DNA from: Coriobacteriia bacterium | Lineage (GTDB): Bacteria > Actinomycetota > Coriobacteriia > WRKU01 > WQUG01 | Reading direction: 5' to 3' | DNA: 61,635 bases | NCBI GenBank assembly: GCA_009785795.1 | Contig: WQVN01000003.1 | Location: forward strand, 1 to 61,635 | Shown here: piece after piece, positions 1 through 61,635 of the stretch | Layout of the letters: each line of letters begins with the position of its first letter | Position numbering within the stretch: the first letter of the stretch is position 1 | Notes under the pieces: model-generated | The model's database searches: none | Told to the model about the DNA's origin: nothing | What the model saw: the letters and a program-made list of their open reading frames with translations, nothing else | Made by a program: the position numbers and the translations under genes

Positions 1-42
1 GAAATCTTCTGAAAACTCCCGTCGTTTTCTACGCTGTGTCAT
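1..42 (-). CDS. 5' end (14 codons) of a CDS that runs off the left edge; product unknown
   Basis: ATG at 42..40 is preceded by a GAAAGGAAG Shine-Dalgarno-like stretch. The frame stays open to position 1 (MTQRRKRREFSEDF). Confidence 0.25.
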   Translation of the reverse strand, partial: MTQRRKRREFSEDF

Positions 43-101
43 ACGATACTTCCTTTCTTAGACAGTTACTAGTCTACTTCTTAACTCCTTATCTTTTCTG
101 T

Positions 102-671
102 CTAGGAAAGTGTAGCCACTCCAAGACAAAGCAGTCCTGGAGAAAGGAGCGATGAAGCAAGAATAGCTAAACTTTCAATAAGCCTTGTTACTTCAAAATG
201 TTCAAGCAGAGATACAAGTCCTACTCCCACAGTGTTAAATAACAATGGTAGAGGAACTGCAAAAATTGCCAATATAATCTCAAAAACACTCGTACCTGAT
301 GAAGTTTCGACCCATGGAAATAATATTCTGCTAGCTACCATCATCACAGCTAAGATGACTGTTATTTGGGTAAGCCAAAAAACAGATAATGTTGTCCCAT
401 TTTCAGTGGGCTGCAAAAACATATAACCTGCAGCTACATAGAGAAATGTTCCGATAATAAGAGTCAAGAACACATCAAATCCTGAGAATACAGCATAGTC
501 CACTTCACGCACAAAAGCAGCCTGACGAAAAACTCCCTGCACAAAAAAGCCATATATCGCTAGTCCGGTCATCGAAAGTACTACATGAATGAAAATTGCA
601 AGCTTGTTATTCCTCTTGATTGTAGGTCGTCTTAAATTCTGTAAAAGAATTTTGCATTCTCCTCTGGACAT
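102..671 (-). CDS. small polytopic membrane protein, unknown function
   Basis: 189-aa ORF. ATG at 671 is preceded by AGGAAAGAGAG. It has several long hydrophobic segments, and I recognised no family motif. Confidence 0.6.
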   Translation of the reverse strand: MSRGECKILLQNLRRPTIKRNNKLAIFIHVVLSMTGLAIYGFFVQGVFRQAAFVREVDYAVFSGFDVFLTLIIGTFLYVAAGYMFLQPTENGTTLSVFWLTQITVILAVMMVASRILFPWVETSSGTSVFEIILAIFAVPLPLLFNTVGVGLVSLLEHFEVTRLIESLAILASSLLSPGLLCLGVATLS

Positions 672-702
672 CTAAGCTCTCTTTCCTTCAATGTGGCACT
701 CA

Positions 703-1140
703 TTAATTGCCTTTATTGTTGTTTCGTGCTCTTATTCTCAATCCTAAATACATACAAAATGGTGGCACTAGTACGGTGCTTGGCAGCATCAAGATGAGCC
801 ATTCTTCAATAGAGATAAGCCCTGACAAGTGCACGAGGCCAGAAATGACAGTCGCAACCACAGCTGACCCCATCACCGAAGCCCAAAGGTGTTTCTGGAC
901 AGGAGATAGAAGTTTGTATCCAAGATATACATACATTGCTGGTGCAATCAACACCGCAAGAAATTCAGAACCCATGCCAACCCCAAGGGGAACGGCAACC
1001 ACATATATCAGTGCAACTGTGACCATAATTACTGTGACATTAATCGCAGCCGACAGCAGATTATTGATCGTGAGTGTCTCTAGGAAGCTATCATCATTTT
1101 GCAGGTCGCTTTTCTTGACATCTTTCGCTTTGTTGTCCAT
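703..1140 (-). CDS. small polytopic membrane protein (about 4 TM), unknown function
   Basis: The ORF track starts at a TTG (1167). ATG at 1140 (MDNKAKD) has AGGAAGAG upstream and is the more likely start. A charged N-terminus is followed by about four hydrophobic helices. Confidence 0.6.
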   Translation of the reverse strand: MDNKAKDVKKSDLQNDDSFLETLTINNLLSAAINVTVIMVTVALIYVVAVPLGVGMGSEFLAVLIAPAMYVYLGYKLLSPVQKHLWASVMGSAVVATVISGLVHLSGLISIEEWLILMLPSTVLVPPFCMYLGLRIRARNNNKGN

Positions 1141-1237
1141 AAGCGTACTCTTCCTGCCTTCAGTCAATGATTACAATATTGTCTTAAATTGGTAATGCTG
1201 TAAGCAGCTCGAATGATATGTTCTAATTCTTGATTGT

Positions 1238-1548
1238 TCACTTGGCAGTCCCTGCGCCCTCTGCCTTAAGTATTGCCCAGCGCTCTTTGGGAGTAAATAG
1301 CCCAGCGAAAGGATTAATTTGCCACAGGTCATAGCCACGAATGCTCTCATCTGCAACCACTGCTTTAAGTGCAGCCTGTCATCCAGCGCTACCTGCCACT
1401 CAGAAAGGTATTTCTGCATAATATCACCAGAGATGCGCGCACGAACCTTAGGAATATTGCGCGTTGCAACCTCAACTACCAACGGATAATCGCTGTCAAT
1501 TTTTCTAAGCGTCGCTACCTTCAGCTTGTGTGAGGTGGTACTGTTCAT
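1238..1548 (-). pseudogene. small hypothetical protein gene with an apparent 1-nt frameshift
   Basis: The N-terminal half reads as ordinary protein up to ...LSEWQVALDD. After about position 1380 the tracked frame becomes implausible (Cys/His/Gln-rich tail). Another frame then reads QAALKAVVADESIRGYDLWQINPFAGLFTPKERWAILKAEGAGTAK and stops at 1238. Confidence 0.4.
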
Positions 1549-1641
1549 AAGCCCATTGTAGCAGAGCTATAATTTTTTGCTGCTTCATCACAGTACTTTG
1601 CCAAATGCATCAAAGAATCTTATATGACCTCTATGCTAGTC

Positions 1642-2778
1642 CTATTCAATAAGTTGGGCGTCTGGCACAAGCTCAGCAAATTGAGCACCACTGGACATAT
1701 AGATACTGCGTGCAATGCGATCTCGCCAAAAAGTTTCTGCGAAATGACTTAAGTCTGCCACGTTGGACACACTCCCCAATATCACTTCTACTGTCTTATC
1801 ATCATCTGCATACCCAAAGAATGTCGCGACTTCAAAGTTTACATCACTCATGGCATCCTCTAAGCCATCAAACACCATGGCTCCTGTTGTCTCTGGATCT
1901 GCTGATGGTGCACGAACGGTGATGCCTGACTGATCAGGGGTTACTCCGATGCTCAGGATTATATGTAATTCTGGACGCGCTTCGAAGATGCGTGTCTCAT
2001 AGGTCTCAATGTCAATCTCACGCTCGGTACTTGAGCGCATGACTGTTACTTCGGCATCTGCTGCTTCGAACAAAGAGGCCAGTCTGCGCGCAACATCAAA
2101 ACTGATATCGCCATGAACAGTAGTGGTGTATTGCGGCTCAATGACAACACGCAGGCTGTTTAGGCGATAATCTACCAGTTTTGCCCCACCAATGTGGGTT
2201 GCTACATACAGGATTATCGTTTCAGGATTGGCAGGGTCTTGCGGCTGCATGGCAGTACCCGCAATAGGAGTCGTCAATAGCACTGTGCCAGGCGCTGCCT
2301 CTGACTGCAATTGTCGTACCTCAACCTGCAAGCCTAAGCGCTGCAAGTCGAGTCGTGCATCACCCTGATAGCTGCCCAACACATCAGGAATCGCAAATCC
2401 TGCTACCCCTGATGACAGGGTCAACGACACAGAGTCACCTAAATTGATGCGCTCGCCAGCTGCAGGTATCTGCAAGATGACCTCTCCTGCAGGACGTGCT
2501 GAGTTACGAGTCCCTGCAGTAAAGGCATAAAGACCTGCTTCCTCTAAAGTCGCAAGTGCCGTAGCTTCTGGCATGCCTTCGATGTCTGGCACTGTCGTAT
2601 GTGCGTGCGCCCAAGAAGCAATCGAAATGTAGCAGACAATGCAGGCAACAGAGAGTGTCCATAGCAGCAGACGTACCACCATCTCGGGAGGTAATAGCCT
2701 ATCACGAACAGGTCGTTCCCGCTCAAGTGCAGGAACGCGCAGTAAGTCTGCCTTGCTATATGCGCGCTGCTCAATCAT
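1642..2778 (-). CDS. membrane-anchored protein with two PASTA domains and a C-terminal amidase_3-like domain that lacks the usual zinc ligands
   Basis: There is an N-terminal TM helix (LLLWTLSVACIVCYISIASWA). Two PASTA-like units follow (VPDIEGMPEATALATLEEAGL..., IPDVLGSYQGDARLDLQRLGL...). The C-terminal part follows the amidase_3 layout, but QYT replaces HGG and SIG replaces SiH. Confidence 0.7.
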   Translation of the reverse strand: MIEQRAYSKADLLRVPALERERPVRDRLLPPEMVVRLLLWTLSVACIVCYISIASWAHAHTTVPDIEGMPEATALATLEEAGLYAFTAGTRNSARPAGEVILQIPAAGERINLGDSVSLTLSSGVAGFAIPDVLGSYQGDARLDLQRLGLQVEVRQLQSEAAPGTVLLTTPIAGTAMQPQDPANPETIILYVATHIGGAKLVDYRLNSLRVVIEPQYTTTVHGDISFDVARRLASLFEAADAEVTVMRSSTEREIDIETYETRIFEARPELHIILSIGVTPDQSGITVRAPSADPETTGAMVFDGLEDAMSDVNFEVATFFGYADDDKTVEVILGSVSNVADLSHFAETFWRDRIARSIYMSSGAQFAELVPDAQLIE

Positions 2779-2830
2779 GATGCTCTAAGTGTACTCTATG
2801 AAGCGGTCTTTGTCGCTTTTGCTTTTTGTC

Positions 2831-3751
2831 CTAGTAGATACTTTTGATGTAGCGGATGCTTTTTGTCGCGCAATCAAAAATCACTGAGTTTGCGCGATTG
2901 CCATCCCCTACGCCATGCAGCAACTCGCCGTCAGTAATGCCTGTTGCGACAAAAACGGCTTCGTCACTGCGGACTAGATCGTCGCGCTGTAGGGGTGCAT
3001 CAATGTCGAGTTCTGCAGTAGCAAGTGCGCGAGCACGCTCGCTGTCATTGCGGAACAGGAACCTTCCCTGAAAGCCGCCGCCAACACAGCGCATAGCTGT
3101 TGCGGCAAGCACGCCTTCTGGTGCTGCCCCGCTGCCCATGTACAGGTCGGTGCCTGTGCCATCAAGAGCAGTAGCAATAACTGCAAAAATGTCACCATCA
3201 CCAATTAAGCGCACACGTGCACCTGCTTCACGCACCGCAGCGATCTTGTCTGCATTGCGCTCGCGGTTCAGGAAGCAGACGGTAAGGTCTTCGACTGCCA
3301 TGCCCAACGCTGCAGCAACTGCCTGGCAATTATCTTGTGGACGCGCATCGATATCAATAACATCTGCTGCCGCAGGTCCTGCAGCAATCTTTTCCATATA
3401 AGTATCGGGAGCATACAGCAGTGCACCGCGAGGTGCCCACGCCATCACCGCAAGCGAATTTGGCTGAGAGTAGGCACACATATTGGTACCCTCTACGGGA
3501 TCTACCGCAATGTCGATTTCTTCGCCACCAGTGCCCACTTCTTCACCAATAAACAGCATGGGAGCTTCATCGCGCTCGCCTTCGCCAATGACAACACGAC
3601 CGCTGATTGGTAGCTGATTTAACACTTCGCGCATGGCAGCCACCGCTGCCCCATCAGCAGTTTTTTTCTGACCTCTGCCGACCCACTTTCCTGCGGCAAA
3701 AGCAGCAGCCTCGGTAACAGCAACCATCTGATTGATTCTAACCTGATTCAT
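2831..3751 (-). CDS. glpX: fructose-1,6-bisphosphatase class II
   Basis: Full-length GlpX-like sequence (VTEAAAFAAGKWVGRG, DPVEGT, GDGD). ATG at 3751 is preceded by AGGAAGAGGAG. The longer ORF-track start at 3835 looks non-coding. Confidence 0.9.
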   Translation of the reverse strand: MNQVRINQMVAVTEAAAFAAGKWVGRGQKKTADGAAVAAMREVLNQLPISGRVVIGEGERDEAPMLFIGEEVGTGGEEIDIAVDPVEGTNMCAYSQPNSLAVMAWAPRGALLYAPDTYMEKIAAGPAAADVIDIDARPQDNCQAVAAALGMAVEDLTVCFLNRERNADKIAAVREAGARVRLIGDGDIFAVIATALDGTGTDLYMGSGAAPEGVLAATAMRCVGGGFQGRFLFRNDSERARALATAELDIDAPLQRDDLVRSDEAVFVATGITDGELLHGVGDGNRANSVIFDCATKSIRYIKSIY

Positions 3752-3861
3752 GTTCTCCTCTTCCTTAGGCGCGCGGCAAAGTGACCGTCTGGTCCATTTG
3801 ACTTCGGCAACGCCTGTAAGTATCCTTCTGCACAAATGTCATTTACAAACACTGATGCAAG

Positions 3862-5148
3862 CTAACTTTTTTGGACAGGCTCTACCTGAAAGCCCTGTCC
3901 CGTTGGCGTTTTGAGAAACGCTGCAATTACTTCTGAGTTCTCTTCCCTGTTAATTGTACATGTTGCAAAGAGCAGCGTGCCATCATCTGCCACAAGCTGT
4001 GCCGACCAGCTAAGCATCTGCAAGCTTAACCGTGCAAGTTGTGGAATGTCTGCAGACTTTAGCTTCCAGCGCTTATCACTTGCGCGACGCAGGGTACCAA
4101 GTCCCGAACAGGGCGCATCGACCAGCACAGTATCAAAGGATGGATGAACGTTTTGCCGCTCCATGATGCCTGCTGCAGAATGCTTTGTCACATCTGCTGT
4201 GATGTAGCGAACTTCACGCACACCATATTCATCTGCAGTTCTTTGTGCGAGCTTTGTCTTAAAGTCATGCAAGTCAACACCTGTGATGCGTGCAGGCCCA
4301 CCCAGTTTGCGTGCTGCAGCAGCAAGAGCAAGTGACTTTGTGCCACGCCCACTGCCAACTTCAAGAATAGACTGATCGGGGCGGGCCTGACACAGAGCAA
4401 CGACTTGCTGTGCTGCAAGATCCATTGCAGTAAATGACTTACGTTGGTCTGCTGGCAATGCCCAAAACGCACTACGATCATGAATTAGTACCGCACCTGC
4501 AAGACCAGCATCTTCCCAGCTGATGCCCGCTGCATCAAGTATTGCCAGTGATTGCTTTTCCGACTGCAAGAAAGGTAAGTGTGCCACATAGAGCGGTGCC
4601 GGCTCATTATTGACTGCCATAATGTCGCCTGCTGTCTGCACGCCATATTCGCTGCGCAGCAGTTCTGCCATCCATACAGGATGACCATAAAGACGTGCCT
4701 GCGCTACAACATCTGTCAGAGGATTACCGCCAGGAAAAATGTCTGTTGCACGTTGTGACAGGCGACGCAGTACCGCATTCGCAAGGCCATTATATGTCTT
4801 TGATTGCGTAGCAAAGCGCACCATTTCTACGCCTTGGTCTACGACCACATAAGGCTCTGTACCCTCGAAAAATAGTTCATAGGCAGCAATTGCCAGTGCG
4901 TCTTTGACCTCGTCAGGAGTCGATTCAGGACGACTTAATTCTGCTGCCACCAGTTCATCTAGTGTTCCCCGTGTCGCAATTGTGCCAAAGCTTAGGCGCG
5001 TGGCAAACGCCTTATCGCGCGGTGATACCTTCATCTTTGCACCTACTTGCTGTAGGACGCTTTGCATGGTCTCTGCAGCATATGACTGGCGATCGCGAAC
5101 GCGTCGCACAACCTTTAGTGCAATCTTTCGTCCCTGGCTTAGTCCCAC
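3862..5148 (-). CDS. rsmB: 16S rRNA (cytosine967-C5)-methyltransferase
   Basis: NusB-like N-terminus plus a SAM methyltransferase core with DAPCSGLGTLRR. It sits downstream of fmt, as in the usual def-fmt-rsmB order. Confidence 0.85.
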   Translation of the reverse strand: MGLSQGRKIALKVVRRVRDRQSYAAETMQSVLQQVGAKMKVSPRDKAFATRLSFGTIATRGTLDELVAAELSRPESTPDEVKDALAIAAYELFFEGTEPYVVVDQGVEMVRFATQSKTYNGLANAVLRRLSQRATDIFPGGNPLTDVVAQARLYGHPVWMAELLRSEYGVQTAGDIMAVNNEPAPLYVAHLPFLQSEKQSLAILDAAGISWEDAGLAGAVLIHDRSAFWALPADQRKSFTAMDLAAQQVVALCQARPDQSILEVGSGRGTKSLALAAAARKLGGPARITGVDLHDFKTKLAQRTADEYGVREVRYITADVTKHSAAGIMERQNVHPSFDTVLVDAPCSGLGTLRRASDKRWKLKSADIPQLARLSLQMLSWSAQLVADDGTLLFATCTINREENSEVIAAFLKTPTGQGFQVEPVQKS

Positions 5149-6230
5149 TGCAAGCCTTCCTTAACGCCCTTAAAGCCGTTCAGCCAATCTGCTGCAGACA
5201 TTGCTCGCTTGTTGTCTGGCTTGACAGTAAGCAGTTCAACACTGCCATCTGCACAGCCCAGAATCACATGACGCTTACCTTGTTGTTTAATTATTTGCAC
5301 CGTGCCTTGTGGAACTACACACATTCTTTGAGATCCTTCGACTCTATGCTGCGCACTCCGCTCAGGAATGATTTTTACCGTGCTTTCTTCTGACGGATAA
5401 GATCCTTGCCTTCGACATTCCTCGCTACGTTCAGGAATGGAATTGCATATTGCAGTACAAAGCTCAGTACTGGGAATGATGCTTGCAGCCTCAAGAATTG
5501 TTGCGCCCTGTCCTGCAATGCTTAAACGCGCAGGTGCGCTTTCGCTGCTTGCTCGTACGCGCCTAATGAAGTCTACCGTGTGCAATTCTGGTGATAGCCT
5601 TAGTTCACTCTTTTCAATTTTATGTGCGTAGGTAACTGCAACTTCGTCTTGTGTTGTCCACTGTGCGCTGTCTCCCAGCAAGGCAGGCAGATTGTCAAAC
5701 AACAACTGCCCACCCATATCTGCGAGCTCACAATGTAATTCTGTCGCTGTTTTTTCTCCGATATCAGTACTCACAATAGCACAGTAAGGACCTGTATCCA
5801 GACCTTCTTCCATTTGCATGATGCTGACACCAATTTGCATATCACCTGCAAGAATTGCCCGTTCAATGGGTGCTGCTCCACGCCATCTAGGCAGTAGTGA
5901 AGCATGTACATTTACGCAGCCTCGTGGCGGAATATCAAGCACTTCTTTGGGCAATATCATGCCATAAGCCGCAACGACTATCAGGTCTGGGCACAAATCG
6001 CGCAATTGCTGCTGAGCTTCTTCATTGCGCAGAGTTTCGGGGCGAAATAGTGAAAGATTGTTTTCTATCGCAACCCTACTTACGGCACTGGGTACCACAG
6101 CCTTCCCCCGCTTTGAAATAGCATCAGGACGCGAATAGACTGCTGCAACTTCTGCAAATTTTAATGATTCAAGTAACATTTGAAGGATTCGTGCCGCAAA
6201 ATCAGGAGTACCCATAAACACTATGCGCAT
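5139..6230 (-). CDS. fmt: methionyl-tRNA formyltransferase carrying an insertion of about 45 aa in the C-terminal domain
   Basis: MRIVFMGTPDFA N-terminus and a HASLLPRWRGAAPI motif. An alternative upstream ATG at 6332 lies 2 nt after the def stop and would add 34 aa. The C-terminal domain contains the repeat-derived segment NSIPERSEECRRQGS...IIPERSAQHRVEGS. Confidence 0.9.
   Translation of the reverse strand: MRIVFMGTPDFAARILQMLLESLKFAEVAAVYSRPDAISKRGKAVVPSAVSRVAIENNLSLFRPETLRNEEAQQQLRDLCPDLIVVAAYGMILPKEVLDIPPRGCVNVHASLLPRWRGAAPIERAILAGDMQIGVSIMQMEEGLDTGPYCAIVSTDIGEKTATELHCELADMGGQLLFDNLPALLGDSAQWTTQDEVAVTYAHKIEKSELRLSPELHTVDFIRRVRASSESAPARLSIAGQGATILEAASIIPSTELCTAICNSIPERSEECRRQGSYPSEESTVKIIPERSAQHRVEGSQRMCVVPQGTVQIIKQQGKRHVILGCADGSVELLTVKPDNKRAMSAADWLNGFKGVKEGLQWD
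5332..5370. repeat. 39-nt long-form copy of the dispersed GATCCTTCG...GCTCAGGAATG repeat, inside fmt
   Basis: gatccttcgactctatgctgcgcactccgctcaggaatg. It is 32/39 identical to the copy at 53195..53233 and is translated on the minus strand as IPERSAQHRVEGS. Confidence 0.8.
5401..5439. repeat. second 39-nt long-form copy inside fmt (diverged interior)
   Basis: gatccttgccttcgacattcctcgctacgttcaggaatg. It has the same 39-nt length and conserved termini, and is 26/39 identical to 5332..5370. It is translated as IPERSEECRRQGS. Confidence 0.65.
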
Positions 6231-6334
6231 TTTTTGCGCAATAATACCTGGTCTCTCGATTCGCGAGTGATCAGTGTGCCAAGGTCGGTAGCTGGTCCCC
6301 CCTGTAAGAAAACTGTCCTGCATCAATCGCATCC

Positions 6335-6898
6335 TTACCCTACTGGCAAAGCAAAGTATTCGCGCAATGCCAGCTTTTTATCTTGATCGGACAGATGCTC
6401 GACAAAACAAATGCCATCCAAGTGGTCAATCTCGTGCTGAAAAACACGTGCAAGAAAGCCCTCTGCCTGCACAGTCGTTGGATTACCATCAACATCAAAA
6501 GCTTCGACCACAACGCTACTGTTACGTGCAACAGGACGGTACAGTCCAGGAAAAGACAAGCAGCCCTCTTCTTCTTGCAGTAACTCTTCAGAACGTTGAA
6601 CAATGCGCGGATTTATCAAGACACGCGCATCAGTACCCGTTTCACTGTCGTCATAGACAAACATCCGCTTAGGAATGCCCACCTGGATAGCGGCAAGTCC
6701 CACGCCATTTTGCGCACGCATAGCAGCAACTAAATCAGCAACAATCTGCTTTATGCTGCTTGCGTCTTCGTTGTCGAAGTCAATAGGCAGACTAAGCTGT
6801 GCCAGACGTGAATCTGGATGACTTAAAACCTGAAGTGGGTGCGCGTCTGTACATCCACGCCGTGAAGATAATCTCGCAACTGCGCCCTTAATATCCAT
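6335..6898 (-). CDS. def: peptide deformylase
   Basis: GVGLAAIQVG, EGCLSFPG and QHEIDHLDG motifs. Confidence 0.92.
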   Translation of the reverse strand: MDIKGAVARLSSRRGCTDAHPLQVLSHPDSRLAQLSLPIDFDNEDASSIKQIVADLVAAMRAQNGVGLAAIQVGIPKRMFVYDDSETGTDARVLINPRIVQRSEELLQEEEGCLSFPGLYRPVARNSSVVVEAFDVDGNPTTVQAEGFLARVFQHEIDHLDGICFVEHLSDQDKKLALREYFALPVG

Positions 6899-6939
6899 GA
6901 AGTATTCTTACTGCTTTCTGTAGATGTTTTCTGATTACG

Positions 6940-7701
6940 CTACTCGTCTGAACCAGTGTAGACTAGCGTGAGTTCGCCGTCATCTGGAATGGGAACCTCA
7001 GTGTCATTTTGCATAACTACAACGTTTTCAGGAGTATCGATTTGAATTTCTGCCAGTAGCACGTCAGAAAACGATTTGCTGCTTCCACCCAACAGTGCTC
7101 CGTCAAAGCCCAGATTGCCATCAATTTCTATCCGTACATTGCTTGCTGTCCCAGGTTCTGTTTGAATGTTCAATGAAAAGGGGGCTCGATCCTCTTCTGG
7201 CACATCTTCTGTTGCATCATTTGTTGCAACTGCACCATCCTCTGAATCTTGCTGATCATCTGCGGCTACTTCAGCAGATACGGGAGTTGCGCGCTGAGCA
7301 GCCTGAGTACCATCGCGACTCATCAGATAAATTGCGCCAACAATTATGGCAATAATAACGACAACCACTATGATGACGCGCCAGTTTATCTCGCTCTCTG
7401 GATGACGAGAACCCAGGCGCTGAGCAGATCCCGAATAGAGGTCTTCGCCTATAGTATCGCGCCTATTACTGCCTGATTGGCGCTCAAATTGTTCAAGGAA
7501 TGGCTGTGGATCAGCATCGCAAACCTTACAGTAACTTAAAATAAAACCGCGGACATATCCTGCAACAGGCAAAGCATCTAATTTGTCATCTTCTAGATTA
7601 TAAATCGCAGACTGCATAATGCGCGTACGCTGCGCAATGTCGTGGGCGCTTAAACCAGCTTCTTTTCTGGCAGCAATTAGCATATCGCCCAGACTAGTCA
7701 T
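6940..7701 (-). CDS. RodZ-like protein (XRE-type HTH, TM helix, DUF4115-like C-terminal domain)
   Basis: N-terminal HTH (LSAHDIAQRTRIMQSAIYNLE), then a TM helix (VIIVVVVIIAIIVGAIYLM), an acidic linker and a beta-rich C-terminal domain. AGGAGA lies upstream of the ATG at 7701. Confidence 0.7.
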   Translation of the reverse strand: MTSLGDMLIAARKEAGLSAHDIAQRTRIMQSAIYNLEDDKLDALPVAGYVRGFILSYCKVCDADPQPFLEQFERQSGSNRRDTIGEDLYSGSAQRLGSRHPESEINWRVIIVVVVIIAIIVGAIYLMSRDGTQAAQRATPVSAEVAADDQQDSEDGAVATNDATEDVPEEDRAPFSLNIQTEPGTASNVRIEIDGNLGFDGALLGGSSKSFSDVLLAEIQIDTPENVVVMQNDTEVPIPDDGELTLVYTGSDE

Positions 7702-7796
7702 GCGTGGCCAACTCTCCTGCGACCACCATTCAGACAGTCGGCACCTAAACCAGCTTCTTTTCTGGCATCAATTAGCATGTCGCCCAAGCCTGTCAT
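7698..7796 (-). CDS. 32-codon upstream ORF created by duplication of the rodZ-like 5' end
   Basis: The peptide is MTGLGDMLIDARKEAGLGADCLNGGRRRVGHA. Its ATG overlaps the ftsK TGA stop (ATGA). Its own TGA overlaps the rodZ-like ATG (ATGA). Whether it is translated is unknown. Confidence 0.3.
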   Translation of the reverse strand: MTGLGDMLIDARKEAGLGADCLNGGRRRVGHA

Positions 7797-10237
7797 GCGT
7801 CGTTCGTTCCCCCATGATCAAAGTCGTCATCATCACCAGAGGTCATCATTTTCGCTAAATCTTCTGCATCCATAAAGACCTCGCGAGGTTTTGAGCCATC
7901 AGGTGGCCCCACTACCCCCTTTGACTGTAACATATCCATGATACGCCCTGCACGCGAATATCCCACTTTGAAACGTCTTTGTATGCCAGAGGTCGACCCA
8001 AAGCCTGCAGACACTACCATTTCTGCTGCCTCCCACAATAAGGGATCGTCCTCACTACTTGCACCACCTGCTGCACCACCACCAGCAGTCGAAGCTGCCG
8101 CGGTCAAAATGTCGTCATGATAGTCAGCGTCGGACTGCTTCTTTATTTCATTGACAACCGCATCGATCTCGCCCTCGGAAACATAACAGCCCTGTATGCG
8201 TTTTGGATGTGGCCATGCTGGTGTTGAAAACAGCATGTCACCAAGTCCCGTCAATTGCTCTGCGCCACTCTGATCAAGCACCACGCGCGAATCAATTGCT
8301 GTTGCCGTTCTAAACGCAACCCTATTGGTAATGTTTGCCTTGATAAGTGACGTTACAACATTGGCATCGGGACGCTGTGTGGCAACAATCAAATGAATGC
8401 CTGCCGCACGCGCCAGCTGCGCAATGCGAACAATGGACGACTCGACTTCTTTTGCTGCAACCATCATGAGATCTGCGAGTTCGTCAATAACGATTACCAG
8501 ATAGGGCATCTCTTCTGCGCCTTCGTCTAATTTTCCATCAATAAGCTGCTGGTTGTACTCTCCAATATTTCGCACTCGTGCCTTTTCAAGTACCTTTAAG
8601 CGACGGTCCATTTCGTGAGTTGCCCATGCAAGTGCAGCTGCCGCCTCTTTTGCTGTGGTGACAACAGGTACATACAGATGCGGCAACCCATTGAACATAG
8701 ACAGCTCAACACGTTTTGGATCGATTAAGATCATGCGCACTTCTGCAGGAGTCGCACGCATGATGATAGACATAATCATGGTATTGATAGCAACAGATTT
8801 ACCTGATCCTGTTGATCCGCCAATCAGCAGATGGGGCATCCCTGCAAGATTACGAGAAATGCTTGCACCCGTGATATCCTTGCCCATAAACAGGGTTAGT
8901 GGACTATCAGCAGATGTCGCAGGCGTGATAATGTCACCTAGAGTCACCGAACTACGATCTGCATTGGGCACCTCTACCCCCACAAGACTCTCACCTGGAA
9001 TGGGTGCCAAAATACGCAAGGTCGGAGCAGCAAGTGCAAGTGCAAGATCATCAGCAAGCGTCGTGACCTTGTTTAGGCGAATACCACGTGCAATCTCGAC
9101 CTTGTACAGGGTGACGGTTGGTCCTACAATCCAGTCAACAACGCGTGAATCAACATCAAATATGCGCAGAGTATCCACCAGAGAATCTGCGGTCGCCTGC
9201 TTTTCTGCATGCGCTTCATCACTGTCTGCACTGCCATTTGCAGCACTTTTCACAAGTAGATCAAGGGATGGCAACTCAAAGCCATCCTGCGCACGAGGTG
9301 TTGTTGTGTTTTGTGTCATCTGTTCTGAGGGACGGGCATCCAGCACCTGCGTTGCAGAATCATTAGTATTGTCTGCCGCATGTCCGCCCTGACAGTCATC
9401 ATAGGCATCATCAAAAGTTCCCTCTGCAAGAATTTCAGTGGAACTGTCACTTGCAGGACTATCTGAAAGTAGTTTTGTTGGCTGATCTTCGAAAGAATTC
9501 GATGCAGGTTGCTTGCGCTTTCTGCTTGTATTGTCAGAGAGCTTTGTCGTGCGCGAACCCTCGCGCATTGCTTGCTCTGCTTCGCGATGAGCACGGCTTT
9601 CCAGAGCAAGCTCTCTGCGCGCAAGGATCCACTCGAAGACTGCTGATAGCGATACTCCCGTAATCACCAGCCCGATTAATGCTACTGCACCTAAGATTAC
9701 GTACGATATGGCAGTGCCCAGCAAGGTATGAAGTCCCCAGGCAATAGCATTACCTACATAGCCTCCAAAAAACTGTAGACCGTCAAAACTAAAGGTTTCT
9801 ACCGTACCCGTTACTGCTTGCAGACCAGCAAGACTGGTGAGTGACAGCAATAAACACCCCAGTCCCAGTGCAAAACGCGCCTCTGCAAAGCGCAGTGCGG
9901 GAATGAAAAAGGTTAGTCCCATAACGATAAGAACAAAGGGAAAGGCAAAGCGTCCAATGCCTATGACGAAGCCCAATCCCAGTGCAATGAATTCCGCAAC
10001 AACACCTGTCTGTGGCAAGATTACGGCAAGTGCAAGTGCAATACCTAATGCCAGTAAAACAATGCCCCAAATGTCTGACAGTGCGCGCTCATCAATAAGG
10101 GGTTCACGTTCAGGTGTATTTTTTGCACGACTTGCCGCTGATTTGCGCGAACCTGTCTTTGCATCGTTTTTGCGCGAACCTGTCTTTGTGGCCTTAGAAC
10201 GCGCTGTTGAACCTGCTGTTTTCTTCTTCGCTGACAC
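7793..10237 (-). CDS. ftsK: DNA translocase FtsK
   Basis: Basic N-terminus, four or more TM helices, a long low-complexity linker, a motor domain with GGSTGSGKSV and DELADLM, and a C-terminal gamma-like winged helix. Confidence 0.92.
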   Translation of the reverse strand: MSAKKKTAGSTARSKATKTGSRKNDAKTGSRKSAASRAKNTPEREPLIDERALSDIWGIVLLALGIALALAVILPQTGVVAEFIALGLGFVIGIGRFAFPFVLIVMGLTFFIPALRFAEARFALGLGCLLLSLTSLAGLQAVTGTVETFSFDGLQFFGGYVGNAIAWGLHTLLGTAISYVILGAVALIGLVITGVSLSAVFEWILARRELALESRAHREAEQAMREGSRTTKLSDNTSRKRKQPASNSFEDQPTKLLSDSPASDSSTEILAEGTFDDAYDDCQGGHAADNTNDSATQVLDARPSEQMTQNTTTPRAQDGFELPSLDLLVKSAANGSADSDEAHAEKQATADSLVDTLRIFDVDSRVVDWIVGPTVTLYKVEIARGIRLNKVTTLADDLALALAAPTLRILAPIPGESLVGVEVPNADRSSVTLGDIITPATSADSPLTLFMGKDITGASISRNLAGMPHLLIGGSTGSGKSVAINTMIMSIIMRATPAEVRMILIDPKRVELSMFNGLPHLYVPVVTTAKEAAAALAWATHEMDRRLKVLEKARVRNIGEYNQQLIDGKLDEGAEEMPYLVIVIDELADLMMVAAKEVESSIVRIAQLARAAGIHLIVATQRPDANVVTSLIKANITNRVAFRTATAIDSRVVLDQSGAEQLTGLGDMLFSTPAWPHPKRIQGCYVSEGEIDAVVNEIKKQSDADYHDDILTAAASTAGGGAAGGASSEDDPLLWEAAEMVVSAGFGSTSGIQRRFKVGYSRAGRIMDMLQSKGVVGPPDGSKPREVFMDAEDLAKMMTSGDDDDFDHGGTNDA

Positions 10238-10264
10238 TAGCGTATTTTCCTCGTACCTTCCCTA

Positions 10265-11104
10265 CTAAAAACCGACAAAGTAAAGCGCTGCAAGTACTAC
10301 TCCCAGTAAAGCAGCATATAGCGCAAAGTAATTCAGACTAGTCTTTGACACAAGTCTAATCATCCATGCAATAGTCAGATAACCCAGCACGCCCGCAATC
10401 ACAAAACTCACTGCCGATATCCAAAAGCTAGGCAATATCAAGGTTCCCTGCAACATCCGCGCCACATCGCGCACAGATCCTGCCACGATAATGGGAATCG
10501 TCAGCAGAAAGCTATAACGTGTTGCCTGTGGTCTGGACAGTCCCATCCACAATCCCGCAGCAATAGTCGCACCACTGCGTGAAATTCCTGGAATCACTGC
10601 AAGTCCTTGAATAAATCCAATAAAGGCAGCACGCCCCAAAGTGAGCTTGTCCATTGTCCGCCGCAAATTAAGCTTTGCAAGCACATATTCTGAGGAAATC
10701 AACATGGCTGCCGTCACCACAAACATTGAACCCAGTATTAGCAAATTGCTAGAGAACTGTGCCAGATAGCCCGAGAGCAATAATCCCATGGGACCTGTTA
10801 CCAGCATACTAATAATCAGAAAGATAGTCGTGCGGCGCTGTGGACGCATTGATTCAGCATTCTTTGGCATCCAAGAGACTATAAAGTCTTTAATGTCATT
10901 GCGAAAGTACACCACAGCAGCAATCAGGGTTGGAATATGCAGAAAGAAGTAAAAATCGACTGCTGCCTGCGGATCACCGTCAAAAAACATATTCAAAATC
11001 GACAAATGTCCAGAACTTGACACGGGAATAAATTCTGTTATCCCCTGCACAATCGCCATAACGACAGCATATGTCCAATCAGCTATGACAACTATGCTTA
11101 ACAC
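10265..11104 (-). CDS. uppP: undecaprenyl-diphosphate phosphatase
   Basis: BacA/UppP signature GITEFIPVSSSGHL and PGISRSG; polytopic membrane protein. Confidence 0.9.
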   Translation of the reverse strand: MLSIVVIADWTYAVVMAIVQGITEFIPVSSSGHLSILNMFFDGDPQAAVDFYFFLHIPTLIAAVVYFRNDIKDFIVSWMPKNAESMRPQRRTTIFLIISMLVTGPMGLLLSGYLAQFSSNLLILGSMFVVTAAMLISSEYVLAKLNLRRTMDKLTLGRAAFIGFIQGLAVIPGISRSGATIAAGLWMGLSRPQATRYSFLLTIPIIVAGSVRDVARMLQGTLILPSFWISAVSFVIAGVLGYLTIAWMIRLVSKTSLNYFALYAALLGVVLAALYFVGF

Positions 11105-11116
11105 TGTCGCGCACTC

Positions 11117-12994
11117 TTAAATTTCCATCAAAATGGGAATAATCATTGGACGTGTTTTTGTGCGTTCCCACACCAATTGTGAGACAGCATCACGTACAGA
11201 GCGACGTGCGTTATGCAGTGGTGCATTTTCACGCAGATTGCGCTCCAGTGTTTTCTCTGCGCGTTCTGCAATTTCTGATTGGAAAAAATCAGCATCTGAA
11301 ACGCTTACCCCACGTAGAATAATTTCAACATCGCCTGCTACTTTTTTACGACGGCGGCTTACATTGGCAACAACTGTCACGATACCGTCTTGGCTCAAAT
11401 GTTGCCTGTCGCGCAAAACTACGCTGTCAAAGTCGCCCACGTTTAAGCCGTCAACATAGATAACACCGTTATGAACAGGGTCTTTTTGATATGCGCCATC
11501 TGCATCAAATTCAAGCACATCGCCATTTTCAAGCACAAATATATACTCTGGCGGGATGCCTACCTCGAGGGCAAGATTCTTATGGGCATGCAGATGTCTG
11601 GTCTCACCGTGAACTGGCATGAAATATTCTGGCTTGATTATATTCAGCAGCAACTTCAGTTCTTCTGACGCGGCATGCCCGCTGACATGCACCATCGCAT
11701 TTGACTTGTCATAGACAGTCGCACCACATTTGATTAACTGGTTAATAACGGTATTCACTGCCTGCTCATTGCCTGGAACAGGAGTTGCTGAAAAAATTAC
11801 CGTATCATCAGTGCCAATGCGAATGCTTCTGTGTTCACCTATCGCCATGCGGGACAACGCAGACAGTGGCTCGCCCTGACTGCCCGTACACAGCACAACA
11901 ATATCCTCTGGCGCGTGATCACGCAAATCATATGCATCAAGCAGCATGTGTTGATCAATATTAAAGTAGCCCAATTTACCTGCGATTTCAGTATTGCGCA
12001 GCATGCTACGCCCCGTCACCGCAATTTTTCTACCTGCAGCGATCACTGCATCACAAATTTGCTGTACTCGATGAATGTGACTGGAAAACGATGCAATGAT
12101 TACCCGTCCTGGCGCACGCTTAATAATGCCCTGCAAAGTACGTCCAACCTCTGCCTCGCTACGAGTAACGCCGGGCACTTCTGCACCTGTCGAGTCTGAA
12201 AGCAGCAGCATAACACCATTCTCTCCTGCTGCAGCAAGTGCACCGTAGTCAGCAACCTTGCCGTCGATAGGCGTTTGGTCAAACTTGAAGTCGCCTGTGT
12301 GCAATATGTCTCCAACAGGAGTCTTGATCAGAATTGCAAGCGCGTCAGGAATTGAGTGATTAATGTGAATAAAGTTCAAATCAAAAACACCACACGAAAC
12401 ATCACTGTCGCCAGTGACCTCCGTGTACTTAACATTCTTTATGCCATGTTCATCCAACTTACCCTTAATCATGCCGCAAGTCAGCTTACTTGCAATAATG
12501 GGCACACTCCGGCGGCTTAAGTCCTTTAACAGCCAAGGCAGAGCACCCGTGTGATCTTCGTGACCATGCGTAATGACAATGCCACGCAGCTTATGTTCAT
12601 TTTCAACAACGTATGCATAATCAGGCAAAATCAAATCAATGCCCAACTGCTGATCGTTGGGAAACATCAATCCTGCATCGACAACAATCATGTCATCACC
12701 GTATTCAAATACGGTCATGTTTTTGCCAATGCCGTCAAGTCCACCTAGAGGAATCACGCGCAGACGAGCACTTTGCGCTTTTTCTCGCTGCTTCTTTGGC
12801 GCTGATTTTTGCGGCTGCTTATTGCGTGGCTTTGATTTTGTCTTGGGCTTCGACGCAGGTCCTGTTTTCGCTAACTGCTTATCTTTTTGCTTTGCCAACT
12901 GCCTATCGCCTTGACGAAGCAGCTGGTTCCCTTTACTTTTTTTACCTTTTTTACTGCTCGCAGTATTTGTTTCACCTGATGGCTTAGAGCTCAT
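11117..12994 (-). CDS. rnj: ribonuclease J with a lysine-rich N-terminal extension of about 85 aa
   Basis: Metallo-beta-lactamase/beta-CASP core (HGHEDHTG). ATG at 12994 has GGAGG 4 nt upstream and overlaps the dapA 3' end by 11 nt. Confidence 0.9.
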   Translation of the reverse strand: MSSKPSGETNTASSKKGKKSKGNQLLRQGDRQLAKQKDKQLAKTGPASKPKTKSKPRNKQPQKSAPKKQREKAQSARLRVIPLGGLDGIGKNMTVFEYGDDMIVVDAGLMFPNDQQLGIDLILPDYAYVVENEHKLRGIVITHGHEDHTGALPWLLKDLSRRSVPIIASKLTCGMIKGKLDEHGIKNVKYTEVTGDSDVSCGVFDLNFIHINHSIPDALAILIKTPVGDILHTGDFKFDQTPIDGKVADYGALAAAGENGVMLLLSDSTGAEVPGVTRSEAEVGRTLQGIIKRAPGRVIIASFSSHIHRVQQICDAVIAAGRKIAVTGRSMLRNTEIAGKLGYFNIDQHMLLDAYDLRDHAPEDIVVLCTGSQGEPLSALSRMAIGEHRSIRIGTDDTVIFSATPVPGNEQAVNTVINQLIKCGATVYDKSNAMVHVSGHAASEELKLLLNIIKPEYFMPVHGETRHLHAHKNLALEVGIPPEYIFVLENGDVLEFDADGAYQKDPVHNGVIYVDGLNVGDFDSVVLRDRQHLSQDGIVTVVANVSRRRKKVAGDVEIILRGVSVSDADFFQSEIAERAEKTLERNLRENAPLHNARRSVRDAVSQLVWERTKTRPMIIPILMEI

Positions 12995-13898
12995 CGAGCC
13001 TCCTAAATGTATCATCCATAACCTGCAGCAGTTCCGCACTCTGTTCATCAGTGGCGTTAATTAGCGGTAAACGCACCCCACCAACAGGGAAATCAAGCAG
13101 TGCCAGTGCACGCTTTACCAGTATGGGATTGGCTGTCACAAACAACGCGTTTTGCAGGGGACGCAATGTGCGATCATAGCGCTCTGCTGTCTGAAAATCG
13201 CCTGCTACATAGGCATCTATCATCGTCTTCATCGCAGTTGCTGCAATGTTTCCAATCGTCGATATTACTCCTACACCGCCACGGCTAATGTTGGGCAGTG
13301 TCAAGCAATCGTCTCCTGCAAAAATCTCGAAATCATCAGGAGTTCCTGCCACAATTTCTTCAAGCTGCTTCATGTCGTCATTTGCCTGCTTGAGTGCTCG
13401 AATATTGGGCACGTCGTCTGCAAGTCTAATTATTGTCTCTGGATCGATGTTCATTACGCTGCGACCTGGGATGTTGTAGACCACAACAGGAACATCAACC
13501 GCTTCTGCTACAGCACGCATGTGCTGATAGATTCCTTCTTGTGGTGGCTTATTGTAATAGGGAGTAACCACCATAACTCCATTAATGCGGCCATTGCGCA
13601 AAGCGGTAACACGCTGCGCAAATAGCACGCTGTCCTCTGTGCAATTGTCACCTACATTAGCAACCAGGGGCACATCTGGTCCAACTGCATCAATGACAGC
13701 CTCGAACAATTCACAACGTTCATCGCGGCTAATGGTCGGACTCTCTCCTGTTGTACCATTGACAATTAGCCCATCATTTCCTTGAGCCATCAGACGTTTT
13801 GCTAGTTCTTGCGCACGCGGCAAATCAAGAGAATTATCGTCATTAAAGGGGGTAACCATTGCAGTTAGCAAGCGACCAAAGCGTGGTGTGTAAGTCAT
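12984..13898 (-). CDS. dapA: 4-hydroxy-tetrahydrodipicolinate synthase
   Basis: TAMVTPF, GTTGES and YNIPGRS motifs. ATG at 13898 is preceded by AAGGAGAG. The ORF-track N-terminal extension looks non-coding. Confidence 0.9.
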   Translation of the reverse strand: MTYTPRFGRLLTAMVTPFNDDNSLDLPRAQELAKRLMAQGNDGLIVNGTTGESPTISRDERCELFEAVIDAVGPDVPLVANVGDNCTEDSVLFAQRVTALRNGRINGVMVVTPYYNKPPQEGIYQHMRAVAEAVDVPVVVYNIPGRSVMNIDPETIIRLADDVPNIRALKQANDDMKQLEEIVAGTPDDFEIFAGDDCLTLPNISRGGVGVISTIGNIAATAMKTMIDAYVAGDFQTAERYDRTLRPLQNALFVTANPILVKRALALLDFPVGGVRLPLINATDEQSAELLQVMDDTFRRLDEL

Positions 13899-14056
13899 TC
13901 CTACTCTCCTTTTGAATCTGTGGGCTCTCAAGTAAGGCAAATGCTGTCCCGCCCAGGGCACAGCACACGACAAGCCATGGCACATTCGCACCCCAAACAG
14001 CATCAATTGTCGCACAGTGCTTAGATACTATGCGTCTGCCAGCAATTCGTTACCTT

Positions 14057-15571
14057 TTAGATTAGAAAAAGGGTAACAGCTACACCTATGACACCAATAG
14101 CTGCAAGCACAAACACGGGGATTTTGGGCATTTCTCCCTTTTTGTCCATTGCCTTGCCAAACATAAAGAACACAAAAGGATGAACTAAGAAAGGCATGGC
14201 AAAAATGAAGGGGAGTAGACTTGCGATTTCTGCACCAAACATACCATCTTGTGTTGCTGCAAAAAGACCAAAGTGTGACAATGAGGAAGCGACTCCGGCA
14301 GCCGCATAGTCAAGCGACATGCCAAAGACACTCAATAGAGCAAATCCGCCAAACATTGCCGTAAGTTGCCAGCCCAGAGCAAACTTCATAATGCCTTTGA
14401 TTTCCTTATTGTCATCGCCATTCGAGGTCCGCAAGCTACGAAAAGACCATGCCGTCAAGATAATGCCCACAGCGAGCGCGACAAGAGCAGGAATTATCAT
14501 CAGACCGCCCTGCGCAGCACTTATGGCAAGAATCGAGAATACAAAGACATGGGCAATAAAGGGCAGGTTGATCATAATAGGTGCCCTGTTTGCTGCTTTC
14601 TCGCCCAAGTCGCCTGCAGTACATGCACCCGTAAGACCTGCATGAGCAAGGCCACCTGCAAGGGCGGGTGCCAGATTGCGAACGTTAGCCGTTTTTGCAA
14701 AAAGGATCAGCAGTGCAATTCCGCCAAACATCCACAGTAACTGCCCAAAGAACCCGAACATCAAGACAGAATTCATTTCACTTACCGCAAAGGCATCCAT
14801 AATGCGAGACCCGCCAACCATGAAGTTGCCCGCAAGTACGATGGGAAGACCTGCAAAAAGTAGCGATCTGATGGTCGATCCAAGAGTCCATTTGTAAAAT
14901 ACGGCCCCCAGACCCGCAGTAATTAGCATGGCAAAAAATATTTGCGGTAGCGCGATGATGGGCGCAACAACACCCGCAATGTAGAAGCTTGCAACCAGAA
15001 TTAGGCAAATAATAAAGCTCTCGAAAACGCCTTTGCGCACATACAATTGCTTATTTTTAAAGGTAGTTTTAGGATCGATCAGAATTATGGAAACAGTAAG
15101 ACCGATAAAGGCAAGGATCGCGTAATAGTTGCTGAACATACTTGCATCACTGCCAACTATCAGGCGAAATATTGATTCAATGCCTAATAGAATAAAAAAG
15201 GTGCGAACAATAAAAAAGAGTTGTGAGCTAGTTGTGCCAACCACAATCTCTTCCATCGAAGGAATCATGAAATTGCAGGACTCAACCTTCTCTTTCTGAA
15301 GAAGCTTTCGAAGCTCTTGACCACCTACGAAAAAGGTCGCAATCAGCGCGATGATGGTAGTCCTGCTAATAAGATCTACAATCTGGAATTCAGGAAGTCC
15401 TGGTGTCGCTACACCACTTGCAACTAAAATGTAACCCATGCTTAATCCGAAGACAACGACCAACAAGATTGGCGAATATCTGGTTCCTGCAACAAAAGTA
15501 CGTGCAACTAAGACCAAGGGAACCAACAAGAGTAGTGTTATCCAAAACTGATTCAAAACTTCTACGGTCAT
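14057..15571 (-). CDS. polytopic membrane transporter (12 or more predicted TM), family not recognised
   Basis: 504-aa hydrophobic protein. The N-terminus weakly resembles cation/proton antiporter-type leaders. I could not name a diagnostic motif. Confidence 0.6.
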   Translation of the reverse strand: MTVEVLNQFWITLLLLVPLVLVARTFVAGTRYSPILLVVVFGLSMGYILVASGVATPGLPEFQIVDLISRTTIIALIATFFVGGQELRKLLQKEKVESCNFMIPSMEEIVVGTTSSQLFFIVRTFFILLGIESIFRLIVGSDASMFSNYYAILAFIGLTVSIILIDPKTTFKNKQLYVRKGVFESFIICLILVASFYIAGVVAPIIALPQIFFAMLITAGLGAVFYKWTLGSTIRSLLFAGLPIVLAGNFMVGGSRIMDAFAVSEMNSVLMFGFFGQLLWMFGGIALLILFAKTANVRNLAPALAGGLAHAGLTGACTAGDLGEKAANRAPIMINLPFIAHVFVFSILAISAAQGGLMIIPALVALAVGIILTAWSFRSLRTSNGDDNKEIKGIMKFALGWQLTAMFGGFALLSVFGMSLDYAAAGVASSLSHFGLFAATQDGMFGAEIASLLPFIFAMPFLVHPFVFFMFGKAMDKKGEMPKIPVFVLAAIGVIGVAVTLFLI

Positions 15572-15637
15572 GCTGATCCTCTTCTAGGTATAGGTCGTCT
15601 GGTTACGATTTTGCGTTTTCACACGTACCAAATTCTA

Positions 15638-16273
15638 TCAATATTGTCGCAGTAAGCCCATAAGAGATTCAAGAGCTGCACCGCGGTGACTGATTGCATT
15701 CTTTTCCTGCATATCTAACTGTGCCATGCTGCGCCCTGGCGTTTGCTGTGGCAAGAACAGGGGATCATAGCCAAAGCCCTTATCGCCCTGCGCCGCATGC
15801 GCAATTGAACCCTCACAGCTTCCTGTCGCCACAAGGTAGTTGGGTGCTGCAGGCAATAGCTTATCAAGACCAACCAGCACAAGCGTTGCAGCAAAACGTG
15901 CGCTGCGATGCGCTTGATCTTCTGTGGCCGACAGTTCTGCAAGTAACTTTGCGTTGTTACGCGCATCATCACCTTCTACTCCTCCATACGATGACGAATA
16001 CACGCCTGGTGCACCACCTAAAATGTCAACAACAAGACCCGAATCATCAGCGAGAGTCGGCAAGCCCAGTGCATTAAAGCCAGCATGCGCTTTAATGGCA
16101 GCATTCGCTTCAAAGCTGTCACCGTCCTCGATGGGTGACTCCCACTGCGGCAACAGATCAAAGATGCCACGAAATGTATAGTCCAAACTGTGCTGTACTG
16201 CTGCAGATTGGATCTCTACGAGTTTGCCTTTATTAGATGTAGCAACAACTATGGTCGGCGTCATAAACGACAT
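15638..16273 (-). CDS. rdgB: non-canonical purine NTP pyrophosphatase (RdgB/HAM1 family)
   Basis: ATSNKGKLVEI and GFGYDPLF motifs. It is adjacent to rph, as is typical. Confidence 0.88.
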   Translation of the reverse strand: MSFMTPTIVVATSNKGKLVEIQSAAVQHSLDYTFRGIFDLLPQWESPIEDGDSFEANAAIKAHAGFNALGLPTLADDSGLVVDILGGAPGVYSSSYGGVEGDDARNNAKLLAELSATEDQAHRSARFAATLVLVGLDKLLPAAPNYLVATGSCEGSIAHAAQGDKGFGYDPLFLPQQTPGRSMAQLDMQEKNAISHRGAALESLMGLLRQY

Positions 16274-16274
16274 G

Positions 16275-16988
16275 CTATTCTAACGTCTCTTTCTGAAGTG
16301 CCAGTAGCTCTGCCAAGCCTGCCTGAGCAACATTGAGCATTCCATTTAACTGGTGACGAGTAAAGGCAAGTTGCTCGCCTGTCCCCTGCAATTCGATAAA
16401 GCGTTCTTTATCATCGCCCACAACATTCATATCAACTTCTGCACGAGAATCTTCACTGTAGTCCAAATCTAGCAGTACCGTGCCATCAACCATGCCAACA
16501 CTTACTGCCGCTACTTGTCCCATTAGTGGCACACGTGCGATCTTGCCTGCATCACGCCACTGGGCAAGCGCATCTGCAAGTGCAATATAGGCACCCGTAA
16601 TGGCAACACAGCGCGTTGAGCCATCTGCCTGAATAACATCGCAATCCACTGTCACGGTGACCTCGCCTAAAGCTCCCATATCAACGACAGTGCGTAATGA
16701 GCGCGCAATCAATCGCTCGATTTCAAGAGTACGTCCTTTTGCACCACGACGTTCACGACGACTGCGACTATGGGTCGATGCTGGCAACAACGAATACTCT
16801 GCTGTTACCCAACCCTGTCCCTTGCCAGCCAGCCAGCCAGGAACACCCACTTCGATGCTTGCTGCACACAGAACTTGTGTGCCGCCTGCTGCTATCATGC
16901 ATGACCCCGCAGCGTGGTTCAAGATGTCACGCTCAATTGTTAGCGGGCGTAATGCCTGCACCTCTCGATTTTCCGCTCGCTTTATCAC
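16275..16988 (-). CDS. rph: ribonuclease PH
   Basis: Full-length RNase PH-like sequence (RGAKGRTLEIERLIARSLR, DCDVIQADGSTR). Confidence 0.92.
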   Translation of the reverse strand: MIKRAENREVQALRPLTIERDILNHAAGSCMIAAGGTQVLCAASIEVGVPGWLAGKGQGWVTAEYSLLPASTHSRSRRERRGAKGRTLEIERLIARSLRTVVDMGALGEVTVTVDCDVIQADGSTRCVAITGAYIALADALAQWRDAGKIARVPLMGQVAAVSVGMVDGTVLLDLDYSEDSRAEVDMNVVGDDKERFIELQGTGEQLAFTRHQLNGMLNVAQAGLAELLALQKETLE

Positions 16989-17857
16989 ACTTTGCCTCCT
17001 TCAAGCTGCAAGTGCCTAATATCGGTCAGGTCTGTACCAAATATTTTTGACCCCAACTGGTCAAACTCTGCAATATTGTCATCTGTTGTATAAAAGACAT
17101 GATGAGGCCGATTCTGCTTGCTTGCCAACTGATCGCCATCCTTTAAGGTCTGCTGGACCTCAGCAGCAACCTCGCTGCCAGCGCACACAATTGCAACATC
17201 TGAGCCTGCAGCACGTTGCAGAGCTTGCGACAGCACAGGGTAGTGTGTACAACCCAGCAACAAGGTGTCTGGTCTGTCCTTTGTGCCCTCTTCAAATAGG
17301 GGCTGCAAGTAGCTTTCTGCCAAATGATAGTATTCGCCACCATCTGACGTCTGATGCATCATCTGATCTTCAAGACCAGATTCTACAATTCCTGCCAATT
17401 CTGGTGTGGCAGAAGCTACAACTTGTGCGCTACTGTTGATGCGAGCAACTGCATGAGGATACGCATCTGAGTTAACTGTGCGCTCTGTCCCAATAACAGC
17501 AATGTTGCCTGACTTGCTTGCAGCGAGTGCGGCGCGCGCTCCCGCATCAATAACGCCAACAACAGGAATATCAGCACGCTGTCTGGCCGCCTGCAAGCCA
17601 CAGGCAGTCGCCGTATTGCAGGCAATCACTATCATTTTGACCTGCTGACTGACAAGGAAGTCTGTAATTTGCTGTACGTATTCGCGCACCTGGTCTGCAT
17701 CACGCGAACCATAGGGGCAGCGAGCCTGATCTCCTACATATATTAGTGATTCAGCGGACAGCAAGCCTGCGATTTCTCGCGCGACAGTCAAGCCTCCCAG
17801 CCCTGAGTCAAATATCCCAATTGCAGCATTATTCATAGCGTACATAGTGTATACCAA
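16985..17857 (-). CDS. murI: glutamate racemase
   Basis: IGIFDSGLGGLTV, ACNTA and GCTHYP motifs. The start could instead be the internal MNNAA at 17836. Confidence 0.9.
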   Translation of the reverse strand: MVYTMYAMNNAAIGIFDSGLGGLTVAREIAGLLSAESLIYVGDQARCPYGSRDADQVREYVQQITDFLVSQQVKMIVIACNTATACGLQAARQRADIPVVGVIDAGARAALAASKSGNIAVIGTERTVNSDAYPHAVARINSSAQVVASATPELAGIVESGLEDQMMHQTSDGGEYYHLAESYLQPLFEEGTKDRPDTLLLGCTHYPVLSQALQRAAGSDVAIVCAGSEVAAEVQQTLKDGDQLASKQNRPHHVFYTTDDNIAEFDQLGSKIFGTDLTDIRHLQLEGGKV

Positions 17858-17998
17858 TTTTGTATTTCAGTAGTCATCTTACTGAAACGAAGACACATAG
17901 AGAAAGATTATCGCTATTCTTAGGTAGCAGGACTACCTCAAGAATGGACGATGCTGTCCTATGGACGGCGCCCTGCTGTTTTCAAAGATTGATTGCAG

Positions 17999-18796
17999 TT
18001 AAACGGGTGCAATTCCTGCAAGGAGCCAGAATACTGCCATGGCAACAAATACTGCTGGCACCATGTTGCCAATGCGCAGCTTCAGACCTGCCGTTAGGTT
18101 CAGGCCAATGCCTACAATCAGCACACCACCTACTGCAGCAATACCGTTAATGGCAAGCATAGGAATGACGTCGCCAATCGCAAAAGCAAGCAGTGCAATA
18201 AAGCCCTGCAGAATCAGCACAGGCACCGCAGAAAACATCACACCCATACCCAGCGTCGCTGCAAGAAAGATCGAAATGGTGCCATCAAGTAGCGACTTAA
18301 TAAAAAGGGTGTCGGGATTCCCTAACCCATCTTGAATTGAACCTAGGATTGCCATTGCTCCTACACAATACACCAGGGTCGCTGTCATAAATCCCTGGAC
18401 AAACTTATTGCTGCCATTTTTATGGCCACTTTTCTGGCCTTTTTTCTGACTGTTGCTTTCACCAACATCTAACCTGTCCGACTGAAGACGTCGCTGCAAA
18501 GCTTTACCCATGTACTTCAGGCGCGTTTCAAGTGCCAAAATCTCGCCAATCAAGGTACCAATGATAAGCGCCGCGACAAAAACGATAATCGAATAACGCC
18601 CCAGCATTCCTGGTGCCTGCGACAAGGCAGTTAATGCAGCAATGGAGCCCATCATGCCAATGGCAATGACAGCAAGTCCCTGGACCTGGATGATGCTCTC
18701 GCGCATGCGCTTTTTAACCAGCCTGCCAACCGCAAGTCCAATTTATGAACCCAGTACAATGGCAAGCGCATTGACAACAACTCCCAGCCCTGGCAC
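17999..18796 (-). pseudogene. DUF554 (YqgA-like) membrane protein gene interrupted by an in-frame TAA at codon 18
   Basis: GTG at 18796 directly follows the mnmA TAG stop and has GAGAGGA upstream. The translation VPGLGVVVNALAIVLGS*IGLAVGRLVKKRMRES... matches, from my recollection of the E. coli YqgA sequence, the conserved first helix of that family. The stop codon is at 18745..18743. The tracked ORF (17999..18706) would lack that helix. Confidence 0.6.
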
Positions 18797-20032
18797 CTAT
18801 CTATCCTCTCTATCTGTCAGCACGCGGTCTATAGTACCACCGCCTAGCACAGTACCTGCACTGTCAAAGAACACTGCGGCCTGTCCAGGAGTGATTGCTC
18901 GTTGTGCGACGTCAAAGCATACCTGAACGTACTCTGCACTTTGATGTTGCACACACTGGATTGTTCCTGCATGCTTGGCGTGCTTGTAGCCCACTTTAAC
19001 ATGACACTTCATGGGCTGTGTGGGCGCTATTGGCAGAGCTATCCAGTTTAGGTCACGCACCAGAAAATCTGTATGCAGCAAGCCCTGTTCGTCATCACCA
19101 ATCGTAACGGTATTTGCCACAGCATCAATTGACTGTACAAAGACTGGTCTGCCATGCGCACCCAATCCCTTACGTTGGCCAATTGTGTAATAAATCAGCC
19201 CCTTATGCTGTCCAACAGCCCGACCATTTACATCAAGCATATCGCCAGGAACAGGAAGTTCCTGGCCGCCTGCCACACGTGTGCGTTCGATATAGCCAGC
19301 ATAATCCCCATCTGGCACAAAGCAAATATCCTGGCTCTCAGCTTTTTCTGCATTGGAAAAACCAGCATCTGCAGCAAGCAGGCGAATCTCAGACTTGTGA
19401 TAATCGCCTAATGGCAGCTTGATGCGAGATAACTGTTCTTGCGATAAGGTGTACAGCACATAACTCTGATCTTTACGACTATCCACTGCACTTTGCACAA
19501 CCCAGCGACTATAGTTCTCGCTATAGTTAATACAAGCATAGTGGCCTGTTGCAAGAACATCGCAGTCCAGCTCATCTGCAATTTCAAGTAGCGCACCAAA
19601 CTTCAATTGCCTATTGCAGACAATGCAGGGGTTAGGAGTTTCACCCGATGCATAACCTTGTATAAATGGCTCGATTACTTGGTGAGAAAAACGTGTACGT
19701 AGATCATACTTGTAAAAGGGAATTTCAAGCTGCCGAGCAATGTTGGCAGCTGCTTGTGCTTCAGAGCTTGGGGGCAAAATCTCGCATGATGCCTTCAGTG
19801 GTGACATGCAAGATCCTTCGCTTTGCTCAGGAATGATATCTGGACATACATCACCGTGCAGTAACATGTGAACACCCATGCAGTCGTACCCCGCACGCTG
19901 CATCAACAGTGCGGTCACCGAGCTATCAACTCCCCCACTCATTGCTATCAAAGCCCGCTTTTTCAAACCAATCCCCAAATCCAAACAAATAGCAAAGATG
20001 CCCCTAGTGCTCAAGGTCAAGGCGGATTGCAT
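18797..20032 (-). CDS. mnmA: tRNA 2-thiouridine(34) synthase MnmA, with a repeat-derived in-frame insertion
   Basis: PP-loop SGGVDSS and full-length MnmA-like sequence. The true start may be the TTG at 19966 (LKKRALIAMSGG), which has GGGGA upstream. The insertion IIPEQSEGS is encoded by the dispersed repeat. Confidence 0.88.
   Translation of the reverse strand: MQSALTLSTRGIFAICLDLGIGLKKRALIAMSGGVDSSVTALLMQRAGYDCMGVHMLLHGDVCPDIIPEQSEGSCMSPLKASCEILPPSSEAQAAANIARQLEIPFYKYDLRTRFSHQVIEPFIQGYASGETPNPCIVCNRQLKFGALLEIADELDCDVLATGHYACINYSENYSRWVVQSAVDSRKDQSYVLYTLSQEQLSRIKLPLGDYHKSEIRLLAADAGFSNAEKAESQDICFVPDGDYAGYIERTRVAGGQELPVPGDMLDVNGRAVGQHKGLIYYTIGQRKGLGAHGRPVFVQSIDAVANTVTIGDDEQGLLHTDFLVRDLNWIALPIAPTQPMKCHVKVGYKHAKHAGTIQCVQHQSAEYVQVCFDVAQRAITPGQAAVFFDSAGTVLGGGTIDRVLTDREDR
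19810..19835. repeat. 24-nt short-form copy of the dispersed repeat inside mnmA
   Basis: aagatccttcgctttgctcaggaat (19810..19834) is an exact 25-mer match to 57099..57123. It is translated on the minus strand as IIPEQSEGS. Confidence 0.85.
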
Positions 20033-20170
20033 GTTCAGAACGGTAAGTGTTGTCTTTCGACTTCACTGTGCTCCGTTCGCAATACCTACCTTGCGACATT
20101 GTCTCACTCCGTTTGTGTTGTAACCTACGTGTCCCGATCGAGTTGTGTGATTCGACGCCGAGATTGAACA

Positions 20171-21103
20171 TTAGGGGCTTTCAAATAGTGGTGTGGATAG
20201 ATACCGTTCACCACTATCAGGCAACACGATAACAATTCGCTTGTTCGCAACATCTGCGCGACGCGCGACCTGCGTTGCTGCCCACAGTGCTGCACCAGAA
20301 GAAATGCCTGCTAGTACGCCCTCTGTTCGCACTAGCTGATGCACCGTACTATAGGCATCCTCAAGTTCAACGGTAATAACCTCATCATAGATTGCAGTAT
20401 CTAACACCTCTGGCACAAATCCTGCGCCAATCCCCTGGATGCCGTGTGAACCTTTTGAGCCTGCAGACAGAATAGGGGAATCTGCAGGTTCTACTGCAAT
20501 AATACGTATGTTGGAATTTTGCTCTTTCAGATAGCGTCCCGCACCAGTCAAAGTACCACCTGTACCAACACCTGCCACAAAGTAGTCAACCACACCACCA
20601 CAATCATGCCAAACCTCTGGCCCCGTGCTGTGATAGTGCATCTGCGGATTAGCTGGATTGTTAAACTGCCCCGGCACAAAACTATTTGGTGTTTGTGCTG
20701 CCAGCTGCTGTGCTGCGTCAAGTGCTCCCTGCATACCTGCTTCTTTTGGCGTCAACACCAGCTCTGCACCAAAAGCTGCAAGTAATGCACGGCGTTCAAG
20801 GCTCATCGTTTCAGGCATCGTCAGAATAATTCGATAGCCGCGAGACGCGGCAATCGCTGCAAGACCAATGCCTGTGTTGCCACTGGTTGGCTCAATTATC
20901 ACACTGTCTGGATTTAGCTGTCCCGCCTGTTCTGCGGCACGGATCATTGCCCATGCAGCACGATCTTTTACACTGTTTGTCGGATTGAATGTCTCAAGCT
21001 TTGCGACAATTTCAGCATGAATATCTGCATCTGCCCCATATGCATTAAGCGCAAGGAGCGGAGTGTGTCCAATCAGGTCAGTCACACTGTTATGGATGGT
21101 CAT
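20171..21103 (-). CDS. cysK: cysteine synthase A (O-acetylserine sulfhydrylase)
   Basis: PLP-lysine motif [11 protein letters not shown] and a GTGGT loop; full-length similarity. Confidence 0.88.
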
Positions 21104-21114
21104 AGCTCAGCCCC

Positions 21115-22173
21115 CTATGCGCGTTCTATATGCGTAAATAGTGTATCGATCAGATCGATCTCATCTGCTCTATCTAATACTTCTCCCGACGCAAAAACCA
21201 GTCCCATACCTTTGCCACAGGCAATGCCAAAGTCAGCCTCGCGCGCTTCTCCTGGTCCATTTACCTCGCATCCCATCACTGCAACCTTCAAGCCGCGATA
21301 TTTGTCTGGATTAGTTGCTGACAACTGCAATAATCTACGCTCAACTTCTGTGGCAATTGGAATCAGGTCAACGCGGCAGCGCCCACAGGTGGGACAGCTG
21401 ACTAGTTCAGGATTTCTGCGCCTAATATCAAGTGCTGCGAGGATTTCCCAGGCAGCCTTGACCTCTTCAGCAGGATCTGCTGTCAAAGACACGCGTAAAG
21501 TATCACCTATGCCATCAGCAAGCAACGTACCGCAGCCCACTGCAGACTTAATAGTGCCACTAAAAGCAGTTCCCGCCTCTGTTACTCCAATGTGCAAAGG
21601 ACAGTCAGTCATTTTTGTCAGTCTGCGATAGGCGTCAATAGTTACAGGTACACTGGATGCCTTTACAGAAAGTGCGATGTCACGAAAATCACGCGCCTCA
21701 AAATACTGGACGTACTCCATCGCGCTGGCTACCAGTTTTTCTGCAAGGCTTAAATCATTGCGCTCTTGGTAGTCTATTGCTAGTGAGCCTGCATTAACGC
21801 CAATGCGAATTGGAATACCTGCTTGCCCAGCCGCATCAATAATCGCATCCACGCGGCTCCAGTCGCCAATATTGCCTGGATTAATGCGTAATTTTGGCGC
21901 ACCACGTCGCACCGCTTCTAGTGCCAACTGATAGTCAAAGTGAATGTCGGCAACTACGGGAATGGGACTTGTCTCGCACAATCTGCCGTAACTATTCAAT
22001 ACGTCAGCACACGGAATGGCAGCCCGCAAAATCTCGCAACCCGCATCTGCCAACAAGCGCGCCTGCGCAATACTTGCATCAAAGTCACCCGTGTCAGTCG
22101 AGAGCATGCTTTGAACACGAATCGGGGCATCACCACCTACGGCCACACCACCAATGGAAATCTGTCGCGTCAT
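21115..22173 (-). CDS. ispG: 4-hydroxy-3-methylbut-2-enyl diphosphate synthase
   Basis: GcpE-like sequence with C-terminal cluster cysteines (SCPTCGRC, GCEVNGPGE). Confidence 0.9.
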   Translation of the reverse strand: MTRQISIGGVAVGGDAPIRVQSMLSTDTGDFDASIAQARLLADAGCEILRAAIPCADVLNSYGRLCETSPIPVVADIHFDYQLALEAVRRGAPKLRINPGNIGDWSRVDAIIDAAGQAGIPIRIGVNAGSLAIDYQERNDLSLAEKLVASAMEYVQYFEARDFRDIALSVKASSVPVTIDAYRRLTKMTDCPLHIGVTEAGTAFSGTIKSAVGCGTLLADGIGDTLRVSLTADPAEEVKAAWEILAALDIRRRNPELVSCPTCGRCRVDLIPIATEVERRLLQLSATNPDKYRGLKVAVMGCEVNGPGEAREADFGIACGKGMGLVFASGEVLDRADEIDLIDTLFTHIERA

Positions 22174-22177
22174 GACA

Positions 22178-23365
22178 CTACCCCGCTAATCGCAGAACAT
22201 CTTGAAACATTACATAGAACATGAACACTAGCAGCAAGCAAATGCCAAACATCGAAAGCCCCACTTGAATCGATTGCGGCACGGGTCTGCGCATCGCCTT
22301 TTGTATAAGCTCAAGTACAATCTTTCCCCCATCCAAGGGCGGAATTGGCAGCAAATTCATCAGACCCAGTGATATGGATATTGATGCTACTAAAAAGGCA
22401 TAGTTCATAATGCCTGTCTGTGCAGCCTGAGCAGACATTACTGACATTCCAATAATGCTTGCTGACTGATCGACTACTTCTTGGAAAGTCGCTGGATTGA
22501 ACAGCCTGCTAATGGCTTCTGCAATCAACCCGATATGCCTGATGGCATGCATAAACGAATCACCTATTGGGAGAGGCTGAAAAATCATATATGGAGCAAC
22601 ACCCATGTACACAGGTGGCAAATTGTCATGCGGAGAAACAGGAGCGGCAGTATCAACATCCTGATTAGCATCCACATCACCACCAGTGTTTGCAGCATCT
22701 GGATCATCTATTGCGGGAACATCAGGCTCGCTGGGACGTTCTGCAAGCACAATATCGAGAGATTGTGACTCGCCACCATCTACCTGATAGACAACGGTGA
22801 CGGTGTCTCCTGCATCTTGTGTCTGAACAAAATCAGCCAGTTCGCCAAAGGTCTCAACGGGAACACCGTCAATGGATAGAACGCGTGCCTGGTCGGGCAA
22901 TCCTGCTGCAGCAGCTGGTCCGCCTGAAACAGGGCTCACATAGCCCTGGTCAGTTGGTAGTCCAGCAGTACTAAGCAAGATTGTCAAAATAACAATAGCA
23001 ACTACGAGATTAGTGACGATACCTGCAGAAAGGACAACGATGCGCTTCCACATAGGAATATCGCCCAATTCTGCACGCTCTTCGTCGCTCATCAGGCCCA
23101 GTTCTGCAGCAGGGCCAGAGCCTTCCAGTGCAGGAATACGTACGTATCCGCCAAAAGGAATCGCAGTAACACCGTATCTGGTCTCACCAATTTTGAATGA
23201 AATCTTGGGTCCTGGTAGCCCAATAAAAAACTCAGTGACCTTCAATCCCAAGGCGCGCGCAGCTAAAGCATGTCCCGCCTCGTGGACAAAGACCAGAATA
23301 GAAATTGTAATAATCCCCCAAAAAAGACTCGGAAGGAATCCAGGTAAAGTATCTGCTCCAAACAT
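22178..23365 (-). CDS. rseP: M50 site-2 protease with PDZ domain (RseP/RasP family)
   Basis: HEAGHALAA zinc motif, a PDZ segment and a C-terminal LNLLPIPPLDGG. It sits in the conserved position between dxr and ispG. It also contains an acidic Asp/Pro-rich insertion. Confidence 0.85.
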   Translation of the reverse strand: MFGADTLPGFLPSLFWGIITISILVFVHEAGHALAARALGLKVTEFFIGLPGPKISFKIGETRYGVTAIPFGGYVRIPALEGSGPAAELGLMSDEERAELGDIPMWKRIVVLSAGIVTNLVVAIVILTILLSTAGLPTDQGYVSPVSGGPAAAAGLPDQARVLSIDGVPVETFGELADFVQTQDAGDTVTVVYQVDGGESQSLDIVLAERPSEPDVPAIDDPDAANTGGDVDANQDVDTAAPVSPHDNLPPVYMGVAPYMIFQPLPIGDSFMHAIRHIGLIAEAISRLFNPATFQEVVDQSASIIGMSVMSAQAAQTGIMNYAFLVASISISLGLMNLLPIPPLDGGKIVLELIQKAMRRPVPQSIQVGLSMFGICLLLVFMFYVMFQDVLRLAG

Positions 23366-23419
23366 AGTGATGAATTATACGTCATTCATCCTGCACGTAA
23401 AGATGCCGTAAGGCAGAAG

Positions 23420-24523
23420 TTACACGATACTGTCAACGAAGCTGCGAACTTGTGCGTCGAGTTCTTCAACCTGCTCGATTGATTCAAGAGGAAGGATTTT
23501 GCTTGCAAAATGATCCAATGCATTTGCAACACAGGCTTCTATGTCCAAAAAGACAATCTGGTCTTTCAGGAATGCTGCGACGGCAACCTCGTTGGCAGCA
23601 TTGAGGATGCAAGGAGCAGTTCCACCACTCCTACCTGCCTGAAATGCCAGGCGCAGGCAACCAAAGGTATCCGTATCTGGTGCACCCAGTTCAAGCCCTG
23701 CCAATTCGCGATAGTCAACACTCAAGTCTGCAACTGCGGGCCAGCGCTCAGGATAAGAAAAAGCATACTGGATGGGCACGCGCATGTCGGCAATCCCCAA
23801 ATGTCCAATTGTGGAACCGTCAACAAATTCAACCATTGAATGAATCAAGCTGCGCGGTTGCAGCAATACCGTGATGTCATCATAAGATGTCCCAAATAGA
23901 TGATGAGCCTCAATGACCTCGAGTCCCTTATTCATGAGCGTTGCAGAATCAACCGTGATTTTTGGTCCCATGCTCCATGTAGGATGAGCAAGCGCATCTG
24001 CCGCTCGCACATCTGCCAACTGTTCTCGCGTCTTGCCACGAAAAGGTCCACCAGACGCAGTAAGCCATATGGCTTTGAGTGCTGCACTGTTCCCTGACTG
24101 CAAGCATTGAAATATTGCCGAGTGTTCAGAGTCTACGGGCAGCATCTGATTTTGTGTTGCAAGCTCTGTCACCAGCTCGCCGCCCACTATCAGTGATTCC
24201 TTATTCGCAAGGGCAAGCGTCAGTCCCGCCTGTAGGGTTGTCACCGTTGCGCGCAACCCAGCAGACCCAACCAGTGCATTCAGTACAATGTCAGGCTGCG
24301 TTGCCTCAATTAAGCTAATCAGCGCGTCCATACCATCACGCGCTGTCAAGCAACACGCGCTGTCATCAAGTCCAAACTGCTGTGCTTGTGTGTTCAGCGT
24401 GCCTGATGATGAATGAGCAGCAAGTCCTACAACCTGCAGTTTGTCACTATGCGTCGCTGCAACTTCAAGAGCCTGTGTGCCAATTGACCCTGTAGACCCC
24501 AATATCAATATGCGCTTTTTCAT
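23420..24523 (-). CDS. dxr: 1-deoxy-D-xylulose 5-phosphate reductoisomerase
   Basis: ILGSTGSIGTQAL NADPH motif and full-length Dxr-like sequence. Confidence 0.92.
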   Translation of the reverse strand: MKKRILILGSTGSIGTQALEVAATHSDKLQVVGLAAHSSSGTLNTQAQQFGLDDSACCLTARDGMDALISLIEATQPDIVLNALVGSAGLRATVTTLQAGLTLALANKESLIVGGELVTELATQNQMLPVDSEHSAIFQCLQSGNSAALKAIWLTASGGPFRGKTREQLADVRAADALAHPTWSMGPKITVDSATLMNKGLEVIEAHHLFGTSYDDITVLLQPRSLIHSMVEFVDGSTIGHLGIADMRVPIQYAFSYPERWPAVADLSVDYRELAGLELGAPDTDTFGCLRLAFQAGRSGGTAPCILNAANEVAVAAFLKDQIVFLDIEACVANALDHFASKILPLESIEQVEELDAQVRSFVDSIV

Positions 24524-24525
24524 GC

Positions 24526-25467
24526 CTATGAGCCCAATAATCCTAGTGCGACACCTATAGTTGATAGCACAATGAACATGATGGGTGCTGTTAGCAACAA
24601 GGAGTCAATCCTGTCCAATATGCCACCATGGCCTGGCAGCAGTCTTCCCGAATCTTTCACCCCAGCCTCACGCTTGATGCGCGACTGAAACAAATCTCCT
24701 AAAAGGGCTGCAACGGACACTATTACACCCACTATTACCGCTGCCAACCATGATGCGCTGCCCGCAAATACAAAGGGTACAATGTACCAAAAGATAACTG
24801 CGCCAATGATGCCTGCAATAAGTCCCTCCCATGACTTCTTAGGAGAAATCTTTGGAGCCAGCTTGTGACGTCCAAATAGCGATCCTCCCAAATAGGCAAA
24901 TGAATCTGCTGCCCATATGCTAAAGACAATGGCAACCGCAAGCAAAATACCCTGATCCATCTCGCGAATCAACATTAAGCATGCCAAGGGAATGCCCAAA
25001 TATAGACCACCAAAAAGGCTAATGGCAGCGTCCTTTGCATGTGACTGCGGATTTACTGCCACCCAGACCATGTAGAAAGCAAGGGCGACAATCGACACAT
25101 AAAACAAGGCAATCACGGCACGTAAATCGCCCGTTCCTAAAATAGGATAAAAGTCATCATGTGCAAGGCTGGCAATCGAAATCGACAAGGGCATTGTTGC
25201 TGCAAAAATCATGCCAATATACATAGGTATTTTTGGCATGTCAGGATCAACAATACGATAAAACTCATAAGTTCCCAATACTGCAAACAGTATGAGTAAG
25301 AGCGGCAGCAACATAAAGGTATTACCTGCAACAATACAGCTCAGCACAACAGCTACAAAAATTGCTCCTGTAATAATGCGCTGAATTAGCGAAGCTTTCT
25401 TTATGCCAGCTGGTTGTCCTTTTGTTGGCTTAAGGGATGCTGATTTGATAGATTCTGTCATTTTCAT
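24526..25467 (-). CDS. cdsA: phosphatidate cytidylyltransferase
   Basis: C-terminal signature SRIKREAGVKDSGRLLPGHGGILDRIDS; polytopic membrane protein. Confidence 0.9.
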   Translation of the reverse strand: MKMTESIKSASLKPTKGQPAGIKKASLIQRIITGAIFVAVVLSCIVAGNTFMLLPLLLILFAVLGTYEFYRIVDPDMPKIPMYIGMIFAATMPLSISIASLAHDDFYPILGTGDLRAVIALFYVSIVALAFYMVWVAVNPQSHAKDAAISLFGGLYLGIPLACLMLIREMDQGILLAVAIVFSIWAADSFAYLGGSLFGRHKLAPKISPKKSWEGLIAGIIGAVIFWYIVPFVFAGSASWLAAVIVGVIVSVAALLGDLFQSRIKREAGVKDSGRLLPGHGGILDRIDSLLLTAPIMFIVLSTIGVALGLLGS

Positions 25468-25476
25468 ATTTCTATT

Positions 25477-26250
25477 CTAGAGCCCACCATAGCGACGCTC
25501 GCGATCTCGATAGTCAATCAAGGCGTCAAGCAGGGCTTCCCTGTCAAAGTCTGGCCACAATATGTCAGTAAAATAGAGTTCTGTATAAGCTGTTTCGTAT
25601 AGCAAAAAGTTCGATAGCCTGGTCTCGCCACTGGTACGTATCATTAAATCTGGATCAGGAATACCTGCGGTGGAAAGGTGTGAGCTTATCAGTTCTGGCT
25701 GCACATCTTCAAGGCTCAGATCACCATCTGCAACATCATTTGCAATGGCTCTCACTGCCTGACAAATGTCTTGACGTGCGCCATAGTTTAGGGCAACAAC
25801 CAGGGTAAGTCCCGTATTTGTCGCAGTGCTTTGCACGCAGTGAGCAAAGGCATCCTTTGTGCCCGCAGGCAAATCATCAACATCGCCGATTAGTTTTACA
25901 CGAACATTTTGTGCGTTTAGGTTGACGACTTCACGCGACAAAACCTCAACGAACAATTTCATGATGCCACTAACTTCGTCTTTTGGACGGCTCCAATTCT
26001 CACTAGAAAAAGAATAGATTGTTAAATAGGCAATACCTAGCTGCACGCAAGATCCGATCATCTCTCGCACGCTTGCAACACCAGCCTTATGCCCAAAGAG
26101 ACGTGGCTTGCCCTGCTTTTTTGCCCAACGTCCATTACCGTCCATAATGATGGCAAGATGGCGTGGCAATACCCCTGCATCTAGGTCGGCAAGTTTCATG
26201 CGCGCACTATCAGCAGCAAACCAGTCTAATTGTCGTTGGCTTAGTTCCAT
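25477..26250 (-). CDS. uppS: di-trans,poly-cis-undecaprenyl-diphosphate synthase
   Basis: HLAIIMDGNGRWA and IRTSGETRLSNFLLYE motifs. Confidence 0.92.
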   Translation of the reverse strand: MELSQRQLDWFAADSARMKLADLDAGVLPRHLAIIMDGNGRWAKKQGKPRLFGHKAGVASVREMIGSCVQLGIAYLTIYSFSSENWSRPKDEVSGIMKLFVEVLSREVVNLNAQNVRVKLIGDVDDLPAGTKDAFAHCVQSTATNTGLTLVVALNYGARQDICQAVRAIANDVADGDLSLEDVQPELISSHLSTAGIPDPDLMIRTSGETRLSNFLLYETAYTELYFTDILWPDFDREALLDALIDYRDRERRYGGL

Positions 26251-26309
26251 ATTTAGGTTACCCTGTGCAAGCCCGCAGACTCAGCACAGTCCAGCAACAT
26301 CGCAGCTGA

Positions 26310-26867
26310 CTATATCTCCATTATGTCTTTTTCTTTGACGGCAAGTGCATCGTCGATTTTCTTTATCGCAGTATCAGTAATTTTCTGGACTTCGTCTTGT
26401 GCGGTAAACGCTTCATCTTCGCCAATTTCTTTACTGGTCTTCAGGCGATCAATTTTTTGATTAGCATCACGACGAATATTACGAATTGCAATCTTTGCGT
26501 CCTCTGCATAGCCTTTGCATAATTTGAATAATTCTGCACGGCGCTCTTCAGTTAGGGGCGGGAACGGAATACGAATTAAGATGCCATCGTTATTGGGTGA
26601 AAGTCCCAGATCTGATTGCAGGATTGCACGCTCAATCGCACCAAGTGTCGTCTTGTCCCACGGCTCAATAACAACAGTTTGTGCATCAGGAGTTTTTACA
26701 TTCGCTAACTGGTTCAAAGGCATTTCGGACCCATAAGCATCAACCACAACTCTGTCAAAGATGGCTCCTGTGGCACGCCCTGTACGTACTCCCGCGAATT
26801 CTTGTGCGAGCGAGCTCTGGGTCTTTTCCATTGTAGTTTTTGCATGATCTAGAATCTCTGGTATCAC
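26310..26867 (-). CDS. frr: ribosome recycling factor
   Basis: Full-length Frr-like sequence (PLTEERRAELFK, IRNIRRDA). Confidence 0.93.
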   Translation of the reverse strand: MIPEILDHAKTTMEKTQSSLAQEFAGVRTGRATGAIFDRVVVDAYGSEMPLNQLANVKTPDAQTVVIEPWDKTTLGAIERAILQSDLGLSPNNDGILIRIPFPPLTEERRAELFKLCKGYAEDAKIAIRNIRRDANQKIDRLKTSKEIGEDEAFTAQDEVQKITDTAIKKIDDALAVKEKDIMEI

Positions 26868-26970
26868 GATTGACTTCCTCTCAGATCTGACTCTTATATT
26901 GCATAATCATCACAGCATTTACAAGACGTTATTCATCACTGCAAGCTGCAACTTGCTTCTATTTGCGCCT

Positions 26971-27690
26971 CTATTCGCCCTGAACCAAGGTTCCGACATC
27001 TTCGCCTGCCAACGCACGCTTGATGTTGCCCTCAGTCTCCATATTGAAGACAAGGATTGGCAAATCATTGTCCATGCACAGTGAAATCGCTGTCGAGTCC
27101 ATGACGTTCAATCCTTTGCTTAATACATCAATGTAGCTTAAGTGATCGTAGCGCACGGCATCATCATGCTTCTTTGGGTCCTTATCATAAACCCCATCAA
27201 CTCGTGTAGCCTTCATTACGCAATCTGCATCAATCTCTAGTGCACGCAGTGCTGCCGTTGTATCTGTTGTAAAGTAAGGATTACCTGTACCCGCAGCAAA
27301 GATCACAACGCGGTCCTTTTCCAAATGCCTGACTGCACGTCCGCGAATATAGGGTTCAGCAACTTCTTGGATACTGATAGCACTCATCACACGCGAATCG
27401 ATACCTGCACGCATTAATCCATCATGCAAAGCAACCGCATTCATTACTGTTGCAAGCATCCCCATATAGTCGGCTGCAGCACGATCCATTCCGTTAGCGC
27501 TCGCTGCAAGTCCGCGGAAAATATTTCCACCACCCACTACAATCGCTAACTCATAGTTGACAACAACATCGCGCAATTGTTGTGCAAGCGACGCAATGAC
27601 TGCAGGATCAATACCATAACCTCGATCCCCCATTAAAGCTTCGCCAGATATTTTCAATAACACACGATTTACATCAAGAATGCGACCCAC
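26971..27690 (-). CDS. pyrH: UMP kinase
   Basis: [19 protein letters not shown] and [10 protein letters not shown] motifs. The start codon is GTG at 27690. Confidence 0.93.
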
Positions 27691-27715
27691 GTTAGTCCTT
27701 TCTATTCCACTATCG

Positions 27716-27724
27716 AGTATAGCA
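27716..27724 (-). promoter_or_regulatory. candidate extended -10 element (TGCTATACT) for pyrH
   Basis: TGcTATACT reads on the minus strand 26 nt upstream of the pyrH GTG, downstream of the cytochrome terminator hairpin. It has the same TGCTATA core as the uvrA candidate. Confidence 0.3.
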
Positions 27725-27793
27725 TGGCACCATCCTCATATTCTTTAACACTGTCAAAGAAGCGCAGCTGTTAGCCCATACTAAGCACGCACT

Positions 27794-27831
27794 AAAGAAG
27801 GCTGTACTCCCTCCCGAATACAGCCTTCTTT
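27794..27831 (-). terminator. hairpin terminator downstream of the cytochrome gene
   Basis: Perfect 13-bp stem aaagaaggctgta / tacagccttcttt with a 12-nt loop, 21 nt after the stop codon. A/T runs lie inside the stem ends. Confidence 0.55.
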
Positions 27832-27851
27832 AAATCTATTGCGCAAATCCT

Positions 27852-29183
27852 TTAGTCGCTCGGATTACCCCGCGCTTGCCAGCGAGCAAGTTCATCGCGA
27901 TCAAAGTTTACGTGACAGGTTTCACACCATTGTATGTCCGCGTGACATCTGGTACATGAATCGCCACCGACTTCACGTGCGGCATCAGCATGTTGAATCC
28001 ATTCCCAGTTTACCCGTGGGTCGAATTCCCAGCCAGTGATATATTCCTCTCTGTGGTGACAGGCACTACAAGTGTCTCCAGCGCTTGTGCCTGCCAAATC
28101 ACCTGCGGCAGCAGGAGTATTGTTCACTGGTGATATCGTATGACAGATTTCACATGAATCTGGATAGTTGGTAGCATCATCAATGTGCGGTTGCAGCAAA
28201 TAGCCATCTGGGTGAGGCATTGGAAGTCCACCGTGACAGTCATCACAGAAACGCGTCGTATGACAGGTATAGCAGTAGTTAACTGCACGAACAGAAGGTA
28301 CCTGATCAAGCGCCATTGAATAAGGGTCGGTACGTCCCGTCATGTCGTTATAGGTATCAAGTGGCCCAGCGATAAAATTATCAATGGATTCAACAATATC
28401 TATGTACCATGGTCCATGAATGTCTTCGACAAAGCGAGGTACATTGTGGTTATCTGGCACCAGTTCAAAGTTGTCAGTGTGACAAATGTAGCACTCGCCT
28501 GTTGCACCAGGAAACTCGCCAATAGGATACGGAGTGGTTACACGCTGACCATCGTCTTCTTCAAAGCGGTGACAGCGATAGCAGGCTGTCATCAGCATAA
28601 AGCAGTCGTGGAATTGTGAATCGTGCAGTTCGGGAGGATATGCTGGCCAGATTGGCTGCCAGTCATTTATAAGCTCATTGTGTCCTACACGGTTGTGACA
28701 TGCAGTACAAGTGATGTACAAATCAGTGTGTGCGGCATGATCCATGATGATGCCCGGGCTGGTGAGTGTTTCGCGATTCTCCAACCGGTGACACTGCGTA
28801 CAGTACTTGCTAGGTAATTCCTTAGGATCCATCGCTACCCAGCTGGTTGCATTAATGGGCATCTCTACTGTTCCCATTATCGTCTTTGGCAGCGAAGTCA
28901 TAGCCCCTGCTTTAAAGATGATAAAGTCAATAGGATTGCCACCGGGCTGCTTATGACATGCGATACAGGCTACTCCTGTATGCGTTGAGTTGTCATAAGA
29001 ACTTACGGTATCTGCCTGTGGATAGTGACATACTGCAGCACAGAACCAATAGGTTGTTGTTACTGCAACCGCGATTGCAATTACAAGCATCAGACCAGTA
29101 GCTACTGTACCTGTCCAGATGATTGCGCGTGCGCGGGTACGCTTATTCTTAAAAGCGTCTACAATTGCACGAATCAGTTTCAT
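27852..29183 (-). CDS. membrane-anchored multihaem c-type cytochrome (11 CXXCH motifs plus one CX3CH)
   Basis: An N-terminal TM helix is followed immediately by FCAAVCH. The remaining motifs are CIACH, CTQCH, CTACH, CYRCH, CYICH, CYTCH, CDDCH, CEICH, CSACH, CTRCH and CETCH, all within 443 aa. Confidence 0.85.
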   Translation of the reverse strand: MKLIRAIVDAFKNKRTRARAIIWTGTVATGLMLVIAIAVAVTTTYWFCAAVCHYPQADTVSSYDNSTHTGVACIACHKQPGGNPIDFIIFKAGAMTSLPKTIMGTVEMPINATSWVAMDPKELPSKYCTQCHRLENRETLTSPGIIMDHAAHTDLYITCTACHNRVGHNELINDWQPIWPAYPPELHDSQFHDCFMLMTACYRCHRFEEDDGQRVTTPYPIGEFPGATGECYICHTDNFELVPDNHNVPRFVEDIHGPWYIDIVESIDNFIAGPLDTYNDMTGRTDPYSMALDQVPSVRAVNYCYTCHTTRFCDDCHGGLPMPHPDGYLLQPHIDDATNYPDSCEICHTISPVNNTPAAAGDLAGTSAGDTCSACHHREEYITGWEFDPRVNWEWIQHADAAREVGGDSCTRCHADIQWCETCHVNFDRDELARWQARGNPSD

Positions 29184-29428
29184 TTCTTTTCCCCATATCG
29201 TAGATCATTACTGCCTACATGATATGCCTGTTCATACATGCATTAGGTTAAGTACGACAAACATACCACGTTTAAGTTTACTAGACATCGCACAGGCTCA
29301 CAACATAAATTCATCACATTTTTAACCACTTCGCTACATTTTTTATCGCTCCTAGCAGCACAAACCTCTCTTTTGATTAAAAATCTGCCCATCTCGCCAC
29401 ATCCTGAAAGCACTTTGTGCGACAGAGA

Positions 29429-29437
29429 TGGTATAGT
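29429..29437 (+). promoter_or_regulatory. candidate extended -10 element (TGgTATAGT) for the NIF3-like gene
   Basis: TGGTATAGT lies 54 nt upstream of the ATG at 29491, in a 307-nt divergent intergenic region. Confidence 0.25.
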
Positions 29438-29490
29438 AGGCAAAGACAAAACATCGTGTTGTGAACCTTCGAAATGCAAGAAAGGCCACT

Positions 29491-30441
29491 ATGAAGCTTA
29501 AAGAAATACATACCTTGGCTGTTGAACTGGGCAAGGAAAATGATCCGCGCAGTGCAGATGCTGTTAAGCGCACTCTGCGCCTGGCACAGGAAGAATTTGA
29601 TGCCCTGTCAGACGAAAAGAAAGTTGACTTCGACCAGGAAAGACTGACTAACCCCTACAGCGATGCGCGTATCCTTGCGGGCGATCCAGATCGTGAGATC
29701 CGCGGACTTATCGCAGGTGTTGACATGGAGGTCGGCGAAGTCATGCTAGCTGATAGGCTGCGCGAAAAAGGTGAGCCTATTGACTTAGTCATGTCTCATC
29801 ACCCCGAAGGCAAGGCATTGACTGGTCTTGCAGAAGTCATGAAGCTTCAGGAAGACATCTTGCATATGTGGGGCGTACCCATTGCTGCCGCAGAAGGCAT
29901 TATGGGCAAGCGCATCAAAGAAGTAGAGCGCGGCATCTGGCCCGTCAATCACAATCAGGCAGTTGATGCAGCCAATCTGCTGGACTTGGCATATATGAGC
30001 ACCCATACCCCCGCAGATAACATGGTGACAACCTTTTTGACTAATCACTTAGAGAGTAAAACTCTCGACACTATGGGTGAGGTCGTAGAAGCAATTAGAG
30101 AAATACCAGAGTACGCCCAGGCCGCAAAAATTGGTGCTGGCCCAAACATCTTGCTGGGCAGTGACAGGGCGCGCGTTGGCAAACTGGTCGTAGAGATGAC
30201 CGGTGGAACCAGCGGATCAGAGGACGCCTATGAACGTCTCAGTGCTGCAGGCGTCAGTACTATGGTGCAGATGCACATGGGCGATAAGCACCGCAAAATG
30301 GCAGAAAAGTACAACATTAACGTCATTATTGCAGGACACATCGCAAGTGATGCGGTAGGCATGAACCTCATTCTTGACCAAATCGAGGCAAACGGAGTCA
30401 AGGTCTACACCTGTAGCGGCATCACTCGCGTCAAGCGATAA
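29491..30441 (+). CDS. NIF3-like dinuclear-metal-centre protein (DUF34 / GTP cyclohydrolase 1 type 2 family)
   Basis: SHHPEG and THTPADN metal-binding-like motifs and a C-terminal GHIASD. ATG at 29491 has GAAAGG upstream. Confidence 0.65.
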   Translation: MKLKEIHTLAVELGKENDPRSADAVKRTLRLAQEEFDALSDEKKVDFDQERLTNPYSDARILAGDPDREIRGLIAGVDMEVGEVMLADRLREKGEPIDLVMSHHPEGKALTGLAEVMKLQEDILHMWGVPIAAAEGIMGKRIKEVERGIWPVNHNQAVDAANLLDLAYMSTHTPADNMVTTFLTNHLESKTLDTMGEVVEAIREIPEYAQAAKIGAGPNILLGSDRARVGKLVVEMTGGTSGSEDAYERLSAAGVSTMVQMHMGDKHRKMAEKYNINVIIAGHIASDAVGMNLILDQIEANGVKVYTCSGITRVKR

Positions 30442-30460
30442 AGCTCGTTCTTTAAGACGA

Positions 30461-30492
30461 AAAGAGGGCGCCCATTTTTGGACGCCCTCTTT
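30461..30492. terminator. bidirectional hairpin terminator between convergent genes
   Basis: 10-bp stem aaagagggcg / cgccctcttt with a 12-nt loop, flanked by T-rich sequence. It lies between the NIF3-like stop (30441) and the permease stop (30582). Confidence 0.6.
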
Positions 30493-30581
30493 CAATTTTT
30501 CTAAAGTCTCTTATGTCTTAAACGCAGGACTGCCTCGCTGTTGCTACGTGTGCATTTGGATTTTTCAACCCGACACCAAGT

Positions 30582-32024
30582 CTAGACATCTGACGTGCTC
30601 TCAACTTCAATCTCAGTCTTTTTGCGATAGTATAACAACCCTATCCCCATAACCACTGCAAAGAATGCAATGTAGAAGATTGCTGCTCCCATCTGAGTAT
30701 ATACGGCAGCGTAAATCAAGAAGCATGCGCCTGCTGTTGCTGCTGCAGGAGCAACAAAGCGGTTGAAGAATCCTAGTTCTTTTTGCTTAATCATGGTCAT
30801 AACAAAGACGGGAATAAGGAAGCTGTTCAAAGTAATGGGCACTAACCCTGCAATATCAAAGATTGCCACTCTTCCCCCACTGATATCAGAAAAGAATTCC
30901 CCATACCAACCAGTAAAGTTTGCTCCATAGATAACCATCCACGTAACTACCGAGAACAAGAAAAGAATCGCCGAGTTATTAGGCATGTTTGTTGCACGAT
31001 CAACCTGCGAGAAAAGATCGGGATTAAAGCCACTTCTCTTTGTGGCCAATGCATAAAAGAGCTTCTGTCCACCAATGGTTAGTCCGTTGAGTGTGCCCAA
31101 ACATGAAATGATTACAAATACAAAGAGTGCTGTACCCGCAAATTCGCTAAACAGATTCACAAATGCGTAGCGCACTCCTCCTGGTCCTGCAATGTACTCA
31201 AGCGGAGCAGCACCAAAGAGCCCTACAAAATAGGCAACATAGATAGCAATAATCACCAACATACCACCGACAAGTGCGATAGGCATATTTTTCTTTGGAT
31301 TCTTTACTTCGCCTGCAACATTAAGGACAGCTTCCCAGCCAATGTAGGCAAACACTGTCGCTACAAGGGCAACAAAGAAAGGATTAAAGCTTACTCCTGC
31401 CTCGGCTGCTGCCGCTGCAGATGGAGCAATAAAGCCTACGGAATTCAGATTGTCAAAGGTTACGCCATTGACAAGGCCCAGAATAGTACCTACGACACCC
31501 ATAACAATAAGGGGAATCACCTTGATTACCGTACAAGTGACGTGAAAGCGTGCCGCAAGTTTTGGACTCAGTGTTGTCATTGCAAATATTGCGATTAGGT
31601 AGAAAGCCGCCAACATATAGGTATAGCCACTAAATGATGGATCTACGTCCCAACCAAACAACACTACGGTAAAGCGTGCTGCCACCCATGCCAAGATTCC
31701 TGTGAGTGATGGAAAGAAGATAGTCGCAAGAAACCAGCCAAACAAATAGCCATATCGCCTGCCAAGCAACATTTCCGAAAGCCCCACTAATCCTGGATGC
31801 TCTGTATTGCGCACCGCCAAGGTCGAAAACACATAGGCAATGGTAAGAGTGATTAGGCCACCAATACCCCATGCAGCAACTCCGTACCACATGTTGTGTC
31901 CAATAGCAGCAAGAATTACTTCGTTCCGAAAAAAGATTCCACTACCAATTACCGTTCCAACAACCATACAGAAGGTCATCAAAACACCATACTTTTTTGT
32001 TAAAGTATTCGTACTTTTTTCCAT
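30582..32024 (-). CDS. APC-superfamily amino acid permease
   Basis: About 12 TM helices and an N-terminal GTVIGSGIFF motif typical of amino acid/polyamine/organocation permeases. The start MEKSTN is at 32024. Confidence 0.8.
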   Translation of the reverse strand: MEKSTNTLTKKYGVLMTFCMVVGTVIGSGIFFRNEVILAAIGHNMWYGVAAWGIGGLITLTIAYVFSTLAVRNTEHPGLVGLSEMLLGRRYGYLFGWFLATIFFPSLTGILAWVAARFTVVLFGWDVDPSFSGYTYMLAAFYLIAIFAMTTLSPKLAARFHVTCTVIKVIPLIVMGVVGTILGLVNGVTFDNLNSVGFIAPSAAAAAEAGVSFNPFFVALVATVFAYIGWEAVLNVAGEVKNPKKNMPIALVGGMLVIIAIYVAYFVGLFGAAPLEYIAGPGGVRYAFVNLFSEFAGTALFVFVIISCLGTLNGLTIGGQKLFYALATKRSGFNPDLFSQVDRATNMPNNSAILFLFSVVTWMVIYGANFTGWYGEFFSDISGGRVAIFDIAGLVPITLNSFLIPVFVMTMIKQKELGFFNRFVAPAAATAGACFLIYAAVYTQMGAAIFYIAFFAVVMGIGLLYYRKKTEIEVESTSDV

Positions 32025-32124
32025 CGTCTCTCTTCTCTGATCATAACGCATGCGCGATGGAGTGTAATACTCCAAGGCACACTCTAGCTAAGTAAAGCAA
32101 TCGTACGAGTGTAGCACAAAAATG

Positions 32125-34227
32125 CTAACGCTTGAACTGTTTGCGCCTGCGAGATTTTGCATGTGTACTGCCTTTGCGCACTCCAGTCCGTAGATTTGAG
32201 ATAATCTCGCCTTCTTCGCTTCCTTCAAGTTCTGTACGCAATCTTACTATCTGATCACGTAAACGTGCAGCTTCTTCAAAGTCAAGACCCGTGGCTGCCG
32301 CATGCATCTCTTCTTCCATTGCTGCCAATATGCGCAAGCCATCTTCTTTGGGCAGTTTTGCCAATTCGCGTACAGCGTCTTGTACGTCAGCACCCTCTTC
32401 TTCGTCGCTTTGAATAAAGCTTGAAATGTCTGCTACCGCACGGCGGATCGTCTGCGGCTCTATGCCATGTTGCTTGTTATAGGCAAGCTGTAAGTCGCGA
32501 CGGCGTTGTGTCTCATCAATCGCCTTGCTCATCGAATCAGTTGTGCGATCCGCATACATTAACACGCGCCCACTGACATTTCGTGCCGCGCGTCCAATCG
32601 TCTGAATCAGCGAACGATAGTTGCGCAGAAACCCTTCTTTATCTGCATCTAAAATCGCAACCAACGATACTTCTGGCAGGTCAATCCCCTCGCGCAGCAA
32701 GTTAATCCCCACTACGACATCGATTATTCCTTGGCGCAATTCGCGCAAAATATCAACACGCTCAAAAGTGTATATGTCAGAATGTAGATAACGAACCTTT
32801 ATCCCATGTTCAAATAGATGGTCAGTTAAATCTTCTGCCATCTTTTTTGTAAGTGTCGTCACCAACACGCGACCACCTGCTGCAATTTCAAGCTTGATCT
32901 CGTCGAGCAAGTCGTCGATCTGCCCCTGACTAGAACGTACCTCAACACGCGGGTCAACAAGTCCTGTTGGTCGAATAATCTGCTCAACTACCTGGTCACT
33001 AATGCTCACCTCATAGTCACCTGGAGTCGCAGACACATAGACAATCTGGTTAATCTTGCCTTCAAATTCGTCTGAGCGCAAGGGACGATTATCTAATGCC
33101 GTCGGCAAGCGAAAGCCATGCTCAATCAAGGTCATTTTTCGACTGCGGTCACCTTCATACATGCCCCGAATTTGAGGAACGGTCACATGGCTCTCGTCGA
33201 TAATCATCAAGAAATCATCAGGAAAATAATCAATTAGAGTCTGAGGGGGCTCCCCCACTGCACGCCCATCTAAATGCAGCGAATAATTTTCAATGCCCGA
33301 ACAAAAGCCCATGGTCTCAAGCATCTCTAAATCATAGGCAGTGCGCATCTTTAAGCGCTGCTCTTCCAATATTTTATTGTCAGCACGAAACTCTGCCAGA
33401 CGCAAATCAAGAGCTTCGCGAATCTCGCCAATCGCACGTGTCAGCTTTTTGCGCTCGGTGACATAATGACTTGCTGGCCATAGGGGCAATTCGTGGAATT
33501 CTCGCAGCACCTCACCTGTTAGACGATTTACTTCTGTCAGGCGCTCGACTTCATCGCCAAAAAATTCCACGCGATAAGGATTGTCAGCATAAGGCGGAAA
33601 AATATCAACAATTTCCCCACGCACACGAAAGGTTCCGCGCTCTGGCGCAAAATCATTACGGTCGTACTGCGTTTCGATTAAGTCAGCAATCATTTGGTCG
33701 CGCTCATAGGTAGCTCCTACTCGCAAAAAGACCGCCATTCCAGCGTAGTCTTGTGGAGAGCCTATTCCATAGATGCACGACACGCTTGCCACAATCACTG
33801 TATCGCGCCTAGAAAGCAGCGCCGCTGTTGCCGCATGACGCAACTTCTCGACTTCTTCATTGATACTTGCATCTTTCTCAATGAAGGTATCAGTCTGAGG
33901 CACATAGGCTTCAGGCTGATAATAGTCATAGTAAGACACAAAGTACATTACTGCAGCATCTGGCATGAAGTCCTTCAATTCTGCAGCGAGCTGTGCAGCC
34001 AAGGTCTTGTTGGGTGCCATGATTAGAGTAGGTCGCTGGACAGACTCTATCAACTTTGCCATAGTGAAGGTTTTGCCACTGCCTGTTACGCCCAGCAGGG
34101 TTTGTGTGCGCAAACCCTCTTCTACGCCAGTAGCGAGCTCTGCGATTGCACGCGGCTGATCTCCTGAAGGCTCAAAAGGTGATACAACCGTGATGGGATT
34201 TTTTGCACGCTGGAATTCTACAGACAT
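32125..34227 (-). CDS. uvrB: excinuclease ABC subunit B
   Basis: [10 protein letters not shown] Walker A, DESH box, helicase C motifs and a C-terminal UVR domain ([11 protein letters not shown]). Confidence 0.95.
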
Positions 34228-34242
34228 ATTTATGTAAGCACT

Positions 34243-34866
34243 CTACCTTAAATCTGAATCCTGCAAACATGCTCGTAGCTTGCTGCGCAAATCATCCAGA
34301 TTGCCATCATTTTCAACTACGGTAGCCGCTTCTAACTGGTAAGCGCTAGCACGTGGCTGTCTGTCCATGCGCCTATCAGCATCTTCTGGACTAAAGCCAT
34401 CAGCAATCCCACGCAGTAGGCGTGTTTCCCTATCTGCTGTTACTGTCCATATCTGCGCGTCATTATCTGCATCTGTAAATATCTCTGACAGATAAATCAG
34501 AGGAAAGGGTGATTCAACAATCACAAGGTCTTGTGAGTCGCGGGCATCATTGAGCAGGTCGCGAGCATGTTCCATTGTAGGCGGATGTACCAGTGCGTTC
34601 AATTTTGCAGTAGCATCATCGTCTGCAAAGGCACATGCAGCAAGTGCGGCACGATCAAGGCTACTGTCCCTTAGCAAGATATTATCGCCAAAAGCTTCAG
34701 CTAATTTTTTGCGCAAAGCTAAATCTCCATCCAGGATATGGCGAGAAACTTCATCAAGGGCAATGATTTCAATTCGCAGACCACTACTGCGCAACGCAGC
34801 AGCAACTAAATGGGTAACTGTCGTTTTTCCTGACCCAAAAGGTCCTGTGATAGCAAGAATTTTCAT
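34243..34866 (-). CDS. coaE: dephospho-CoA kinase
   Basis: N-terminal ILAITGPFGSGKTTV P-loop, size about 200 aa, and the overall CoaE-like layout. Confidence 0.75.
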   Translation of the reverse strand: MKILAITGPFGSGKTTVTHLVAAALRSSGLRIEIIALDEVSRHILDGDLALRKKLAEAFGDNILLRDSSLDRAALAACAFADDDATAKLNALVHPPTMEHARDLLNDARDSQDLVIVESPFPLIYLSEIFTDADNDAQIWTVTADRETRLLRGIADGFSPEDADRRMDRQPRASAYQLEAATVVENDGNLDDLRSKLRACLQDSDLR

Positions 34867-34898
34867 AGCTGCAATTATAGGTCAAATAAGCGAGAAGC

Positions 34899-34925
34899 AA
34901 AAATGCGTCACCATGACGCATTTTT
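34899..34925. terminator. symmetric A/T-flanked hairpin
   Basis: 11-bp stem aaaaatgcgtc / gacgcattttt with a 5-nt loop. It is the second hairpin downstream of the pilin-like gene and could terminate in either direction. Confidence 0.5.
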
Positions 34926-34974
34926 ACCAAATTTCCGCCACATTTCCCAGATAAACAGAACTTCAGAAGAATTG

Positions 34975-35025
34975 AAAAATCCAGCTGCTAAGCGAAGTAA
35001 CCTAAAGTGCGCAGCTGGATTTTTT
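34975..35025 (-). terminator. rho-independent terminator of the pilin-like gene
   Basis: 14-bp stem aaaaatccagctgc / gcagctggattttt with a 22-nt loop. A T-run follows on the minus strand, 36 nt after the stop at 35061. Confidence 0.6.
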
Positions 35026-35060
35026 ACTACGATTGCCAAATATTGGCCATCTAGTGTGCA

Positions 35061-36278
35061 TTATGCTGCGACAGGTGTCACCTGATCCACATCAACAACG
35101 TGCTCTTTTTCGCTCTTTCTATCTACGTAAATCAGATAGACAAGGAACAACGCAATGACGGCACTTGCAACCATGATAAGGATAATCTGCATTGGATTTG
35201 CATAATCACCTGTTTTTGGACCCTCGCTGGGACGATTTTGACCTGGTGTTGTTCCACCACCTGTGGTGCCACCACCAGGAGTATCACCATCACGATCTGG
35301 GTCGCGGTCCGGATCAGGATCGGGGTCAGGATCTCTGTCACCTGGCTCACGATCATTGCTATCACCAGTGTATGTATTTATAAATGACATGGAACCTACT
35401 TGGCGATTCTCGTGATTTGTTACCACGCGACTCAAGCGCAAGCGACCACCTTCGTCATACACTGTATCGGTGATAGTGTAAACTGCCGTGTCAAAGGTAT
35501 AGTCCTCATTACCTGTATTAACTTCTGTAACTTCGTAAACAAATACACCTGCTTCAGTGTAGACCCACACGCCAAACTCAGTAGTGCCTGAACCAGTAAC
35601 CGTTACTTCTTTTACACCATTAGTGCTACCCTCTGGCATTGGATTGTCAGGGTTTTGCGCAGTAAGTCTAAAGGTAAAGGTGTAGGCTTCTGCAGGATTT
35701 CCCTGAACGGACTTAACAACAGGTGGATCAACCGGTATCATATCTCCCGGCTCAGTTGGCTGGAAGCCATATTCCTGATTAAAGATAACATCTACTTTTG
35801 GATCAACCGTTCCTGCACGCACTGCACGCACTTCAACGGTAAGCGTATTACCTGCAGCATTCCTTACATCAACAACCACCGTAAAGACCGCATCATCATA
35901 GACATATCCTGGTCTGCCAGAACCTGTAACAACGGTTTGGATGTCATAATAAAAGAGTCCTGCATGCGTAAAGGTAATCGGACCAACATTCACCGTCTCA
36001 GTACCTTCAATCGTAAATTGATAGCTGCCGCCAACGAGTCCCGAGGTTGAGACTGGCATAGGATTTGCAGGATCTTGTGGCGTCAACCTATAGGTAAACA
36101 CGCCATCGCTCCCCGCACCATCAGGTGCGTCAAATACTTGCCTGACAGGAATAGTGGTTGCAACTGATGCAGCAGACGCCGTTGCAGGAAGTGCAACAAG
36201 CAGAGTAGTGAAAGCAAACAGCATTATCACGGCTACAAGAGCGGTTTTTGTAAGCGATCTACTTTGCAGTATGTTCAT
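35061..36278 (-). CDS. cell-surface protein with two pilin isopeptide-linkage (FctA/Spy0128-like) domains and a C-terminal sorting signal
   Basis: Signal peptide, then two repeats of the pattern F.YRL.P....NPMP....G..YE...E...Y.YD..VY.V.V.V....KV.F.N.Y. Then comes a Pro/Asp/Gly low-complexity stalk, GPKTGD, a hydrophobic helix and a DRKSEKE tail. Confidence 0.75.
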   Translation of the reverse strand: MNILQSRSLTKTALVAVIMLFAFTTLLVALPATASAASVATTIPVRQVFDAPDGAGSDGVFTYRLTPQDPANPMPVSTSGLVGGSYQFTIEGTETVNVGPITFTHAGLFYYDIQTVVTGSGRPGYVYDDAVFTVVVDVRNAAGNTLTVEVRAVRAGTVDPKVDVIFNQEYGFQPTEPGDMIPVDPPVVKSVQGNPAEAYTFTFRLTAQNPDNPMPEGSTNGVKEVTVTGSGTTEFGVWVYTEAGVFVYEVTEVNTGNEDYTFDTAVYTITDTVYDEGGRLRLSRVVTNHENRQVGSMSFINTYTGDSNDREPGDRDPDPDPDPDRDPDRDGDTPGGGTTGGGTTPGQNRPSEGPKTGDYANPMQIILIMVASAVIALFLVYLIYVDRKSEKEHVVDVDQVTPVAA

Positions 36279-36375
36279 ACGTTTTTACCTCAACATCAAT
36301 AATAGTGACTGCACAACAATACGCTATAAATTTAACATCTCCAAATTTCGCACACGGAAATCTGTCGAGTTCAAA

Positions 36376-36404
36376 TTTATAGTGCTTCTAGTATACCGCC
36401 TCAA
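36376..36404 (-). promoter_or_regulatory. candidate sigma-70-type promoter of the pilin-like gene
   Basis: On the minus strand it reads TTGAGG, 17 nt, TATAAA, about 95 nt upstream of the ATG at 36278. Confidence 0.35.
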
Positions 36405-36479
36405 CACAAATTGTGTAAAGCTTCTCGCAGCAAAAAACTGTCTATTGGTTACTATTTTGGTGCAAATGCAGTGAGATTC

Positions 36480-37079
36480 TCACTGCATTAAGTCTTTCAA
36501 GCCCGCAAAGGGATGATTTGCATCCACCTCATCAGTACACTCACAATCTGCACCATTTAGATCCGTGCCACATTTCATGCAAAGCCCCTGGCAATCACTA
36601 TCACAAACTGACGCAAAGGGCAGCTCGACTAATAACGACTCTCGCAACAAGGGCTCAATATCAACCTTGCCACTGTCATCTATCACTGGATAAGGATCCC
36701 CGTGTTCATCCTCACTGGGCACGAAGAAAAAACTCTCGTCGACTGTTGATGCAAGATCAAACTCAAAGTCGTTCAAGCAGCGCACACAAGCAGTACGCAA
36801 CTGCGTCTGCAGTGTGCCTGCAGCGTGGACGCACTCTCCCACATTACTAAAGCTTATCTCATATCGAATAGGATCCACTGCCAAAAAGTCAATGTCGCCC
36901 AACCGTAGATGCGACAGGCCACTATCAGCACTTGTGGCATCTGCAGCAGCCTTCACAGCTTCCCCCGCATCAGACGCACAATCCGCCTTCACCGCAGCTG
37001 GTGGCACACTTCCCTCTATTGTCAGCGACGCTCCGACACCTTCTGTGGTGACGGAGCGCAAATCAATCAAAATGCTCAT
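36480..37079 (-). CDS. DUF177 (YceD-like) protein
   Basis: CVRCLNDFEFDL and C-terminal CDSDCQGLCMKCGTDLN...CEC cysteine motifs typical of YceD/YlbN. Confidence 0.8.
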   Translation of the reverse strand: MSILIDLRSVTTEGVGASLTIEGSVPPAAVKADCASDAGEAVKAAADATSADSGLSHLRLGDIDFLAVDPIRYEISFSNVGECVHAAGTLQTQLRTACVRCLNDFEFDLASTVDESFFFVPSEDEHGDPYPVIDDSGKVDIEPLLRESLLVELPFASVCDSDCQGLCMKCGTDLNGADCECTDEVDANHPFAGLKDLMQ

Positions 37080-37144
37080 TATGTTTGTACCTTACTCTAC
37101 TTCCAGCAAACAAATCTCATGTTTGCATGCTTCGTGCTTGATGC

Positions 37145-37600
37145 TTAGCGCTGCAAATTCTTGCCCTGCAAGCGATCACGTCCGCGCTGAACAGAAGTCA
37201 GCAACTTACTCATATTTACTTCCAAGTTGGCAAGCATCTCGTCGGCATAGTCTTCTGCGCCCAGACGAATTTCACGCTCGTTTGCGCGTGCTTCTTCCAT
37301 AATCTCGTGGGCGCGTGCCTCTGCTTCACGCACAACCTGAGTCTCGTTGACCAATTCACGTGCACGCTCCTGCGCTTCTTCAAGGATGCGATTTGCTTCA
37401 CGCTCTGCCTCTTCAGTCATTTCCTGACGTTGCTTAACAATCCAGCGAGCCTGCTTCAAGTCCTCTGGGTACTGGCTACGAATCTCGTCGATAATGTCAT
37501 AAACCGCATCTGGGTCAACCATCTTTGCGTTTGACAGTGGAACTGCCTTTGACGAGTCAATTAGTTCTTCAATACGATTAACTAATTGTTCAATGTCCAT
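37145..37600 (-). CDS. coiled-coil protein of unknown function (Glu/Arg/Ala-rich)
   Basis: 151 aa starting at MDIEQLVNRIEELI (ATG at 37600). The central part is highly charged and heptad-like. The 70 codons upstream in the tracked ORF look non-coding. Confidence 0.65.
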   Translation of the reverse strand: MDIEQLVNRIEELIDSSKAVPLSNAKMVDPDAVYDIIDEIRSQYPEDLKQARWIVKQRQEMTEEAEREANRILEEAQERARELVNETQVVREAEARAHEIMEEARANEREIRLGAEDYADEMLANLEVNMSKLLTSVQRGRDRLQGKNLQR

Positions 37601-37899
37601 ATCAAATCCAACCTTTTCTGTGAGCAAGCACTCAATCTGACCTGCTCTGCCTAGTCGCACATGTCCCCGCATTACACAAATTAGCGCAGAAACATACCCT
37701 TTTCTGTACACAGTTTTGTACGCACTACATAATAGCCCTACCTTTACTAAGTGCGGACACCACACACCCCATGTTTGCCATTTTGTTACATTAATAGCAG
37801 CAGAGTGCATTGGCAGAGTGCGCCCATTCCACGCATCTCTCCCAGACTACCTGTCGACTGCCTGCGAACCACTTGCAGACCGCTTATAAGCTACTTGCG

Positions 37900-38847
37900 C
37901 TACCCCTCTTGCTGCTGTTCAAGACGAATACGATTTGCTATTTCGCTCAAGCGGCGCATTCTGTGATTAAGTGCAGATTTCGACAGCGCAGGCTGTGCCA
38001 CTTCCCCCAGTTCGCGCAAAGATACGTCAGGATTCTGCAAGCGCAGCCGTGCAAAATCTGCTACCGCTGCAGGCAATGAATCTATCCCCACGCTATCCTC
38101 TATCAATTTGATATCTGCCAGCTGAGACAAAGCAGCACCGCTTGCCTTTGCCTGATTTGCGATCTCTGCATTTACTCGCCGATTCACATCGTTGCGATAT
38201 GACTTGATAATGCGCACGTTTTCAGTCATCAATAATGCTTTGTGTGCGCCCACTAGGGCCAGAAAGTTAATGATTGGCTCTGCGCCCTTCAGATAGACCG
38301 TCCATGCTCCGCGACGTGCAGTTACACGCCCGTCAACGGTAAAGCGTGACATTAGCGTCGCCAATTCATCTGCAAGTGTTTCAGTATGCGTGCGAATTTC
38401 GAAATGATAATCACCCTGCGGACTCGCAATGAAGCCTGCGCCTAAGAATGCACCACGCAAATATGCAATCGCGCAACAGTCGCGTCGTATCAAATTTTGC
38501 TCAATACCACCACTTAGATAGGTACTTCCTGCAAGACCCAGCTCATCAAGCACCGACTCAAGTCTTGGCTGACTGGGAATAGTGATCTGATAATTATTGG
38601 CCTTGTGTAAAATGTTTCGACGCACCGTTAGTTCAGTCTTTAACTGATACAGGCGTCGCACCAGCCTGATTATACGCCGCGCAACCTGGGCGTTCTCTGT
38701 CGATACTTCTAGGCGATACTGGTTAGTGCCCGTGCGCGTAACAGTTCCGTCCAGCTTTATCAGAGCAGAGAGTTCTGCCTTATTGCAGCACTCATGCTTT
38801 TGCTCAAGGCGCGATAATTCATCACGAACTTCTGCAGTAAACGACAT
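37900..38847 (-). CDS. whiA: DNA-binding protein WhiA
   Basis: Full-length WhiA-like sequence with a degenerate LAGLIDADG-type core (YLRGAFLGAGF) and a C-terminal HTH. It follows yvcK and rapZ, as is typical. Confidence 0.9.
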   Translation of the reverse strand: MSFTAEVRDELSRLEQKHECCNKAELSALIKLDGTVTRTGTNQYRLEVSTENAQVARRIIRLVRRLYQLKTELTVRRNILHKANNYQITIPSQPRLESVLDELGLAGSTYLSGGIEQNLIRRDCCAIAYLRGAFLGAGFIASPQGDYHFEIRTHTETLADELATLMSRFTVDGRVTARRGAWTVYLKGAEPIINFLALVGAHKALLMTENVRIIKSYRNDVNRRVNAEIANQAKASGAALSQLADIKLIEDSVGIDSLPAAVADFARLRLQNPDVSLRELGEVAQPALSKSALNHRMRRLSEIANRIRLEQQQEG

Positions 38848-38859
38848 TTGGCTATCCGG

Positions 38860-39816
38860 CTATCCAGTCACAGCCGCAGATACGGCATCAGATGGTAACT
38901 CAATTAGCGCAGGCAACACCGAAGCCAGCTTGTGCTCATCGTGGTGCAACGGATTGTGCGCAGCTGCAAGCGCAGTCACGACAACTTGGATGCCCCTTGA
39001 CTCAATATACTGGACGCTCTCTTCGTCATGCATACTGTAAGGCAACAAAACCACATCAAGACGATTACGCAATCCATATTGTTCAAGGGTCGAAATATAG
39101 TCACGCGCAGTAAAAGCTGCTGTTTCGCCCTTCATGTTAGCAACATTACAGCAGTATATAAGGCGTGCATTGCTTTGTAAGATTGCATCAAGAATGCCAG
39201 GGATCAGCAGGTTTGGAATAATGCTTGTAAACAGCGATCCTGGACAAATCACTATGGAGTCTGCCACGCGCAGTGCATCAACTGCTTCAGGATTTGCAGC
39301 TGGATTCTGCGGACTAATTTCAACTGCGGCAATACCAATTGGATTACAAGTCAGCGAAGCCTGACCATATATTTCTTCTCCACTGCGATCAAAGCCATGC
39401 AGAATCAAATTTTCATAACTCGACGGCAGCACACGACCCTGCACATCCAACAGTCGCTCAAAATACTTCACTGCAGCAGAAAAAGACCCTTCAAAGTCCG
39501 CTGCTGCGGCAAACATCAAATTGCCTAAAGAGTGACCCGCAATGCCTTCGCCGTGGTCAAAACGATAATCAAATAATCGTACAAAATCTTCTCGGTCGCA
39601 GGCTGCAAGAGCAGTCAAGCAGTTGCGCACATCTCCAGGAGGAAGCAGTGATAGTTCCCTGCGCAACCTTCCTGTTGATCCTCCATCATCTGCCATGCTT
39701 ACAATTGCTGTAGGCAGGATGTCTAATGATCGCGCCCCGCGCAAAACCAGCGGAAGACCCGTACCGCCACCAATCGCAACCATCTGATGTTGTGCTATTT
39801 CCAAGCGTTGCACCAT
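38860..39816 (-). CDS. yvcK: YvcK-family gluconeogenesis factor (UPF0052, CofD-like)
   Basis: N-terminal IGGGTGL motif and a position between rapZ and whiA. Confidence 0.88.
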   Translation of the reverse strand: MVQRLEIAQHQMVAIGGGTGLPLVLRGARSLDILPTAIVSMADDGGSTGRLRRELSLLPPGDVRNCLTALAACDREDFVRLFDYRFDHGEGIAGHSLGNLMFAAAADFEGSFSAAVKYFERLLDVQGRVLPSSYENLILHGFDRSGEEIYGQASLTCNPIGIAAVEISPQNPAANPEAVDALRVADSIVICPGSLFTSIIPNLLIPGILDAILQSNARLIYCCNVANMKGETAAFTARDYISTLEQYGLRNRLDVVLLPYSMHDEESVQYIESRGIQVVVTALAAAHNPLHHDEHKLASVLPALIELPSDAVSAAVTG

Positions 39817-39909
39817 ATCACACTGCCCAGCTAAGACGGTCCCTATTCACAAGCCCAACAGCCATCCTGCTAGCAGCCATACCCTTGAGCAATCGCACCA
39901 GTAATCACA

Positions 39910-40851
39910 CTAGTAGTCATGCTGCTGCGCATCTCGCAAAATGTCGCGATGAATCGTCGATGCCTGATAGCCATCTGCGCGTAACTGCTTTGTCGTTTCC
40001 TCGGACAAAACAACGCTCCTGTGTCTGCCACCAGTACAGCCAACGGCAACGTTTAGCGATAACTTTCCCTCTGCAATATAGTGTGGAATAGTCGTGCGCA
40101 ACAAATCCGTCCATTTTTCGAGAAAATCCTGCGTCTCACTACGACCCAGCACAAACTGACTAATTTTCAAATCCTTGCCACTTAGAGGGCGCAAGTCAGG
40201 ATCCCAGTAGGGGTTTGGCAAAAATCGTACATCGTACACAATGTCAGCATCTGTAGGAATACCGTACTTAAATCCAAAGGAGCTTACAATAATTGAAATC
40301 TGGCTCGCTGCCACATCTCCCAGAAAGTCAGTTTGAATACGTGCACGCAATTCACTTGCACGCAGTAGGCTCGTATCAATTACCTGATTTGCCCGTGCAC
40401 GAAGCGGTTCCAAAATCGCACGCTCTGCCTCAATTGCGCGCTTAAGATTAGTATGAGCATTCTCTAGGGGATGCCTACGACGTGATTCCTTAAAGCGGTT
40501 AAGCAAGACCTTATCGCTTGCATCCAAAAACAGTAAGGAATACGGCGTTGTAAAATCTGGTTCATCCAGCACATCAAGCAAAGATTCGAACAATTTCCCA
40601 CCACGAATATCGCAGGCTACCGCAATGCGACAAAAATGTGGATTGTCAATTCCTGCAAGCGCAGCAATTTGAGGAATCATCGCTGGGGGCAGATTATCTA
40701 CACAAAAATAGCCAAAGTCCTCTAAAGACGCAAGTGATCTGGATCGACCAGCCCCAGACATCCCCGTCACAATAACCAAGGGCTCATTGGGACAGCACGT
40801 CATGTCAGAAGCATCATCAGCAAAGTCATTATGTTGATTAGCGCTACTCAT
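39910..40851 (-). CDS. rapZ: RNase adapter protein RapZ (YvcJ family P-loop NTPase)
   Basis: GMSGAGRS Walker A and a C-terminal GCTGGRHRSV motif. Confidence 0.9.
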   Translation of the reverse strand: MSSANQHNDFADDASDMTCCPNEPLVIVTGMSGAGRSRSLASLEDFGYFCVDNLPPAMIPQIAALAGIDNPHFCRIAVACDIRGGKLFESLLDVLDEPDFTTPYSLLFLDASDKVLLNRFKESRRRHPLENAHTNLKRAIEAERAILEPLRARANQVIDTSLLRASELRARIQTDFLGDVAASQISIIVSSFGFKYGIPTDADIVYDVRFLPNPYWDPDLRPLSGKDLKISQFVLGRSETQDFLEKWTDLLRTTIPHYIAEGKLSLNVAVGCTGGRHRSVVLSEETTKQLRADGYQASTIHRDILRDAQQHDY

Positions 40852-40911
40852 GGTGCAAGTGTATCACAGCATTACTGCTCGAAATACTGACTGGCTATTG
40901 CTTCTGCACAT

Positions 40912-40941
40912 ATAAATTAGTAGCGAATAAATTAGTAGCGA
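40912..40941. repeat. perfect tandem duplication of a 15-mer (taaattagtagcgaa x2) upstream of rapZ
   Basis: Read directly from the sequence. The units are 40912..40926 and 40927..40941, 61 to 90 nt upstream of the rapZ ATG. Confidence 0.8.
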
Positions 40942-41045
40942 ATTTTCAACGCAGTGCAAAAAATCAGAGTGAAATTTCAGTAAATTTGTTACAAGTGTTG
41001 CAAAATTGCTCTGTCACTGGCAAAAACATGCAAATACTCACATGA

Positions 41046-44000
41046 TTATTCACTCATCGCATCGAGTTCCAGTCTTTTACGCTTAATTCTTTGAGAGCCC
41101 AACAGTAAGGACACAATCGCCAGTACCACTATCAACACAGAAACCTTTGCGGTTCCCGTAAAAAGACCTGTTGGCGGTATAACATAATTTGTGTTCGTAA
41201 AATCGACAGAATTTCTGCCCTGCTCTAAGAATTCGCCATCAATTGTTAGTGGAGTTCCTGGGCTGGTAGGATTCTGCACGGGAACTGGTACCCCTCCCGT
41301 TAGCACTTCTGCTGAAACCCTGTATATAGGCACTGCATGTTCAGTCACCCAATATCCTGAATTAAAATACGCATCCACAAAAACAAGTACCTGGTTGTGA
41401 CGCAAGAAGAAATCACGCTCTAATCCTGAATGGAACAGCAGGTAATATCCGTATTGGTCAGGTCCTTCCACATAGCCATTATCAACACTGGTGACAACTG
41501 CGCCATCTTCTACTACATAGGCTTTATACACTGCTGGCTCTTCAACAAGGTCAGGAGCAGCTAGCTCCATCGTAAAGGCAAAAAATTGTACTTGATTCCC
41601 GTAATCTCCTGCCACAACCTTTGATATAGTCAATGGTGCCAATTCTGGATCAGTCGGATCAGTCAGCGGTCGATAATAAAAGACATTTCTGAAGGGAATT
41701 ATCCCGTCCAGACGTTTTCCGCCCAGTACTTCCTCGCCTTCTACTATCGTGACTTCTTCAATCTGTACAGACATGAGGTGTACATCTGTTGACGGTTCAG
41801 GCATGTTTTGCACAATAAAGCTTATTTGCCATACCCTTGAGTCAAAGACCATCGTCTCGCGCTCACCTGGCACAAAACTATCATCGCGCTCGGAAATACG
41901 ATAGGTGTAAACTCCAGCTCGTTCAAATTCAACACCGTCAAGCAAGGGTGCAGATAGCCTGGATATCACCTTAATGCCAGATATTATTTGTCCCGTATCC
42001 GACTGATCAAAACTTATCGTCTTTGCTGCCTGATTTAGCTGCGGCAGCTCATTTGCCCTGCTTGTATCTCCATTGAAACTGTAAGGCACTGCATCAAAAA
42101 CAAAATCTATTTCTGGCGTTTCTTCATGCGTGGGCAGTTCAAACAATTTCCATATTGCAACGTCTTCTGGATCAAGTTCAGGTGGAGTATATATGGACCT
42201 AAAAGTATTCGTTACTGTCGCTGCAAGAACATCTTTTTCGCCAATCCGCAGAGAACTCCCCTCTGTAATTGTCGGAGCATAGGTCATATCTGGACAGTTG
42301 CACTCTTCAAGCAAATAGTCACCAGGCACCAATCCATGTATCAGGCTGGGCTTATTTACACTAAATTTCATATCTGCTACTAAGCCCAATTCGTCCGCCG
42401 TTTGACTGCTTTGTTCCCAGCTCCAATCGGCGGGATTAGCAGGATTTACCACCAGCAACCACACCTCGTCTGTAATTGGATCAAGCTGGCCCCTAAGCGT
42501 AAAGCTGCGCATCACGATTGGAGGACTAACATCATCGACAATCTCGTCTGGTCCTGGCATGAACAGTAAAAGACGTCCGTTACTTCCTGCATTTACGTCT
42601 GTCATGCGCAACTCGAAATCCGTGTCGCCATCGATGTCGTATTCTGCATAGGCACCCGCAAGCTGCTTAAACACAGCTGCACGACTATCCACTGCGCGCA
42701 AATAACTGTTAACCATAGTGGCGATTCTGCTTTCACCAGGATCAAGGATAATGCCTGCGAACGTTCCATCATCTGCAACCTGTTTGCCATCAACAAAGAA
42801 GCGCACAACATGACCGCCATCGTTATCTTCTTCAAATATGTAGCTACGTCCGTCCTCTACATGCATCTGTGTCAATACCAAAGGACTGTTCACGCTGATT
42901 GGCAGGGCATAGACAGCATCTTCTAAATTGCCGTCCCAGGGATAATATGTGCAAGCCATGCGAGCACCATCATCAATGCTGATATATCCCACATGTCGCC
43001 AAGTCTCATTATCTGGCAAGCTTGAATCAATGCTGTGATTTGCAAAAAGTAAGCGCCACGACTGTAGTGTCGGATGCAAGTCGCGCACATACACCGTAAA
43101 TTCGGTGTCATCATTAACATTCCAGTCCTCTGGATGGCCCTCGATTTGCTTGAATACCGTAATTTGACCAGCAGGATGCGAGAATAAATTTGCAACTATC
43201 ACATTGACCGCATCGGCAGGAGGAACAGTGCCATAATCTGCATAGCTGCCATCAAAGCGATACATATCCATCCACTCGCCACCATTGACATATGACCGAG
43301 GAGAATCTCGCAGCAACCCAGGCGGATTTGAAAAATCTAGTTCCCGAACCTCATAATCTCCTGGCCACAAGTTCGACAACTTAACTTCTTGCAGCTCAAA
43401 AAGGAAAAATGCTGTAAAGACATCAGCAGTGCCACTTTGATACCTGTCTTTCCAATACGGATCGCTAAAGACCCAACTGGCACTACCTGCGCCAACCTGA
43501 TCAGATCCCGTATTGCCAACACAGAACAGGGTACCCTCAATCCATCCAGGACTGTCCCATCCATCTGTAATGGCCTGTTCATCAGGCTGTACAAACAGTA
43601 GGTACACCTCAGCATAGGCATCCCATATTTTTACCTGAAATTCTTGGCTACCATCAATCCCCCAATACGCAGGAAATCCGCCAAGTGTCTTCATAAGACG
43701 CATTTGTCCAAAGGCTGGATCGACAAAAGTATTCGTCACGACAAGAGTCTTTTCCTCGCCCGCAGACGGATTAAAGATAACTGGCTCGGATCTTAGCTCA
43801 CCATCAACTGCATAGGTCACATCAACTTGCGGTTGACGTGGTGTCTCTGGATCCCAGGTAAAGTGCTCGGCAAGCGAGTAGGTTATCTGACGATAATCAC
43901 CCTGCCACCAGCCCTGTACTGGCATACCCGTCAGCTGTGCTGGCACATTTTTGCTGAAATAGACAGGGGTTGGTTCAGTAGCAAGGCCATTGTAGACATA

Positions 44001-45407
44001 CACGCCCGGTGAAGGATTTTGGAAGGATAGATACAGATCACTCGTATCGTTTTTCATGTGCAAAACGAATTGCGTATCATCATCTATCAGCCACATCGTA
44101 TGATAGCCATCTGTGCCAAAGGCCTTTTCAACAGTCATTTCAAATTCGGGGAAAACACGATCATCAGTCAAACGAATTTGTCCAATAGCGTTTAAGTCTA
44201 AAACGACCCTCTCGTCTTCCCAAAAAAAGAGGTCTTCTTGATTTGCGTTGAATGAGCGATGAAAGTAATCAATACTAATACGAGTTCTGCCACCAGGCAT
44301 GGACTCGCTTCCTCCAGGATTGGTAAAGTGTAGCTCATACTGAACATCAATGCCTGGACCATCCAAATCCCTTATCGTAAACAAATTGGTGCGCAAATCG
44401 ACATCATTAAAGCGCTGCCATTTCAAATGCCAGGTGTAATAGTCAGCTGCATCATCTACCTGCACAGTTGCAGCTCGAACAGCACGTGTGCCAACGTTTT
44501 GCGGCCACCAATTCCACTGGCCAGCAACATTCATCAAATTGTCCTGATCGTAGGGCTCCATGCCCGCTGGTGTCTGATTCCCTGGTAGCTGTATGGTAAT
44601 GTCGCGATAGTTATCAATAATCGCGCCACTGTTTAACCCTGTTCTGCCATTGTTCCAGCTCATCGAAACATTAAACGCATCTGTCATGGTCTCGGTCATG
44701 GTCCAGTAATAAGGATTTCCCACAGCTGGCATAAAGCTTGCACTACCAATGCCTGTCGAATACCAATAGTCCATTGTCCAGTCTGGAGGATGACCAGCAT
44801 CGGGGTTTACCACGGTAAGTGTATAGCTAATCGAGTGTTGATTTCCGCCCATCATCGCGGATTGATTTTCAATTTCCCAAATGATCTGATTGCCTTCTTG
44901 GCGCAGCCCTGCAGGCAGGGATCCTAAAACAGCAAATTCACCAATGTCGTCAATAACCTGAACATACACGTCTTTACCATCAATATTCATGGGGCGCAGA
45001 GGATCTTGAGCTATCCCATCAATATCAACGAAATCTCGTGCCCATGCAAACAGGGTAACAGTAACGGTTCCATTGGGTGAATTCAGCCACCAGTCAATAT
45101 TATGCTCAACTGATTTGCCAACTCGAACTTCACCTCGCTGCAAATTATTGCCTACTGGCTGACTAATCGACCCAACGCTAAAGTCAGTGTCGTTTTCGCC
45201 AGTGTGAATGGTAAAGCCTTCAAGCGCTGCATCAAGTGCGGTTGCCATCATCGCAAAGACAACAATTGCAGTGATTAATACAATTAGGGCTACCGCTACA
45301 GCGACTTTGACCTTGATCTTGCCTTGAGTGAGCCACTTGAACACGTCCCTACCTTGAGCAGCAGTCCTGTCTTCTGTTGCAGTGGCAGTCGCATTTTTTG
45401 TCTTCAT
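41046..45407 (-). CDS. large (1453 aa) cell-surface adhesin-like protein with repeated Ig-like domains and a C-terminal sorting signal
   Basis: The start MKTKNATAT at 45407 has GGGAGAG upstream. There is an N-terminal TM/signal anchor. Module starts recur (TNTF...MRLMKTLGG, ANLF...ITVFKQIEG, VNSY...AAVFKQLAG). FctA-like domains lie near the C-terminus, followed by IPPTGL, a hydrophobic helix and RIKRKR. Confidence 0.8.
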   Translation of the reverse strand: MKTKNATATATEDRTAAQGRDVFKWLTQGKIKVKVAVAVALIVLITAIVVFAMMATALDAALEGFTIHTGENDTDFSVGSISQPVGNNLQRGEVRVGKSVEHNIDWWLNSPNGTVTVTLFAWARDFVDIDGIAQDPLRPMNIDGKDVYVQVIDDIGEFAVLGSLPAGLRQEGNQIIWEIENQSAMMGGNQHSISYTLTVVNPDAGHPPDWTMDYWYSTGIGSASFMPAVGNPYYWTMTETMTDAFNVSMSWNNGRTGLNSGAIIDNYRDITIQLPGNQTPAGMEPYDQDNLMNVAGQWNWWPQNVGTRAVRAATVQVDDAADYYTWHLKWQRFNDVDLRTNLFTIRDLDGPGIDVQYELHFTNPGGSESMPGGRTRISIDYFHRSFNANQEDLFFWEDERVVLDLNAIGQIRLTDDRVFPEFEMTVEKAFGTDGYHTMWLIDDDTQFVLHMKNDTSDLYLSFQNPSPGVYVYNGLATEPTPVYFSKNVPAQLTGMPVQGWWQGDYRQITYSLAEHFTWDPETPRQPQVDVTYAVDGELRSEPVIFNPSAGEEKTLVVTNTFVDPAFGQMRLMKTLGGFPAYWGIDGSQEFQVKIWDAYAEVYLLFVQPDEQAITDGWDSPGWIEGTLFCVGNTGSDQVGAGSASWVFSDPYWKDRYQSGTADVFTAFFLFELQEVKLSNLWPGDYEVRELDFSNPPGLLRDSPRSYVNGGEWMDMYRFDGSYADYGTVPPADAVNVIVANLFSHPAGQITVFKQIEGHPEDWNVNDDTEFTVYVRDLHPTLQSWRLLFANHSIDSSLPDNETWRHVGYISIDDGARMACTYYPWDGNLEDAVYALPISVNSPLVLTQMHVEDGRSYIFEEDNDGGHVVRFFVDGKQVADDGTFAGIILDPGESRIATMVNSYLRAVDSRAAVFKQLAGAYAEYDIDGDTDFELRMTDVNAGSNGRLLLFMPGPDEIVDDVSPPIVMRSFTLRGQLDPITDEVWLLVVNPANPADWSWEQSSQTADELGLVADMKFSVNKPSLIHGLVPGDYLLEECNCPDMTYAPTITEGSSLRIGEKDVLAATVTNTFRSIYTPPELDPEDVAIWKLFELPTHEETPEIDFVFDAVPYSFNGDTSRANELPQLNQAAKTISFDQSDTGQIISGIKVISRLSAPLLDGVEFERAGVYTYRISERDDSFVPGERETMVFDSRVWQISFIVQNMPEPSTDVHLMSVQIEEVTIVEGEEVLGGKRLDGIIPFRNVFYYRPLTDPTDPELAPLTISKVVAGDYGNQVQFFAFTMELAAPDLVEEPAVYKAYVVEDGAVVTSVDNGYVEGPDQYGYYLLFHSGLERDFFLRHNQVLVFVDAYFNSGYWVTEHAVPIYRVSAEVLTGGVPVPVQNPTSPGTPLTIDGEFLEQGRNSVDFTNTNYVIPPTGLFTGTAKVSVLIVVLAIVSLLLGSQRIKRKRLELDAMSE

Positions 45408-45549
45408 GGCGATTCTCTCCCCATCACGCAATATACTTGATACGCACATTATATGGGAGGCATTCAATCAGATTTGATGCATTCAAGCATCGTTTACATG
45501 CGGATGCCAAAACGTAGGAATGACGCGCACCAGGCACAATCAAACGCAG

Positions 45550-47433
45550 CTATAAATCGTGGATAAAGCTATATATTTCTTTTGCTATTTCTGGGGTAAT
45601 GCCAGGAGCTTTTGCAAGGTCTTCGCAGCTGGATGTGCGCAGGTTTTTAAAGCTGCCAAAATGCTTCAACAGCGCTTTGCGACGTTTCGGACCAATGCCT
45701 GGAACTTCATCAAGAATACTTGCTGTCATAGCTTTGCTGCGTAGCTTGCGATGGTATTCATTTGCAAAGCGATGTGCCTCATCACGAATACGCTTTACCA
45801 GATGCAGCGAAGCTGAACCATCTGCCAAAATCACAGGACTATCTGACCATGTTGTCCAAATCTCTTCTTCGCGTTTTGCAAGTCCAACAACCGCGATGTC
45901 GTCAATGCCCAATTCATCCAGTACTGCAACAACGGCAGAAAGTTGCGGCTTTCCGCCATCAATTAGCAGCAAGTCAGGAGTGCGTCCAAATCGCTCATCA
46001 GCCATGCGCTTTGAATCAAAGCGGCGCAGCAAGACCTCGCGCATCATGGCAACGTCATTTGCCTGGTCAAACTCCCCACGAATCTTGAAGCGTCGATACG
46101 CAGCCTTATCTGCACGTCCATTGGCAAACACAACCATTGAGCCTACTGAATGGCTGCCACGCAAAGTCGATATGTCGTAGCTTTCTATACGCAGTGGCGG
46201 ACTGTCCAGTGACAACGCAGATTCCAGCTGCAATAGAGCAGCATTTAATCGCTCTGTATCATAGTGTGTGCGAACTTTATAGCGCAGCAAGGCGTGATTT
46301 GCATTTTGCTGAGCCATGTCCAACACTTTCTTTTTCGTACCTCGCTTTGGTACCGATAGGCGCACCTTACCCGCCTTAGGATTATTGCTTGTTTCGCGCC
46401 TGCGATGGGTCAAAAAATCCTCGATAGCCTGCTGTTTGTCACCGAATTCAATCTCGCACAAAACTTCAGCAGGAATCTGCCCAGCGCTTAGATAGTAGTG
46501 TCCTAAAAAGCCCTGTGCCAGATCATCAAAGCTAATATCAAGCCCTTTGTCCAGGATGAAGTCGTTGCCATAAAGCACAGTGCCTTCGCGCACATGCAAG
46601 ACATATGCTGCAGCAATCGTTTCCTCGCGTGCAAAGCCCAGTACATCGTAGTTGGCATTACTGTCTGATACAACAATCTGTCGTTTCTTAATGCTGGAAA
46701 GCCCGCTCAAGCGATTTCGCATACGTGCTGCAAGTTCATAATTCAAATCAGTCGCAGCATCTTGCATTTGAGCTTCCAGCTTGCGTTCAAGCGCTGCGCT
46801 ATTACCTTCAAGCAATGATATAGCATTTTGAACATGGTCTGCATACTCTTCGGGAGTAATTGCAAGACTACACACTCCTGAACCATAGCCTAGCTGCGAG
46901 TCAAAGCAGGGGCGTGGCAGCGGCTTTGCAAAATCACTGCGCAGCATACGCTTATACTCGGCACAGGTAGACTTGCACAGCGGAATGACACGACGCAAAG
47001 TGTCCACCGTTTCGCGCGCTCCTCGTGCATCGGTATAGGGACCAAAATAGCGTGTACCTGCACGCTTCTTTTCGCGCGTATACTTAATGGCAGGATAGGC
47101 AGCATCCATTGTCAGTGCAATGTAGGGATAGGATTTGTCATCGCGAAACATCACATTATAGGGCGGCGATAACTGCTTGATGAGAGTAATCTCCATCATC
47201 AAGGCCTCGGCTTCAGATGAGGTCACAACGTAATCAAAGCTTGCAACCTCGCACATCATGCTTGCAGTCCACTCACGACCATCGTGTCCTGTGAAGTATT
47301 GCCGCATGCGCTTGCGAAGCTCTTTGGATTTGCCCACATAAAGGACGCGCTCATCTGCATCTTTCCACAGGTAAACACCGGGGGAAATGGGTACATGTTT
47401 AAGCTGTTCACTTAGTTGTGGAGGCATGTCCAT
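45550..47433 (-). CDS. uvrC: excinuclease ABC subunit C
   Basis: GIY-YIG N-terminus (PGVYLWKD...LYVGKSKELRKR), a UVR domain, an endonuclease V-like domain and C-terminal HhH motifs. The start is ambiguous among the ATGs at 47442, 47433 and 47427 and the GTG at 47466. Confidence 0.93.
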   Translation of the reverse strand: MDMPPQLSEQLKHVPISPGVYLWKDADERVLYVGKSKELRKRMRQYFTGHDGREWTASMMCEVASFDYVVTSSEAEALMMEITLIKQLSPPYNVMFRDDKSYPYIALTMDAAYPAIKYTREKKRAGTRYFGPYTDARGARETVDTLRRVIPLCKSTCAEYKRMLRSDFAKPLPRPCFDSQLGYGSGVCSLAITPEEYADHVQNAISLLEGNSAALERKLEAQMQDAATDLNYELAARMRNRLSGLSSIKKRQIVVSDSNANYDVLGFAREETIAAAYVLHVREGTVLYGNDFILDKGLDISFDDLAQGFLGHYYLSAGQIPAEVLCEIEFGDKQQAIEDFLTHRRRETSNNPKAGKVRLSVPKRGTKKKVLDMAQQNANHALLRYKVRTHYDTERLNAALLQLESALSLDSPPLRIESYDISTLRGSHSVGSMVVFANGRADKAAYRRFKIRGEFDQANDVAMMREVLLRRFDSKRMADERFGRTPDLLLIDGGKPQLSAVVAVLDELGIDDIAVVGLAKREEEIWTTWSDSPVILADGSASLHLVKRIRDEAHRFANEYHRKLRSKAMTASILDEVPGIGPKRRKALLKHFGSFKNLRTSSCEDLAKAPGITPEIAKEIYSFIHDL

Positions 47434-47508
47434 ACCTGCCATTATAGCCCAGAGCACATCTATCACTACCTACTTGCAGTCAGAAAATGTGGCATATACA
47501 CATGCCCT

Positions 47509-47563
47509 ATAAAAAGGGGCAAGCTTTATGCCTGCCCCTCTTGCCCCTATTCCTCTTGCCCCT
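47509..47563 (-). terminator. rho-independent terminator of the ABC-2 operon
   Basis: On the minus strand AGGGGCAAG is present twice (its complement ctcttgcccct appears as a direct repeat on the plus strand). It pairs with CTTGCCCCT, which is followed by TTTTAT. Confidence 0.6.
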
Positions 47564-47576
47564 GTCCTTCTTATTG

Positions 47577-48770
47577 CTAACTTGCGCTGGACTGTAAGCG
47601 CAAACGACTCAATGCAAGTGCCACTGCAAAAAAGGTCATAGCAAACAGCACTAGCATTCCCAGGTTGCCCAATAGCGGTGTGATTGTTTGTGCCGACACT
47701 GCTTGTGCTTGAGCAAGTTCTGTAATTGCGTTGCCATAATAATAGGTTGGCACGAACTGCGCGATAGATTGCATGATGTCTGGCATAAAATCAGTCGGAA
47801 TGAAAATGCCACCCATAAAGGCAAATACCAGACCGATTATATTGCCTGCAACATTCATAGTAGTCTCACTTGCAAGAATCTGCCCCAATAGGAACGCCAA
47901 AGAAAGCGCAACAAGAGAAAAGGCCAGCAGTGATACCAATAAAAGAATAATCACCGTCGCAGATACTCCAACGAGTGCATCGCGATAGACCACTAGTCCT
48001 AGTCCACCAACCACTGCCCAGGAAAACAGCATGGCGACAAAGCACGCTGCTGCAAGCTGCATGTTAAATTTCAGCCTGCTTACAGGTGCCGCAAGATCTC
48101 GCTTGCGCACATCAGTCCTGTTAAATGCCGCAAGCAACACACTTACCGATATGATAACTGAAAGCAATATCGTATAGCTTGCAAAGGTCATATAACCTAA
48201 ATAGGAAACAGACATTGCAGTACTGTCCTCGTATTGCATCACAGTAGCTACCGCACTGTCTTCCATGCTCTCTTTTGCAAGCTGCGCTGCTTCATGCGGT
48301 GTTGCAGCTGTGCCACTTTGCAGATAGAGGCGTGCTGCACTTAAATAGTCATTGACAAGGGGATCCATCAGGGCACCAAAAATCACCGTTTGACTGATAA
48401 CCGTGTCAATCACAGGACTTGCCATGCCATGTGCAGCTGCTGATGCAAATTCGTCGCCATAGCCAGCAGGAATTATCATGATGTAAGATGCATAGTTTTG
48501 TGCAACAGCATCTTGCATTGACTGTCTATCATCTGCAAGCTCAACGATCTCTGCACGACTCGCTACAAAGTCAGCAAATGCTTCAGAAAAATCATTGCCC
48601 TGATCACGGTTAATGATGGCAACAGTGGGTCGCGCCTCTTCAAATTCGTTCTGACTGTCATCAATGCCCATGCTCATAAAAATGCCAATCGCAGAAAGTG
48701 CTGTCAAGTAGGTCAGCAGATAAACGGGACGACTAAAGAAAATGCGAAGTGCAGTTCTAAATATGTGCAT
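47577..48770 (-). CDS. ABC-2 type transporter permease
   Basis: N-terminal TM helix, a large extracytoplasmic loop, then a cluster of about 5 C-terminal TM helices. It is in an operon with a paralogous permease and an ABC ATPase. Confidence 0.75.
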   Translation of the reverse strand: MHIFRTALRIFFSRPVYLLTYLTALSAIGIFMSMGIDDSQNEFEEARPTVAIINRDQGNDFSEAFADFVASRAEIVELADDRQSMQDAVAQNYASYIMIIPAGYGDEFASAAAHGMASPVIDTVISQTVIFGALMDPLVNDYLSAARLYLQSGTAATPHEAAQLAKESMEDSAVATVMQYEDSTAMSVSYLGYMTFASYTILLSVIISVSVLLAAFNRTDVRKRDLAAPVSRLKFNMQLAAACFVAMLFSWAVVGGLGLVVYRDALVGVSATVIILLLVSLLAFSLVALSLAFLLGQILASETTMNVAGNIIGLVFAFMGGIFIPTDFMPDIMQSIAQFVPTYYYGNAITELAQAQAVSAQTITPLLGNLGMLVLFAMTFFAVALALSRLRLQSSAS

Positions 48771-49920
48771 ATCGCTGCCTCCTTAAGAATAGTAGTGCAC
48801 CGACAAAAAGAACAATGGACATAATCAGCAGGCTTATCAGGCCTTGAAAAAACTGCACGTAGCTATCGTAAAAGTACAGAGCATAAAACAGACTTGCTAC
48901 CTGTTCGACAGGATTTAGCTGTTGCAGATAAGGAAAGTTACGCGTGATATTATCGGCAAGTCGCATGCTGGGATCACCGTAAAGGCCTGCAAACAGAGCA
49001 GAGAAGCAGGCAATTACTGTCAGAATCCCCGCCTTTACACCCTCTGTCAGTGTCGGAATTGAACCCACCAGTGCTCCCAGGGATGTTGCCATTAATGCTG
49101 CACATGCAAGGGCAAGGATGCCAGCAAAGTCATTACTGCCAAAGTTAATGTCAAGAATGAATCGTGCATAACTGTAAGCAATCAACAGGCAGACAAGTGA
49201 AAATATCCAGCAGGCTGCAAAGGTGGCACAAAGAGTCTTTAGCCTACTGGTAGCACCAACTGCCCTCCTTGCACCAAGATCAGATAGATTAGCTTGGGTA
49301 CGCATAATCCCAATTAGTGCAATATTTGCTGCAAGTACGGCAATCATGCCCAGTAGCGCAAAATAATAACGAACCGACATGACAGATTCGTTGGCAGTCA
49401 CCGTGACCTGCTGTGTGAAACTTGCAGGATCGGATAAACTTGTCAGTAGGACAGGATCAGCAAGCGCCTGAGGATTGTGCTGTGCAACTGTCTGAATAGA
49501 TGCTTGGGCACGAACAAAACGATCCGCAATATCCTTTAGAATCGTGCGCCTAAAATCACTAGGTGTAAAACGAGGAGAAAAATACACGCGAGGATTTGCG
49601 TCTGTGCCAATCTGAAAATAGCCAACGATTTCACCATCAAGCAAAAGCTGGTCTGCTTCTTCTTGTGTCTCCACGTGACGCATATCTAGAATCTGGTCAT
49701 CTCCTGGCTGTGACAGTGTTGCAATCACATCAGCAAATTCAGAAGCATTCGCATAGTTAATATCTTCAACAACAGCAGTTGGAATGGGATTCATCGCAGA
49801 AAAATCGCCCGAGATTGTCAGAAACATTGTTGCCAAAACCAGGGGAAACAAAATGACCCACAGCAACACATCCTTGTTGCGTGCCAATGAGAGTACGCTA
49901 TATTTAAAGGTATTAAGCAT
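48757..49920 (-). CDS. ABC-2 type transporter permease
   Basis: Same architecture as the downstream paralogue. It overlaps that gene by 14 nt. Confidence 0.75.
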   Translation of the reverse strand: MLNTFKYSVLSLARNKDVLLWVILFPLVLATMFLTISGDFSAMNPIPTAVVEDINYANASEFADVIATLSQPGDDQILDMRHVETQEEADQLLLDGEIVGYFQIGTDANPRVYFSPRFTPSDFRRTILKDIADRFVRAQASIQTVAQHNPQALADPVLLTSLSDPASFTQQVTVTANESVMSVRYYFALLGMIAVLAANIALIGIMRTQANLSDLGARRAVGATSRLKTLCATFAACWIFSLVCLLIAYSYARFILDINFGSNDFAGILALACAALMATSLGALVGSIPTLTEGVKAGILTVIACFSALFAGLYGDPSMRLADNITRNFPYLQQLNPVEQVASLFYALYFYDSYVQFFQGLISLLIMSIVLFVGALLFLRRQRYAHI

Positions 49921-49938
49921 GAACGTCCTCCTTAGTCT

Positions 49939-50697
49939 TTAATCTCGAAGCTCGGTGCCAGTCAATTCAAGAAAGACGTCATTAAGGGTCGGTTCTTGAA
50001 TTATGACCTTCTTTTCGCCGCCTATCATGCCTTTCAGCTCACTACTGCTGCCATTTGCGATTGTGCGACCGTTGTCCATGATGACAATGCGTGTGCAAAT
50101 TTCTTCAACTTCTTCCATGTAGTGACTGGTATAAACTATCGTTGAGCCATCGCGATTCAGCTGTTGAATGCCCTCGAGGATAGAGTTTCGACTTTGCGGA
50201 TCAACGGCAACGGTTGGCTCATCAAAAAATATCAATTCTGGCTTGTGGGCAACTCCACAGGCTATGTTTAGGCGACGCTGCAAGCCACCTGACAGCTTTT
50301 TGGGACGAAACTTGACATAGTCCTCCAGACCAACAAACTGGATTGCTTCATCCACCAAAGCCTTACGTCGTCCCCTATCGGATACATACATAGCGCAGAA
50401 ATAATCAATGTTTTCGCGCACAGTCAATTCCTCAAAGACGGCAACATTTTGCGGAACAACGCCAATTCGTCGCTTTAGGTCATAGCGCGCAGGGGTCATG
50501 GACTCACCAAACAGCTTAATGCTGCCCTTATCATAGGTAAGCAACTGCAAAATGCAGTTAATCGCAGTTGTCTTGCCGCTACCATTAGGTCCCAGCAGTC
50601 CCAACACCTCGCCTTGCGCAATGTCAAGACTAAAATGATCAAGAGCTGTCAAGTCGCCATAACGTTTTACAAGGCTTTCAACATGTACTACCGACAT
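49939..50697 (-). CDS. ABC transporter ATP-binding protein
   Basis: Walker A GPNGSGKTT, signature LSGGLQRRL and Walker B LIFFDEPT. ATG at 50697 has GAAAGGA upstream. Confidence 0.9.
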   Translation of the reverse strand: MSVVHVESLVKRYGDLTALDHFSLDIAQGEVLGLLGPNGSGKTTAINCILQLLTYDKGSIKLFGESMTPARYDLKRRIGVVPQNVAVFEELTVRENIDYFCAMYVSDRGRRKALVDEAIQFVGLEDYVKFRPKKLSGGLQRRLNIACGVAHKPELIFFDEPTVAVDPQSRNSILEGIQQLNRDGSTIVYTSHYMEEVEEICTRIVIMDNGRTIANGSSSELKGMIGGEKKVIIQEPTLNDVFLELTGTELRD

Positions 50698-50915
50698 AAA
50701 CTGTCCTTTCCGTATATTCATGCAAGTCCTACACGCCAATTGGGGTCAATTGGATGGTGCAGACAAAGACTATTACTGCCACTTATTAGTTTCACGCTTT
50801 TTTTCTGTGTATACCAGTGAGCAATGTCACGACTTTGCCATGCCACACATGACAAATGTCATCAATGTGCACGCAGGTAGGCAGGACAGATGTCAGACAG
50901 CTACAATGTTAGGTA

Positions 50916-52145
50916 ATGAATCGAATTATCGACAAAGCAACAATACTGCTGTGCTGCTTTGCAGTACTGCTTTTTATTCCTCATGATATTCCAATCGTCA
51001 TTGCTCTTCTTTTCGCTCTTACTGCAAGTTCACTGCAGGAAAGCAGGCTACTTCCCCACGAGGCACGCAGCGCATGCTTGCTGCTCTATGTAGCACTTGC
51101 ACTACTTCTTCCCCCCGCTATTGTCTTTTTACCCCTAATTGCGTATGACCTTGTTAGTGCGCGCCAGCGGATTTTGCGCTTGTGCTGGATTATTCCTTCT
51201 GTTGCGGTGATTTGGAATGCAAGTGGGCTGCCTATCCAAGTGGTAGTGATTTTGGGATTGGTCAGCCTTGTATCTTGCCTGCTGTCCTGGAAAACTAGCT
51301 CACTTGCTGCTTTGCAGGCAGCGCGCCATAGCCAGCGCGACGAATTACTTGAACTTTCTCGATCACTTGAGAAGAGGAACCGTCACCTGCAAGAAAAGCA
51401 AGACTACGAGGTGCTTGTAGCTACACTTGATGAACGTGCCCGTATCGCACGCGAGATCCATGATAATGTGGGCCACTTATTAACCCGCTCGACACTGCAG
51501 ATTAAAGCACTCCAGGTTACCTACAGTGCTGATGTGAAAGACAACCCACAGACCATCAGTGGATTAACACAAATTGAAGACAGCATTACCGAAGCCTTTG
51601 AAACAGTGCGACAAAGTGTCCACTCTCTGCATAGCGATGCCTTTGACTTTAAGATCCAGCTGCAGTCCCTTGCAGATAAATCTCACGGATACAAAACTGC
51701 TCTACAGTACAACATTGAGCACATTCCGACAAACGTCGCCTATGCTCTTATTGCGATTGTCCGTGAAGCTCTCACCAATGCTGAAAAGCATAGTGATGCA
51801 AGTCAGGTAAGCATATCTGCAATCGAATATCCTGCCTTTTATCAGCTGATAGTTCAAGATAACGGCAGCAGAAACCCTTTTGCCTCTTCTGCCCCTTTCA
51901 CGAGCAAAGACGGCATACCTCGCAGTGGCACAAAAAGGCACAAGGCAAAGGGGATTCATGCGGGCAATGATGATGTCCATAGTGGCATTGGCAGTGATAG
52001 CAGCAGTGGCATTGGTATGCACACTATGGCAGAGCGCGTCCATGCTCTGAATGGCATCTTCAAATTCGACTATCAGAGCGGAGTCAGGATATTTGCCTCG
52101 ATTCCAAAGTGCGATTCACATGCAGATAAGGAGAATGCAGTATGA
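50916..52145 (+). CDS. sensor histidine kinase (HisKA_3 / NarL-partner type) with an unusual insertion of about 45 aa in the ATP-binding domain
   Basis: Membrane N-terminus, H-box ARIAREIHDNVGHLL, N-box EALTNAEKH and G-box GIGMHTMAERV. A long insert (SRNPFASS...DGIPRSGTKRHKAKGIH...GSDSSS) separates DNG from the G-box. Confidence 0.85.
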   Translation: MNRIIDKATILLCCFAVLLFIPHDIPIVIALLFALTASSLQESRLLPHEARSACLLLYVALALLLPPAIVFLPLIAYDLVSARQRILRLCWIIPSVAVIWNASGLPIQVVVILGLVSLVSCLLSWKTSSLAALQAARHSQRDELLELSRSLEKRNRHLQEKQDYEVLVATLDERARIAREIHDNVGHLLTRSTLQIKALQVTYSADVKDNPQTISGLTQIEDSITEAFETVRQSVHSLHSDAFDFKIQLQSLADKSHGYKTALQYNIEHIPTNVAYALIAIVREALTNAEKHSDASQVSISAIEYPAFYQLIVQDNGSRNPFASSAPFTSKDGIPRSGTKRHKAKGIHAGNDDVHSGIGSDSSSGIGMHTMAERVHALNGIFKFDYQSGVRIFASIPKCDSHADKENAV

Positions 52146-52828
52146 ACGAACTAATTAGAGTAGCGCTAGTTGATGACGACCCCTTTGTGCGTGCTTCACT
52201 CGCCACTATTCTTTCTGCAGATGATAGCGTCGAAATATGTGGTGAAGCAGGCAACGGAAAGGATGCAATTGCGCTTTATGCAGATGTGCAGCCCGACATT
52301 TTGCTCATGGACATTCAGATGCCTACTGTTGATGAAATCGCTAATGGGCTTGACGCAGCGACAGAAATTCTGCAGGGCTTTCCTGATGCACGAATTGTTT
52401 TTCTGACAACCTTCTCAGATGAAGAATATCTAAAAACTGCTCTGCGTCTGGGTTCAAAAGGCTACCTGATTAAGCAAGAAGTTGGCACCCTATTGCCTGC
52501 CCTGCGCTCGGTTATGGCAGGACAAGTTGTTCTGGGCTCAGAAATACCAGAAAAAATGGGGGCACTCCTTGCAGATAAGGATGCGAGCAGCGACAAGCAC
52601 GTACGCGAACAAGCAGCACGCGACGGTCTATCAGAGCGAGAATTTCAAGTGCTTGAACTCATTGCATCTGGACAGGACAACAAAGAAGTTGCAGCAGAGC
52701 TTTTCGTGAGTGAGGGTACTGCGCGTAACTACGTGAGCAATATATTGCAGAAACTTGCGCTAAAGAATCGTACGCAGCTTGCAAGCTACTATCATCGAGC
52801 TCTTGGTCAGACTCTTAATAGTCCCTGA
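52142..52828 (+). CDS. LuxR/NarL-family response regulator
   Basis: Receiver domain (VDDDPF..., LLMDIQMP), a C-terminal LuxR HTH (LSEREFQVLELIASGQDNKEVAAELFVSEGTARNYVSNI), and an ATGA overlap with the kinase gene. Confidence 0.9.
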   Translation: MNELIRVALVDDDPFVRASLATILSADDSVEICGEAGNGKDAIALYADVQPDILLMDIQMPTVDEIANGLDAATEILQGFPDARIVFLTTFSDEEYLKTALRLGSKGYLIKQEVGTLLPALRSVMAGQVVLGSEIPEKMGALLADKDASSDKHVREQAARDGLSEREFQVLELIASGQDNKEVAAELFVSEGTARNYVSNILQKLALKNRTQLASYYHRALGQTLNSP

Positions 52829-53604
52829 GCTATGCGCTGCACGACTGCGTTGATGTCAAGCGGACTATAATCCATGCTGTCCTGCTTGCTTCCTTCGCAT
52901 TCCTCAGCGTAGCGAAGGATCTCACCTGTTCCGCCTAAGCGCGCTTCACGAGCACTGATTAGATTGAGCGCACCGTCTGCCACCTGGTCAGGACTTAGAC
53001 CACAGGTATCAATCCGTCTGGCTATGTAGCCAAAGTTGCGCTGCAGCCAATACAGCAGTAGCTCAAAAGCTGATTGCTGAGCGGCAATTGCATTAACGGT
53101 ATAGACACGACTCGCATCCATGCGACGGTGGATTGTCACAGGATCGCCATGCAAGAACAGCAATTCGCCAGATGCTGGTGTTGCAGACATATGAGATCCT
53201 TTGGCTTCGTGCTGCACACTTCGCTCAGGAATGGTGGAAGTGTGTGCATGGGTGCTGGAAAGTGCTTCTGCAGATGTTGCAGCCATCATTTGCTGGGCGC
53301 GCTCTTGCCACAATTCAGGTCTGTAAAAAGCAAAGGTGTCAAGAGGCGAACGGTCAATTACAAACAGCTCAGCTGGATCTGCATTAATGAGCTGATTCTT
53401 GCGTGCAAGCTGCTCAAATATCCATGATTGAATGTCAGCGATGTCATCTTCTGAATGTGCATCCATAGACTGCCCAACTTGAGCTGTCATTGTTTCTGGC
53501 CATTCCTCATAGATGCTTGCCTGTGGCAAGCGTCGAGCAAGCTCATCTCGCAGAGTTGACTTGCCTACCCCCACAACTCCCATGATGTAATAACGCCGCT
53601 GCAC
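52807..53604 (-). CDS. P-loop NTPase, deoxynucleoside-kinase-like; function unknown
   Basis: Walker A GVVGVGKST near the N-terminus and a DRSPLD motif. The GTG start overlaps the uvrA TAG stop by 1 nt. It contains two repeat-derived segments (TIPERSVQHEAKGSH and GEILRYAEECEGS). Confidence 0.7.
   Translation of the reverse strand: MQRRYYIMGVVGVGKSTLRDELARRLPQASIYEEWPETMTAQVGQSMDAHSEDDIADIQSWIFEQLARKNQLINADPAELFVIDRSPLDTFAFYRPELWQERAQQMMAATSAEALSSTHAHTSTIPERSVQHEAKGSHMSATPASGELLFLHGDPVTIHRRMDASRVYTVNAIAAQQSAFELLLYWLQRNFGYIARRIDTCGLSPDQVADGALNLISAREARLGGTGEILRYAEECEGSKQDSMDYSPLDINAVVQRIAQGLLRV
52891..52921. repeat. short-form repeat copy in inverted orientation, with an extra 7-bp flanking inverted repeat
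   Basis: The reverse complement of 52898..52921 is gatccttcgctacgctgaggaatg, which is 21/24 identical to the mnmA copy. tccttcg (52891..52897) pairs with cgaagga (52913..52919). It is translated as EILRYAEECEGS. Confidence 0.7.
53195..53233. repeat. 39-nt long-form repeat copy inside the P-loop gene
   Basis: gatcctttggcttcgtgctgcacacttcgctcaggaatg is 32/39 identical to the fmt copy at 5332..5370. It is translated as IPERSVQHEAKGS. Confidence 0.8.
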
Positions 53605-56417
53605 TAAGACAAAACTTCCCGCAGGTACTTGCCCGTATACGAACCTTTGACCTGAGCAACCTCCTCAGGAGTACCACTGGCTACAACATTGCCACCAGCC
53701 TGTCCTCCTTCAGGACCCAGATCTATAATATGGTCAGCACTCTTGATTACATCTAAGTTATGCTCAACTATAAGCACCGTATTGCCACCATCAACCAGAC
53801 GCTCCAGCACCAGCAACAGCTGACGCACATCATCAAAATGTAATCCAGTCGTTGGTTCATCTAGTATGTAGAATGTTCTTCCCGTACTGCGACGCTGCAA
53901 TTCACTTGCAAGTTTGACGCGCTGTGCTTCTCCACCACTTAAGGTTGTCGCTGCCTGACCCAGACGAATATAACCCAGCCCCACATCAAAGAGTGTTTGC
54001 AACTTGCGCTTAACTGGTGGAATATTTTCAAAAAAGCTCAGGGCTTCTTCAACGCTCATGCCTAAAATATCACTGACATTCTTACCGCGATAAGTCACTT
54101 GTAGCGTCTCGCGATTGTAGCGTTTCCCACCACAAACTTCGCAAGGCACATAAATGTCGGGCAAAAAGTGCATCTCAATCTTTATCTGTCCGTCACCCTT
54201 ACAGGCCTCACAACGACCACCTGCAACGTTAAAGCTAAAGCGTCCTGGCGCATATCCTCGAGCCTTTGCCTCAGGAGTCGACGACAGTAGCCCGCGAATA
54301 TCGTCCCACACTCCTGTATAGGTAGCAGGATTAGATCGCGGAGTACGTCCAATCGGACTCTGATTAATATCAATGACTTTGTCGAGTGCGCCCAATCCAC
54401 GTATTTCACGATAGCTGCCCACACGACGACGTGCACGCTGCAGTCTATTAGCAAGAAGTGGCGCAAGAGTATCAGTGATTAGCGACGATTTCCCGCTGCC
54501 AGATACTCCTGTCACAACAGTCAAAGCCCCAATAGGAATATCAATGTCAATGCCTTGCAGATTATTTTCGCCTGCACCAAATAACTCGATATCGCCACGC
54601 TCTGGATTGCGACGCTCACTGGGTACGGGGATTTCGCGCCTGCCACTCAAATAGTCAGCAGTCATTGACTTGCGGCTGCGCTCAACCTGCTTTGGGGTGC
54701 CCTGTGCAACGATTTCACCGCCATGTTCACCCGCGCCTGGACCCATGTCAATAACATGGTCTGCCGCACGAATTGTATCCTCATCGTGTTCAACCACAAT
54801 TACCGTGTTACCTAGGTCTCGCAAACGCTCAAGTGTCGCAATCAGGCGTGCATTATCGCGCTGATGCAGACCAATGCTGGGCTCATCAAGTATGTACAGT
54901 ACACCCATAAGACCTGCACCAATTTGTGTCGCCAGACGAATACGTTGTGCTTCTCCGCCACTTAGCGTCGCAGTTGCACGCTCAAGAGTCAAATAGTCTA
55001 GCCCAACATCAACCAGAAAGTTCAGTCGCTCGACAATTTCTTTATTCACGCGTGCTGCAATGGCAAGGTCGCGCTCACTTAATGTCAGGCCATTAAAGAA
55101 ATCCAATGAATCTTTTGCCGACATAGAAGTTATCTGAAAGATATTCTTGCCCCCCACGGTAACGGCAAGAATCTCTGGTTTTAGACGTGCACCCCCACAG
55201 GTCTTACAGGGAATAACTGCCATGTAACGCTCCATTTTTGTGCGCACTTGCTCAGAGTCAGAGTCTGCATGCTTGCGCATGACCTCTGCAACTGCGCCTC
55301 CCCATGTGCTAAACCAGTGAGTCTCGCGACCGCTCCGTGTCATGTATCTAACCTGAATGCGATCTTCTCCTGTGCCAAACATAAACTTATCGCGCACGTC
55401 CACAGGTAGCTCACCCCAAGGAGTATCTATATCAGCACCAATGTGGTCTGCAATTGCTGCAAACAATTGCGGATAATAGTTGCCACCTGTACCAAAGGGA
55501 GCAAGTGCGCCCTGAGCTATGGACAGTTCGGGATCGGGCGCAACAAGTGCTGCATCAACTTCGAGACGAGAACCCAGACCACTGCAGTCTGGACATGCTC
55601 CATATGGCGCATTAAAACTGAAGTCGCGCGGAGCAAGCTCATCAAGTGATATGCCATGTTCGGGACAAGCAAGTGCCTGCGAAAAAGTTTGTGTGTCTTC
55701 TCCTGCAAGCACTGTCACCAGGCCGCCTGCAATACGCAGGGCAACCTCGACGGCATCTGTCAGGCGGGTACGTGAACTTTCACGCAGTACGATGCGATCA
55801 ACCACTACATCGATATCATGCTTGAATTTCTTATCAAGTTCGATTTTCTCATCGAGAGTGCGCAATTCGCCATCAACACGAACACGCAAAAATCCTTCTG
55901 CGCGCAAATCTTCAAAGAGCTTTGCAAACTCGCCTTTGCGTCCACGCACTACAGGGGCAAGCACCTGCAGGCGATCACCCTCTGCCCCCTGCATGATAAG
56001 GTCAACTATCTGGTCAGGAGTCTGACGACTAATTTCAATTCCACAGACAGGACAATGGGGAATGCCCACACGTGCGAACAACAGGCGCAGATAGTCATAG
56101 ATTTCAGTTACCGTACCAACCGTTGAGCGCGGATTCTTACTCGTGGTTTTTTGATCTATCGATACTGCAGGCGAAAGCCCCTCAATGTGATCAACATCGG
56201 GCTTGCTCATCTGTCCAAGAAATTGACGAGCATAAGCAGAAAGTGACTCAACGTAACGTCGCTGTCCCTCTGCATAAATAGTGTCAAAAGCAAGCGAAGA
56301 CTTCCCACTGCCAGAAAGTCCGGTAATCACAACCAATTTGTCGCGCGGAATCTGCAAATCAATATTTTGCAGATTGTGTTCACGTGCTCCTTTTATCGCA
56401 ATTTTTTCCGTAGCCAA
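53604..56417 (-). CDS. uvrA: excinuclease ABC subunit A
   Basis: Two ABC ATPase modules (GLSGSGKSS and GVSGSGKSS), zinc-finger cysteines, LSGGEAQR signatures, and a TTG start at 56417. Confidence 0.95.
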
Positions 56418-56456
56418 GATTATTTAGTTCTCCTTACGAAATCATGTATTAAAATC

Positions 56457-56489
56457 TACCGAAAGTACGGTATCCTTACTATTATAGCA
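56457..56489 (-). promoter_or_regulatory. candidate uvrA promoter (extended -10 TGCTATAAT) followed by the palindrome TACCG-N6-CGGTA
   Basis: On the minus strand TGCTATAAT occupies 56489..56481. The inverted repeat taccgaaagtacggta occupies 56457..56472, 8 nt further downstream on that strand and 40 nt before the TTG start. Confidence 0.3.
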
Positions 56490-56546
56490 AGATTATCCTC
56501 AATTAGGACAAACAACTATTCGTTAATATGCATAAGGAGTAGGTCC

Positions 56547-57095
56547 ATGGCAAGAGGCTCAAGTGGTGACAGAGGTACGACCATTGTTGGCAGTGGTCAT
56601 GCTGCTAATCGTATGCCAAAAAATCATGTGCTCGTCGAATTCTCTGGTGCATTAGATGAAGCACAAGTTGCCCTAGGATTTGCCATTGTCGAATCTCAGG
56701 CGCAGGAACACGCGCATCAACTGAGCGAACTCACTGACTGTCTGGTCTGGATGCAGCGACAGATATTCGCCTCGGGAACTATCGTCTTGAAAAATGCTCC
56801 TATGGATGCAATCGCTGATTGGTCATGGGACAAACTACTTGAAGAAGTTGAGCGCTGCAACAACTATTTTGCCCCAACAAAGCCTATACGTGACTTCATC
56901 TTGCCAGGCGGATCAGAACTCGCAGCTCGTATAGAGTTTGTACGTGTCGCTATCAGAAGAGTCGAACGAAGCTACTGTGCTTGTAGTTTTCCCGACCGCG
57001 ATGCCTTGCCATTCTACAACCGCCTATCAAAGCTGGCATTCACCCTTGCCCGCCACAGTAATGAAGTCCTTGAAGCACCTGAAACTCTACTGTAA
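56547..57095 (+). CDS. ATP:cob(I)alamin adenosyltransferase, PduO type
   Basis: The start MARGSSGDRGTT has AAGGAG 8 nt upstream. GD.GTT and GALDEAQVALG motifs are typical of the PduO/MMAB family. Size is about 183 aa. Confidence 0.8.
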   Translation: MARGSSGDRGTTIVGSGHAANRMPKNHVLVEFSGALDEAQVALGFAIVESQAQEHAHQLSELTDCLVWMQRQIFASGTIVLKNAPMDAIADWSWDKLLEEVERCNNYFAPTKPIRDFILPGGSELAARIEFVRVAIRRVERSYCACSFPDRDALPFYNRLSKLAFTLARHSNEVLEAPETLL

Positions 57096-57098
57096 TTG

Positions 57099-57123
57099 AA
57101 GATCCTTCGCTTTGCTCAGGAAT
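57099..57123. repeat. intergenic short-form copy of the dispersed repeat
   Basis: aagatccttcgctttgctcaggaat is identical over 25 nt to 19810..19834. It begins 4 nt after the adenosyltransferase stop codon. Confidence 0.85.
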
Positions 57124-57175
57124 AGTAATAATGCATCAAAGCACCAATAGTGTTCCAAACCTTCAGTGTTAAGAC

Positions 57176-57237
57176 GAGTCAAAAAACTCAGCTGTGAAGC
57201 GTAGCAACCTTACGTGAACAGCTGAGTTTTTTGACTC
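57176..57237. terminator. bidirectional rho-independent terminator between convergent genes
   Basis: Perfect 20-bp stem gagtcaaaaaactcagctgt / acagctgagttttttgactc with a 22-nt loop. The A- and T-runs give a U-tract in both directions. Confidence 0.75.
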
Positions 57238-57265
57238 GACGCAGAGACTGGAGACGCCTGGGGCG

Positions 57266-58906
57266 CTATTCTAGGAAATCGCGCAACTTAGCAGCATAGC
57301 TAGGGTGACGCAGCTTATTCAAAGTTTTCGACTCAATCTGACGAATGCGCTCGCGGGTTACCCCAAATTCTCTGCCAACTTCTTCGAGAGTGCGCGCATG
57401 ACCATCTAACAGACCAAATCGTAGTTCAACAACCTTGCGCTCACGCTCTGATAATTCATCCAGTACGCGATTCAAGCCTTCTTGCAACAGGGTATGTCCT
57501 GCAGCCTCTGATGGACCCGCCACAAGAGTGTCTTCTAAGAAGTCACCCAGCTGACTGTCCTCTTCTTCGCCAATTGGCGTTTCCAGTGATACTGGTTCCT
57601 GACTGATTTTTAAGATCTCGCGAATACGATCACCGTCAAGACCCATTTTCTCGCCAATCTGTTCTGGTGTGGGATCCTCTCCCAATTCTTGCACCAATTG
57701 ACGCTGAATACGCACAAGTTTATTGATGGTCTCTACCATGTGAACAGGAATACGGATAGTGCGTGCCTGATCTGCAATGGCACGAGTAATCGCCTGACGA
57801 ATCCACCATGTTGCATAGGTTGAAAACTTAAAGCCCTTTTTATAGTCGAACTTCTCAACAGCACGAATTAATCCCAGATTGCCCTCTTGGATCAGGTCAA
57901 GGAATGACATGCCGCGTCCAATATACTTCTTTGCAATCGAAACCACGAGGCGCAAGTTTGCCTCGACAAGACGTGCCTTTGCGTCAAGCCCAATCTGTTC
58001 TTGACGAATGAGGCGGCGCTCAATTGGTCTGGGCAGCGCAGTTCCTTCTTCGTCTGCCTTTTCCAGTTCTGCCGTCGCCTCGAGTCCAATTTCAATCTTT
58101 TTTGCAAGGTCAACTTCCTGTGCTGCAGTAAGCAAATTGACTTTGCCAATTTCTTTCAAGTACATACGCACACTGTCAGTTGTCATGGTAACTGACACTT
58201 GGCGCTCACGCGTGCTTTTCTTGCCCTTTTTAGAAGTCGGTTTTGCAGTCTCGCGAATAATTGACTCGAGTTCGCGGATATCAATATCAGTTGATTTTTT
58301 ACCTGTTGACAGCTTTTCGAGCGACTCAACGTCTACTTCTACCCCATCGCCGTCTTCATCAACAGCCAGTGCAATCTCAACGTCTGAATCTGCACTCTCA
58401 CCTGAAATCGTTTCATCAACTTCAATGTCATCGTCTGTATCATCAGCATCAGCACTGGGTGCCACATTTGCGCTCTCTACATCATCACCGTCATCTTCGA
58501 GATCTGCGATAGTGTCATCTGTGTCGCTTTCCTCGCCATCAAGCAATGCAATCATCTCGCCTGCGTCAATAGATTCCTTTGCAACAGCGTCATCGATTTT
58601 GATGCCCTGACCTTCAATGAACTCATAAATTTTGTCAGCATCATAATCTTCTTCAACTGCATGAATCAAAGATTCTTGTATTTGATCATCACTCAGACGT
58701 CCTGCAGACTTACCCTCATTGACTAGGCTGCGGAATTGTTCGGCTAGCTCACTGTCAAAATTGATTTCACTGATAAATTTATCTACTCCGGCAGCAGTCT
58801 CTGACTTAGTTGTTTTCGACTTAGCTGCAGGAGCCTTTTTGGCTGCAGTCTTTTTTACTTTCGCCCTTGAGGCAGCAGTTTTTGTACCTTTTGTTTCTTT
58901 GCTCAT
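57266..58906 (-). CDS. rpoD: primary RNA polymerase sigma factor
   Basis: Regions 1.2 to 4.2 are recognisable ([48 protein letters not shown]), preceded by a long acidic N-terminal region. Confidence 0.95.
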
Positions 58907-58940
58907 GTTTGTACCCTTAGCTTTTTACAATATGATGTGA

Positions 58941-60794
58941 TTACTGAAAACGCTGTGCGCGTATCTGATGAAGCTCGTGACTCACACGTGCCAATTCCTC
59001 TAACAAGGCCTTAGCACTATCACCCTTTTGAAGATCGCTGCGAATAAGTCTGATTTTTCGCTCTAATGCAGATTCTCGTAGTCTAAAGAGTAAGCTATCT
59101 GCCAATGCGCGTGTGTTTTCGCCTGTATCCTCAAAATAGTACGCGGATGCCAATTGTGCCACACCAGGTATAACATCGTCTAGCCTTGCAGTAATATCTA
59201 CATGTGATCTCTCTGCATCTGTAAGACGTGTCATTTGTTCATATGCTGCCAAGTACATTGGATGCGAAAAGGGTGTGCGCTTTTGACTTTCCAGCACATA
59301 ATTGCGCGCACCAGATGACACTATCATTAAAGCAAGCAGTTCTCGTTCAATTAGTTCTGTCGCACTAAGCGAGGACACAGATTCCGCATCTTTTATAACC
59401 CGCACGCTCTTGTCACCTGTTTCAGGTCTGGACTGCTCGGCCGCATCATCATCACCAATTGCAGTCCTATCACGTGCCTGCTCTAATACGTCCAATACCT
59501 GCTTTTCACTAATGTCACCTCCGCTGCTGCTAAGCCTATCAGCAATCTGTTGTGCATAATGACTTGCAAGCATTGTTCCCTTCAGAGGCACAATAACGTC
59601 CAAGCTGTCATTGAGCGCACGCTGACGTTCTTCGGGACGGCTCAAATCCCATTTTTCTAGTCTACGATTAATAGCAAATTCAATCAAAGGCGTTGATGTT
59701 TCAAGCATCTGTGTGAACTGCTGTTGCCCCTCATCACTTTCCATAAGATCAGCAGGATCTGCACCACGAGGCAAGCATACAACATCTAGCCTGACAGGAG
59801 AGCTTGCAAATTCAGGAGAAAGTGATCGATCGATGTGCTGAGCAGCACGATCAGCTGCACGCATACCTGCCTCATCACCATCAAACACATATACAATTCG
59901 ATTTACTGTACGGCTCAGCATTTTGACATGTTGAGCAGTCAGTGCAGTACCCAGAGTCGCGACACTGTAACTATGTCCTGCTTTATGCAGTGCAATAACA
60001 TCTGTATAGCCCTCAGTCACAAGCACTAATCTGTGCTCATGCATGCTTGGCTTTGCCTGGTCAATGCCATAAAGGTTACGCCTCTTATGGAACAGAGGTG
60101 TCTCACTGGAATTCAAGTATTTGGGTTCTTTGTCGATAATGACACGTCCGCCAAAAGCAATGGTGCGTCCCTGTATGTCTGCAATGGGAAAGATTATGCG
60201 CTGATAAAAACGGTCGCGCAGCTCACGCCCCTTTCTAATGGCTACATTCGCAAGAATCATATCATCATCGCGATGCTTGCGCATGCGCAAATACTGTACC
60301 AGTGCCTGATTGCCTGGTGCAAAGCCCAGCTTCCACTGCAGGGCGACAGCAGAGCCAAACCCACGTCTAGACAGATAGTCTCGAGCCGCAGAAGCACTGT
60401 GGTCTGTCGATTTGTGCAAATAATTCATGTAAAAATCTGCAGTATCAGCACAAATGGCATACAGGCGCTGACGCTGTCCAGCCGCCGCAGCAGCACGGGG
60501 ATCTTTGCGAATCTCGATATTAGCCTTATCTGCCAAAAATCCAACGGCTTCAGGAAAGCTCATGCCCTCTGTGCGCATGACAAAGCCAAAGGCATCTCCA
60601 CCTTCACCACAGCCAAAGCAATGCCAGAATCCCGTATCAGGATCAACCTTAAATGACGGTGTTTTTTCCTTGTGGAAAGGACAGCATGCCCACAGATCAC
60701 GCCCTTTCTGGCGCAAGTCGGCATGAGGGCGAATTAGCGCAGGCAGATCAGTTGCTTCTTTGACTTTTGCGATATCTTCTTCTGAAAAGCGCAT
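58941..60794 (-). CDS. dnaG: DNA primase
   Basis: CHC2 zinc finger (CCPFHKEKTPSF...CFGCG), a TOPRIM domain (VTEGYTDV, DGDEAG) and a C-terminal helicase-binding region. Confidence 0.95.
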   Translation of the reverse strand: MRFSEEDIAKVKEATDLPALIRPHADLRQKGRDLWACCPFHKEKTPSFKVDPDTGFWHCFGCGEGGDAFGFVMRTEGMSFPEAVGFLADKANIEIRKDPRAAAAAGQRQRLYAICADTADFYMNYLHKSTDHSASAARDYLSRRGFGSAVALQWKLGFAPGNQALVQYLRMRKHRDDDMILANVAIRKGRELRDRFYQRIIFPIADIQGRTIAFGGRVIIDKEPKYLNSSETPLFHKRRNLYGIDQAKPSMHEHRLVLVTEGYTDVIALHKAGHSYSVATLGTALTAQHVKMLSRTVNRIVYVFDGDEAGMRAADRAAQHIDRSLSPEFASSPVRLDVVCLPRGADPADLMESDEGQQQFTQMLETSTPLIEFAINRRLEKWDLSRPEERQRALNDSLDVIVPLKGTMLASHYAQQIADRLSSSGGDISEKQVLDVLEQARDRTAIGDDDAAEQSRPETGDKSVRVIKDAESVSSLSATELIERELLALMIVSSGARNYVLESQKRTPFSHPMYLAAYEQMTRLTDAERSHVDITARLDDVIPGVAQLASAYYFEDTGENTRALADSLLFRLRESALERKIRLIRSDLQKGDSAKALLEELARVSHELHQIRAQRFQ

Positions 60795-60834
60795 ATACTT
60801 TTAGGATTCTTATTTGTTTCTTATTGCTGCCACA

Positions 60835-61635
60835 CTACAGATGCCAGCTCGCTGGGACAAATAGTCTATTGAATTGACGCAAGGCATAGCGGTCTGTCAT
60901 TCCTGCAACAAAATCAATGCAAGATTGGACGTGCTCGACTTCTATACCATCCTCTTTATAGCGATATTCAATAGGTACCTGATCAATATTTTTGACATAG
61001 TACATAAACAGAGCTTTAACCACTTGTTTTGCTTTTGGCTCCTGCGATTTTGCGAGCTCTGACAAATAAACATTTTCGAACAGATAAGATCGCAGCCCCA
61101 GCATTGCATCCTCGACAGGCTTTGACAATGTTATGCTGTCAGCACCTGCAGAGCTTTCTATCATGTCGCGAACAAGCGTCGTGATGCGCTCTGGTGCATT
61201 TGTGCCAAGCACTGCACAGTAGTCAGTTGGAACATCCTCAGGCAAAAGCACGCCTGCACGCAGAGCGTCATCAATATCATGATTGATGTAGGCAATGCGA
61301 TCTGCAGTACGCACAATTTGTCCTTCGAGGGTAGCAGGCATGTGGTCACCTGAATGCCCTAAGATGCCATCGCGTGTCTCCCAACACAGGTTGAGTCCCT
61401 TGCCTTCGTATTCCAGTTCTTCAACCACACGTAAGGATTGCTGTGCATGATTGAAGTGTTGCGGAGCCTGCGGGAATTGCCCACCTGTTGCCAGTTCACC
61501 TAAGGCCTCACTCAGGGCCGCCTCACCCGTATGTCCAAAGGGAGTATGTCCCAAATCATGACCCAGTGCAATTGCCTCTGTTAAGTCCTCGTTCAGGGCA
61601 CAATTGCGTGCAATCGAGCGGGAAATCTGTGCAAC
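60835..61635 (-). CDS. dgt: dGTP triphosphohydrolase-like HD-domain protein, 5' end outside the window
   Basis: The frame stays open to the right edge (…IALGHDLGHTPFGH HD motif, DRIAYINHDIDD, FVAGMTDRYA). It is adjacent to dnaG. Confidence 0.85.
   Translation of the reverse strand, partial: VAQISRSIARNCALNEDLTEAIALGHDLGHTPFGHTGEAALSEALGELATGGQFPQAPQHFNHAQQSLRVVEELEYEGKGLNLCWETRDGILGHSGDHMPATLEGQIVRTADRIAYINHDIDDALRAGVLLPEDVPTDYCAVLGTNAPERITTLVRDMIESSAGADSITLSKPVEDAMLGLRSYLFENVYLSELAKSQEPKAKQVVKALFMYYVKNIDQVPIEYRYKEDGIEVEHVQSCIDFVAGMTDRYALRQFNRLFVPASWHL

Follow-up and report, generated by a model that had tools for sequence, protein, structure and literature searches.

Why does the gene for methionyl-tRNA formyltransferase (fmt) in an uncultured lineage of Coriobacteriia carry, within its open reading frame, two copies of a short sequence that recurs elsewhere on the same contig? 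The whole stretch of DNA analysed here (61.6 kb; hereafter the window) holds six copies of one repeat, three in a 39-nt form and three in a 24-nt form. We favour, with a probability of roughly 0.8, the reading that the fmt segments belong to a small interspersed DNA repeat of the REP type, which forms a hairpin and is dispersed in this Coriobacteriia genome.

A lineage-specific insert in Fmt

The gene lies on the minus strand (positions 5139-6332), adjoined by def (6335-6898) and rsmB (3862-5148). Its 397-aa ORF was identified by Pfam (Formyl_trans_N, 2.4e-42, together with Formyl_trans_C) and matches PDB Fmt chains at E ~1e-63, and the motifs of the catalytic region are invariant in the ortholog alignment (A1). 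A reading of the sequence made before any database search (the sequence-only reading) had described a stretch of about 45 aa between ILEAASIIP and VPQGTVQII; the insert measures 52 aa (aa 288-339; 5316-5471, minus strand), is absent from orthologues and reads STELCTAICNS-IPERSEECRRQGS-YPSEESTVKI-IPERSAQHRVEGS-QRMCV. The same reading put the E. coli loop at only a handful of residues. In the alignment to 1fmt, E. coli Fmt residues 2-257 and 265-302 align with residues 33-289 and 349-386 of the query, leaving ~8 residues in E. coli vs ~60 in the present protein. Eggerthellaceae lack the insert in the alignment, and in close relatives the extra residues number 0 to ~60 and differ in sequence. Loop length varies greatly across the whole clade, in which the closest Fmt is only 66% identical, and the insert itself, whose lineage specificity the sequence-only reading had proposed to check against orthologues, is unique to the present genome.

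Structure modelling, also proposed there as a way of asking whether the insert occupies a surface loop, placed it in a low-confidence AlphaFold2 loop between beta-strands 275-284 and 344-350 of the C-terminal domain. Averaged over blocks of 10 residues, pLDDT is 66 for residues 291-300 and 42-54 for residues 301-340, rising above 90 on both sides of the insert. The model suggests that this 52-residue loop of the C-terminal beta-barrel domain is probably disordered.

Six copies of one repeat

Two 39-nt segments do lie in frame inside fmt, both on the minus strand and in the sense orientation. Copy A (5331-5369) is read as IPERSAQHRVEGS at aa 322-334; its plus strand at 5332-5370 is GATCCTTCGACTCTATGCTGCGCACTCCGCTCAGGAATG, and its coding strand at 5331-5369 is given as IPERSAQHRVEGS. 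Copy B (5400-5438) is read as IPERSEECRRQGS at aa 299-311, the letters at 5401-5439 being GATCCTTGCCTTCGACATTCCTCGCTACGTTCAGGAATG. The 30 nt between copies B and A (5370-5399, minus strand) encode YPSEESTVKI and are repeated nowhere else. The claim that both segments share the full termini did not hold: copy B, the most diverged of the six copies, has GATCCTT...GTTCAGGAATG.

Four further copies had been placed at 19810, 52891, 53195 and 57099, and all four exist. Copy C (39-nt form; 53194-53232, minus strand) is in the sense orientation in a kinase-like AAA_28 ORF (52807-53604, minus strand) and is read as IPERSVQHEAKGS. The same ORF hosts copy F (24-nt form; 52899-52922, plus strand) in the antisense orientation, read as EILRYAEE. 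Copy D (24-nt form; 19811-19834, minus strand) is in the sense orientation in mnmA (18797-20032) and is read as IPEQSEGS. Copy E (24-nt form; 57100-57123, minus strand) is intergenic; it begins 5 nt past the stop of the gene for a PduO-type cobalamin adenosyltransferase (56367-57095, plus strand). A perfect 21-bp inverted repeat (57175-57238), 51 nt further on from the copy, stands between this gene and the convergent rpoD. Copies D and E are 100% identical over 25 nt (19810-19834 vs 57099-57123), while the 39-nt copies differ strongly among themselves (24-32/39 identical). The density is ~1 copy per 10 kb of a contig that is ~94% coding, and with five of the six copies intragenic the repeat shows no sign of avoiding genes; nor do the copies take any consistent position relative to domains, starts or stops.

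Chance origin of the copies is excluded by shuffles, in which the exact termini pattern is expected 0.00 times, and by a covariance model. This model was built from copies of other organisms plus the three short copies of the window, which match partly by construction (E = 4.8e-10 for copy D, 5.1e-9 for copy E and 5.5e-9 for copy F). The six best matches in the window are exactly the six copies, those of the 39-nt form scoring E = 0.012 to 1.5 (copy A 0.012; copy B 1.5, with a loop insertion); beyond them the model gives only three weaker matches in the window, at E of 3-9, none of them credible. The repeat is absent from ~87 kb of syntenic DNA of five relatives. Rfam gives no match at gathering thresholds over the whole window and, near the fmt copies, only a chance plastid match. 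Two candidate explanations were rejected: a longer composite element, since the 75-nt flanks of the six copies share nothing, and tandem duplication of a 69-nt unit in fmt, since the flanks of copies A and B do not align.

Every copy-bearing stretch in Fmt, MnmA and the AAA_28 protein is missing in the closest and in more distant relatives. Copy D is contained in a ~25-aa insert of MnmA (within aa 60-89, nt 19766-19855; alignment A2), copy F in a 26-aa insert (aa 220-245) and copy C in a 32-aa insert (aa 111-142) of the AAA_28 protein (alignment A4), each unique to the present protein. Odd inserts in MnmA are also seen in related genomes. The host ORFs are intact and their domains complete, and the copies lie in surface loops of the three gene products. 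The repeat core accounts for only part of each lineage-specific insert (8-26 of 25-52 aa), the remainder being unexplained. These alignments are consistent with the copies having arrived by insertion in the present lineage.

The fmt pair could instead have arisen by local duplication or slippage in a fast-evolving loop, its likeness to the other sites being the result of gene conversion. The two copies are in direct orientation and 69 nt apart (the pair in the AAA_28 ORF is inverted and ~270 nt apart), the Fmt loop is highly variable in length across the clade and the insert exceeds the repeat core in every host gene, all of which would fit. We nevertheless consider such an origin very unlikely: flanks and spacer of the fmt copies do not align, copy A is nearer to copy C, 48 kb away (32/39 identical), than to copy B (26/39), the repeat turns up in unrelated genes, in either orientation and also in an intergenic position, and other phyla have copies that match at 21-24 of 24 bases.

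Repeat DNA and reading frame

Both unit sizes, 24 and 39 nt, are multiples of three, as had been remarked, and all five intragenic copies are of 3n length and free of stop codons. The four intragenic sense copies read IPE(R/Q)S...GS in the common frame ATT CCT GAG. The agreement reported for this frame is real; its value as evidence alone is weak because a stop codon (TGA) is present in only one sense frame of three, and four of four would agree by chance with a probability of ~1/8. Five of six reading frames are stop-free.

That common frame is what would be expected if the IPERS...GS peptide were a protein-level module under functional selection, with the nucleotide likeness secondary, a proposal to which we give hardly any credence. 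No more than two of the sense frames are open, the proteins that host the copies have no relationship to one another, AlphaFold2 gives the Fmt insert low confidence, and other organisms read the same DNA in other frames, as VILSEAKNL, HSERSEES or EILRFAQDD. The element is a DNA repeat and not a peptide motif, because the intergenic copy E is identical to copy D of mnmA and copy F is antisense; copies are found in three unrelated genes and in both orientations.

The hairpin and its covariation

On the sense strand the unit reads C-ATTCCTGAGC(A/G)(A/T)AGCGAAGGATCT-(C/T), and it is predicted to fold into a 4-bp stem (TCCT/AGGA), a tandem G.A pair, a GC/GC stem and a 3-nt loop. Seven standard and two non-standard pairs make up the nine stem positions: A-T (with one bulged T), T-A, C-G, C-G, T-A, G.A, A.G, G-C and C-G. 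The loop of the 24-nt form is AAA or GTA (GAA in other organisms), and the 39-nt form has ~18 nt between the GC pairs, copies A and C carrying a longer loop in place of the apical triloop. The nearest-neighbour folding energy is modest (-6 kcal/mol as RNA, -2 as DNA) and the z-scores are unremarkable. The triplets upstream of the six copies are ATC, TCC, ATC, ACC, ACT and CGC, with no GTC tag among them; the four bases before ATTCCT are AATC, TTCC, TATC, CACC, TACT and TCGC, a final C being kept in 5/6. All six copies read ...AGGAT-C-T, and the 3' tail begins with C in every one (CTC, CTT or CTA).

Comparison across organisms indicates that the hairpin is under selection, since its stem co-varies. 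In IMG/VR contigs the two NNN segments of GTCAT-NNN-GAGCGAAGCGA-NNN-ATCTC are fully complementary in 43 of 50 instances, with five stem types, and the stem columns are 98% paired vs 16-47% when the partner columns are slid.

Distribution in other organisms

When searched as a 24-mer with three free positions, the core was found in 18 stretches of DNA on 17 contigs from 16 genome records, where we estimate ~0.3 matches by chance. The hosts are Bacteroidota, Ignavibacteria, Acidobacteriota, Saccharibacteria, Bdellovibrionales, Pseudomonadota and one Coriobacteriia MAG. By these matches the 24-nt core is spread across many phyla and is therefore not lineage-specific, nor an invention of the present organism. 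Directly before the core, 8 of the 19 copies in other organisms have GTC and another 8 have GTA or GTT, the usual context being (C/T)GTC-ATTCCTGAGCGAAGCGAAGGATCT-C.

A metagenome scan for the 39-nt form, in a collection that does not include the window's own genome, gave one match, due to chance, inside a putative high-GC secE-like ORF. BLAST with two stem variants found nothing in PLSDB plasmids and a single weak match in 50,697 phage records of GenBank, and these near-empty results mean that the element is mostly seen in uncultured material. Literature searches for the nucleotide core and the encoded peptides gave only primer coincidences. The sequence-only reading knew of no such element for this kind of organism; no literature report was found for Coriobacteriia, while the class of element as such has already been described.

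Relation to Ssn nucleases

NTS/SRM hairpins flank the genes of the Ssn family, small single-domain GIY-YIG nucleases (cd10448) that act on ssDNA (Chenal et al. 2025, PMC11893778). Cleavage by these nucleases is single-strand-specific and confined to the top strand, and their pairing with the hairpins has been described; in the Neisseria enzyme SsnA, the cytosine directly 3' of the palindrome is critical for binding, and the three bases 5' of it (GTC) are critical for cleavage (PMC11893778). The binding-critical cytosine is present in 6/6 window copies, whereas the cleavage-critical GTC is not kept, only its C remaining. The published SRM motif, used as a regular expression (HGTCWYN(0-2)YYVSBRHN(0-5)WNVSBRGN(0-2)RNCYNB), matches the Neisseria and Azospirillum controls and none of the six window copies; it does not match the cross-phylum consensus either, and it also misses hairpins that flank Ssn genes in Spirosoma and Planktothrix.

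Hairpins with the GAGCGAAGCGA apex occur beside Ssn-like genes in other DNA. At one locus (L063) three of them surround such a gene, on both sides, and on a Planktothrix plasmid (L073) an Ssn-like GIY-YIG gene is flanked by a compensatory variant of the subtype. Ssn-like genes are flanked by classical CGTC hairpins in Neisseria, Azospirillum and many IMG/VR loci, and by other GTCAT-tagged hairpins in Spirosoma. The idea that a link between small GIY-YIG genes and hairpins is a new discovery was rejected, as it has already been published (PMC11893778) and the present searches replicate it. No mobilising enzyme was found in the window, whose 48 ORFs are, by Pfam, housekeeping genes or without a match, the sole GIY-YIG protein being UvrC. 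Pfam and a profile HMM for Ssn-like ORFs, applied to the 61.6-kb window and to ~95 kb of the relatives' loci, revealed neither an Ssn-like gene nor a transposase or RAYT.

These results bear on whether the repeat belongs to an independent REP-like family that merely converges on the CGTC/SRM architecture, spread by another enzyme (RAYT/IS200-type, IS110-type or unknown) or by none dedicated to it. Such convergence would be favoured by the GCGNAGC apex, an unusually stable DNA mini-hairpin (PMC13037366) with similar apices in GTAG REPs such as that of Coxiella (PMC2817692). The missing GTC tag, the failed SRM motif and the lack of an ssn gene in the window point the same way, as does the fact that SsnA homologues are found mostly in Gram-negative bacteria (Chenal 2025, PMC11893778), the host here being of the actinomycete-lineage Coriobacteriia. 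We judge convergence unlikely, however: cores elsewhere that match at 21-24 of 24 bases carry the (C/T)GTC tag and a C-led tail, such identity across phyla is hard to reach by convergence alone, and the subtype stands on both sides of the Ssn-like gene in L063, with its compensatory variant in Planktothrix.

A further alternative is that the hairpins are kept for an action in the transcript or in DNA, for example by making the ribosome pause between folding units, as a signal for RNase or mRNA stability, or as a recombination-modulating site like NTS, and are not neutral passengers. The effect of NTS on transformation in Neisseria has been demonstrated (PMC11893778), REPs can stabilise mRNA (cited in PMC3733652), and retention of the binding-critical C in 6/6 copies with loss of the cleavage-critical GTC would suit a retained function. 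The covariation of the stem does imply selection on pairing at some point in the life of the element, but it is equally expected if pairing serves propagation only. We regard a retained function as improbable, given that the copies keep no consistent position, one is antisense, those of 39 nt have strongly diverged (24-32/39) and relatives do without copies at the same sites.

The pattern of kept and lost bases also invites a bolder reading, which we put forward as a doubtful one. The copies may represent a tag-less subfamily of Ssn-type hairpins adapted to life within genes in a Gram-positive lineage. With the binding base kept and the three cleavage bases lost, such copies would serve as 'bind-only' or immune sites, and insertion of hairpins plus extra sequence would be a main source of new disordered loops in the housekeeping proteins of the clade. 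If true, this would fit the variable Fmt loop and the odd MnmA inserts of related genomes.

A model for the origin of the copies

Returning to the preferred reading, that of a small hairpin-forming REP-type repeat, we propose the following model. The repeat shares its architecture with a class of hairpins known as CGTC-tagged REPs, Neisseria dRS3/NTS, Rickettsia RPE-4/-6 and 'Ssn-related motifs'; these occur in many phyla and consist of a (C/T)GTC tag, an AT-led stem, an apex, the complementary stem and a C-led tail. In single-stranded form they are targets of small GIY-YIG nucleases of the Ssn family, which bind them and cut a few bases upstream. The repeat may have spread through a single-stranded hairpin intermediate, with the help of an Ssn-type enzyme or another one whose gene lies elsewhere in the genome. 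On entering solvent-exposed loops, copies would leave the reading frame intact, because the units are of 24 or 39 nt and five of six frames are stop-free. Those in genes would be translated as hydrophilic peptides of 8 or 13 residues, and in Fmt the two copies with neighbouring extra sequence would have given rise to the 52-residue loop. Judging from the intact frames, the copies are presumably translated and near-neutral.

Significance

With this case the class of CGTC REPs, NTS/SRM hairpins and Ssn nucleases, which was clarified only recently, is extended to a lineage of uncultured Coriobacteriia; what is new is the example, and no new kind of system is involved. The case adds a hairpin subtype marked by the GAGCGAAGCGA apex and by G.A mismatches, which escapes the published search motif and also occurs in environmental Bacteroidota, Acidobacteriota, Ignavibacteria and Saccharibacteria genomes and in phage-like contigs. 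It also shows 3n-long, stop-poor selfish hairpins adding disordered segments to Fmt, MnmA and a kinase-like ATPase. For annotation, peptides such as IPERSEGS, VILSEAKDL, HPERSEGS and EILRFAQDD are recognisable as translated hairpin DNA, and for Ssn-target searches structure-aware models are preferable to the present degenerate motif.

Comparison with known repeat systems

Among the nearest described systems are the CGTC-tagged REPs, which include Neisseria dRS3 (CGTC-1) and Rickettsia conorii RPE-6 and RPE-4 (CGTC-1/CGTC-4) (Di Nocera, De Gregorio & Rocco 2013, PMC3733652). They have an unpaired 5' tag CGTC (variants TGTC, CCTC), a stem of 8-9 bp that opens with A-T and T-A, a loop of 4-5 nt and an unpaired tail with the consensus CCA, and are mostly head-to-head dimers (PMC3733652). 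In-frame intragenic units have been documented, twice in some ORFs and often in genes of tRNA- or DNA-handling enzymes, and the inserts have been argued to occupy flexible loops (PMC3733652). The present repeat has in common with them the imperfect palindromes of 20-40 bp in many dispersed copies and the in-frame intragenic units, and its architecture resembles theirs of unpaired 5' tag, stem starting from A-T and T-A and short unpaired tail; cross-phylum copies of its core carry CGTC or TGTC. Unlike them, its window copies retain only the last C of the tag, its stem contains the tandem G.A and a bulged T, its loop is 3 nt or ~18 nt, its tail is CTC or CTT and its copies are all single (head-to-head dimers 0/6). 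Ssn-flanking hairpins with CTC or CTT tails exist elsewhere (loci L117, L106). The high intragenic fraction also sets it apart from the published description (PMC3733652), as does its host, a member of Actinomycetota, class Coriobacteriia, outside the five phyla listed for CGTC REPs. Taken strictly, the window copies lie outside the CGTC REP/SRM class, which their architecture resembles.

The likeness to Rickettsia palindromic elements that the sequence-only reading had noticed was apt, in that the short Rickettsia elements RPE-4 and RPE-6 have been equated with CGTC-tagged REPs (PMC3733652); the architecture is common to both, and several defining features are absent from the window copies. 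Long RPE families such as RPE-1 measure 100-150 bp (PMC1779305; cited in PMC3733652). Like the present repeat they are palindromic, lie in frame in intact genes and add an extra surface segment; they are selfish, enter housekeeping genes, proliferate in particular lineages and are tolerated as such segments. The present units, at 24 and 39 nt, differ in that the long RPEs are four to six times longer, and they have no repeated flanks. The hosts of long RPEs are obligate intracellular alphaproteobacteria, and the likeness to RPE-1 is one of description.

Among other small repeats, the SDR of heterocystous cyanobacteria (Elhai et al. 2008) are reportedly hairpin-capable, 21-27 nt long and inserted precisely, also in genes. 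To our knowledge they have no partner enzyme. By this description their size of ~24 nt is similar and their sequences are different.

GTAG REPs/REPINs, for whose mobility RAYT tyrosine transposases are responsible (Nunvar 2010, PMC2817692; Bertels & Rainey 2011, PMC3116915), are likewise small tagged hairpins that flank the gene for their recognising enzyme and in occasional cases lie within genes. The GA-GC-loop-GC-GA apex is shared by some of them, such as GTAGGTTGGGCTGAGCTTGCGAAGCCCAAC, the REP of Coxiella (PMC2817692). They differ in the tag, which is GTAG, in the enzyme, an HUH Y1 transposase, and in being overwhelmingly extragenic. With NTS/SRM the present repeat has hairpin architecture and orientation in common; it departs from them in that the window copies fail the degenerate motif, do not conserve the three upstream bases and have no ssn gene in the window. 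Only 2% of NTS copies lie inside genes in N. meningitidis (PMC11893778), whereas 5/6 of the present copies do.

Six copies of a short hairpin repeat

The 61.6-kb window consists nearly entirely of housekeeping genes (~94% coding), with 45 of its 51 long ORFs on the minus strand and a plus-strand GC skew of −0.10. Within it, the sequence-only reading had reported two repeat segments in fmt, a 397-codon minus-strand ORF (5139-6332) between def and rsmB, and related copies at four other places. Both fmt segments are real, as confirmed on the coding (minus) strand: copy A (5331-5369) is ATTCCTGAGCGGAGTGCGCAGCATAGAGTCGAAGGATCT, translated IPERSAQHRVEGS, and copy B (5400-5438) is ATTCCTGAACGTAGCGAGGAATGTCGAAGGCAAGGATCT, translated IPERSEECRRQGS. 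The four further copies were recovered as well, one of 39 nt (copy C, 53194-53232) and three of 24 nt (D, 19811-19834; E, 57100-57123; and F, 52899-52922, in the opposite orientation to the others). Chance would not be expected to produce the exact termini pattern, and a covariance model trained on copies from other organisms together with the three short window copies returned exactly these six as its best matches in the window, followed by just three weaker ones (E 3-9). Against six copies in this contig, none was found in the syntenic DNA (~87 kb) of five relatives.

Two earlier arguments require qualification. The fmt copies had been said to share their termini; copy B has just part of them, and the two are identical at 26 of 39 positions. 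The shared reading frame carries little weight, as a stop is present in just one of the three sense frames. Tandem duplication as the origin of the fmt pair was rejected since the sequences on either side of the two copies cannot be aligned; copy A resembles a copy 48 kb away more closely than its fmt neighbor.

Two other repeats lie in the window. A 64-nt direct repeat (7642-7705 and 7737-7800; 86% identity, starts 95 nt apart) has one copy spanning the start codon and first codons of an HTH_25 gene (6940-7701, minus strand) and the other just upstream, adjoining the ftsK end; the arrangement suggests that a gene start was partly duplicated. A perfect 21-bp inverted repeat with a 22-nt loop (57175-57238; CGAGTCAAAAAACTCAGCTGT / ACAGCTGAGTTTTTTGACTCG) lies between the convergent adenosyltransferase gene and rpoD, 51 nt from the intergenic copy E, and is probably a two-way terminator.

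Inserts in the host proteins

All repeat-hosting ORFs are intact, with complete Pfam domains. E. coli Fmt (1fmt) can be aligned to either side of the insert region, where it has ~8 residues versus ~60 here; the extra stretch, previously put at about 45 aa, measures 52 aa. Across 25 aligned Fmt sequences, the loop is short in Eggerthellaceae; the nearest relatives, uncultured Coriobacteriia with 52-66% identity and conserved gene order, range from no insert to ~60 extra residues whose sequence differs by lineage. The loop is therefore an insertion hot spot within the clade. In the same loop, relative P0012 has a decayed hairpin of related type (...GAACGAGCGCAGCGCGTCGAAGAATCTC). The stretches of MnmA and the AAA_28 kinase-like protein containing IPEQSEGS, IPERSVQHEAKGS and EILRYAEE are missing from all aligned relatives. 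The AlphaFold2 model of this Fmt (mean pLDDT 83) is confident except for an N-terminal extension and residues ~291-340, between two strands of the C-terminal barrel. A lineage-specific insert is borne out for Fmt, being absent or different in relatives, and it falls in this low-confidence segment. Each host gene has a lineage-specific insert that exceeds the repeat core two- to threefold in length, and no repeat of the additional DNA was found; the alignments suggest insertion events at the repeat sites.

A different repeated segment, ATTGCGGAGCGTGCTGAAGACCCT, occupies the same Fmt loop in three relatives (P0002, P0003 and P0009), read as IAERAEDP or IAERTEHP and present twice in P0002 (loci L019, 10922-10945 and 10994-11017; L021, 10853-10876). 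It starts like a hairpin of the same class as the window repeat but without the complementary 3' half, and no further copy was found in the surrounding 17-21 kb. MnmA of related Coriobacteriia (P0131, P0134, P0138, P0124) has other lineage-specific inserts, among them ~35 residues in P0134 that include RGDARPYK, resembling a translated REP of the GTAG type, an (A/P)NET repeat run in P0138 and an Ala/Thr-rich stretch in P0131. In this clade it seems common for housekeeping genes to carry in-frame additions.

Structure and distribution of the core

The 24-nt unit folds as TCCT/AGGA, then tandem G·A, then GC/GC, closed by a 3-nt loop; two of the 39-nt copies, A and C, have a longer loop in place of the apical triloop, and the third, B, is more diverged. 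A genome-collection scan for ATTCCTNAGCNNAGCGAAGGATCT matched 18 DNA stretches (17 contigs, 16 genome records), against ~0.3 expected by chance on our own estimate, in Bacteroidota, Ignavibacteria, Acidobacteriota, Saccharibacteria, Bdellovibrionales, several Pseudomonadota and one other Coriobacteriia MAG, usually with (C/T)GTC ahead of the core and C behind. The core is therefore no invention of this lineage. The 39-nt form was found nowhere outside the window in the metagenome scan.

Scanning IMG/VR for GTCAT-NNN-GAGCGAAGCGA-NNN-ATCTC yielded 50 copies, of which 43 have fully complementary free triplets, in five stem types. In the pooled alignment 98% of cells pair, compared with 16-47% when partner columns are slid; hairpin pairing is thus selected. 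Roughly half of the IMG/VR copies fall within long open frames, read as VILSEAKNL, HSERSEES, EILRFAQDD and the like. Two homologous ORFs of 579 and 710 codons (L023, 561-587; L044, 11594-11620) share the position of the hairpin but differ in its stem through compensating changes, TCT/AGA versus CCT/AGG, and another copy (L060, 936-962) is in frame within a 460-codon ORF which, from a motif, we take to be a terminase large subunit. The element apex contains GCGNAGC, a DNA mini-hairpin of unusual stability (PMC13037366).

Proposed mechanism of spread

We propose that the hairpin repeat would spread via a single-stranded intermediate and become dispersed through this genome. Gene-destroying insertions would be lost, while 24- and 39-nt units with five stop-free frames could survive when landing in exposed loops, then to be translated into short stretches of hydrophilic residues; that they are translated, that they are near-neutral and which enzyme mobilizes the repeat are all inferred. 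Five of the six copies are intragenic, matching the coding density, so genes are not avoided. In five of six the top strand falls on the G-rich strand, corresponding to the template for lagging-strand synthesis; this bias would suit a single-strand mechanism, a remark only at n=6 and with gene orientation as a confounder.

Relation to known hairpin classes

CGTC-tagged REPs were defined by Di Nocera et al. 2013 as having a CGTC/TGTC/CCTC tag, an 8-9-bp stem starting AT, a 4-5-nt loop and a 3-nt tail, and were equated with Neisseria dRS3 and Rickettsia RPE-6 and RPE-4; in-frame intragenic units are listed, often in genes for tRNA- or DNA-handling enzymes and in some ORFs twice, and the authors noted that no dedicated transposase was known (PMC3733652). 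Hairpins of this kind, called NTS in Neisseria and more generally Ssn-related motifs (SRM), flank genes of the Ssn family of small GIY-YIG ssDNA nucleases; SsnA binds their top strand in single-stranded form, cutting it a few bases upstream. Binding depends critically on the C behind the palindrome and cleavage on the three bases ahead, and NTS inside genes are rare (2%) (Chenal et al. 2025, PMC11893778). We found a small GIY-YIG gene flanked by hairpins in one IMG/VR contig, and likewise in Planktothrix, Neisseria, Spirosoma and Azospirillum records and many IMG/VR loci, a pairing already published and not new. The published SRM search motif misses the hairpins flanking Ssn-like genes in Planktothrix (L073), Spirosoma (L075) and the GAGCGAAGCGA-apex type (L063); motif-based surveys therefore undercount the class.

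In IMG/VR contig L063 (10640-11280) an Ssn-like GIY-YIG gene (10844-11188, minus strand) stands between a head-to-head pair of hairpins and, on its other side, a lone hairpin. Two direct copies of a terminator-like palindrome, GGCGCACCCTT...AAGGGTGCG, enclose this whole unit; they may represent either a duplicated target or a component of it. On Azospirillum lipoferum plasmid AZO_p3 (L076, 254818-256496), hairpin pairs lie on both sides of an Ssn-like gene located between sufB and sufC, within an operon for an essential function; similar units lie between two glycoside hydrolase genes in Spirosoma and between an MmeI-type enzyme gene and drmA in Planktothrix. Separately, in the cultured Bacteroidota isolate Gillisia hiemivivida (L005, 3683-4812; L013), a transporter gene is followed downstream by an array of tandem units, 93 nt and 257 nt long, in which hairpins of two types, ATTCCTGAGCGTAGCGAAGGATCTC and GAGATTCCTCAATTCTTCGGAATGAC, alternate in opposite orientation to form a BIME/NIME-like mosaic.

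The window copies differ from these classes in having lost the GTC tag, in a loop of 3 rather than 4-5 nt, in a CTC/CTT rather than CCA tail and in forming no head-to-head dimers; none matches the published SRM motif, and no Ssn-like gene, RAYT or transposase was found in the window or ~95 kb of relatives' DNA. Independent convergence on the CGTC-REP/NTS-SRM architecture is a minority alternative. Where copies outside the window agree with its core at 21-24 of 24 bases, they carry the tag; the GAGCGAAGCGA-apex subtype brackets the Ssn-like gene in L063, and a compensatory C-G to T-A variant does so in Planktothrix. We therefore describe the element as a tag-degenerate relative of the class, not as one of its strict members. 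All six copies keep the C that follows the palindrome, and loss of the GTC tag with retention of this binding C may be informative. The original interpretation, a short in-frame dispersed repeat resembling Rickettsia palindromic elements, is supported. Elements of this kind are already known, in the dRS3/RPE-6/RPE-4 class; the present repeat adds a member from a new host lineage, has an unusually high intragenic share and belongs to a subtype that the published search motif does not cover.

Follow-up and report, generated by a model that had tools for sequence, protein, structure and literature searches.

The stretch of DNA analysed here (the window) comprises 61,635 nt of contig WQVN01000003.1 from an uncultured Coriobacteriia bacterium (assembly GCA_009785795.1). 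Within it, the 25-mer AAGATCCTTCGCTTTGCTCAGGAAT occurs exactly twice, both times on the + strand: at 19810-19834, inside the tRNA 2-thiouridine synthase gene mnmA (18797..20032, - strand; Pfam PF03054, PF20259, PF20258), and at 57099-57123. A sequence-only reading had singled out this pair and judged a chance match negligible; the exact match was recovered at both positions, and dinucleotide shuffles of the window gave an expectation of 0.00 for 25-nt matches. The bordering bases differ (c and g before, g and a after), so the identity between mnmA and the site at 57099 is exactly 25 nt, and the end coordinate of 19835 first given for the mnmA copy lies one base too far. In the frame of mnmA, the copy is read ATT CCT GAG CAA AGC GAA GGA TCT T and encodes IPEQSEGS plus one base; the first isoleucine of the peptide IIPEQSEGS originally attributed to it (ATC, 19835-19837) falls outside.

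The second copy is a short-form repeat unit (57099..57123, - strand) and is non-coding, as the same reading had stated. The + strand ORF 56367..57095, which encodes a PduO-type cobalamin adenosyltransferase (Pfam PF01923), ends with TAA (57093-57095), and the copy begins 3 nt further on. It is matched at 57098-57126 (34.8 bits, E about 1e-9) by covariance model R1, which is based on other phyla alone and contains no window sequence. The copy lies between the convergent adenosyltransferase gene and rpoD, upstream of a perfect 21-nt inverted repeat with a flanking A-run and T-run (57175..57238; inverted-repeat search, no strand assigned) that is likely a bidirectional terminator; RNA folding of 57090-57239 gave -56.9 kcal/mol (z -8.0). 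Because it is situated between a stop codon and a strong terminator hairpin, the copy is probably transcribed. The two 25-mers share one DNA orientation but their host transcripts are oppositely directed, so the RNAs are complementary over 25 nt. An alternative hypothesis is that the adenosyltransferase mRNA (+ strand) pairs through its 3' UTR with the mnmA mRNA (- strand) and regulates mnmA, for example via RNase III, and both the perfect complementarity and the probable transcription of the intergenic copy would fit this. However, any repeat that occurs in units transcribed in opposite directions yields such complementarity automatically, each of the two sites folds on itself, no sign of conserved pairing was seen, and the remaining copies in the window (below) would make similar pairings without evident logic. 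We consider an antisense role of this kind very unlikely.

In mnmA, the 25-mer opens an in-frame insertion of 78 nt or 26 codons (19760..19837, - strand; residues 66-91, IIPEQSEGSCMSPLKASCEILPPSSE) that is missing from 16 of the 16 closest homologues (alignment A1). The gene is otherwise intact, and the invariant catalytic columns in the alignment of those homologues are kept. The earlier suggestion that the 25-mer falls in a variable segment of MnmA is borne out by this comparison, and the suggestion that it is a repeat at the DNA level and not a case of protein-level conservation is supported as well; the block is absent from all of the closest mnmA relatives, and its presence there, named beforehand as a sign of an old, conserved coding segment, was thus not observed. 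The insert is predicted to sit in a disordered loop, with pLDDT in the AlphaFold model of MnmA falling below 50 solely at residues 1-20 and 62-87 (AF2 pTM 0.82). To the eye, it reads as a dimer of repeat units: arm 1 (19810..19834, - strand; short form, 24 nt plus 1), a spacer and a putative, degenerate inverted arm 2 (AGATTTTGCCCCCAAGCTCTGAA, encoding EILPPSSE). R1 matches arm 1 at 19809-19837 (32.6 bits, E 4e-9 to 8e-9), and the RNA at 19755-19840 (86 nt spanning the insert) forms a single long hairpin when folded (-24.4 kcal/mol, z -1.9). At the insert, neither a target-site duplication at the junctions (CCAGAT/ATCATT ... TCTGAA/GCACAA, slashes marking the junctions) nor terminal repeats beyond the hairpin arms were found. 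Repeats can mislead assemblers and the source organism is uncultured, which would be the grounds for suspecting an assembly or chimera artefact of the metagenomic contig. Such an artefact is barely conceivable, however, given that mnmA with the insert recurs in two independent ENA assemblies (ERZ27257297 and ERZ27257300), one of them from a slightly different strain (8 mismatches in 5266 nt, same insert), and that every insertion in this window keeps the frame of an otherwise conserved gene.

The 25-mer is also not a private link between two loci but part of a family with six copies in the window and members in many phyla. Four related copies that had been missed lie at 5331-5369, 5400-5438, 53194-53232 and 52899-52922. 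The six divide equally into a short (24 nt) and a long (39 nt) form, and all follow the pattern AT(T)CCT-GA-GC-NNN-GC-GA-AGGATCT with the common ends AGATCCTT...TCAGGAAT; counts of the two half-sites on the + strand are 5 and 9, versus about 0.9 expected. Five of the six copies are in-frame within three genes, mnmA (one), fmt (two) and an AAA_28-like gene (two), and fall in four inserted stretches of about 25-48 aa each (~24 at the shortest). Searches for a transposase in the window (Pfam on 34 of ~50 ORFs, the rest by synteny with loci L001, L114 and L116 or by inspection) found none. Rfam at gathering thresholds gave no match on the window and tRNAs alone on 18 other-phylum loci, and scans of metagenome contigs for the long form's 3' half and for the exact 24-mer returned no matches.

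The methionyl-tRNA formyltransferase gene fmt (5139..6332, - strand; Pfam PF00551, PF02911; PDB 1FMT, E 2e-62) hosts two tandem long-form copies, 69 nt apart. The first (5331..5369, - strand; family D1; R1 22.8 bits, E 3e-5) encodes IPERSAQHRVEGS and lies inside an insertion of ~48 aa relative to E. coli Fmt (1FMT), at a variable loop of alignment A3. The second (5400..5438, - strand; encoding IPERSEECRRQGS) is more diverged, with 67% identity within family D1; it was located by regular-expression scan and matched weakly by R1 at 5413-5442 (10.7 bits, E 0.47). On the gene strand, its 5' part, ATTCCTGAACGTAGCGAGGAAT, is a complete small hairpin (DNA fold -4.7 kcal/mol). The Fmt insert is missing from solved structures and from distant relatives, and close relatives have diverged inserts at the same loop. 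Those of the closest relatives (SIAERAEDPS... and ATTGCGGAGCGTGCTGAAGACCCT) were rejected as copies, the resemblance being just about 55-60%, and R1 found no match and no recognisable copy in the syntenic regions of the two nearest relatives (L114 and L116).

The AAA_28-like P-loop protein (265 aa; 52807..53604, - strand; Pfam PF13521; homologues P0241 and P0242 at E 4e-52 and 6e-49) also hosts two copies. The short-form unit ATTCCTCAGCGTAGCGAAGGATCT (52899..52922, + strand), recovered from inverted-repeat pairs I1 and I2 and by R1 (29.7 bits, E 5e-8), is antisense to the gene, is read EILRYAEE and lies within a 25-aa insertion, REARLGGTGEILRYAEECEGSKQDS, that is absent from AAA_28-like homologues (alignment A4). 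The long-form copy (53194..53232, - strand; family D1; regular-expression scan and R1, 17 bits, E 4e-3) encodes IPERSVQHEAKGS in an insertion of ~24 aa, and in the same alignment the nearest homologues are without either insert. A further R1 match at 52396-52431 (E 0.04) falls in a conserved part of a receiver domain belonging to a response regulator and was rejected as a false positive. Five of the six copies are oriented on one strand, and all four forward coding copies are read IPE...; with so few cases, neither the orientation bias nor the frame bias is significant.

Each unit is a short hairpin whose outer stem (ATCCT/AGGAT) is followed inwards by a tandem pair of G.A mismatches, a GC/GC inner stem and 3-4 nt of loop; the predicted fold is ((((..((...))..)))). 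In the window the outer stem is AT[T]CCT with one bulged T; the stem starts with AT (ATTCCT...AGGAT) and has 9 positions, 2 of which are G.A mismatches; in the long forms the loop is expanded to about 17-18 nt. Folding of single units of 24-29 nt is weak (-2 kcal/mol as DNA, -6 kcal/mol as RNA) and no better than that of shuffles (z near 0 to -1.2), and the case for a hairpin therefore rests on covariation, not energy. When sites were selected by the core alone (GAGC-N3-5-GCGA), 31 of 151 had at least four of five complementary flank positions, compared to 12.7 +/- 3.3 (maximum 25) in 2000 permutations, and the well-paired sites are marked by a YGTC tag, a stem that starts with AT and a tail reading CTC. 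In alignment A5, which was hand-picked, 90% of cells pair and compensatory changes occur in six of seven pairs, with slid controls at or below 52%. R1 detects every short copy of the window (three, with 30-35 bits and E 1e-9 to 1e-7) and, at E 3e-5 and 4e-3, two of the long ones. The consensus was also inspected for other structured elements. The hammerhead ribozyme core was rejected (CUGA...GAA is present, but there is no CUGANGA), and a k-turn or C/D box, an attC site, a CRISPR repeat, a terminator and a DNA uptake sequence were ruled out in the same way.

Scanning genomes with the pattern AGATCCTTYG-N(3-33)-GCTCAGGAAT returned at least 111 stretches. Among the matches listed, at least 42 were 23-25 nt long versus about 11 under a flat length distribution, and the unit was found in Bacteroidota, Acidobacteriota, Verrucomicrobiota, Pseudomonadota, Patescibacteria, Spirochaetota and another Coriobacteriia MAG (WRBW01), with the isolates Gillisia and Rubrivirga also among the carriers. 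Two other length classes of the scan, 38 nt and 50 nt, were rejected because they are conserved stretches of coding sequence from genes of Flavobacteriia and Rhodobacteraceae. The copies listed lie mostly outside long ORFs or at ORF ends (one, in L077, 6 nt past a stop codon and another, in L060, directly after pheT), and many pair up with an inverted arm at a distance of 20-25 nt, forming doublets of ~75 nt; those inside ORFs occupy several reading frames. Full-text literature searches with sequence strings of the unit found no paper.

On another reading, a functional motif IPE(R/Q)SxxGS gained independently by several enzymes would account for the four coding copies that share one reading frame and for all coding copies being in-frame and stop-free. 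Such a protein module is nevertheless extremely unlikely: an identical copy exists in non-coding DNA, one coding copy is read from the opposite strand as EILRYAEE, base pairing is conserved and codons are not, and the mnmA insert is predicted to be disordered. Elsewhere, among the matches listed, the unit is mostly intergenic or lies in ORFs in several frames.

The sequence-only reading had taken the identity of the coding and non-coding copies to argue for recent spread or gene conversion. A private recent event, either gene conversion or fresh transposition between the intergenic unit and mnmA in either direction, would explain why the 25 nt are identical even in the variable loop (CTTT) when the other four window copies differ, and why the mnmA insert is missing from every relative compared. 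That absence is compatible with a very old event too, because the nearest relatives are just ~60% identical. Against a private event, the identity ends exactly at the edges of the unit, and arm 2 of the mnmA dimer is heavily diverged, unlike a fresh insertion. Moreover, the same 24-mer occurs in Roseivirga (L005) and in Bdellovibrionales (L069), and any two short-form members have about a 7% expectation of being identical (36 of 506 ordered pairs of 24-nt members from other genomes, of which there are at least 23 among the matches listed). As a constrained unit recurs as the same 24-mer in unrelated phyla, exact identity is not proof of recency, and we regard a private event as unlikely. Instead, the 25-mer very probably belongs, as a single unit, to a repeat of the REP type (repetitive extragenic palindrome), a kind of element that is common in many bacteria; in this lineage the repeat has also been inserted in coding DNA. 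This is a known phenomenon for which Coriobacteriia is a new lineage.

The family comes closest to the CGTC-tagged REPs, a superfamily that takes in Neisseria dRS3 as well as RPE-4 and RPE-6 of Rickettsia conorii (Di Nocera, De Gregorio & Rocco 2013, BMC Genomics 14:522; PMC3733652). In the passages of that article used here, CGTC REPs are palindromes of 20-40 bp, present in many copies per genome, with a CGTC or TGTC tag (CCTC also occurs), an 8-9 bp stem starting A-T then T-A, a loop of 4-5 nt and a short tail of consensus CCA. They are found less than 20 bp downstream of ORFs, and their inverted dimers are separated by spacers of 20-100 bp. Units that lie singly inside genes encode 7-10 aa, those in dimers 20-33 aa, and tRNA-modification genes are frequent hosts (PMC3733652). 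By the same passages, our family resembles them in its short palindromic unit, in the unpaired tag at the 5' side (YGTC for copies from other phyla) and in having a short 3' tail. The resemblance is partial for the stem, which counts ~9 positions and begins A-T then T-A, and for the small loop, and it seems to extend to inverted dimers, here with spacers of about 20-25 nt at many of the other-phylum loci. It also shares the position a few bases past ORF 3' ends, between convergent or co-directional genes, the in-frame intragenic copies, often in tRNA-modification and translation genes (the 26-aa mnmA insert, which looks like a dimer, lies within the 20-33 aa range), and the lack of a known dedicated transposase (PMC3733652). 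Set against the same description, several features differ. The six window copies have no clean CGTC/TGTC tag (the four bases before the stem are TATC, AATC, TTCC, CACC, TACT and TCGC), whereas copies in other phyla carry CGTC, TGTC or GGTC; a tandem pair of G.A mismatches interrupts the stem (CTGA-GC...GC-GAAG); instead of CCA, the tail reads CTT/CTC in the window copies and CTC(N) elsewhere; there are long 39-nt variants with an expanded loop; five of the six local copies are intragenic; and the host belongs to Actinomycetota (Coriobacteriia), outside the five phyla listed for CGTC repeats in those passages (PMC3733652). On described features rather than consensus sequences, and as far as these passages describe them, the family would thus belong to, or sit next to, the CGTC-tagged superfamily.

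Other systems resemble the family in part. Like GTAG REPs and REPINs with RAYT transposases (Nunvar 2010; Bertels & Rainey 2011, PMC3116915), it consists of hairpin repeats that are usually extragenic, and as in REPINs the spreading unit may be an inverted doublet able to form one long hairpin, comparable to the 78-nt mnmA insert (PMC3116915). Unlike in those systems, which are described mainly in Gammaproteobacteria and have a single-copy RAYT gene flanked by REPs, there is no GTAG beside any copy, and no RAYT (Y1/HUH) gene turned up among the window ORFs, 34 of ~50 of which were classified by Pfam and the rest by synteny or inspection. Bacterial MITEs (Correia/NEMIS, RUP, Nezha, ERIC) are likewise small non-autonomous hairpin repeats that are sometimes found in ORFs, but they have terminal inverted repeats of 15-30 bp and target-site duplications, neither of which is present at the mnmA insert. 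RPE-1, which Ogata et al. are said to have described in 2000 in Science (290:347), reportedly consists of palindromic repeats that are in-frame in housekeeping protein genes and translated at tolerant surface positions. The family shares with RPE-1 the in-frame placement of palindromic repeats in housekeeping genes, but RPE-1 measures 100-150 bp and is confined to Rickettsia, whereas units here are 24-39 nt and dimers ~75 nt.

We propose the following model for a REP-type repeat in this window. Units normally lie a few bases after gene 3' ends, alone or as inverted doublets of ~75 nt, and the copy at 57099 fits that pattern. In the Coriobacteriia lineage studied here, coding DNA would also have received units or doublets, and the survivors there would be solely insertions that kept the frame and introduced no stop codon. 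Because only in-frame, stop-free insertions survive, the coding copies would be translated as extra loop peptides, IPE[R/Q]S...GS or, in the other reading, EILRxAxE, at tolerant surface positions of MnmA, Fmt and the AAA_28-like protein. By analogy with REP/RAYT systems, the copies may have arisen by transposition-like spread, presumably via single-stranded hairpin intermediates. The identity between mnmA and the intergenic site would follow from common family membership and the same loop variant, and this striking coding/non-coding match could thus be accounted for without anything exotic. The intergenic copy would act, if at all, as a 3' mRNA hairpin, and the coding copies would be neutral passengers. 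On this model, the range over which REP-type hairpin repeats add protein loops would extend to uncultured Coriobacteriia, essential translation-related enzymes such as MnmA and Fmt would tolerate such inserts, and annotators should expect peptides of the "IPERSEGS / EILRxAQE / SLRSG" type to be repeat-derived.

The tandem-G.A sub-type has no known transposase and no Rfam family. Near-identical units of 23-25 nt occur in at least seven phyla, with a fixed core (CUGA-GC-NNN-GC-GAAG) and a freely covarying outer stem. We speculate that the unit could be a pan-bacterial structured motif recognised by a conserved host factor, either as RNA at mRNA 3' ends or as single-stranded DNA, and not merely selfish DNA, a reading that we hold to be distinctly improbable. 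If true, the in-frame copies and the complementary transcript pairs, such as the adenosyltransferase 3' UTR and mnmA, would have regulatory consequences.

The window contains exactly two occurrences of the 25-mer AAGATCCTTCGCTTTGCTCAGGAAT, at 19810-19834 and 57099-57123, both of them on the plus strand; dinucleotide shuffles yielded no matches for it. The sequence-only reading had described this identity correctly, save for an end coordinate that was off by one base; the bases beside the two copies are unlike, so that the match extends over exactly 25 nt. Of the two copies, the first falls within a minus-strand ORF of 411 aa (18797..20032), identified as MnmA by Pfam and homology, and on the gene strand reads ATT CCT GAG CAA AGC GAA GGA TCT T (IPEQSEGS). 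The second starts 3 nt past the TAA of a plus-strand ORF (56367..57095) encoding a PduO-type cobalamin adenosyltransferase (PF01923). Downstream of this copy comes a perfect 21-nt inverted repeat (57175-57238), which is flanked by AAAAAA and TTTTTT and separates the adenosyltransferase gene from convergent rpoD. This inverted repeat is a likely bidirectional terminator of textbook form (RNA fold for this stretch, z = −8), overlooked by a simple terminator scan because its loop is 22 nt. The mnmA mRNA and the adenosyltransferase 3' UTR share 25 nt of complementarity, for which a regulatory role is unlikely. The pair is a REP-type palindromic repeat, represented once by an ordinary intergenic copy and once by a copy belonging to a dimer inserted in frame into mnmA; the lineage is new for an already known type of repeat.

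The match belongs to a repeat family and is not a lone pair. A repeat search and a pattern scan revealed four additional related copies in the window with common ends AGATCCTT...TCAGGAAT on one strand: two in fmt, 69 nt apart (5331-5369 and 5400-5438), and two in an AAA_28-like gene of 265 aa (52807..53604), at 53194-53232 and, in the opposite orientation, at 52899-52922. The two half-sites have 5 and 9 plus-strand occurrences against approximately 0.9 expected. The unit is either short (24 nt) or long (39 nt), the long form having a middle expanded by about 15 nt. Coding copies translate as IPE(R/Q)S...GS and the reversed copy as EILRYAEE. The insertions in all three genes preserve the reading frame, with five of five coding copies in frame and without stop codons. 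Independent insertions some 75 nt long should give this outcome only where selection acts on the host frames and the inserted stretches are translated. In other species, uvr genes are often a site of REPs; uvrA, uvrB and uvrC are all present in the window, none with the repeat. Also without it, among housekeeping genes, are a cytochrome c7-like multihaem protein (27852-29183), a Spy0128/FctA-type isopeptide pilin (35061-36278) and a 1,473-aa surface protein (DUF7601; 41046-45467). A separate 64-nt direct repeat (D3; 7642-7705 and 7737-7800, 86% identity, 95 nt apart) resembles a small tandem duplication affecting a gene start: its first copy covers the start of an HTH_25-like gene (6940..7701), and its second, immediately upstream where ftsK ends, would give, out of register, another and nearly identical N-terminus (MTGLGDMLIDARKEAGL...).

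The host is an uncultured member of the Coriobacteriia whose exact MnmA was found only on two ENA metagenome contigs. One agrees with the window without mismatch; the other, with 8 mismatches over 5,266 positions, also carries the 25-mer, excluding an assembly artefact as its source. Comparison with related mnmA genes, as the sequence-only reading had proposed, showed that MnmA residues 66-91 (IIPEQSEGSCMSPLKASCEILPPSSE; 78 nt, 19760-19837) are absent from all 16 aligned nearest homologues (approximately 50-65% identity), where "PD" is directly joined to "AxxA(R)" with no insert between. An AlphaFold model built on the homologue alignment (pLDDT 85, pTM 0.82) is confident except at residues 1-20 and 62-87, and in it the insert is predicted to form a disordered loop that links a strand to a helix within the PP-loop domain. 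Residues 1-20 of the longest ORF (19973-20032) are likewise predicted to be disordered; since the database version of the protein (P0001) has 381 aa, the true start is probably 30 codons downstream. Folded as RNA, the 86 nt over the insert (19755-19840) form one long hairpin (−24.4 kcal/mol, z −1.9), in which the partner of the first arm (IPEQSEGS) is a second arm, inverted and degenerate, AGATTTTGCCCCCAAGCTCTGAA. This second arm, assigned by eye, reads EILPPSSE, similar to the EILRYAEE of the reversed copy, and gives the insert an overall dimer layout.

When one genome of each prokaryotic species was scanned with the pattern AGATCCTTYG-N(3-33)-GCTCAGGAAT, at least 111 stretches matched. Among the matches listed, lengths of 23, 24 and 25 nt were represented by 11, 23 and 8 stretches, over a flat distribution of about 3.6 per length. 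Peaks at 38 nt (e.g., L019, L030, L064, L106 and L113) and 50 nt (L016, L043, L071 and L081) were rejected as false positives, being conserved coding sequence from genes of Flavobacteriia and Rhodobacteraceae in which both half-sites occur by chance. The short matches listed span several phyla: Bacteroidota, including the isolate Gillisia hiemivivida, and Rubrivirga sp., Acidobacteriota, Verrucomicrobiota, Pseudomonadota, Bdellovibrionota, Patescibacteria, Treponema and a termite-gut Coriobacteriia MAG, WRBW01. Two of those listed (L005 and L069) are identical to the window's 24-mer. The family typically sits after genes, the outside short matches listed being mostly at ORF ends or without a long ORF across them. 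At many outside sites an inverted partner of the type GTnAnnCCT-GA-GCGnAGC-GA-AGGnnTCTCC lies 20-25 nt off, completing an imperfect palindrome of about 75 nt. In WRBW01, one copy lies 6 nt past the stop of a permease gene, and a canonical CGTC-ACCCCGCG...CGCGGGGT-CTC hairpin directly follows pheT. Another WRBW01 unit (L060, 4126-4182) has the usual ends ATTCCTGAGCG...CGAAGGATCT around a 30-nt inner hairpin, GCAAAATATTC...GATTTTTTGC; expansion of the repeat loop, as seen in the 39-nt forms of the window, therefore also occurs in other genomes.

On the ATTCCT... strand, the unit has an outer stem of ATCCT/AGGAT, or AT[T]CCT with a bulged T, enclosing two tandem G.A mismatches, an inner GC/GC stem and a 3-4 nt loop. 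Folding programs give the same topology, with weak energies no better than those of shuffles; energy alone thus proves nothing, and evidence for the hairpin comes from covariation. Among 151 other-phylum sites chosen by the core GAGC-N3-5-GCGA only, 31 were complementary at four or more of the five flank positions (permutation 12.7 ± 3.3, maximum 25 in 2,000); selection by tag and core gave 28 versus 14.8 ± 3.4. Well-paired sites included ATCCT/AGGAT, ATCCC/GGGAT, ATGTC/GACAT, ATTCT/AGAAT and CTCT/AGAG, with a YGTC tag on the 5' side and a CTC tail on the 3' side. In an alignment of 25 hand-picked other-phylum arms, 90% of cells were paired and 6 of 7 pairs had changed on both sides, compared to at most 52% paired in slid controls. 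A covariance model of this alignment, containing no window sequence, matched the short copies at 57098-57126 (34.8 bits, E about 1e-9), 19809-19837 (32.6 bits, E 4e-9 to 8e-9) and 52896-52924 (29.7 bits, E 5e-8 to 1e-7), and the long copies at 5329-5372 (22.8 bits, E 3e-5), 53192-53235 (17 bits, E 4e-3) and, in diverged form, 5413-5442 (10.7 bits, E 0.47). The hairpin is under pairing constraint.

No Rfam family covers the unit, and no paper with its sequence strings was found in the literature. Its architecture, as far as the text of a REP survey describes it, is that of the CGTC-tagged superfamily (Di Nocera et al. 2013, PMC3733652). According to that text, these REPs carry a CGTC, TGTC or CCTC tag, stems of 8-9 bp whose first pairs are A-T then T-A, a 4-5 nt loop and a tail that is short and unpaired; most are inverted dimers with arms spaced 20-100 bp apart, they lie within 20 bp downstream of ORFs, and they have no dedicated transposase. 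They are described from Proteobacteria, Chlorobi, Bacteroidetes, Spirochaetes and Thermotogae, and include Neisseria dRS3 and Rickettsia RPE-4/RPE-6. Additional file 3 of the survey contains many intragenic copies, several in tRNA-modification genes, with single units encoding 7-10 aa (VIPAKAGI, CHSRESGNP) and dimers 20-33 aa (e.g., VVPAKAGTSLGQSAKTNEIPASAGMT, 26 aa, in glycyl-tRNA synthetase), a pattern that the 26-aa MnmA insert fits closely. In contrast to the REPs described there, the window copies lack a clean tag (TATC, AATC, TTCC, CACC, TACT, TCGC), the tail is CTC/CTT rather than CCA, the stem contains tandem G.A pairs, and Actinomycetota are outside the phyla named. The GTAG/RAYT (REPIN) type is a poor fit, with no GTAG tag and no transposase detected by a Pfam scan of 34 of the approximately 50 window ORFs (the others were named by synteny or inspection). 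By analogy with REP/RAYT and IS200/IS605, the unit is inferred to spread through a transposition-like process acting on single-stranded hairpins. The intergenic copy could form a 3' mRNA hairpin, and the coding copies may be neutral.

The exact identity had been read as recent spread or gene conversion. It is overwhelming against random sequence but not within the family: 20 of 24 positions match the family consensus, with variation in the loop only, and among the matches listed, 36 of 506 ordered pairs (approximately 7%) of the 23 24-nt members from unrelated genomes are identical. What the identity shows is therefore that both copies stem from one family; it does not require a recent event. 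Set against homologues at about 60% identity, the mnmA insert is lineage-specific, which is compatible with great age, and its degenerate second arm offers a dating clue. No empty-site mnmA allele was found; two metagenome scans gave no matches, and the protein database held no closer MnmA.

The fmt inserts are clearly old. Compared to E. coli Fmt, the window protein has about 48 additional residues in a C-terminal-domain loop, and same-clade relatives carry variable-length inserts at the same loop, some with SIAERAEDPS- and SIAERTEHP-like motifs about 24 aa apart; the tandem pair therefore appears, from these sequences, to predate the split of these species and to have diverged in the relatives. 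In the syntenic regions of the two closest relatives, ATTGCGGAGCGT(G/A)CTGA(A/G)(G/C/A)ACCC(T/C) segments at this loop (two in L114, 10922-10951 and 10994-11023; one in L116, 10853-10882) read IAER(A/T)E... and appear to be derived, with divergence, from this same ancient tandem insertion. The consensus ends of the family are kept in the window's copies, a possible hint of concerted evolution or conversion in this genome. The AAA_28-like protein has two inserts of about 25 aa with one element each, both absent from its nearest homologues. In addition, about 34 codons of the fmt ORF precede the conserved MRIVFMGTP start (6231-6332); this extension is common to several clade relatives (P0122-P0140), with a conserved RIERP(G/A)(F/Y) motif, and may be a genuine clade-specific N-terminal extension rather than a mis-called start. 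In one relative, a toxin-antitoxin pair (PIN-domain and MazE-like; L116/L117, 1465-2116) is inserted between genes that are adjacent in L114.

Follow-up and report, generated by a model that had tools for sequence, protein, structure and literature searches.

The window analysed here, a 61,635-nucleotide stretch from a termite-gut Coriobacteriia genome, carries a kinase-like gene whose start overlaps the stop of uvrA (53604-56417, minus strand) and which in relatives is located between uvrA and uvrC. Its product matches Pfam AAA_28 (E 7e-8), its AlphaFold2 model has a mean pLDDT of 82.5 with a core above 90, and Foldseek searches of the PDB return deoxynucleoside, thymidylate and adenylate kinases as top matches (E ~5e-7); the protein is thus predicted to be a P-loop protein of nucleoside/nucleotide-kinase fold. 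The gene is identical in three independent assemblies (ENA, NCBI GCA_009780535.1 and Logan), which excludes an assembly artefact; contigs from two runs end at the longer of two repeat copies within it, and one contig, from run X1, covers both. The features of the gene are as follows.

52807..53604, minus strand: P-loop kinase-like host gene, 265 aa (open reading frame list; Pfam AAA_28)
53188..53262, minus strand: window-specific protein segment 1, aa 115-139, containing the long copy (orthologue alignment and column count)
53194..53233, minus strand: long-form repeat copy, 40 nt, CATTCCTGAGCGAAGTGTGCAGCACGAAGCCAAAGGATCT, sense, read as (T)IPERSVQHEAKGS (similarity to the fmt copy; window pattern search)
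53215..53244, no strand: 8-bp inverted repeat, CACACTTC at 53215-53222 and GAAGTGTG at 53237-53244 (plus strand)
53173..53286, no strand: possible direct repeats around the long copy, weak; 53173-53190 and 53269-53286, 15/18 identical, 96 nt apart, empirical p ~0.05
52873..52938, minus strand: window-specific protein segment 2, aa 223-244, containing the short copy (orthologue alignment and column count)
52898..52922, plus strand: short-form repeat copy, 25 nt, CATTCCTCAGCGTAGCGAAGGATCT, antisense to the gene, read as EILRYAEEC (pattern search; translation)
52891..52919, no strand: hairpin at the short copy, arms 52891-52898 and 52912-52919, 8 bp, 13-nt loop

Two segments missing from orthologues

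Alignment and column counts against 13 orthologues from other Coriobacteriia (201-257 aa) show that both segments are missing from at least 12 of them, the outcome of a check that the earlier note had proposed. The two segments are modelled as low-confidence coil outside the confidently predicted kinase fold, with pLDDT below 50 at residues 122-132 of segment 1 and 226-238 of segment 2. An empty site was sought in close relatives and contigs; none was found, no recovered contig lacks the inserts, and ~40 kb surrounding the orthologous locus in relatives contains zero repeat copies. Given that the closest orthologue is only 54-67% identical and that no empty site came to light, the polarity of the change rests on parsimony, which would favour insertion over loss. 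That coding sequence accepts the element in either orientation, as previously suggested, is borne out by the absence of the segments from orthologues, by a gene that stays open around a confidently folding core, and by further Pfam-verified in-gene copies in other phyla.

Both copies adjoin an inverted complement. At the short copy, TCCTTCGC (52891-52898) pairs with GCGAAGGA (52912-52919), so that the flank hairpin reported earlier is real but 1 bp longer than claimed, at 8 bp; folded as DNA it has a dG of -7.8 kcal/mol (z -3.1). At the long copy, the inverted repeat at 53215-53244 joins the upstream flank with the interior of the copy (dG -8.4 kcal/mol, z -1.8).

Six copies in the window and their reading frames

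The two copies belong to one repeat family with six members in the window, three short (25 nt) and three long (40 nt), five of the six lying inside genes. The other four are as follows.

5331..5370, minus strand: long-form copy inside fmt (5139-6332, minus strand), read as IIPERSAQHRVEGS (pattern search; translation)
5400..5439, minus strand: 40-nt variant copy inside fmt with a perfect CATTCCT/AGGAATG stem, read as SIPERSEECRRQGS (pattern search; folding)
19811..19835, minus strand: short-form copy inside mnmA (18797-20032, minus strand), read as IIPEQSEGS (pattern search; structure alignment)
57100..57124, minus strand: short-form copy, intergenic (pattern search)

Recomputed identities agree with those first given, at 32/39 between the long copy (53194-53233, minus strand) and the fmt copy at 5331-5370 (minus strand) and 21/24 between the short copy (52898-52922, plus strand) and the mnmA copy (19811-19835, minus strand). 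A two-ended pattern returns 7 matches against 0.185 expected from 200 Markov simulations, 6 of the 7 being true copies, and a 15-mer with up to 3 mismatches returns 8 against 1.97 expected in the window. A peptide regular expression applied to all six frames found no decayed copies in the window beyond these six.

Within fmt and mnmA the copies fall where neither profiles nor solved structures have a counterpart: alignment of fmt to its profile and to PDB entries is interrupted at about aa 289, and the mnmA copy occupies a loop absent from solved MnmA structures. The intergenic copy begins 5 nt past the stop of a PduO-type gene (56367-57095, plus strand) and lies downstream of rpoD (57266-58906, minus strand). 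Direct repeats flank two of the long copies (15/18 and 16/20 identical, 96 and 78 nt apart, empirical p ~0.05 and ~0.14).

The window copies are decayed. None of the six keeps a GTC tag (their heads are TCAT, CCAT, GCAT or CTAT), their canonical stem retains only 4 Watson-Crick bp and folds no better than shuffles (z ~0), and inverted dimers of the repeat are absent from the window. Because they have no intact structure, their family membership rests on sequence similarity. In the same termite-gut samples, long-form copies headed by TTGTCA do occur on other contigs.

The four sense copies of the window, in three genes, share a single frame, IPERS..EGS, and all 11 of 11 in-gene copies use either the HPERS frame (sense) or the ILRFAQ frame (antisense). 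A strict reading-frame rule is nevertheless ruled out by annotated MmeI and PglX genes of Planktothrix, in which the repeat is read in the other sense frame as VILSETKDL; what exists is a preference. In the sense orientation one frame is closed in every case. The earlier statement that all three antisense frames lack stop codons holds for the window consensus but fails for the copy at 52898, one frame of which contains TGA (CGC TGA GGA).

A tagged hairpin repeat found in many phyla

The DNA repeat is the source of the peptides HPERSEGS, ILRFAQDD, VILSEAKDL and RSFASLRMT, which recur in hypothetical proteins across many phyla; the strings ILRFAQ.. and PERSEGS, named in the earlier note, were rightly linked there to a possible wider family. 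Literature queries with nucleotide or peptide strings of the repeat returned nothing relevant. The repeat consensus is GTCATCCTGAGCGAAGCGAAGGATC, and its 21-mer TCCTGAGCRAAGCGAAGGATC was located in over 120 genome stretches among the matches listed, which cover about a dozen phyla, against ~0.5 expected under uniform composition. The long form was found in 49 metagenome stretches with the consensus tGTCATCCTGAGCGgAGTGCGCAGCACGaAGTCGAAGGAyC, and ~44 of these have both tag and tail, neither of which was part of the search pattern. The repeat type is present in Acidobacteriota, Chloroflexota, Gemmatimonadota, Nitrospirota, Verrucomicrobiota, Planctomycetota, Patescibacteria, Bacillota and Bdellovibrionota, in Cyanobacteriota (on plasmids) and, decayed, in Actinomycetota; cultured carriers include Acidicapsa dinghuensis, Mucilaginibacter sp. 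SG564 and Hymenobacter piscis. GenBank phages gave essentially zero matches, and IMG/VR contigs gave 38 stretches with the repeat, some or all of which may be host flanks.

The canonical unit opens with an unpaired YGTC tag and then forms a short hairpin with an ATCCT/AGGAT stem, beginning A-T and T-A, and a tail of CT or CC and then a variable base. The short-form centre, GA-GC-GAA-GC-GA, is a GNA-type mini-hairpin set between tandem G.A mismatches, and the 15-nt-longer variant has GTGC-GCA-GCAC as its centre. Counting the two G.A and the GC/GC pairs, the stem can be drawn with 9 positions and a 3-nt loop or with 8 positions and a 5-nt loop; loop variants GAA, GCA, GTA and GGA fit GNA, and AAA loops occur too. 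Single-copy nearest-neighbour folding gives energies near those of shuffles, probably since the parameters contain no bonus for the GNA mini-hairpin or for tandem G.A pairs, and covariation was used in its place. Among 151 GAGCGAAGCGA cores at fetched loci, 131 have flanks complementary at 5/5 positions, built from nine alternative stems; 104 heads read TGTC and 21 read CGTC. Double changes occur at all five outer stem pairs, and the observed values were reached by 0 of 500 shuffles. A conserved hairpin, which the earlier note had envisaged, is therefore present at family level with compensatory stem changes, but the flank hairpin at 52891-52919 is local to its copy.

Many loci carry inverted dimers, a forward copy followed by a 10-40-nt spacer and a reverse copy with heads outward, and one such doublet (L013) folds as a single long hairpin (-43.2 kcal/mol, z -15.7). 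At several loci, full copies are preceded by 5′ half copies in tandem (GTCATCCTGAGC with 6-9 nt added). By crude gene calls, 64 copies lie between tandem, 23 between convergent and 12 between divergent genes, and at most 41 lie inside open reading frames. Pfam-verified in-gene copies, in both orientations, are found in frame in uvrA, uvrC, atpH, ThiF-family, RlmL-type and PdxK-type genes of Bacteroidales, of Lachnospiraceae and of metagenome contigs from unidentified organisms.

All-against-all BLAST of the open reading frames within 1.5 kb of 120 copies recovered only ECF sigma factors and two-component proteins as recurrent families and no transposase. Genes between copy pairs are ordinary (GroEL, an MFS transporter, a PAP2 phosphatase, RdgB), and a GIY-YIG or other nuclease or transposase next to the repeat was accordingly rejected. 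No transposase was found among the scanned open reading frames of the window, and no Y1 transposase there, near any copy or between copies. Rfam returned zero matches at the gathering threshold in the window and, among 18 carrier loci, nothing but an FMN riboswitch; the sub-threshold scores of 39-47 bits for mir-9242 and mir-61 come from the perfect hairpin alone, and a known RNA family was set aside. A target-site duplication was not established, as the direct repeats of the window do not clearly exceed chance and 139 copies elsewhere show no enrichment of flanking repeats. A classical MITE of the Correia/NEMIS kind, which has the terminal inverted repeats of a parent insertion sequence and a short target-site duplication of fixed length, was rejected on the same lack of enriched flanking duplication and on finding no parent insertion sequence near the copies.

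Probable origin of the segments and comparison with known repeats

We consider it probable, at roughly 80%, that both segments are old, partly decayed, in-frame copies of a non-autonomous REP-type micro-repeat, carried as neutral passengers. The copies would have reached the kinase-like gene within larger inserts of ~66-96 nt, after the lineage of the termite-gut genome had split from the relatives on record. The inserts would have survived as multiples of three, stop-free in the frame used, encoding a hydrophilic peptide in a loop at the protein surface, away from the kinase core. Taking GTAG REPs and their RAYT enzymes as a model, we favour movement in which the tag and hairpin, when single-stranded, would be recognised by an enzyme acting in trans; we know of no enzyme for the CGTC-type REP class that the repeat, as set out below, resembles. 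In the kinase-like gene the copies most likely do nothing, a neutrality that we infer.

A bolder view, which we hold only tentatively and think unlikely, is that the 25-nt tagged GCGNAGC hairpin and its 40-nt variant form an undescribed multi-phylum micro-element that moves without a dedicated transposase and seeds disordered loops. If true, it would spread via universal replication and repair machinery, or across phyla on phage or transformed DNA; loops of Uvr proteins and of tRNA and rRNA modification enzymes would have been seeded repeatedly, and near-identity would reflect constraint by universal machinery in place of recent common descent.

The copies might also have arisen at a stalled fork, through template switching or through repair synthesis primed by a hairpin. 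A polymerase would copy a stable hairpin repeat located elsewhere and then go back, which would explain flank complements and loose duplications without a transposase. The GCGAAGC/GCGNAGC centre is a DNA mini-hairpin described as extraordinarily stable (PMC13037366), neither the present data nor the literature ties a transposase to the family, inverted complements adjoin both kinase-gene copies, and tandem GTCATCCTGAGC half-copy arrays precede full copies at several loci. The possible 18-20-nt flanking repeats of the window point the same way but are not significant, and the conserved unpaired tag and outward-headed dimers resemble features recognised by an enzyme; we regard this route as improbable.

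A role as nucleic acid, in which the kinase-gene copies are kept as mRNA or single-stranded DNA hairpins, seems to us improbable too. Such hairpins could make translation pause, shield the uvrA-operon transcript against RNases, or bind gyrase or another protein as proposed for intergenic REPs, and RNA-level roles of REPs are proposed in the text of PMC3733652. Each of the two kinase-gene copies does have a perfect 8-nt complement lying 13-14 nt upstream, in the same geometry, and two such coincidences in one gene, with the energies given above, are unlikely; the other four window copies, however, have no such flank pairing.

Selection on the peptide, with the segments as a functional motif or small domain and the nucleotide likeness a by-product of a shared protein motif, deserves very little credence and is already largely refuted. 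It could draw on the common IPERS..EGS frame of the four sense copies in three genes, a frame that most sense in-gene copies in other phyla use too. Against this, at least 12 of 13 orthologues do without both segments, which are modelled as coil of pLDDT below 50; one window copy is intergenic and one antisense; copies elsewhere are mostly intergenic; conservation is at the DNA level, on both strands and including third codon positions; and the Planktothrix genes use another sense frame. Chance resemblance or misassembly, suggested by the shortness of the pieces (24-40 nt) and the contig breaks at the long copy in two runs, is refuted by the shuffle and simulation tests, the identical gene in three assemblies and the run X1 contig across both copies, and retains practically no probability.

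The practical consequence is for annotation: the unusual peptides in fmt, mnmA and the kinase-like gene are loop insertions derived from the repeat, with no standing as functional motifs. The CGTC type of tagged REP is extended to many more phyla than published, including a decayed set in Actinomycetota, and their in-frame landing in nucleotide-excision-repair and RNA-modification genes is confirmed with independent data. Near-identity across phyla is explained by none of the mechanisms tested, which sharpens the question of how a 25-nt element with no known enzyme stays so uniform, one that the cultured carriers make testable.

The kind of repeat has been described before. CGTC-tagged REPs (Di Nocera, De Gregorio and Rocco 2013, BMC Genomics 14:522, PMC3733652), which include Neisseria dRS3 and Rickettsia conorii RPE-4 and RPE-6, have, according to the text of that paper, an unpaired CGTC tag (or TGTC or CCTC) at one end, 8-9 stem positions that open with an A-T and a T-A pair, 4-5 nt in the loop and a short unpaired 3′ tail with the consensus CCA. 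The same text places them mostly between tandem or convergent genes in five phyla, with frequent inverted dimers and with some in-frame units within genes, among which uvrA, uvrB, uvrC and genes for RNA modification stand out, and links them to no dedicated transposase. The repeat family matches this superfamily in its inverted dimers that can fold into one large hairpin, in-gene copies and lack of a linked transposase; the short hairpin, the tandem and convergent intergenic sites and the in-frame setting of in-gene copies are likewise shared. The YGTC tag and the A-T, T-A stem start agree for the wide family; the six window copies lack the tag and keep only 4 Watson-Crick pairs of the stem. 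It differs in its 3-nt loop (5 nt as otherwise drawn), in a CT or CC tail in place of CCA and in its many more phyla, and its ATCCT stem, GAGCGAAGCGA centre and 40-nt form are absent from the text and supplements of PMC3733652, Figure 2 aside.

RPE-1 and its relatives, the Rickettsia elements of Ogata and Claverie, are said to be palindromic, 100-150 bp long, confined to Rickettsia and inserted in frame in genes. The present repeat shares with Rickettsia RPEs a palindromic nature and in-frame placement in housekeeping genes, where a surface peptide is added and the protein is not destroyed; it differs from RPE-1 in a core of 25-40 nt within inserts of 66-96 nt and in its very wide host range. 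GTAG REPs and REPINs, whose tag is cleaved by RAYT transposases encoded in genes that REPs flank (Nunvar 2010, PMC2817692; Bertels and Rainey 2011, PMC3116915), likewise combine a tetranucleotide tag with a hairpin and form inverted doublets that fold as one hairpin, and GCGAAGC-like centres are shared by some enterobacterial and Coxiella REPs. In contrast, the tag here is YGTC, no RAYT lies nearby, and the sequence is nearly the same across phyla where GTAG REPs are species- or genus-specific. The small dispersed repeats (SDR) of Nostocaceae (Elhai et al. 2008, Genome Res 18:1484), as papers citing that work describe them, are 21-27 nt long and reported only in Nostocaceae; like the present repeat they are said to be very small, apparently mobile and with no known enzyme, whereas the present repeat spans many phyla. 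Finally, the d(GCGNAGC) mini-hairpin DNA of Hirao and co-workers (PMC13037366) is matched exactly by the GCGAAGC centre of the short form and by the GNA-fitting loops; it is a physical motif of oligonucleotides and not a genomic repeat family, and the repeat has AAA loops too.

Repeat copies in the window and the segments they occupy

The window holds six copies of the repeat, three of them long or long-like (40 nt) and three short (25 nt).

Repeat copies in the window
53194–53233, minus strand: long copy in the kinase-like P-loop gene, reading CATTCCTGAGCGAAGTGTGCAGCACGAAGCCAAAGGATCT
52898–52922, plus strand: short copy in the same gene, reading CATTCCTCAGCGTAGCGAAGGATCT
5331–5370, minus strand: long or long-like copy in fmt
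5400–5439, minus strand: long or long-like copy in fmt
19811–19835, minus strand: short copy in mnmA
57100–57124, minus strand: short copy, intergenic

The identities claimed in the earlier note are exact (32/39 between the long host-gene copy and an fmt copy, 21/24 between the short copy and that in mnmA), and the family is present far above chance, with eight matches to a 15-mer of the repeat vs. 1.97 expected and seven to a two-ended repeat pattern vs. 0.185 in simulations. A peptide search of the window in all six frames revealed no additional copies. The host gene sequence is identical in three independent termite-gut metagenome assemblies, including NCBI GCA_009780535.1.

The element had been proposed to be tolerated in coding sequence in both orientations, and this is what we observe in the kinase-like gene: the long copy is sense, the short copy antisense, and both are in frame. 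All sense copies within window genes (4/4) share one frame, giving IIPERSAQHRVEGS, SIPERSEECRRQGS, IIPEQSEGS, and TIPERSVQHEAKGS, and the antisense copy at 52898–52922 is translated as EILRYAEEC. The related claim that the antisense frames are free of stops stands for the window consensus; the 52898 copy is an exception, one of its antisense frames being closed by a TGA.

The host gene (52807–53604, minus strand) codes for 265 aa; its product has a Walker A motif and matches Pfam AAA_28 weakly. A protein search returned 13 homologues of 201–257 aa, of which the four with a source name are Coriobacteriia metagenome-assembled genomes. When aligned with these orthologues, as the earlier note had suggested, residues 115–139 (nt 53188–53262) and 223–244 (nt 52873–52938) are missing in at least 12 of the 13, and these two window-specific segments contain the two repeat copies. 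An AlphaFold2 model built on the 13-homologue alignment has a confident core (mean pLDDT 82.5, 149 residues at 90 or above) and renders the insert regions as coil, with pLDDT below 50 at residues 122–132 and 226–238. Because Foldseek groups the core with deoxynucleoside, thymidylate, and adenylate kinases, the label “P-loop kinase-like” is fair. The two segments are most likely neutral loop inserts (probability of about 0.8). In two relatives, uvrA, the kinase-like gene, and uvrC are tightly arranged, and the ~40 kb around these loci carry no repeat copies; given this and their absence in homologues, the inserts are therefore lineage-specific. Neither the homologue protein search nor other termite-gut contigs yielded a closer relative or an empty site, so polarity rests on parsimony, by which we infer insertion, not loss, of the two segments.

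The flank hairpin reported for the short copy is present, with 8-bp arms at 52891–52898 and 52912–52919 (dG −7.8 kcal/mol, z −3.1), and the long copy has a hairpin of matching geometry (arms 53215–53222 and 53237–53244, dG −8.4 kcal/mol, z −1.8). Both copies have an exact 8-nt complement 13–14 nt upstream, which pairs with the bases after GAGC in the copy. Comparable pairing is absent around the other four window copies, and it is therefore local to the host gene and no trait of the family.

Profiles and solved structures have no counterpart for the residues encoded by the fmt and mnmA copies. In fmt (5139–6332, minus strand), two 40-nt copies spaced 29 nt apart and a third, degenerate 5′ half (ATCATTCCcagtacTGAGC, at about 5462–5480) occupy 5331–5480 and together separate the N- and C-terminal formyltransferase domains by a long insert; profile and PDB alignments end at about residue 289. 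A DUF554 protein (17999–18706, minus strand) spreads profile positions 28–220 over 227 residues, ~34 above the profile, and no repeat copy was detected in its gene; the surplus could reflect a further insert that has decayed completely, or just ordinary variation.

The two related Coriobacteriia have uvrA, the kinase-like gene, and uvrC contiguous and overlapping; near uvrC, relatives encode a ~2000-aa protein without a Pfam match. In the window, a ~5.3-kb block (47577–52828) encoding two ABC-2 permeases, an ABC ATPase, a histidine kinase, and a LuxR-type response regulator lies between the kinase-like gene and uvrC (45550–47466), and the last 22 nt of the kinase-like gene (52807–52828) are shared with the response-regulator gene. 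Behind 52805, where two convergent genes end, 13 extra nucleotides (GTCAGACTCTTAA) are present in one contig of termite-gut run X1, apparently a local tandem duplication. A 1473-aa ORF and several smaller ORFs of the window (41046–45467, minus; 29461–30441, plus; 102–1548, minus) have no Pfam match at E 1e-6.

A hairpin family distributed over many phyla

The suggestion that these copies belong to a much wider family is borne out. The 21-mer TCCTGAGCRAAGCGAAGGATC occurs in more than 120 stretches, as a lower bound, of a one-genome-per-species collection, vs. ~0.5 expected by our own arithmetic under uniform composition. Among the matches listed, carriers include Acidobacteriota, Chloroflexota, Gemmatimonadota, Nitrospirota, Verrucomicrobiota, Planctomycetota, Patescibacteria, Omnitrophota, Bacteroidota, Bacillota, Bdellovibrionota, and several Proteobacteria classes, and isolates such as Acidicapsa dinghuensis, Mucilaginibacter sp. 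SG564, and Hymenobacter piscis; one 25-nt sequence type is nearly identical over about a dozen phyla. The family consensus, (T/C)GTCATCCTGAGCGAAGCGAAGGATC(T/C), translates into VILSEAKDL, HPERSEGS, EILRFAQDD, RSFASLRMT, and two frames with stops; these are the peptides named in the earlier note. Plasmids seldom carry the repeat type (Phocaeicola, Planktothrix, Gloeothece, Nostoc, Granulicella, Hymenobacter) and GenBank phages almost never do, and it is found in 38 IMG/VR stretches.

The long form TCCTGAGCGNAGTGNGCAGCA matched 49 metagenome stretches (consensus tGTCATCCTGAGCGgAGTGCGCAGCACGaAGTCGAAGGAyC), ~44 of which have a TGTCA head and GAAGGA tail, both outside the search pattern; it is a family variant too. 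Similar copies of both lengths, headed by TTGTCA, are present on further contigs from the same termite-gut samples. At eight fetched loci, two to three tandem ~20-nt units, each a 5′ half copy (TGTCATCCTGAGC or a variant) plus 6–9 variable bases, lie directly upstream of a full copy, a pattern suggestive of hairpin slippage or nested insertion.

A conserved hairpin, raised as a check in the earlier note, exists at the family level. In the fetched loci, 131/151 GAGCGAAGCGA cores have flanks complementary at 5/5 positions, with stems ATCCT/AGGAT, ATTCT/AGAAT, ATTCC/GGAAT, ATTTC/GAAAT, GTCCT/AGGAC, ACCCT/AGGGT, ATGCT/AGCAT, ATGTT/AACAT, and ATCCC/GGGAT. Across 32 distinct variants, 96% of cells are paired and double changes occur in all five outer pairs (20 cells); the observed values were matched in 0/500 shuffles, and pairing in slid controls drops to 17–48%. 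A few obvious non-members were taken out of this alignment by hand, a choice of which the 131/151 tally is independent. The repeat centre GCGAAGC matches the d(GCGNAGC) mini-hairpin, described as extraordinarily stable (PMC13037366); the loop variants GAA, GCA, GTA, and GGA fit, and GA lies opposite GA on either side of the centre. Standard energy models give single copies no advantage over shuffles, probably because they do not reward the mini-hairpin and GA-opposite-GA motifs. The GTC tag is gone from the window copies and four stem pairs are all that is left, a state that suggests old age.

Inverted doublets form one long hairpin (−43 kcal/mol). A perfect one (locus L089, 1439–1502) reaches 47 bits with Rfam mir-9242 and 39 bits with mir-61, short of the gathering score in each case; we reject a miRNA identity, as the score comes from hairpin shape alone. 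Such doublets could pass for miRNA precursors in contaminated data.

Genomic setting outside the window

By crude gene calls, ~70% of copies outside the window are intergenic (64 tandem, 23 convergent, 12 divergent) and at most 41 lie inside ORFs, many at ORF edges. Pfam verified six genes with in-frame copies:

Pfam-verified genes with in-frame copies
uvrA, Bacteroidales
atpH, Bacteroidales
PdxK-type kinase, Lachnospiraceae
uvrC, metagenome contig
ThiF-family gene, metagenome contig
RlmL-type methyltransferase, metagenome contig

Intragenic copies elsewhere read CHPERS..EG(S/P) in sense and ILRFAQDD-like peptides in antisense. The reading frame is a preference, not a rule, since VILSETKDL is the reading in annotated MmeI and PglX genes on Planktothrix plasmids. 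In Planktothrix agardhii (plasmids NZ_LR882964.1 and NZ_LR882951.1), the repeat-derived peptides of MmeI and BREX PglX run VIPQTPTVILSETKDL..., then several AQNDK/AQNDR units; repeat clusters are thus also in frame in cyanobacterial defence genes. The uvrA gene of Bacteroidales RGIG7799 (locus L116, about 936–1140) has a ~70-aa insert of several family units in both orientations, one variant being a CCCAC/GTGGG stem around a reverse-oriented GAGCGCAGCGAA centre; this is a composite repeat cluster inside a repair gene.

We found no transposase or other recurrent gene near copies or between flanking copies in the fetched loci, no transposase among ORFs scanned in the window, and no established flanking duplication at copies in the window or elsewhere.

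Relationship to CGTC-tagged REPs

The repeat has no Rfam family match, and a literature search with its strings returned none. The closest likeness is to the CGTC-tagged REPs defined by Di Nocera, De Gregorio, and Rocco in 2013 (PMC3733652). As defined there, these elements have an unpaired CGTC or TGTC tag, a stem starting with complementary A and T, short loops, and a 3-nt tail; they frequently form dimers, have no dedicated transposase, and span five phyla; Neisseria dRS3 and Rickettsia RPE-4 and RPE-6 belong to the class. Our family resembles them, as there described, in its dimers, intragenic copies, and lack of a transposase, and differs in its tail; the tag and stem start of the wide family probably correspond as well, the window copies having lost the tag. 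No mobilising enzyme for the class is reported in the literature or seen in our data. The exact sequence type is absent from the text and supplements of that paper; the kind of repeat is already described.

The two host-gene segments are decayed in-frame copies of a CGTC/TGTC-tagged REP-type hairpin repeat; the original observation is confirmed and its interpretation supported. According to the same paper (PMC3733652), CGTC-tagged REPs also lie inside genes, many in uvrA, uvrB, uvrC, uvrD, recBCD, polA, dnaE2, and tRNA-modification genes. It is striking that the host gene lies in the uvrA–uvrC neighbourhood, uvrA and uvrC carrying copies in other phyla, and this repeats a published observation on independent data.
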